NCBI GenBank assembly: GCA_041746575.1
Contig: JBGTGT010000072.1
Coordinates: 1 to 20,435 of the forward strand
Reading direction: 5' to 3'
DNA length: 20,435 bases
Source of the DNA: Microcystaceae cyanobacterium
GTDB lineage: Bacteria; Cyanobacteriota; Cyanobacteriia; Cyanobacteriales; Microcystaceae
A program made the translations under genes and the position numbers. The notes beneath the pieces are model-generated. The model was given only the letters and a program-made list of their open reading frames with translations, searched no databases and was not told the origin of the DNA. Positions 1-20,435 of this stretch are shown piece after piece; position 1 is the stretch's first letter, and each line of letters starts with the position of its first letter.

Positions 1-93
1 CCACTTCGACCCATCCCGAACTCGATAGTGAAACGCTGTAGCGGCGACGATACTTGAGGGGTAGCCCTCTGGGACAATAGCTCGATGCCAGGA
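1..93 (+). rRNA. rrf: 5S rRNA, 3' part (5' end lies before the window)
   Basis: Conserved 5S motifs CCCATCCCGAACTC, GTGAAAC, GCGGCGACGATA and the 3' end AATAGCTCGATGCCAGG, typical of cyanobacterial 5S rRNA. Confidence 0.96.
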
Positions 94-103
94 TCTTCTT
101 GCT

Positions 104-135
104 AAAACCTCCACTTTTTCGTGGGGGTTTTGTTT
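104..135 (+). terminator. Intrinsic terminator of the rRNA operon
   Basis: Stem AAAACCTCCAC / loop TTTTTC / GTGGGGGTTTT followed by GTTT, just after the 5S gene. Confidence 0.85.
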
Positions 136-342
136 GGGGAAATTGTTAATTAACTTACGCAACGATGTCTGTCAAATGATAGATCAGTGAGGCAAGAAGT
201 ATATGGTAAGTTTATAGGGTAATTAATTAGCAAGTCGTTAGTCAAACTAACTGTAAAGATAAGAGAATAAAAGAAATTAAAAGCTAATATTGCTTTGTGA
301 AAAAAAAGATGATGTGTTAGTAAAAGAATAATAAAAGAAAAT

Positions 343-1446
343 ATGTTAGATTATGCAACCCATTTTTCAATTCAAGAACTCTTTTTTGAGTTTATTTTAT
401 CGGCTTTCTTGGGCGCATTATTAATTGCTCTATTAGGGCTTGGATATTTATTGATTAAAAAGACAGTTTCTCCTTGGGTGACATTCCAATTTCAAGATAT
501 TTACGAAAAACTATTACAACCTTATCAGATCTTGTTAGGGATTTTCGCCACCTTAATTAGCGTTGATCTTTTTCTACTAATTGGATCAATTCCTCAATGG
601 TTGCAATGGCTAGAAATTTCTCTTAGTCTTGCTGTCGTTATTCTAGGAAGTTGGTTGGGTTCACAAATTTTTCAGAAGTTTTTTGATAATTATCTATTAA
701 ATATCGCTCTCAATTGGGGACATAAAGTTAATAGCGAGATTTTGCTAATTTACAAGTGGTTATTTACCACAGGAATTTTCTTATTTTTTATTATTATATT
801 TGCCCAAACTCACCGAATTAATTTACTTGGATTATTAACTAGTTTGGGGATTGGTGGATTGGCGATCGCTTTTGCGGCTCAAAAAATCCTAGAGCAAATT
901 TTGGGGGGAATTGTTATTTATTGGGATAAGCCTTTTGTGGTAGATGATTATATTGGATTACCCGATGGAACGTTTGGTAAAGTAGAGTCAATTGGCTTAC
1001 GTTCAACAAAGATTAGAAGCTCAGGAAAAGGAACGTTGGTGATTGTTCCTAACAGTGCTTTAACTCAGTTAAATATTGAAAATTTTACGGGAGCAAAAAA
1101 GATTATCTCTGTCATTTATCTAACTTTTTATCGAGCGATTGCAACCGAAGAAAGAGCCTTAATCCGGCAAGTTATTCTGCAAAGTACCGACGATATTTTT
1201 GGGATAGATTCCCGCAGTACAGAAGTCAGTTTTCAGGCTTTAAACAATCCTGATAATCCAGATGAAATTATTACCCAAGCACAAATTAACTTCTTTATTT
1301 TAGGGTCAAGTAGTGTTTCTATGGAATTACGTCAACAGCTGTTGGAAATTGCGAACCAAAATATTGCTCAACAATTAAAAGACTACGGTATTGCTTTTGA
1401 TATTGACGAACGGGTGATTAATGTTGATTCTCCTATTACAATTTAA
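343..1446 (+). CDS. mscS: Mechanosensitive ion channel, MscS family (paralogue 1)
   Basis: N-terminal TM helices; pore helix LLTSLGIGGLAIAFAAQKILEQILGG; middle beta domain DKPFVVDDYI...GKVESIGLRSTKIRS...VIVPNS. Confidence 0.9.
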   Translation: MLDYATHFSIQELFFEFILSAFLGALLIALLGLGYLLIKKTVSPWVTFQFQDIYEKLLQPYQILLGIFATLISVDLFLLIGSIPQWLQWLEISLSLAVVILGSWLGSQIFQKFFDNYLLNIALNWGHKVNSEILLIYKWLFTTGIFLFFIIIFAQTHRINLLGLLTSLGIGGLAIAFAAQKILEQILGGIVIYWDKPFVVDDYIGLPDGTFGKVESIGLRSTKIRSSGKGTLVIVPNSALTQLNIENFTGAKKIISVIYLTFYRAIATEERALIRQVILQSTDDIFGIDSRSTEVSFQALNNPDNPDEIITQAQINFFILGSSSVSMELRQQLLEIANQNIAQQLKDYGIAFDIDERVINVDSPITI

Positions 1447-1469
1447 TTAATTTCTACTGACGCTTAATA

Positions 1470-2606
1470 ATGGATATTAATTCAATTCTAGAAAATTATT
1501 TTACAATTAGTGAAGAGAATCAGCAATGGCTCATAAAACTAGGCATAGATGCAGGTATTTTTTTTGGATTTATTTTGCTTTCTGTGTTGGGAGGACGTTA
1601 TACACCAACGCTTATACGCTTATTAGTAAGTCGTTTTTTTCCTAAACAGTTCTCTAAACTTTATCTCTCTTTTGTTGAACCGATAGAGCCCTCATTAAGA
1701 GCTACAGGCACATTGATTTTACTGCTGTTATCTTTAGGTTTTATCCAAGATTATCCGAAGCTCTATCAATTTTTATACTTTTTTGTAAATCTTTCCGTTA
1801 TTATTAGTATAGCGTGGCTTTGTTCTCGCTTATTTCGGCAGTTCCTCCGAACTTATGGCATTAGCTTGCTACAGAAATTAGGGCGGGAAATTGATGAACT
1901 TTTACTCGTTTTAGAAACGATTGCCAATATATTAATTGGCTTTACTGCGGTTATTGCCTTTGCTCAAAGTCAAGAAATTAACTTAATTGGTTTACTTGCC
2001 AGTCTGGGAATTGGGGGTATTGCCTTAGCATTTGCAGCCCAAAAAACGCTAGAACAGTTAATTGGCACAATTGTTTTATATTTGGATCGACCTTACATCC
2101 CTGGCGAATATATTAGAGTTAATTTTAATCCTCATGATGATGATGTTTTTGCCAGAGTTGAGTCTATTGGAATTCGCTCTACTAAATTGCGAGTAGCGGC
2201 TAAAAGTACCTTAATTATTGTCCCTAATTCTATTATGGCTACTAAGGACATTGAAAACATTACAAGGGGCAAAAAGGTGATGGTTTTGCTATATCTCAAT
2301 TTCTCTGAGATTTTACAAGAAAAGGAGCAAGCTTTTGTAAAACAAGTGATCAAAGAAAGCACTGATACCCTGTTTGGTATTGATCCTGGAAGCACCAAAA
2401 TTCATTTATTCGAACCCGACGGTAAATCTATTACGCGCGCTAGAATAACCTTCTTTATCTTAGGATCAAGTGAAAATTCATTGCAATTACGCAAACGATT
2501 ATTAGAATTAGCAAATGATATGATTTCTAAAAAACTGACAACATATCAAATTCAATTTCAAATGGAAGATCCGACGATTTATGTTGATTCTCCTATTACA
2601 ATCTAA
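1470..2606 (+). CDS. mscS: Mechanosensitive ion channel, MscS family (paralogue 2)
   Basis: LLASLGIGGIALAFAAQKTLEQLIG pore helix; DRPYIPGEYI...RVESIGIRSTKLR...IIVPNS; starts 23 bp after paralogue 1. Confidence 0.9.
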   Translation: MDINSILENYFTISEENQQWLIKLGIDAGIFFGFILLSVLGGRYTPTLIRLLVSRFFPKQFSKLYLSFVEPIEPSLRATGTLILLLLSLGFIQDYPKLYQFLYFFVNLSVIISIAWLCSRLFRQFLRTYGISLLQKLGREIDELLLVLETIANILIGFTAVIAFAQSQEINLIGLLASLGIGGIALAFAAQKTLEQLIGTIVLYLDRPYIPGEYIRVNFNPHDDDVFARVESIGIRSTKLRVAAKSTLIIVPNSIMATKDIENITRGKKVMVLLYLNFSEILQEKEQAFVKQVIKESTDTLFGIDPGSTKIHLFEPDGKSITRARITFFILGSSENSLQLRKRLLELANDMISKKLTTYQIQFQMEDPTIYVDSPITI

Positions 2607-2709
2607 AGAAGCTCAATATAGCAAAATAGCCCAAAAAGTTAGCAATTTTCTGCACTTCACGTCTTTTCTTGTAGTAAAATAAATAAGCCATTTTATTTTT
2701 TATTAAATT

Positions 2710-2919
2710 ATGATCATTTGGGTAAATGAACAAATCGATCCGTGTGGACTTGTTTCCTCGTGTATTGCAACCCCTAATGAAGTAGCGGCGAAAGAGTGCC
2801 ATGAAACGTGGCTAAATGACTTGACTAATGCTCAAAAAGCGGAAGGATGGACAGTACAATTAAGAACAGTCGACTCTTGGGATGATGTTCCTGTTAATGC
2901 TTTAAAATTGAGCTTCTAA
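2710..2919 (+). CDS. Small acidic protein of unknown function, 69 aa
   Basis: Clean ATG..TAA ORF in an intergenic position. The motifs IWVNEQIDP and LRTVDSWDDVPVNALKL resemble a small cyanobacterial protein family I recall; not verified by search. Confidence 0.75.
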   Translation: MIIWVNEQIDPCGLVSSCIATPNEVAAKECHETWLNDLTNAQKAEGWTVQLRTVDSWDDVPVNALKLSF

Positions 2920-2975
2920 AATGTTATCTTAAATGAAAACAGATTATTTAATTCAAATTCAATCATAATAACGTA

Positions 2976-3152
2976 ATGTCTTTTATTCGCCAAGTTATTG
3001 CCCCTTTATTCGCTGTTTTGCTCTTTTTAATCGCTTTAGTAGTTGTCAGTGCCAGAATTTTCTTACCTTCTGACTTAGCCCAACCTGCACCTATTGACAC
3101 AGAACAGGTAAGTTATGTAACTTTTAATCAAAATAGGTTAGATGTTGCCTGA
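2976..3152 (+). CDS. Small single-TM membrane protein, 58 aa (not in the ORF track): MSFIRQVIAPLFAVLLFLIALVVVSARIFLPSDLAQPAPIDTEQVSYVTFNQNRLDVA
   Basis: Translated by hand from ATG 2976 to TGA 3150-3152. One ~20-aa hydrophobic helix then RIFLPSDLAQPAP. Fills the gap between neighbours and overlaps the GNAT start by 11 nt. Confidence 0.75.
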   Translation: MSFIRQVIAPLFAVLLFLIALVVVSARIFLPSDLAQPAPIDTEQVSYVTFNQNRLDVA

Positions 3153-3615
3153 TTTTTATTGTTTACGCATGGGTTCAACCAAAGATAAGGCGTTACTCTT
3201 GAAATTAATGACCCTAGCCTATCAAGAACTGTTTCCACAACAGCTTGATTTTGCGCATTTAACAAGTACTGTTGAACAATATTTATCCGCTAAAACCCCT
3301 TTATGGTGGGTCAAGCTCAAATCTCAACCGCAGTCTTCTAATATAATTGGGGGGTTATGGATGGGTAATGCCGTTGATCAGGTGACAGGAAAGCGATATT
3401 CTCATATATTCCTCATCTATGTAAAACCGGAACACCGTCGTCAAGGAATTGCTACTGCCTTGCTAGAAAAGGCGCAAAATTGGTCAAAAAATCGGGGAGA
3501 TCATCAAATTGGATTACAAGTATTTGGACATAACCAACCTGCCTTAACGCTTTATCAAGGGCTAGGATTTCAACCGCAATCATTTTTGATGATGAAATCC
3601 TTTGATTCAGTTTAA
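3142..3615 (+). CDS. GNAT family N-acetyltransferase
   Basis: Acetyl-CoA binding motif A IYVKPEHRRQGIATALL and motif B NQPALTLYQGLGF. Confidence 0.92.
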   Translation: MLPDFYCLRMGSTKDKALLLKLMTLAYQELFPQQLDFAHLTSTVEQYLSAKTPLWWVKLKSQPQSSNIIGGLWMGNAVDQVTGKRYSHIFLIYVKPEHRRQGIATALLEKAQNWSKNRGDHQIGLQVFGHNQPALTLYQGLGFQPQSFLMMKSFDSV

Positions 3616-3714
3616 TTCTAAATAAAGGGATGATGGGGATGAGCAACTTACAATATCCGATTTTATAATGCTGTAGCTATTGATTAATATTCAGGGATTG
3701 ATGATAACTGACTG

Positions 3715-5355
3715 CTAGCGATTAGATTGATTAACGGCTTCTCCTAAACGAGTTAATCCTTGAGAACAATCCAAGCGATCTAAGTGTATCTCAATAAAGG
3801 ACACACAGTGGGTATTCGCCTTTGCGATGCTTAAAGCATCTTCTAATTCTCCTTCTGTAGAAACTTCACAACTCCAACTTTCACCAAAGATGTGGGGTAA
3901 TTCATGATATTTCCATGGTTGTAAATCATTATAAATATTATCTTGAATAACTCGTTCAATGGTATAACCATCGTTATTAATTAAGAAAATAATGGGGTTA
4001 AGCTGATGACGAATAATCGTCGACAATTCTTGCGCTGTCATTTGAAATGCGCCATCTCCAACAAATACAAGAATACGATGGCGAGGAGAGGCTAAACTTG
4101 CCCCTAAACAAGCAGGAATTGAATATCCAATAGAGAGATAAAACGCTTGTCCAATAAAATCCGTCCCTTTATACATAATAAGGTCAATAGTGGCAACGAT
4201 CGCGTCTCCTGTATCAGCGATAACGACGTGATTATCATCTAAGAAGTTATTAATGCGTTGATAAAATCGTTGATTAGTCAGCTTTTTATTTTTTTCAAGA
4301 TTAAACGTTTGATTCATTTCTTCATAAGCTGATTTGATCTCGAATACCCTTTTTTCTTTTTGATGAAACTGTTTAATTAATCCGTCCAAAAAGTCACCAA
4401 TATAAACGGGTTGATAAAAATGATGTTTAATTTTTATTTTCTCAGAATTTGCATTAATCAAGCGATTATCTTCTAATTTTGCAGTATTTCCCCCCAGATT
4501 CATGTCAGACATAATCGCACCTAGGCAGAGAAGACAATCCGCCGTTTCAATCCGTTGACGCACCTTCTCCCGACTAATGCCCCCAACGTAGTTACCAATA
4601 AACTGGGGATGGGTTTCCCGTAAACAAGATTTGCCCAAAAGGGTAGTAGCGAAGGGATATCCCGTCACTTCCAGCAACTTCTCTAATTTATCCTGAATTT
4701 CAAAACGATGGAATTCAACGCCTGCTAATATCGCTGGAAATTGGGCTTTTTCAAGTAAATAAACGGCTTCTTCGACGGCCTCTTGTAGAGCATTTTGGTC
4801 AGTTTGTTTAGGATAGCGAATGATGGCGTTATTAGGTATGCCACAGGGCTGATTGACTAAATTTGAGGGAATCTCAATATATACGGGTCTTTTGTAGTGT
4901 AAACAAGCCGCAAGGACATGATCAATTTGAGAAGCCGCCTGACTGGCATCCGTTAAAATAACAGAAGCCACAGTGGCTTTTTCCATAATAGAATGCTGTA
5001 GATTGTAATCTCCCGTTGTATGGTGCAATAGTAGATTATTTTGGCGAACAGAGCTAGTGGGTGCGCCACTGATCACTACAATCGGCACTCTTTCGGCATA
5101 AGCGCCTACCACCGCATTAACTAAACTAAATCCACCCACACCGTAGGTAATACAGACAGCCCCCATCCCTTTGAGACGACCATAGGCATCGGCGGCATAA
5201 CCGGCATTGAGTTCATTGCAAGTACAAACCAGTTCAACTGGGCTGTCCACAATAACATCCATTAACCCTAACACATAATCCCCCGGCACACCGAAGATAT
5301 GCTCGACGCCTAGGAAAGATAGACGGTTACAGAGATATTCACCAACAGTTTGCAT
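3715..5355 (-). CDS. TPP-dependent alpha-keto acid decarboxylase (pyruvate/indolepyruvate decarboxylase family)
   Basis: FGVPGDY, CNELNAGYAADAYGR, LLHHT and the TPP-binding motif GDGAFQMTAQE...NNDGYTIER. Confidence 0.93.
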   Translation of the reverse strand: MQTVGEYLCNRLSFLGVEHIFGVPGDYVLGLMDVIVDSPVELVCTCNELNAGYAADAYGRLKGMGAVCITYGVGGFSLVNAVVGAYAERVPIVVISGAPTSSVRQNNLLLHHTTGDYNLQHSIMEKATVASVILTDASQAASQIDHVLAACLHYKRPVYIEIPSNLVNQPCGIPNNAIIRYPKQTDQNALQEAVEEAVYLLEKAQFPAILAGVEFHRFEIQDKLEKLLEVTGYPFATTLLGKSCLRETHPQFIGNYVGGISREKVRQRIETADCLLCLGAIMSDMNLGGNTAKLEDNRLINANSEKIKIKHHFYQPVYIGDFLDGLIKQFHQKEKRVFEIKSAYEEMNQTFNLEKNKKLTNQRFYQRINNFLDDNHVVIADTGDAIVATIDLIMYKGTDFIGQAFYLSIGYSIPACLGASLASPRHRILVFVGDGAFQMTAQELSTIIRHQLNPIIFLINNDGYTIERVIQDNIYNDLQPWKYHELPHIFGESWSCEVSTEGELEDALSIAKANTHCVSFIEIHLDRLDCSQGLTRLGEAVNQSNR

Positions 5356-5452
5356 AGGAAGGGGTTGACTAATTAGAATCTTCTATAATTTAGCTTAATA
5401 ATTTTTAAAATGCGAATCAACACTTAAAAAGATCGGTAACAATCAATACCAT

Positions 5453-6265
5453 TTAATCATAACTGGCATCTGTAATTTTTAATTTGGTTCCACAAACTTT
5501 ACAAAAATTGGCATCTTGATCATGTCTACATAATTGACAATGGGGACAGGTTTTGTCATTGGCTTGGGTGAATTTTAATAATTGTTGAGTCAATGTTCCA
5601 ATTTGCCATGGAATTAAAACAATTCCTGATAAAATCATTAAAAGGGTGATAAAATGCCCCTGTTTTGATAAGGGAATCACATCGCCAAATCCCACTGTTG
5701 TCATAGTTACAATAGTAAAATAAAAAGCATCAAAAAAGTCACCAAAGACATGAGGATTGGCTTGATGTTCTACTTGATAAATTAAACCCGAATAGATAAA
5801 AATAACTGAAAATAAAGTTAAAAAAACTTCGACAAAAATCAAGCTGTCTTTTCGCTTTATTTTAAAAATGGAGCTTTCCAGTTGAATAAAGCGCAAAATT
5901 CTTAAAACCCTAAACCATCTTAATAATCGTAGAAATTGTAAATTTACAATTCCTAAAAATAAAGGAATAATAGCAATTAAGTCAACGAGAGAAAAAAAAC
6001 TGAATATAAACTTTAATCTATTCTCTGCACACCATAACCTAATTAGATATTCTAAAGTAAATAATCCTAAAATACCAAAATCAAGAAAATGCAGTATATT
6101 TTTTAAGTTTTGAGGTAGGGGATAAGTTTCTGTAATAAAAATTCCAAGAGATAGAAAAATTAAACTTAAAATAATCAGGTTAACGATTAAACTAAGCGGA
6201 TTTTTTAGGTCATTTAGATAAAAATTAATTTTCTGACGAAGCGGTAACGAATAATCGGTTAGCAT
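5453..6265 (-). CDS. 6-TM voltage-gated-type potassium channel (ion transporter) with C-terminal zinc-ribbon-like Cys motif
   Basis: S4-like LRLLRWFRVLRILR; filter TMTTVGFGD; tail CPHC...FCKVCG. Confidence 0.9.
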   Translation of the reverse strand: MLTDYSLPLRQKINFYLNDLKNPLSLIVNLIILSLIFLSLGIFITETYPLPQNLKNILHFLDFGILGLFTLEYLIRLWCAENRLKFIFSFFSLVDLIAIIPLFLGIVNLQFLRLLRWFRVLRILRFIQLESSIFKIKRKDSLIFVEVFLTLFSVIFIYSGLIYQVEHQANPHVFGDFFDAFYFTIVTMTTVGFGDVIPLSKQGHFITLLMILSGIVLIPWQIGTLTQQLLKFTQANDKTCPHCQLCRHDQDANFCKVCGTKLKITDASYD

Positions 6266-6360
6266 AAACGGGTTTGATAAAATTTAATTATTCAGTTTCT
6301 GATTAATGACAAATTAAAAGTTAGTCAATATTTGTCGAAAGTTTTTTAAAATTTTAGACA

Positions 6361-6954
6361 TTAAATAGGTTCAGATAATGCTTCTGTAACTGCTGCAAGA
6401 ACTTTATTGTCAGATACCATCCAAGCATGAACTAAGACAGGGAAAACCTTTTCTTGTCCAATTTTCATGCGAGAACTTGTAGCTGGCAAAATCATTAAAT
6501 CATAGGGAGTCCACATAACTGTTACTTTCACTTGACTCAATAAGGCTTGATAATCTTGATTCAAATCTTTTAGCAATTTGCTATCAGGTCTCATTTGTTG
6601 AATACCCGTTAAGGGTAAACTATAAGCCGTTAAAGTCCCCTGATTAGGGGCAGACATACTGATATAACGTTGAACCTTATGAATGCCGCCAAGTCGTTGT
6701 AAATAATAACGGGTGATAATCCCTCCCATACTAAACCCTAACAGATCAATCGGTTGTTCAAGAAAAAAGGTTTTATCAACATAACTTTTAATCTGTTGAG
6801 CTAATTCTTTTAAACAGGCAGTTCCCCCATTGGGAGCTAAACTAATGCGATGTACTGGCCAATCGTGCTGTTCTAAATAGTTAGCCATTGCATCAAATTT
6901 GCGGAACGTATCATAAATACCATGAATTAAAAGAACAGGATTTTTTTGGGTCAT
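6361..6954 (-). CDS. Small alpha/beta-hydrolase lipase/esterase
   Basis: PVLLIHG oxyanion motif; nucleophile elbow GFSMGG; Asp in PYDLMI; His in VLVHAWM. Confidence 0.9.
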   Translation of the reverse strand: MTQKNPVLLIHGIYDTFRKFDAMANYLEQHDWPVHRISLAPNGGTACLKELAQQIKSYVDKTFFLEQPIDLLGFSMGGIITRYYLQRLGGIHKVQRYISMSAPNQGTLTAYSLPLTGIQQMRPDSKLLKDLNQDYQALLSQVKVTVMWTPYDLMILPATSSRMKIGQEKVFPVLVHAWMVSDNKVLAAVTEALSEPI

Positions 6955-7241
6955 CGTTGTATTTTGAATAACATCCTTTTTTTTATTATAGCGAGTCTAT
7001 TTGAGTCCAGAACAGACCAATTCAGTAGAGAAAATAGATAGCTTTGATCATTCTATTTAAACTCAAAAACGCAACAGAATAAATGATTCAACTTGGTTAA
7101 CCCTGCCAGAATTGTTAAGAAACGTAGCTAAATTTAAAGCTTCATTGCAGTTTCGACCTTGAAGCCCCTTGTCGCTCTAACGGGGTGATAGAGTGATATG
7201 CGTCCCTATTTTGACGTGTCGTTGTTTCTTATTCATTGTTT

Positions 7242-7418
7242 ATGTATAGAGATTCTAGTGATAAAGATTTACTCGGTGCAGCCATTACGGCCGGCTTGGG
7301 TGCAGGGGTTGTTACCTCCTTTGCCGTTGCACAAGGTCAACATCCTGCGATTGGTTTAGGAATTACGCTTTTAGCAGCCCTTTGTGGCGTCATTTTCCGT
7401 AAATTTGATGTGATTTAA
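7242..7418 (+). CDS. Small two-helix Gly/Ala-rich membrane protein of unknown function, 58 aa
   Basis: ATG 7242 preferred over TTG 7236; two hydrophobic helices (GAAITAGLGAGVVTSFAVA; AIGLGITLLAALCGVIF); sole ORF between lipase and cysK. Confidence 0.7.
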   Translation: MYRDSSDKDLLGAAITAGLGAGVVTSFAVAQGQHPAIGLGITLLAALCGVIFRKFDVI

Positions 7419-7635
7419 TCGCAATTATGTAATTGAATAGCGTGAATAGTTGAAAGGTTGATCATCAGGACATCTGACAAGACCGAAAAAATACCTTGAA
7501 CTTTCAGAATTGAGATAGCAAGGGATCAACCAATCCACTGTTTGCGATCGCTACTTTTTCACGACGCTAGTAATCTAAAGACATTGAGAGAGAAGGGAAG
7601 ATTCAGACCTTTCATCAACCCCATCCCCTTAATTA

Positions 7636-8601
7636 TTACGAATTAATTAAAGCAACTTGAGGGGTTTCTAGCTCCTTAAATAAAGGCGTGCTGAGATAGC
7701 GTTCTCCAAAGCTCGGTTGAATCATCACGATCACCTTTCCCGCGTTTTCAGGGCGTTTTGCCACTTTAATGGCGGCGCACAAAGCGGCACCCGAGGAAAT
7801 GCCTGATAGTAATCCCTCTTCTCTGGCCAAACGACGACCATAAAACATGGCTTCATCATCGGTCACCCTGACCACTTCGTCGATTAAGTCCGTTTTTAGG
7901 ACCTCTGGTACGAAACCTGCGCCAATACCTTGAATTTTATGGGGACCGGGCGTTCCTCCCGATAAAACGGGACTGGTTTCCGGTTCAACAGCAATTACTT
8001 GAAAGTCAGGTTTGCGAGCTTTAATCACTTCGGCGATGCCAGTGATGGTTCCCCCTGTACCCACGCCGGAAATTAAGATATCGACCTTTCCATCCGTATC
8101 TGACCAAATTTCCTCAGCCGTGGTCAGACGGTGAATTTCAGGGTTAGCAGGGTTACGAAATTGTTGCAACATATAAGCATTGGGTAACTGCGCCACGAGT
8201 TCTTCAGCCCGTTGAATTGCCCCTTTAATCCCTAAACTACCGGGGGTTAACTCCAACTGAGCCCCATAGGCACGCAACATCGCCCGACGTTCCAAACTCA
8301 TGGTTTCTGGCATGGTGAGAATTAATTGATATCCTTTGGCAGCCGCCGCCATAGCCAAGGCAATCCCCGTATTCCCGGACGTTGGTTCCACGAGAAGCGT
8401 GTGTCCAGGGGCAATAAGTCCTTCTTTTTCGGCCGCATTAATCATATTAACCCCGATACGGTCTTTAACGGAGGAAGCTGGATTCATTCCTTCCAATTTC
8501 ACCACAATTTGGCCGACACATCCTTCTGATTGCGGAATACGATTTAAAGCAACTAAGGGGGTATGACCAATGAGTTCCGTAATATTTTTGGCAATTTTCA
8601 T
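7636..8601 (-). CDS. cysK: Cysteine synthase A (O-acetylserine sulfhydrylase)
   Basis: PLP-lysine motif [47 protein letters not shown]. Confidence 0.97.
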
Positions 8602-8806
8602 AATAAAACGATGTAAATAAGCGTATCTATCTTTCTAACACGATTGCTCAAAAAGGGTTAAATTTTTAGGTTTCTTTTTAGGATATTAGGATAGTCCCCC
8701 TATCGTCTAAAGTAGAAAACGAGAGGAAGACTGATAGAAAGAAAGAAGAAGCAGGGCATTATGATTTTAGGAAAGCTGACCTTTAGCTGTTGAAAGGAGT
8801 GAGTCG

Positions 8807-9466
8807 ATGTTATATAAAATTCGCTTCCGGCCAACCTTTGCTAACCTTTTTGTAACGCTCAATCCCAATGAGTCCATTCTTGCGGAGGTGGGTTCGTTAG
8901 TAAGCATGGAGAGCGGCATTATCGTGAAGACCAAACTAGCAGGGGGACTCATTGCGAGCATTATTGGCAGAATATTGGGACAAAAGCTCTTCTTTGTTCA
9001 AATTTACACGAATAAGAGTAATGAAGCAAAAAGCCTGATTTTGAGTCCAACTCTACTGGGCGATATTGAACGAATTGATTTAAGTCGCGGTGGAATTTGT
9101 GTCCGTCCAGAGGCTTATTTGGCTCATACGGCCAAAGTGCGGCTGAAAGTCCGTTGGACTGGCTTGAGACGTTGGTTGAGGGGAGAAGACTTATTCAAAC
9201 TTCAATTCAAAGGAGAAGGCCGCGTTTTTATCGGATCTTATGGCGGAATTACCAAACGAACGATTTACCAAGATTTTCTGGTTGATTTAGGTCATCTTCT
9301 GGCTTATGAACCCTCCATTCGTCTGAAGAAGCAAGCTGTTGTCAAGGGATTTAACCGTTCTAACTCTTCCGAACCCTTCGTCGGTCGCCTCAAGGGAAAA
9401 GGCATCGTTTACTTACAGTCTCGGAGTTTTGCTCAATTGGTTCAATATTTACGCAATAAAGATTAA
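8807..9466 (+). CDS. TIGR00266 / AIM24 family protein (paralogue 1)
   Basis: ESILAEVGSLVSM, GEGRVFIGSYGGI, VDLGHLLAYE and GKGIVYLQSR motifs; RBS AAGGAG upstream. Confidence 0.85.
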   Translation: MLYKIRFRPTFANLFVTLNPNESILAEVGSLVSMESGIIVKTKLAGGLIASIIGRILGQKLFFVQIYTNKSNEAKSLILSPTLLGDIERIDLSRGGICVRPEAYLAHTAKVRLKVRWTGLRRWLRGEDLFKLQFKGEGRVFIGSYGGITKRTIYQDFLVDLGHLLAYEPSIRLKKQAVVKGFNRSNSSEPFVGRLKGKGIVYLQSRSFAQLVQYLRNKD

Positions 9467-9467
9467 C

Positions 9468-10139
9468 ATGGAAATTTCAGTGGTGCAACAACCCGATAGT
9501 GCGATCGCCCGTATTTTACTGAACAATAATGAAGAAATCACCACACGAGCAGGGGCGATGATTTCTATGAGTAATAATATCGAAGTCGGTGCCACCCATC
9601 GAAAAGGCCGAGCCACAAAAGGGGTTGAGAGTCCCTTGCGCATGATTGGCGGGCAATCCCTCTTTCTTCATTCATTTAAGGCAAAAACGAATCACTGTGA
9701 AGTGATTTTGTCTCCTTCTTTTCCGGGAGATCTGCACGTTTATGCTCTTAGTACCTATAAACTGATCTTACAAACCAGTGCTTTTTTAGCTTGTACTTCA
9801 GAAGTAGATTTATTTTTGGGCTTTCGGGGAATTAAGGCGACCGATGCCCAAGAACCCTTATTTTGGCTCAGTCTGGCAGGCAAAGGACAGGTAATTCTGG
9901 GCAGTTTTGGAGCGATTTATGAAATTCTGGTAGATGGAGAGTATATCGTCACGCCGAGTCACGTCGTTGCTTTTGAAAATAGTCTTGACTATACCGAAAT
10001 TAAGCTAAGTCGGGGATGGTTGGGAAAATTTTCAGGTGAAGATGGCATTGTGTGGTTTTTTAAAGGACAGGGAATCATTTACTGTCAAAGCCACTACCCT
10101 GACCGCTTTGGTCGCTTATTAAGCACTCAATGGGGTTAA
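9468..10139 (+). CDS. TIGR00266 / AIM24 family protein (paralogue 2), 223 aa
   Basis: Start reassigned to ATG 9468, 1 nt after the stop of paralogue 1. Motifs RAGAMISMS, GKGQVILGSFGAI, HVVAFE, GQGIIYCQSH. Confidence 0.85.
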   Translation: MEISVVQQPDSAIARILLNNNEEITTRAGAMISMSNNIEVGATHRKGRATKGVESPLRMIGGQSLFLHSFKAKTNHCEVILSPSFPGDLHVYALSTYKLILQTSAFLACTSEVDLFLGFRGIKATDAQEPLFWLSLAGKGQVILGSFGAIYEILVDGEYIVTPSHVVAFENSLDYTEIKLSRGWLGKFSGEDGIVWFFKGQGIIYCQSHYPDRFGRLLSTQWG

Positions 10140-10190
10140 AAGACAAGTAATTTGTCAAATTTGCCCGAAGTAGCTCAAGAAAAGGGGGTC

Positions 10191-10268
10191 AGTAGGGAGA
10201 TAGGGAGAAAATTTTTAAGCGAGATCTTTCTACATTGGTTTTCTGTTCCCTATTCCCGAACACCTACT
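10191..10268. repeat. Imperfect inverted repeat built from TAGGGA/TCCCTA units between convergent genes
   Basis: AGTAGGGAGATAGGGAGAAAA (10191-10211) versus TTTTCTGTTCCCTATTCCCGAACACCTACT (10239-10268); resembles short cyanobacterial intergenic repeats. Confidence 0.45.
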
Positions 10269-10293
10269 ATAAAGTTCTCCTCTCGAACTCAGG

Positions 10294-10479
10294 TTAATTA
10301 ATGGGCGCGCTGGAAGCATAAAAAGCCACTGCAATAAGCCCACTAACTAAAATCAGTGCGATTGCGCCTAAAATGAGATAATTTCGTCGTTCGTTTGGGT
10401 TAGGAGGAGTCGCTCGGTAAACTTTAGGCTCGGCGGCAAAGTTGTTTAGGCGTCCACCGTCTTCAGTTGTGTAAGGCAT
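10294..10479 (-). CDS. psb34: Photosystem II assembly factor Psb34 (Ssl1498 family)
   Basis: MPYTTEDGGRLNNFAAEPKVY N-terminus (HliP-like) and a single C-terminal TM helix. Confidence 0.9.
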   Translation of the reverse strand: MPYTTEDGGRLNNFAAEPKVYRATPPNPNERRNYLILGAIALILVSGLIAVAFYASSAPIN

Positions 10480-10521
10480 AATTTTGATTCCTTAATTATG
10501 GGTTATGAATTTTAATATATC

Positions 10522-10539
10522 ATAACATTTCTTAACACG
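10522..10539. promoter_or_regulatory. Putative HLR1-like (RpaB) direct repeat upstream of psb34
   Basis: ATAACATT-TC-TTAACACG, a degenerate match to (G/T)TTACA(T/A)(T/A)-N2-(G/T)TTACA(T/A)(T/A), about 45-60 bp upstream of the psb34 start. Confidence 0.5.
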
Positions 10540-10872
10540 CAGACAACTGGCGTCAAAAATTATTCTACCCTCTGCGGTTCATCTCCAAAAAACGTGATCC
10601 CCTCGGCAACGTCAAGAAATTCTAACATAAGTAACCAGTTCTCTGTTTCCCCTAGACAAATGTCAGGTTTCCTTGACATTGTGATCCCCGAAATCCTGAT
10701 TCTTTCGTTAATCAATGGAGAATTAATGCGCTAACCCCCTTGACCATTTGCCTTGTGGTTTTGTTACATAAGGTTAAGCAAGTGATCCCCAACTAAAACA
10801 TCTATGGAATTAGTCGAGGTAACTCAAACCCAGTAACAAAGTGTCACCCCAATTTGGAGAAGAGTGAATCTC

Positions 10873-12174
10873 ATGATGGCCAATGAACGCCCACCCCTAG
10901 AAGAGATGACCTTGCGACAACTGAGAAAAGTTGCCAGCGACTACAACATCTCTCGTTACAGTCGAATGCGAAAATCGCAGTTATTGGATGCAATCCGGCA
11001 AGCCGTTCAGGCAGAAGGGACAAACCCCGAACCCGCCTCCAGAATTAACTCCGAACCTGTATTGTTTTCCCAGCCCAGTCAAGAAACCCCTTTTATTAAC
11101 CCTATTCAAACCAATCGTCAGGAAGAACAACAAGTGGAAGCATCTAAATTTGAACTTGGACAAGAAGACCAACTCGGCGATACCTTAGCCTCCGTAGATG
11201 AAGGGCTAGGAGAACTCCATGGTGGTTACGGTGAAAGCCGTGTTGTACTACTGCCACGAGATCCTCAATGGGCTTACACCTATTGGGATATCCCCAACGA
11301 AAGAAAGGAAGAAATGCGTCGTCAAGGGGGACAACAACTGGCTTTGCGCATCTACGATGTGACAGAGGTCGATTTAGATTATCAAAGTCCCCACAGCGTA
11401 CAGGAATATATTTGTGATGAATTAGCCCGCGAGTGGTATCTTCCTGTTCCTGTCAGCGATCGCGATTATATTATTGATATTGGCTATCGTTGCGCGGACG
11501 GCCGTTGGTTAATGCTAGCTCGTTCAACTTCGGTTCGTATTCCCCCCGTTTATCCTTCTGATTGGGTAGAAGATATTTTCATTACCGTGGGATGGGATGA
11601 AGAATTAATCGGTCAAACCAAATACGCCTTCGTTCCCCCCAGCAAACGCACGACTGCTGTTCCCAGTAGTCCTATTTACGAACAAATTTTCGGCATGAGC
11701 GAAAGTGTGGAAGCGCAACGAATTGCAGGTTCTCTGTTTGGTTCGATGCAACACGTTGCTGGATCGGTGGTCAGTTCTTATGTTCACCAAGAAAGTTCTT
11801 TCGCCGCCGTTAGTTCCTATGTCTTCCCTTCTGGGGCAGGAATGTGGGCTTCTGGTTCTGGAGTGGGTTTCTCCGCTTCTGCACCCCCAGTACGTCCTCG
11901 TAAGTTCTGGTTAGTGGCAGACGCCGAATTAATCGTTTATGGTGCAACCGAACCCGATGCTACTGTCACAGTGGGCGGTCGTCCTATTAAGTTAAATCCT
12001 GATGGTACATTCCGCTTCCAGATGTCTTTCCAAGATGGTTTAATTGACTACCCCATCGCAGCAGTGGCGGCAGATGGAGAACAAACCCGCTCTATTCACA
12101 TGAAATTTAACCGTGAAACGCCTTCTCGTCACACTAATACGAAGGAAGAAGCCGTACTGGAGTGGTTGACCTAA
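10873..12174 (+). CDS. DUF4912 domain protein with N-terminal Rho_N-like helical domain
   Basis: N-terminal LEEMTLRQLRKVASDYNISRYSRMRKSQLLDAI; DUF4912 core LLPRDPQWAYTYWD; C-terminal FWLVADAELIVYGATEP. ATG 10873/10876 preferred over GTG 10864. Confidence 0.88.
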   Translation: MMANERPPLEEMTLRQLRKVASDYNISRYSRMRKSQLLDAIRQAVQAEGTNPEPASRINSEPVLFSQPSQETPFINPIQTNRQEEQQVEASKFELGQEDQLGDTLASVDEGLGELHGGYGESRVVLLPRDPQWAYTYWDIPNERKEEMRRQGGQQLALRIYDVTEVDLDYQSPHSVQEYICDELAREWYLPVPVSDRDYIIDIGYRCADGRWLMLARSTSVRIPPVYPSDWVEDIFITVGWDEELIGQTKYAFVPPSKRTTAVPSSPIYEQIFGMSESVEAQRIAGSLFGSMQHVAGSVVSSYVHQESSFAAVSSYVFPSGAGMWASGSGVGFSASAPPVRPRKFWLVADAELIVYGATEPDATVTVGGRPIKLNPDGTFRFQMSFQDGLIDYPIAAVAADGEQTRSIHMKFNRETPSRHTNTKEEAVLEWLT

Positions 12175-12218
12175 TTCTGTAATGTCTGTGACCACTGAGT
12201 CGTTTTTGCCAACTCATT

Positions 12219-12251
12219 GCCCCTGATAACGGAGTTTATTGGGGGCTTTTT
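12219..12251 (+). terminator. Intrinsic terminator after the DUF4912 gene
   Basis: GCCCCTGATAA / loop CGGAGT / TTATTGGGGGC then TTTTT. Confidence 0.8.
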
Positions 12252-12490
12252 AGTCCATCCCAATCCGACTTTACCGTGCTTTGCACTTGATGAGGTACAT
12301 GATTGATGGTGGGGATACAAGGTTTGCGCCTCAAGGTGTATGATATTAACGCGCAATTTGTTATCAGAGTGACACAAAAATCTACAGCAGTTTACAATTA
12401 AATGAGGTACAGAATTTAAGGTTTGAAGCAGAAGTCTGTATCTTTTTGATTTCCCTTTTTCTGCACTGATCAATTACATTTAGTCTATTT

Positions 12491-13945
12491 TTAACTAATT
12501 AATAGATTCCCCATCATGCCTAAATCTTCATGGTCTAAAATATGGCAATGATAAACGGTTTTACCGGTAAAATCTTGGAAAGGAATGCGAATTCTGACGG
12601 TTTCTCCCCGACGGACTAAAACGGTATCACGCCAAGCGAGAAAAGGTTCGAGTTGACCATTGCGACTAATGACTTGAAAATCATTAAGATGTACATGAAA
12701 AGGATGATCCATTACCCCTGTATTTATTAATTCCCATTCTTCTATAGTATTTAGCTGAACTGATGTATCAATTCGTTGATGATCGTAAGGTTTTCTATTC
12801 ATTAAAAAAGCCATTCCCATCCCTGGCGACATCCCATGATTAAGGGTAAAACGACGCACGTTTTGAGGATTGGGTAAGGGGGAAATTGAGGTTAATTGAG
12901 TCGGTAACGCCATCGGTTCAACCGAGGAATTATAGTTAAGGGTTGCTAAGACAATGGGTGTATTGGAAGACCGATTATTTCCCATCATGCCTCCTCCCAT
13001 CATGCCCATTCCGCCTCGACTATAAGGAAGACTGAGCAAACGATAGTTTTTAGGGGTTTGATCGCCTTTGACTAAAATTTCTGCTCGTTGACCGGGTGTG
13101 AGTAATAATTCGGTCATTTTTAGGGGTTTAGCGATCGCTCCTCCATCGGTAGCAATGAGATAAAAGGGATGATTTTCCAATGAAAGATTATAAAAACGAG
13201 AAGTAGAGGCGTTGAGAATTCTTAAGCGTAATAATCCATTTTGAGCAAGCGAAAAAGCAGGATTAATTTCCCCATTAACCGTAATCACATTGCCTTCTCT
13301 TCCTGCCATAATGTTCATGTGATTAGATGACATTAATTTTCCTTGATCATTTAACGCAAAATCTTGTAAAACTAAGAATTCTTCTGGTGCTGATTTTATT
13401 TCTAAAATCTCATCTAACTTCCCTCGAATCACAAATAATCCTGCCAATCCTGCCGCTAATTGATCTGCCACATAACCATGTACGTGAGGGTGATACCAAA
13501 ACGTTCCGGCTCTTTGGTTTGGATGAATTTGAAACTCATAGGTAAACGTTTCTTTCGGATTGATTTTCAGGAAAACATTATCTGCTTTACCCGTCGGTGG
13601 AATATGTAAGCCGTGGTAGTGTAAATTCGTCGGTTGGTCAAAACGATTCGTGAAGTGAATGCGAACTTTATCCCCTGCTTTTGCTTCTAAGCGGGGGGCG
13701 GGAATTTGACCATTATAGGTTAATAAATAAGCGGGATTATCACCTAAATTAACTTTAGTGTAGTTCGCTTCTAAATTCACTTCTAATAAACCATTTTGGC
13801 TGCGATAAATCTTGGTTAAATTAGGATTGGGTTTTGCCCAAGAAATTTCGGATTTATTTTGCCTTAATAGCCAATTTGTTCCTAATGTCATACCTCCACC
13901 GACGACGGCAAACGTAAGAAATTGACGACGGTTAAACTTTACCAT
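12491..13945 (-). CDS. Tat-exported multicopper oxidase (CueO/laccase-like)
   Basis: Twin-arginine signal NRRQFL; Cu motifs HYHG, WYHPH, HPFHVH, HCHILDHEDLGMM; Met-rich loop GGMGMMGGGMMG. Confidence 0.95.
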   Translation of the reverse strand: MVKFNRRQFLTFAVVGGGMTLGTNWLLRQNKSEISWAKPNPNLTKIYRSQNGLLEVNLEANYTKVNLGDNPAYLLTYNGQIPAPRLEAKAGDKVRIHFTNRFDQPTNLHYHGLHIPPTGKADNVFLKINPKETFTYEFQIHPNQRAGTFWYHPHVHGYVADQLAAGLAGLFVIRGKLDEILEIKSAPEEFLVLQDFALNDQGKLMSSNHMNIMAGREGNVITVNGEINPAFSLAQNGLLRLRILNASTSRFYNLSLENHPFYLIATDGGAIAKPLKMTELLLTPGQRAEILVKGDQTPKNYRLLSLPYSRGGMGMMGGGMMGNNRSSNTPIVLATLNYNSSVEPMALPTQLTSISPLPNPQNVRRFTLNHGMSPGMGMAFLMNRKPYDHQRIDTSVQLNTIEEWELINTGVMDHPFHVHLNDFQVISRNGQLEPFLAWRDTVLVRRGETVRIRIPFQDFTGKTVYHCHILDHEDLGMMGNLLIS

Positions 13946-13979
13946 TATTTAATTATTACTAATCTAAATCAATGAATCT

Positions 13980-14534
13980 TTAGTACTTTTCGTAGTGCTT
14001 AAATACTGCCATCTTTCCATTAGTATTAAATGCCAAAACATCAAAGGGTTGTTTACGATCTCCTGATTCCATTCCGGGAGTTCCAATCGGCATTGCAGGG
14101 ACAGAGAGTCCAGCCATTTGAGGTTTTTGTTTGAGAAAACGTTTCACATCATCCGCCGGAACATGACCTTCTATAACATAGCCATCAATAGTAGCCGTAT
14201 GACAAGAAGCTAAGTTTGAAGGGATATTATTTTGTTGTTTAATCGTTTCTATCTTATCGGTTTTAATATCCGTAATTTGAAAACCCTGCTTTTTCATGTG
14301 TTCAATCCATCCCCCACAGCAATTACAGGAAGGACTACGATAAACAGTCATCTTTTTATTACCAGAGTAGGATTCTCTAGATTGATACCAAACACTCGCT
14401 ACAACAGTTGTATGAGAGGAATTAGACAGGACATTAGCGTCATTTTTAGCATTAAGATAAATTCCTCCTGCTAAAGTGATGAAAGCCGCACTAGCGATCG
14501 CAATTAACAATCGAGTCTTTAACATAATCTTCAC
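13980..14534 (-). CDS. DUF411 (CopG-like) exported metal-binding protein
   Basis: N-terminal signal/TM; YRSPSCNCCGGW (CxCC), SCHTA, EGHVPA, PGME motifs. Start GTG 14534 or ATG 14525. Confidence 0.9.
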   Translation of the reverse strand: MKIMLKTRLLIAIASAAFITLAGGIYLNAKNDANVLSNSSHTTVVASVWYQSRESYSGNKKMTVYRSPSCNCCGGWIEHMKKQGFQITDIKTDKIETIKQQNNIPSNLASCHTATIDGYVIEGHVPADDVKRFLKQKPQMAGLSVPAMPIGTPGMESGDRKQPFDVLAFNTNGKMAVFKHYEKY

Positions 14535-14561
14535 GGTTACAAGTTTAGTTTTTCTATTTCC

Positions 14562-14594
14562 ATTGTAGTTTATAAAAATGAAATTGACATGAAA
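14562..14594 (-). promoter_or_regulatory. Internal CopR-type promoter: TTTCAT-GTCAA-TTTCAT, 10 bp, -10 TACAAT
   Basis: Minus-strand repeats at 14594-14589 and 14583-14578; -10 at 14567-14562. Matches the TTTCAT-N5-TTTCAT CopR motif of Synechocystis PCC 6803. Confidence 0.75.
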
Positions 14595-14608
14595 TAAAAA
14601 AGTCGTTA

Positions 14609-15133
14609 TTAAGAATTAGACTCTTTAACTTCCACAATGCCTTTAAACATATTCATCTCACAATGAAAAGTATATTGTCCTGTTTGGGTTGGCGTAAACT
14701 CCGTTGATTTAACTTTATTTAGGGGTAAGTCGAGGGCTTTGTGAAAATCAGGTAATATAACTTTTTCTAAGCAACTACTCGGATCTTTACGAAGGAAGTT
14801 AAGACGAACAGGTTGATTTAAGTTTACCTGAATTCTATCTGGCGTATACCCACCATCTACGACAATTTCCAATTCTTGGATTCCTTGATTGACAGTTGCT
14901 TTTTGTGATTTTGTTTTACTCAATAAAAACCACCAAAGTTCAGCCCCAATTAATCCGAGTCCACCTAATGTGACCAAAATTTTCAAGGAGATGGGTTGTT
15001 CAATTCGAGAGAACGATTGACGGGTTTGCATTTGCAGGGGTTCGGTTTCCATTTTGGCTTGAGAAACAGCCGCAGTTCCCACTGACAAACTTAGGGTCAA
15101 TATTCCAGTCAAAATAATTTTAGAGTGTTTCAT
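14609..15133 (-). CDS. Membrane-anchored cupredoxin-domain protein (CupA-like)
   Basis: Signal-like N-terminus, TM helix ILVTLGGLGLIGAELWWFLL, then a cupredoxin fold VDGGYTPDRI...SSCLE...YTFHCEMNM. Confidence 0.88.
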   Translation of the reverse strand: MKHSKIILTGILTLSLSVGTAAVSQAKMETEPLQMQTRQSFSRIEQPISLKILVTLGGLGLIGAELWWFLLSKTKSQKATVNQGIQELEIVVDGGYTPDRIQVNLNQPVRLNFLRKDPSSCLEKVILPDFHKALDLPLNKVKSTEFTPTQTGQYTFHCEMNMFKGIVEVKESNS

Positions 15134-15146
15134 TTTGGGCGTCCTC

Positions 15147-17429
15147 TTAACTAAAACGTTCAGCTTTAAAATTTCGTAATCTCAAAGCATTACTCACGAC
15201 AGAAACAGAACTAAATGCCATCGCCGCACCTGCAATAATAGGATTCAATAACCAACCAAAGAAAGGATACAAAATACCGGCCGCGATGGGAATTCCTAAG
15301 ACGTTATAAATATAAGCAAAAAACAGATTTTGACGGATGTTATTCATCGTCGCATGACTCAGATGAATAGCAGTTACAATACTTCGTAAATCGCCAGAAA
15401 TAAGAGTTAAATCACTAGCCGCTATAGCAACGTCTGTTCCCGTACCAATGGCAATTCCGACATCCGCTTGTGCCAAAGCAGGTGCATCATTAATGCCATC
15501 TCCTACCATTGCAACAATTTTGTTTTTCTGTTTTCTGCTTTTTCTTTCCTGTTGAATTTCTTTAATAAAATCAGCTTTTTGATCGGGATGTACCTCCGCA
15601 AAAACTCTCTGAATTCCGACTTCTGCCGCAATTGCTTCTGCGGTTTTTTGATTATCTCCTGTGAGCATAATCACTTCTAAACCCATTTTTTTTAGGGCTT
15701 TAACCGCGTCAATAGAAGAGGGTTTAATGGCATCTGCAATTCCTATTAATCCTTCGATTTGTCCATCAATAGCCATCCAAGCTGTGGTTTTCGCTTCGGC
15801 TTCCCATTGTTGACGATTGGACTGTAAATTATTGGTATTAATGTCTAAAGCATCCATCCATCTTTGTGTACCGATTTGGATAACTTTTCCTGATACCTTT
15901 CCTCGGACACCCATTCCGGCAACGGCTTCAAAATTAGTGGCTTTGGGTAAAGGCATTTTCACGCCTTGAGATTGGGCATAATTCACGACTGCTTCTGCTA
16001 AAGGATGTTCTGAGTTTTTTTCAATCGCAGCAGCCATTCTTAGGATTTCCATTTCGTTATCATTGGCAATTCCTTTAACAGTAATATAGTTAGTCACGCT
16101 GGGTTTTCCTTGCGTAATTGTTCCCGTTTTATCACAGACAATCGTATCAATTTTATGAGCCAATTCTAGACTGTCTGCCCCTTTAATGAGGATGCCATTT
16201 TCAGCCCCTTTTCCGGTGCCTACCATAATAGAAGTAGGCGTGGCTAACCCTAAAGCACAAGGACAAGCAATAATTAAAACACCAACGGTGGTAATCATAG
16301 CAAGGGTGACATTTCCCATGACATTAAACCAAATTATAAAGGTTAAAATGGCGATCGCAATAACGGTGGGAACAAACCATCCTGTCACTTGGTCAGCTAA
16401 TTTTTGAATCGGAGCTTTACTGCCTTGGGCATCTTGAACTAATTTAACAATTTGTGCTAATACGGTATCTTTCCCCACTTTTGTGGCTTTAAATTTGAAG
16501 CTTCCTGTCTTATTAATGGTTGCGCCAATCACTTCGTCTCCTGCTTGTTTTTTAACCGGAATGGGTTCACCGGTTACCATCGACTCATCAATCGAAGATT
16601 CCCCCTCTATTACTTCTCCATCCACCGGAATTTTTTCTCCCGGACGTACTAGAATAAGGTTCCCAACAGTGACTTGTTCAATCGGAATATCTTTCTCTTG
16701 TCCATTCTGAATAACTCTTGCCGTTTTTGCCTGTAATCCTATTAATTGACGGATGGCTTCTGAGGTTTTTCCCTTCGCACGATTTTCAAATAATCTTCCT
16801 AAAAGAATTAAAGTAATAACAATAGATGCCGTTTCATAATAAACGTCCGGCGCAATTCCTTGAGAGCGTAAAAAATCAGGAAAAAGAGTAGCAAATATAG
16901 AGTATAAATAGGCAACAAGTGTACCTAATCCGACTAAAGTATTCATATCTGCCGCATGGCGTTTAAAAGCTTTCCAACCGCCCACTAAAAAGGTTTTACC
17001 ACACCAAAATTGAACAGGCGTTACTAAAATTAATTGTAGCCAAGGATTATGTAACCAAGCGGGGATAAAAGGTAAATGTAAACCCGTCATCATGGGAAGT
17101 GTACCAAGGACTAATAGTACGCTAATAATACCCCCAAAAATAACTTTACGGGTTAATTCTTTTTGCTCCGCTTCTCTTACTTTTTTTTCGGCATCGGCAT
17201 CTTCTTGATTATCAGTCACGGGAAACGCTTGATAACCTGATTGGTTAACAGCGTCTTGAATATTCGATAAATTGGTAATATTTTTATCGTAAGTGACGGT
17301 TGCTTGAGAAAGGGCAAAGTTGACGTTTCCTTGACTCACCCCTTCGACATTTTGAATAGCTTTTTCGATGGTGGATGCGCACCCAGCACAACTCATTCCT
17401 TGTAATCTTAAATGTTCGGTTTGCATCAC
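15147..17429 (-). CDS. copA: Cu(I)-translocating P1B-1 type ATPase (CopA/PacS-like)
   Basis: N-terminal HMA GMSCAGC; TGEP; intramembrane [23 protein letters not shown]...MAFSS Cu(I) signature; RBS AGGAGA. Confidence 0.95.
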
Positions 17430-17468
17430 ATTAAATCTCCTTTTTCTAGGATTGGTTTCAGGACGTTT

Positions 17469-17915
17469 TTAAGAAATATTCTGCTGAGAAGTTAAAGACA
17501 CTGTGGCAATTAAAGGACAAATCGCTTCGGGATGAGATTGAGAAAGGGGATGAGTTGCCCAAGCTTTGCGGTATTGTTCTAATTCAGCCTTAAAAAGCAT
17601 CATTTGCTGAATTTTGAGTTCCAATTCTTCTATTTTCTTATCTAGTAAACGTTTGACTAAATCACAAGGGATTTCTCCCCTATCGCGCACATCGAGGATT
17701 TGCTTAATTTCTTCAAGGCTAAAACCAATGGCTTGCGCTTTTTTAATAAATTCTACCTGTTGACTGGCATCGAGGCTGTAGTAACGATAGCCATTTCCCC
17801 CCCTCTCTACAGGATTTAAAACCCCTAAATCGCTATAATAACGTAAATTACCGACGGAAAGCCCTGTTTTTTGGGCAAGTTCGCCAATTTTAAGGTAAGG
17901 TGTCTGATTCATCAT
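17469..17915 (-). CDS. MerR-family heavy-metal-responsive transcriptional regulator
   Basis: HTH IGELAQKTGLSVGNLRYY...GYRYY; GFSLEEIK; dimerisation helix; Cys84 (IPC) and Cys133 (ICPLI). Confidence 0.93.
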   Translation of the reverse strand: MMNQTPYLKIGELAQKTGLSVGNLRYYSDLGVLNPVERGGNGYRYYSLDASQQVEFIKKAQAIGFSLEEIKQILDVRDRGEIPCDLVKRLLDKKIEELELKIQQMMLFKAELEQYRKAWATHPLSQSHPEAICPLIATVSLTSQQNIS

Positions 17916-17945
17916 TGTTTGTCTGCTATCTGTCTTTCTGTTTCT

Positions 17946-17977
17946 AGTCTAAACTCTCTAGTAAGCTGTAGAGTCAA
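17946..17977 (-). promoter_or_regulatory. MerR-type long-spacer promoter with operator dyad
   Basis: -35 TTGACT (17977-17972), 20-bp spacer, -10 TAGACT (17951-17946); 22-bp dyad ACTCTACAG-CTTA-CTAGAGAGT (17974-17953). Confidence 0.85.
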
Positions 17978-18039
17978 GATATAAGGAACTAAAATCTGCT
18001 TAGATGTTTTCCTGATAGATTATTAAATTCCTTTTTCTC

Positions 18040-18072
18040 AATTTAAGAGATAATTATGAAATTAAGATGAAA
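18040..18072 (-). promoter_or_regulatory. Upstream CopR-type promoter: TTTCAT-CTTAA-TTTCAT, 10 bp, -10 TAAATT
   Basis: Minus-strand repeats at 18072-18067 and 18061-18056; -10 at 18045-18040. Same geometry as the box at 14562-14594. Confidence 0.7.
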
Positions 18073-18123
18073 TGTAAAGCCTTTCTTTTTTCGTAATTTT
18101 AGGTCAGTCAAAATGTATCGGTG

Positions 18124-18156
18124 AAAAGAGGCGACTGTCAAATAAATCGCCCCTTT
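18124..18156 (-). terminator. Intrinsic terminator after the S8 protease gene
   Basis: Minus strand AAAGGGGCGAT-TTATTTGACA-GTCGCCTC-TTTT, 40 bp after the stop; would insulate the copper promoters. Confidence 0.65.
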
Positions 18157-18195
18157 GTGTGTTAAGGATTATTAATCTAAGAATGCTCTTCTGCG

Positions 18196-20193
18196 TCATG
18201 AGAAAAATAGCTCAATTCCAAATTGGACTAATTGACCTTCATCTCGAAACGCTTTATCTTGGACTTCTAGTTGCCAAGTTCCTTTAACCATTTTGCCTTG
18301 AAAATCAGCCAAAGCGGGTGTAGTCATCGCGTCAAATTTCTGTTTCAAATTTCGTGTTGCACCACCACTACGGTTATGAAGAATAATTTTATCTAGCTCA
18401 AGTTCGGGCGGCGAGATTAGTGAAATAATTAAATCCCCAATATATGAATGCAAAATTTCAACAATGACAGAGAGATATTTGATAGGAGTCGTTTCCCCTA
18501 TCTCTAACGTTACACTGACCGTTTGCAAATCGGGCAGCATTTGATTAAAGTTACGAATGACAACCACGTTATTTTGCGGTTGAGGTTGAGCTAGATTAAC
18601 GGCGGTTTGAGCGTTAAGACGACCATAGCCATAAAATTTACTCCAGCCATTGGCATCATACTGGCCACCAGAGGGGTCAATTTTGTCACAAGAACGTTTC
18701 AGCAACTCTTTGACTTCCTGCCAGCGAAGATTAGGATTAACAGCCAATACTAAAGCGGCTACTCCGGCGGCACCCGGACACGAGCTAGAAGTTCCCCCAA
18801 AGCTATTCGTATAGTTACCCGTCACATCTCCATTGGCAAGAGACCCTTGATTATATCCCAGACGGCCGGTGCGGTCAGTTGTCCAAATTCCCGTCGTTAA
18901 TGGCTCAGGATGAGAGAAGGGGGGATAGCCAAAATCACTGCTGGGAAAAGCACACCAAATAGCATTGCCAAAATCGCTATAAACACTGCGCTTGCTTCGG
19001 TCATTGCAAGCGGCCACCGCTATCACCCGCTCATAACTTGCATAACCATCGTTATCTACACTTTCATTGCCATTTCCTGCGGCAAATAAAACGACACAAC
19101 CCTTTCCTTCTCGACCTTGAGTGGTGGCATAATCAATAGCCAGTTTGGTACTGGCGGGCAGCATTACGTTACGAGTGTGCAATGAATCATTCGGGTTAAA
19201 CCATTCGCCATCCTGTGGACCCCAACTACAAGAAATGACATCAGCCCCGTTATCAGCTGCCCAACGGAATGCGTCGGCTTCCTGTAGAGAACCTAAGCCA
19301 CTGGCGAGTCGAATCGGCATTAATTTGGCTTTGGGAGCAACACCTGAAGCTTCTAAATGGCCATTAGCACAAGCAACTCCGGCACAAGATGTACCATGAT
19401 TGTCGGGAAAACCCTGATCTTTGGGGCGGGGGTCGTTACTATTAAAAGTAGCATCTCTCGGTGCGACCAATTTTCCGGAACCGCCAAACTCCACGTGATC
19501 AATGTCAATCCCGTCATCGATAATGGCAATGGTAATGCCTTCTGCTTGTGTAATGAGGTGAGCCGCTTCTACGTTGGCACTCGCCGAAAGGGTGATGCCA
19601 TTAACCAAAGTAGTTTTTAGATGCCATTGTTGAGGAGAAATCCCTCGCAAGCTACGTTTTCTCACAATTTCTGGGTGACAATATTCTACTTCTTCTCGCT
19701 CCAGCAAAGATAAAGCGATTTCAAATACCTGCTCTCCTATGCCTTCGGGCGCAGCCACAAAGAAAGCGTTGGGTGCATAACTAATCTCTTCTTTAAGGGT
19801 CAGACCGGCTTCTCGGATGATCGTCTTGCACTCATCAGGCTCTGTGGTATCGGTAAATTTAATAAACAAGTTTTCTGTGTAAATAACTGGTTCTCCCGAT
19901 TGTTCATCGACTAATACTCCCCCGGCGAAACGGACATCAGGTAATTGACGTAAGGCGACTTTGCGCTCATTGAGCGATTTCTGTTCATGACCCGTTGGCA
20001 CTTTATAGACTTCGACCCCGACTTCGGGAAATGATAAAACTAATTGACCTGCCGATAATTCTGCAGAAATGGGTGTTGGTACGGGAACAGCAGTGGCAGA
20101 ACGTCTTGAGCGGGTACGAACGACGATAAGGTCTTCACTTTTGCGAAATTGAACAGAAGGTTCATCTTTATGACCAAATTTGACTTCCGGCAT
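18196..20193 (-). CDS. S8 family subtilisin/kexin-like serine protease with C-terminal proprotein-convertase P-domain
   Basis: Catalytic Asp (IAIIDDG), His (NHGTSCAG), oxyanion Asn (FAAGNG), Ser (FGGTSSSCP); P-domain VEILHSYIGDL...GTWQLEVQD. Start reassigned to ATG 20193 (GGAG 9 nt upstream) rather than TTG 20208. Confidence 0.92.
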   Translation of the reverse strand: MPEVKFGHKDEPSVQFRKSEDLIVVRTRSRRSATAVPVPTPISAELSAGQLVLSFPEVGVEVYKVPTGHEQKSLNERKVALRQLPDVRFAGGVLVDEQSGEPVIYTENLFIKFTDTTEPDECKTIIREAGLTLKEEISYAPNAFFVAAPEGIGEQVFEIALSLLEREEVEYCHPEIVRKRSLRGISPQQWHLKTTLVNGITLSASANVEAAHLITQAEGITIAIIDDGIDIDHVEFGGSGKLVAPRDATFNSNDPRPKDQGFPDNHGTSCAGVACANGHLEASGVAPKAKLMPIRLASGLGSLQEADAFRWAADNGADVISCSWGPQDGEWFNPNDSLHTRNVMLPASTKLAIDYATTQGREGKGCVVLFAAGNGNESVDNDGYASYERVIAVAACNDRSKRSVYSDFGNAIWCAFPSSDFGYPPFSHPEPLTTGIWTTDRTGRLGYNQGSLANGDVTGNYTNSFGGTSSSCPGAAGVAALVLAVNPNLRWQEVKELLKRSCDKIDPSGGQYDANGWSKFYGYGRLNAQTAVNLAQPQPQNNVVVIRNFNQMLPDLQTVSVTLEIGETTPIKYLSVIVEILHSYIGDLIISLISPPELELDKIILHNRSGGATRNLKQKFDAMTTPALADFQGKMVKGTWQLEVQDKAFRDEGQLVQFGIELFFS

Positions 20194-20435
20194 GATGGGT
20201 GACTCCAATAATGAATTTACTTATAAAGTCATCATTACAAGATAAAGTTACTCTAGCTCGCAAAAAAGTCATGCCAATTCATAAAACTTAAGACGGTAGT
20301 GTAAAAGATGTAGTGAAACTGGATTTTATCCCTAAGGTACTGTTAGAAATCAAGCCCGAAAGGCAAAAATTTTAAAAAGGAGATAAATTATTATATAGTG
20401 AAAGAATGTTTTTTAGCTAAAAAAGAGAGGAAGAG

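Follow-up and report, generated by a model that had tools for sequence, protein, structure and literature searches.

CopR-type boxes and a MerR-type promoter in the predicted copper-detoxification operon of a hot-spring cyanobacterium

We analyzed a cluster of copper genes in a window (the whole stretch of DNA under study, 20,435 nucleotides) from a Microcystaceae cyanobacterium. The cluster appears to be a copper-detoxification operon with two likely inputs in its DNA. One, the CopR-type boxes, would pass on copper in the periplasm; the other, a MerR-type promoter, would respond to copper in the cytoplasm. Because copRS is absent from the assembly, this organism probably relies on the MerR input alone; we give this reading as a whole an even chance. 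In the full form of the mechanism, phosphorylated CopR would bind a direct repeat replacing the -35 element and activate the promoters P1, serving the whole operon, and P3, serving the DUF411 and oxidase genes only. A third promoter, P2, would be switched on when metal-bound MerR untwists its 20-bp spacer, expressing merR-copA-cupA and so raising the level of MerR itself. As P1 and P2 are separate and stand in tandem, the logic would be OR or additive and not AND. In the present organism P1 and P3 would be orphaned through a recent loss of copRS, a true loss that we infer, and the DUF411 and oxidase genes would depend on read-through from P2.

Copper regulation in cyanobacteria has been characterized almost solely via the CopRS system of Synechocystis, whose control does not extend to the copper ATPases, and neither MerR nor CueR occurs in a 2025 review (PMC12292863). 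The present analysis names a candidate cytoplasmic sensor together with its operator and targets.

Genes of the cluster

The cluster comes from a hot-spring metagenome bin of 134 contigs and 4.2 Mb that is 99.78% marker-complete; the genomes of two congeners measure 4.4-4.6 Mb with a completeness of 77-92%. Family profile matches upheld the gene order and families of the first-pass annotation, which had listed on the minus strand merR, copA, a cupredoxin gene, a DUF411 gene and a Tat multicopper oxidase gene. The first of these (17469..17915) encodes a MerR-family regulator of 148 amino acids, assigned by family profiles and residue alignment. CopA (15147..17429) scores above the TIGR01511 cut-off and contains a CAGC metal-binding domain and the motifs CPC, DKTGT, SEHP, YN and MAFSS, which include all the features of a Cu(I)-exporting P1B-1 ATPase (CxxC domain, CPC, YN and MxxSS). 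The product of the following gene (14609..15133) does contain a cupredoxin domain (PF13473), and its label could be refined to a CupA-like copper chaperone homologous to S. pneumoniae CupA (2mry/4f2e, E 7.7e-21), since the alignment reveals a cupredoxin-fold domain with the Cys and CxMxM ligands of CupA after a hydrophobic segment. This hydrophobic N-terminal region likely anchors the protein in the membrane. The DUF411 protein (13980..14534; PF04214) has CNCC, SCH and GH motifs and is likely exported and metal-binding, its start codon being likely the ATG at 14525. Finally, a CueO-like three-domain multicopper oxidase (12491..13945), recognized by profile matches, has RRQFL as its twin-arginine motif and the complete set of four copper-ligand motifs, as expected of the Tat-exported three-domain class.

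In each of the sequencing runs X1 and X2 a single contig spans positions 436-20324 of the window with zero letter differences, both runs being possibly the window's own source and so not independent of it. Read depth of the cluster equals that of its flanks in both runs. No island signature was found, the cluster having a G+C content of 0.375-0.398 versus 0.403 for the genome and a single-copy depth, and a generic promoter and terminator scan gave no excess over shuffles.

The merR(cd04787)-copA-cupredoxin cassette of Alteromonas has the same three-gene order, with merR and copA co-induced by copper (PMC8478169). A two-component box, the operator and the metal ligands, in contrast, are not discussed in the accessible part of that report.

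CopR-type boxes and the search for copRS

The first-pass annotation had claimed two TTTCAT-N5-TTTCAT direct repeats of the CopR/RppA class, each followed 10 bp later by a -10-like hexamer, and both were found as exact matches on the minus strand. Box 1 (18056..18072) takes the -35 position of the predicted promoter P1, whose -10-like hexamer TAAATT lies at 18040..18045 and whose start site would be near 18033. Box 2 (14578..14594) and the hexamer TACAAT (14562..14567) would form the internal promoter P3, with a start site near 14555. The repeat, the 5-bp spacer and the 10 bp to the -10 are identical to those of the CopRS regulon (copMRS, copBAC) of Synechocystis PCC 6803, and the geometry equals that of the pSYSX copM2 and copB promoters. 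The motif was defined from the accessible part of PMC4182526, which gives it as TTCAT-N4-5-TTCAT, and from the pSYSX sequence. A -10-like hexamer stands at offset 10 in 48 out of 55 boxes, and at offsets 8, 9, 11 and 12 in only 1-6. Matches to box plus -10 numbered 83 in 25 relatives with a CopR-class gene and 11 in 15 relatives without one (reversed-pattern control, 11 and 4), at most 70 candidates having been scored per genome so that some of the "CopR-negative" relatives may be misses. Judged from their sequence, boxes 1 and 2 have the geometry of CopR-target promoters, the repeat replacing the -35 element.

That the repeats are chance matches in AT-rich DNA is extremely improbable, even if the search for further sites gave only five exact N5 sites genome-wide, which is not an enrichment (about 1.8 expected per spacing, 0-6 observed at other spacings), and a weak promoter match, TTTACA-17-AATTAT, overlaps box 1. 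Two exact sites lie within one copper cluster, they are the only ones of the five that have a -10-like hexamer at 10 bp, and 0 out of 100 shuffles of the window yielded any exact repeat. A third perfect box precedes the copper gene csp (C22:64348). Thus, three perfect boxes stand at copper genes on two contigs, which fits a regulator that is still present.

In Synechocystis, according to the accessible parts of PMC4182526 and PMC4284471, the CopRS regulon is confined to copMRS and copBAC and excludes the ATPases, whereas the boxes described here precede genes for MerR, a P1B ATPase, CupA, DUF411 and the oxidase, and copRS is not in this assembly. CopRS had been proposed to act in trans on the cluster. 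For this organism the assembly speaks against it, as no orthologue of copR, copS, copM or copBAC was found there; the lack of copRS is what the first-pass annotation itself had named as a refutation. The best CopR match in the assembly shows 46% identity and is placed outside the CopR/NrsR clade, as are all nine of the organism's own OmpR regulators in a quick tree (37-row clade, SH-aLRT 99). Neither a CopS sensor domain nor an RppB match above cut-off was found in the assembly. One regulator (C116:69076-69759) scores 260 with the RppA model, for which the cut-off is 250 and true members score 377-385; because it passes, this cut-off does not discriminate, and identity and the tree were used instead. 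Reads of the runs were also compared with the copRS-merR-copA locus of genome G021, whose merR, copA and cupA are matched by the contig of our organism. Among the pieces listed, the sole long copR-like one comes from a third run, X3, with a depth of 11.4, and reaches at most about 9-10 in X1 and X2 versus 27.2 and 33.6 for this organism, which has about 12 in X3, a mismatch which indicates that it likely belongs to another organism. Among these pieces no copR- or copS-like contig had the depth profile of this organism, and coverage of the copS sensor region was close to zero. The test is a weak one, restricted to genes with some 80% likeness to a single probe and to the pieces listed, and it would miss another RppA subclade.

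The boxes may hence have lost their regulator, respond to a copRS missed in binning, or be targets of a ManR-like paralogue. An unbinned copRS, on a plasmid or contig, would mean that the dual wiring is live here, CopR driving P1 and P3 and raising MerR as a feed-forward loop; we hold this to be possible yet distinctly less probable than orphaned boxes. Three perfect boxes on two contigs are in its favor, an RppA-class regulator is present in both congeners, copRS is plasmid-borne in Synechocystis and Anabaena, and plasmids are often missed by metagenome bins. The marker completeness of 99.78%, the absence of copM, copBAC and copS orthologues from the assembly and the outcome of the weak read test argue the other way. 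So does the layout itself, for among the 68 genes of the merR clade only the one described here has a box immediately in front of it, and the feed-forward loop put forward earlier is therefore not a general design. If the boxes are indeed orphaned, as we prefer to think, this genome cautions that perfect boxes can stand without their regulator.

It is improbable that the boxes are now read by the regulator at C116:69076-69759, which we take to be ManR-like and which would tie the copper operon to manganese status by activation or competition. This regulator belongs to the outgroups closest to the CopR clade, its recognition helix shows few differences, and it passes the RppA cut-off. In addition, an mntC-like operon (C15:13759) has reversed repeats with the same half-site and spacing, taken here as the ManR site, and the CopR motif lies upstream of Synechocystis mntC (PMC4182526). 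In the accessible part of the same report, however, the Synechocystis copR mutant has no copM expression and mntC is not CopR-dependent, which indicates that the paralogues are not interchangeable in that organism.

The MerR-type promoter and its regulator

A MerR-type promoter with a 20-bp spacer had been claimed between box 1 and merR and is present there. This promoter, P2 (17946..17977, minus strand), consists of the hexamers TTGACT (17972-17977) and TAGACT (17946-17951) around an operator dyad (17953-17974) that matches at 7 of 9 positions; its start is predicted near 17939 and it lies 78 bp downstream of box 1. P2 is the only MerR-type operator with a -10 in the whole genome. Such a promoter is kept ahead of merR in both congeners and is found within 160 bp upstream of 12 out of 22 close merR homologues. 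P2 thus displays the features of MerR-activated promoters, which are a TTGAC -35, a 19-20 bp spacer, a dyad between the hexamers and conservation with the regulator. Its dyad ends and 20-bp spacer presumably resemble the ZntR operator. As with CueR (copA, cueO) and ZntR of E. coli, a long-spacer MerR-type promoter would drive a P1B ATPase and a multicopper oxidase, but the MerR clade found here combines the helix-5 Cys with a single loop Cys, the last one.

The MerR protein, which we assume to be akin to the cd04787 subgroup, has only two cysteines, Cys84 and Cys133, which are invariant and placed unlike those of CueR, and its Trp119 aligns at or beside the first loop Cys of Hg-MerR. This two-cysteine ligand set had been missed by the first-pass annotation. 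The protein is not CueR, as shown by a helix-5 Cys (Cys84), a Trp (Trp119) in the place of the first loop Cys and a score of 77.9 bits versus a cut-off of 147.4, and ZntR, CadR-PbrR and Hg-MerR were rejected as well because the first loop Cys is missing and the scores are below all family cut-offs. According to the accessible part of PMC11672702, CueR has two loop cysteines and a helix-5 Ser, and ZntR and Hg-MerR have a helix-5 Cys plus both loop cysteines. As a helix-5 Cys is typical of divalent-metal sensors, only the gene neighborhood points to copper as the inducer. We consider it an evenly balanced proposal that this subclass is a so far undescribed cytoplasmic copper sensor of cyanobacteria, in which Cu(I) would sit between subunits, held by the helix-5 Cys from one and the final loop Cys from its partner, and which would activate its own gene and share CopRS targets through tandem promoters. 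Such a ligand set would break the rule of a helix-5 Ser in monovalent sensors, and the resulting two-compartment copper sensing would be testable at all7633 of Anabaena.

Recurrence of the tandem

A box followed by a MerR-type promoter was found in 18 out of 401 genomes of the order, mostly ahead of copM, and in none of the control. Sorted by gap, the tandem occurs in 7 of 401 genomes at 40-70 and in 13 of 401 at 71-130 (control 0 in both), counts that include one false tandem (G311, operator dyad 4/9 and no -10) and a weak one (G027, dyad 6/9). A pattern scan of metagenomes, too loose and kept outside these counts, returned 117 stretches, of which four had a dyad of at least 6 and three were apparently real. 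The tandem is also present in genome G016. Amongst the 17 other carriers, 10 of which come from one family, an intact CopR-class regulator is encoded in 15 and a member of this MerR clade in all 17. The tandem recurs in more than 12 other cyanobacteria, Anabaena PCC 7120 among them, and goes with CopR-class regulators. Given these two counts, dual CopR/MerR wiring is, on the evidence of sequence, a recurring cyanobacterial design, and the 15 intact genes also favor a wiring that is live here; tandems may alternatively arise as a side effect where both motifs accumulate within shared metal islands. One carrier (G141) has kept the tandem and copM, lacks a CopR-class gene and loses synteny with G040 just before the copBAC-RS block; it would be a precedent for loss of copRS under a retained tandem.

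It is also conceivable, if unlikely, that the tandem described here is an accident of shuffling, promoter modules traveling with their genes and box 1 being a relic of a CopR-target gene once present upstream and since deleted, without having been selected to control merR. In this respect, between a box in G021 and the MerR promoter downstream of it lie an insertion sequence and a small gene, and the congeners have P2-merR-copA without a box. Ahead of DUF411-oxidase, two plasmids have a MerR-type operator only, G116 has the tandem, G021 has neither and the present cluster has the box only. Conversely, ahead of copM several genera have retained both elements of the tandem in intact form, and merR would still be transcribed from a leftover promoter lying 78 bp upstream. 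For box 1, and for box 1 only, shuffling overlaps with our preferred reading of boxes orphaned by loss of copRS.

Salmonella cueP, under CueR and CpxRA, likewise shows one copper gene placed under both a MerR-family sensor of the cytoplasm and a two-component system of the envelope (accessible part of PMC13201067, citing Pezza 2016). There, however, Cpx senses envelope stress and not copper, and losing either input lowers cueP expression, whereas two separate tandem promoters with a copper-specific kinase are predicted here. In the literature searched, which leaves out most subscription papers, neither a CopR-box/MerR tandem nor this cyanobacterial MerR was found to be described, and alr7637 was not mentioned; supplements of copper papers may list boxes elsewhere.

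The closest parallel in a model strain is the all7633-alr7637 locus on pCC7120beta of Anabaena PCC 7120, which contains copA-cupredoxin-merR with a MerR (WP_010993965) of the same clade but, unlike the present cluster, has merR after copA. The locus, including all7633 (PMC4335983), is copper-induced, its regulators not being assigned in the accessible parts of papers on it. MerR-type promoters are found on this plasmid at copA, merR, copZ and all7633, and in the tandem ahead of all7633 a box lies 102 bp further upstream of the MerR-type promoter. As pCC7120beta also encodes two RppA/RppB pairs, Anabaena offers a model strain in which a tandem promoter induced by copper occurs together with regulators of both types.

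Copper cluster and its CopR-type boxes

The gene order of the first-pass annotation was borne out by family and motif searches, which placed on the minus strand merR (17469-17915), copA with Cu(I)-type motifs (15147-17429), a cupredoxin-fold gene homologous to that of the chaperone CupA (14609-15133), a DUF411 gene (13980-14534) and a multicopper oxidase gene encoding RRQFL and a full set of copper ligands (12491-13945), together with two exact TTTCAT-N5-TTTCAT boxes on the same strand, box 1 at 18056-18072 and box 2 at 14578-14594. Read depth of the cluster equals that of its flanks, and the stretch is present in four runs, all hot-spring metagenomes of a single study. A stem-loop with a 12-base loop and a short T run (18123-18155), overlapped by a TTGACA-18-TACATT match, lies 3' of an S8 subtilase gene (18196-20208; 670 aa, P-domain, G+C 0.46, signal peptide not evident) and is a possible terminator insulating the cluster. 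The contig end (20295-20435) belongs to a repeat some 640-670 bases long, whose depth is 2-3x that of the chromosome.

The CopR site is given as TTCAT-N4-5-TTCAT in PMC4182526. The exact motif was absent from 100 shuffles of the window, and the bare motif is not enriched genome-wide (5 sites vs 0-6 for other spacings); among these five, just boxes 1 and 2 have a -10-like hexamer 10 bp downstream, the geometry of the Synechocystis pSYSX copM2 and copB promoters. NANNNT stands at offset 10 in 48 of 55 distinct boxes drawn from 17 loci fetched for copper genes, and in 1-6 at neighbouring offsets. Among 40 relatives, which are non-independent kin with CopR-class status judged from at most 70 candidates scored per genome, 25 have a CopR-class gene and together contain 83 matches to the box plus -10 pattern, while the remaining 15 contain 11; a reversed control pattern scored 11 and 4, respectively. 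An oxidase orthologue in genome G019 has a box directly upstream, inside a copRS locus. Geometry, offset-10 hexamers, co-occurrence with CopR-class genes and the G019 box together argue that boxes 1 and 2 are RppA-class sites, and we consider chance matches highly improbable. The RppA class presumably also takes in NrsR-like proteins, so that CopR, the reader originally named, is the likeliest one, not a certain one.

The CopR-box/MerR tandem in cyanobacteria

A MerR-type promoter with a dyad, TTGACT-20-TAGACT (17946-17977, minus strand), begins 78 bp behind box 1 and is the genome's sole MerR-type operator having a -10. The layout recurs in other cyanobacteria: a search of 401 genomes of the order for a box followed by TTGACTCTMYAG picked out 7 with a gap of 40-70 and 13 with one of 71-130 (control 0 in both), their union being 18 genomes including this one; G311 was a false case. 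The downstream gene is mostly copM (13 of 22 loci match CopM directly, and G141 was separately confirmed), otherwise copZ (one), DUF411-oxidase (G116) or merR (this genome only). G016, outside the 401-genome sample, has a box, MerR promoter, copZ-copA-cupredoxin-merR and then a second box. All 17 other carriers, 10 of them one family, possess the MerR clade of this protein, and 15 an intact CopR-class gene; the G292 copy has stops and G141 is without one. DUF411-oxidase is preceded by a MerR-type operator alone (two plasmids), a tandem (G116), neither (G021) or a box alone (here), which argues that promoter modules are swappable. G033 holds a decayed copy of the cluster (L362:2144-6270: merR fragment, shortened copA, cupredoxin, oxidase) with a MerR promoter ahead.

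On Anabaena PCC 7120 pCC7120beta, where we take locus names from gene order, the copM homologue all7633 combines a MerR-type promoter with a box lying 102 bp farther upstream, copA, merR and copZ each have a MerR-type promoter, and two RppA/RppB pairs are present. Five MerR-type promoters interleaved with CopR boxes in one region (L179:27976-35215) are a candidate regulon of WP_010993965. Induction of all7633 by copper is reported in PMC4335983.

On sequence grounds we regard the tandem as a real, though unproven, cyanobacterial design. Were it complete, CopS and CopR would relay periplasmic copper to the predicted promoters at boxes 1 and 2, and MerR would relay cytoplasmic copper to its own promoter; the two tandem promoters would give OR or additive logic, and the box 2 promoter a separate response of the periplasmic arm. 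Salmonella cueP is known to be controlled by both a MerR-family sensor and a two-component system (PMC13201067), and either kind of input has been described before. Neither the tandem nor the ligand set of this MerR was found in the literature searched, largely the main text of open-access papers.

The MerR protein

This MerR falls below every NCBIfam cut-off. Across an alignment of 71 clade members neither Cys84 nor Cys133 varies, and Trp119 is found in 68; against the Hg-MerR structure 4ua1 they correspond to the helix-5 Cys, the last loop Cys and a position at or beside the first loop Cys, respectively. The set fits neither that of CueR (two loop cysteines, helix-5 Ser) nor that of the divalent sensors (all three cysteines) as given in PMC11672702. 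Cysteine positions and copper neighbourhood suggest a site that spans the subunits with two thiolates and would suit Cu(I). In Alteromonas, copper induces the genes of a merR(cd04787)-copA-cupredoxin cassette together (PMC8478169). A MerR-type promoter lies just upstream of the gene itself in 12 of 22 close and 10 of 46 distant homologues, which points to positive autoregulation. Many orthologues (L101-L108, L113-L117) are solitary, several with such a promoter; having no copA nearby, they must have targets elsewhere. The proposed feed-forward through MerR exists on paper here and, via the operon, also for G016. This arrangement is atypical: of 68 merR-clade genes, 1 has a box in the 400 bp ahead of it, that of this genome.

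Fate of copRS

CopRS acting in trans, as first proposed, was not found in the assembly: CopR reaches 46% at best, nothing matches the CopS sensor domain, RppB has no match above cut-off, and only distant matches exist for CopM, CopB and the RND pump. In a quick tree, none of the nine OmpR regulators groups within the 37-row CopR/NrsR clade (SH-aLRT 99). One of them, ManR-like (C116:69076-69759), narrowly exceeds the RppA cut-off (260 vs 377-385 for four true members scanned) and is likely ManR. Two reversed repeats (C15:13705-13739) overlap the stretch that precedes an mntC-like ABC operon and are likely ManR sites; they share half-site and spacing with the boxes, so a take-over of the boxes by this protein is conceivable, if unlikely. 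A ZnuA-family gene at C52:27187-28163 is broken into two frames.

A copRS present but unbinned is a tentative yet serious alternative. Both congeners carry an RppA-class gene, copRS is frequently plasmid-borne, and the genome search did yield a third exact box at C22:64348 (region C22:64332-65668), reversed and lying 110 bp upstream of a four-helix gene of the copper-storage type; reversed boxes likewise precede four such genes elsewhere by 110-205 bp, two in Gloeocapsa and one each in Anabaena and G016. The C22 gene is followed by a DUF305-like gene whose G+C is visibly higher. When three runs were compared with the G021 copRS-merR-copA locus, a test that detects only genes about 80% alike to that single probe, this organism's contig matched merR, copA and cupA. 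The one long copR-like piece among those listed (run X3, 371 bases, depth 11.4) likely belongs to a neighbouring organism, since total depth at its position is 9.3 (X1) and 10.3 (X2) vs 27.2 and 33.6 for this organism.

We favour recent loss of copRS, at about even confidence. In line with it, G141 keeps tandem and copM although its synteny with G040 ends before copBAC-RS, and G023, where a box stands ahead of copM, likewise yielded no CopR-class match (at most 70 candidates scored). The dual-input design is likely half-disabled in this genome.
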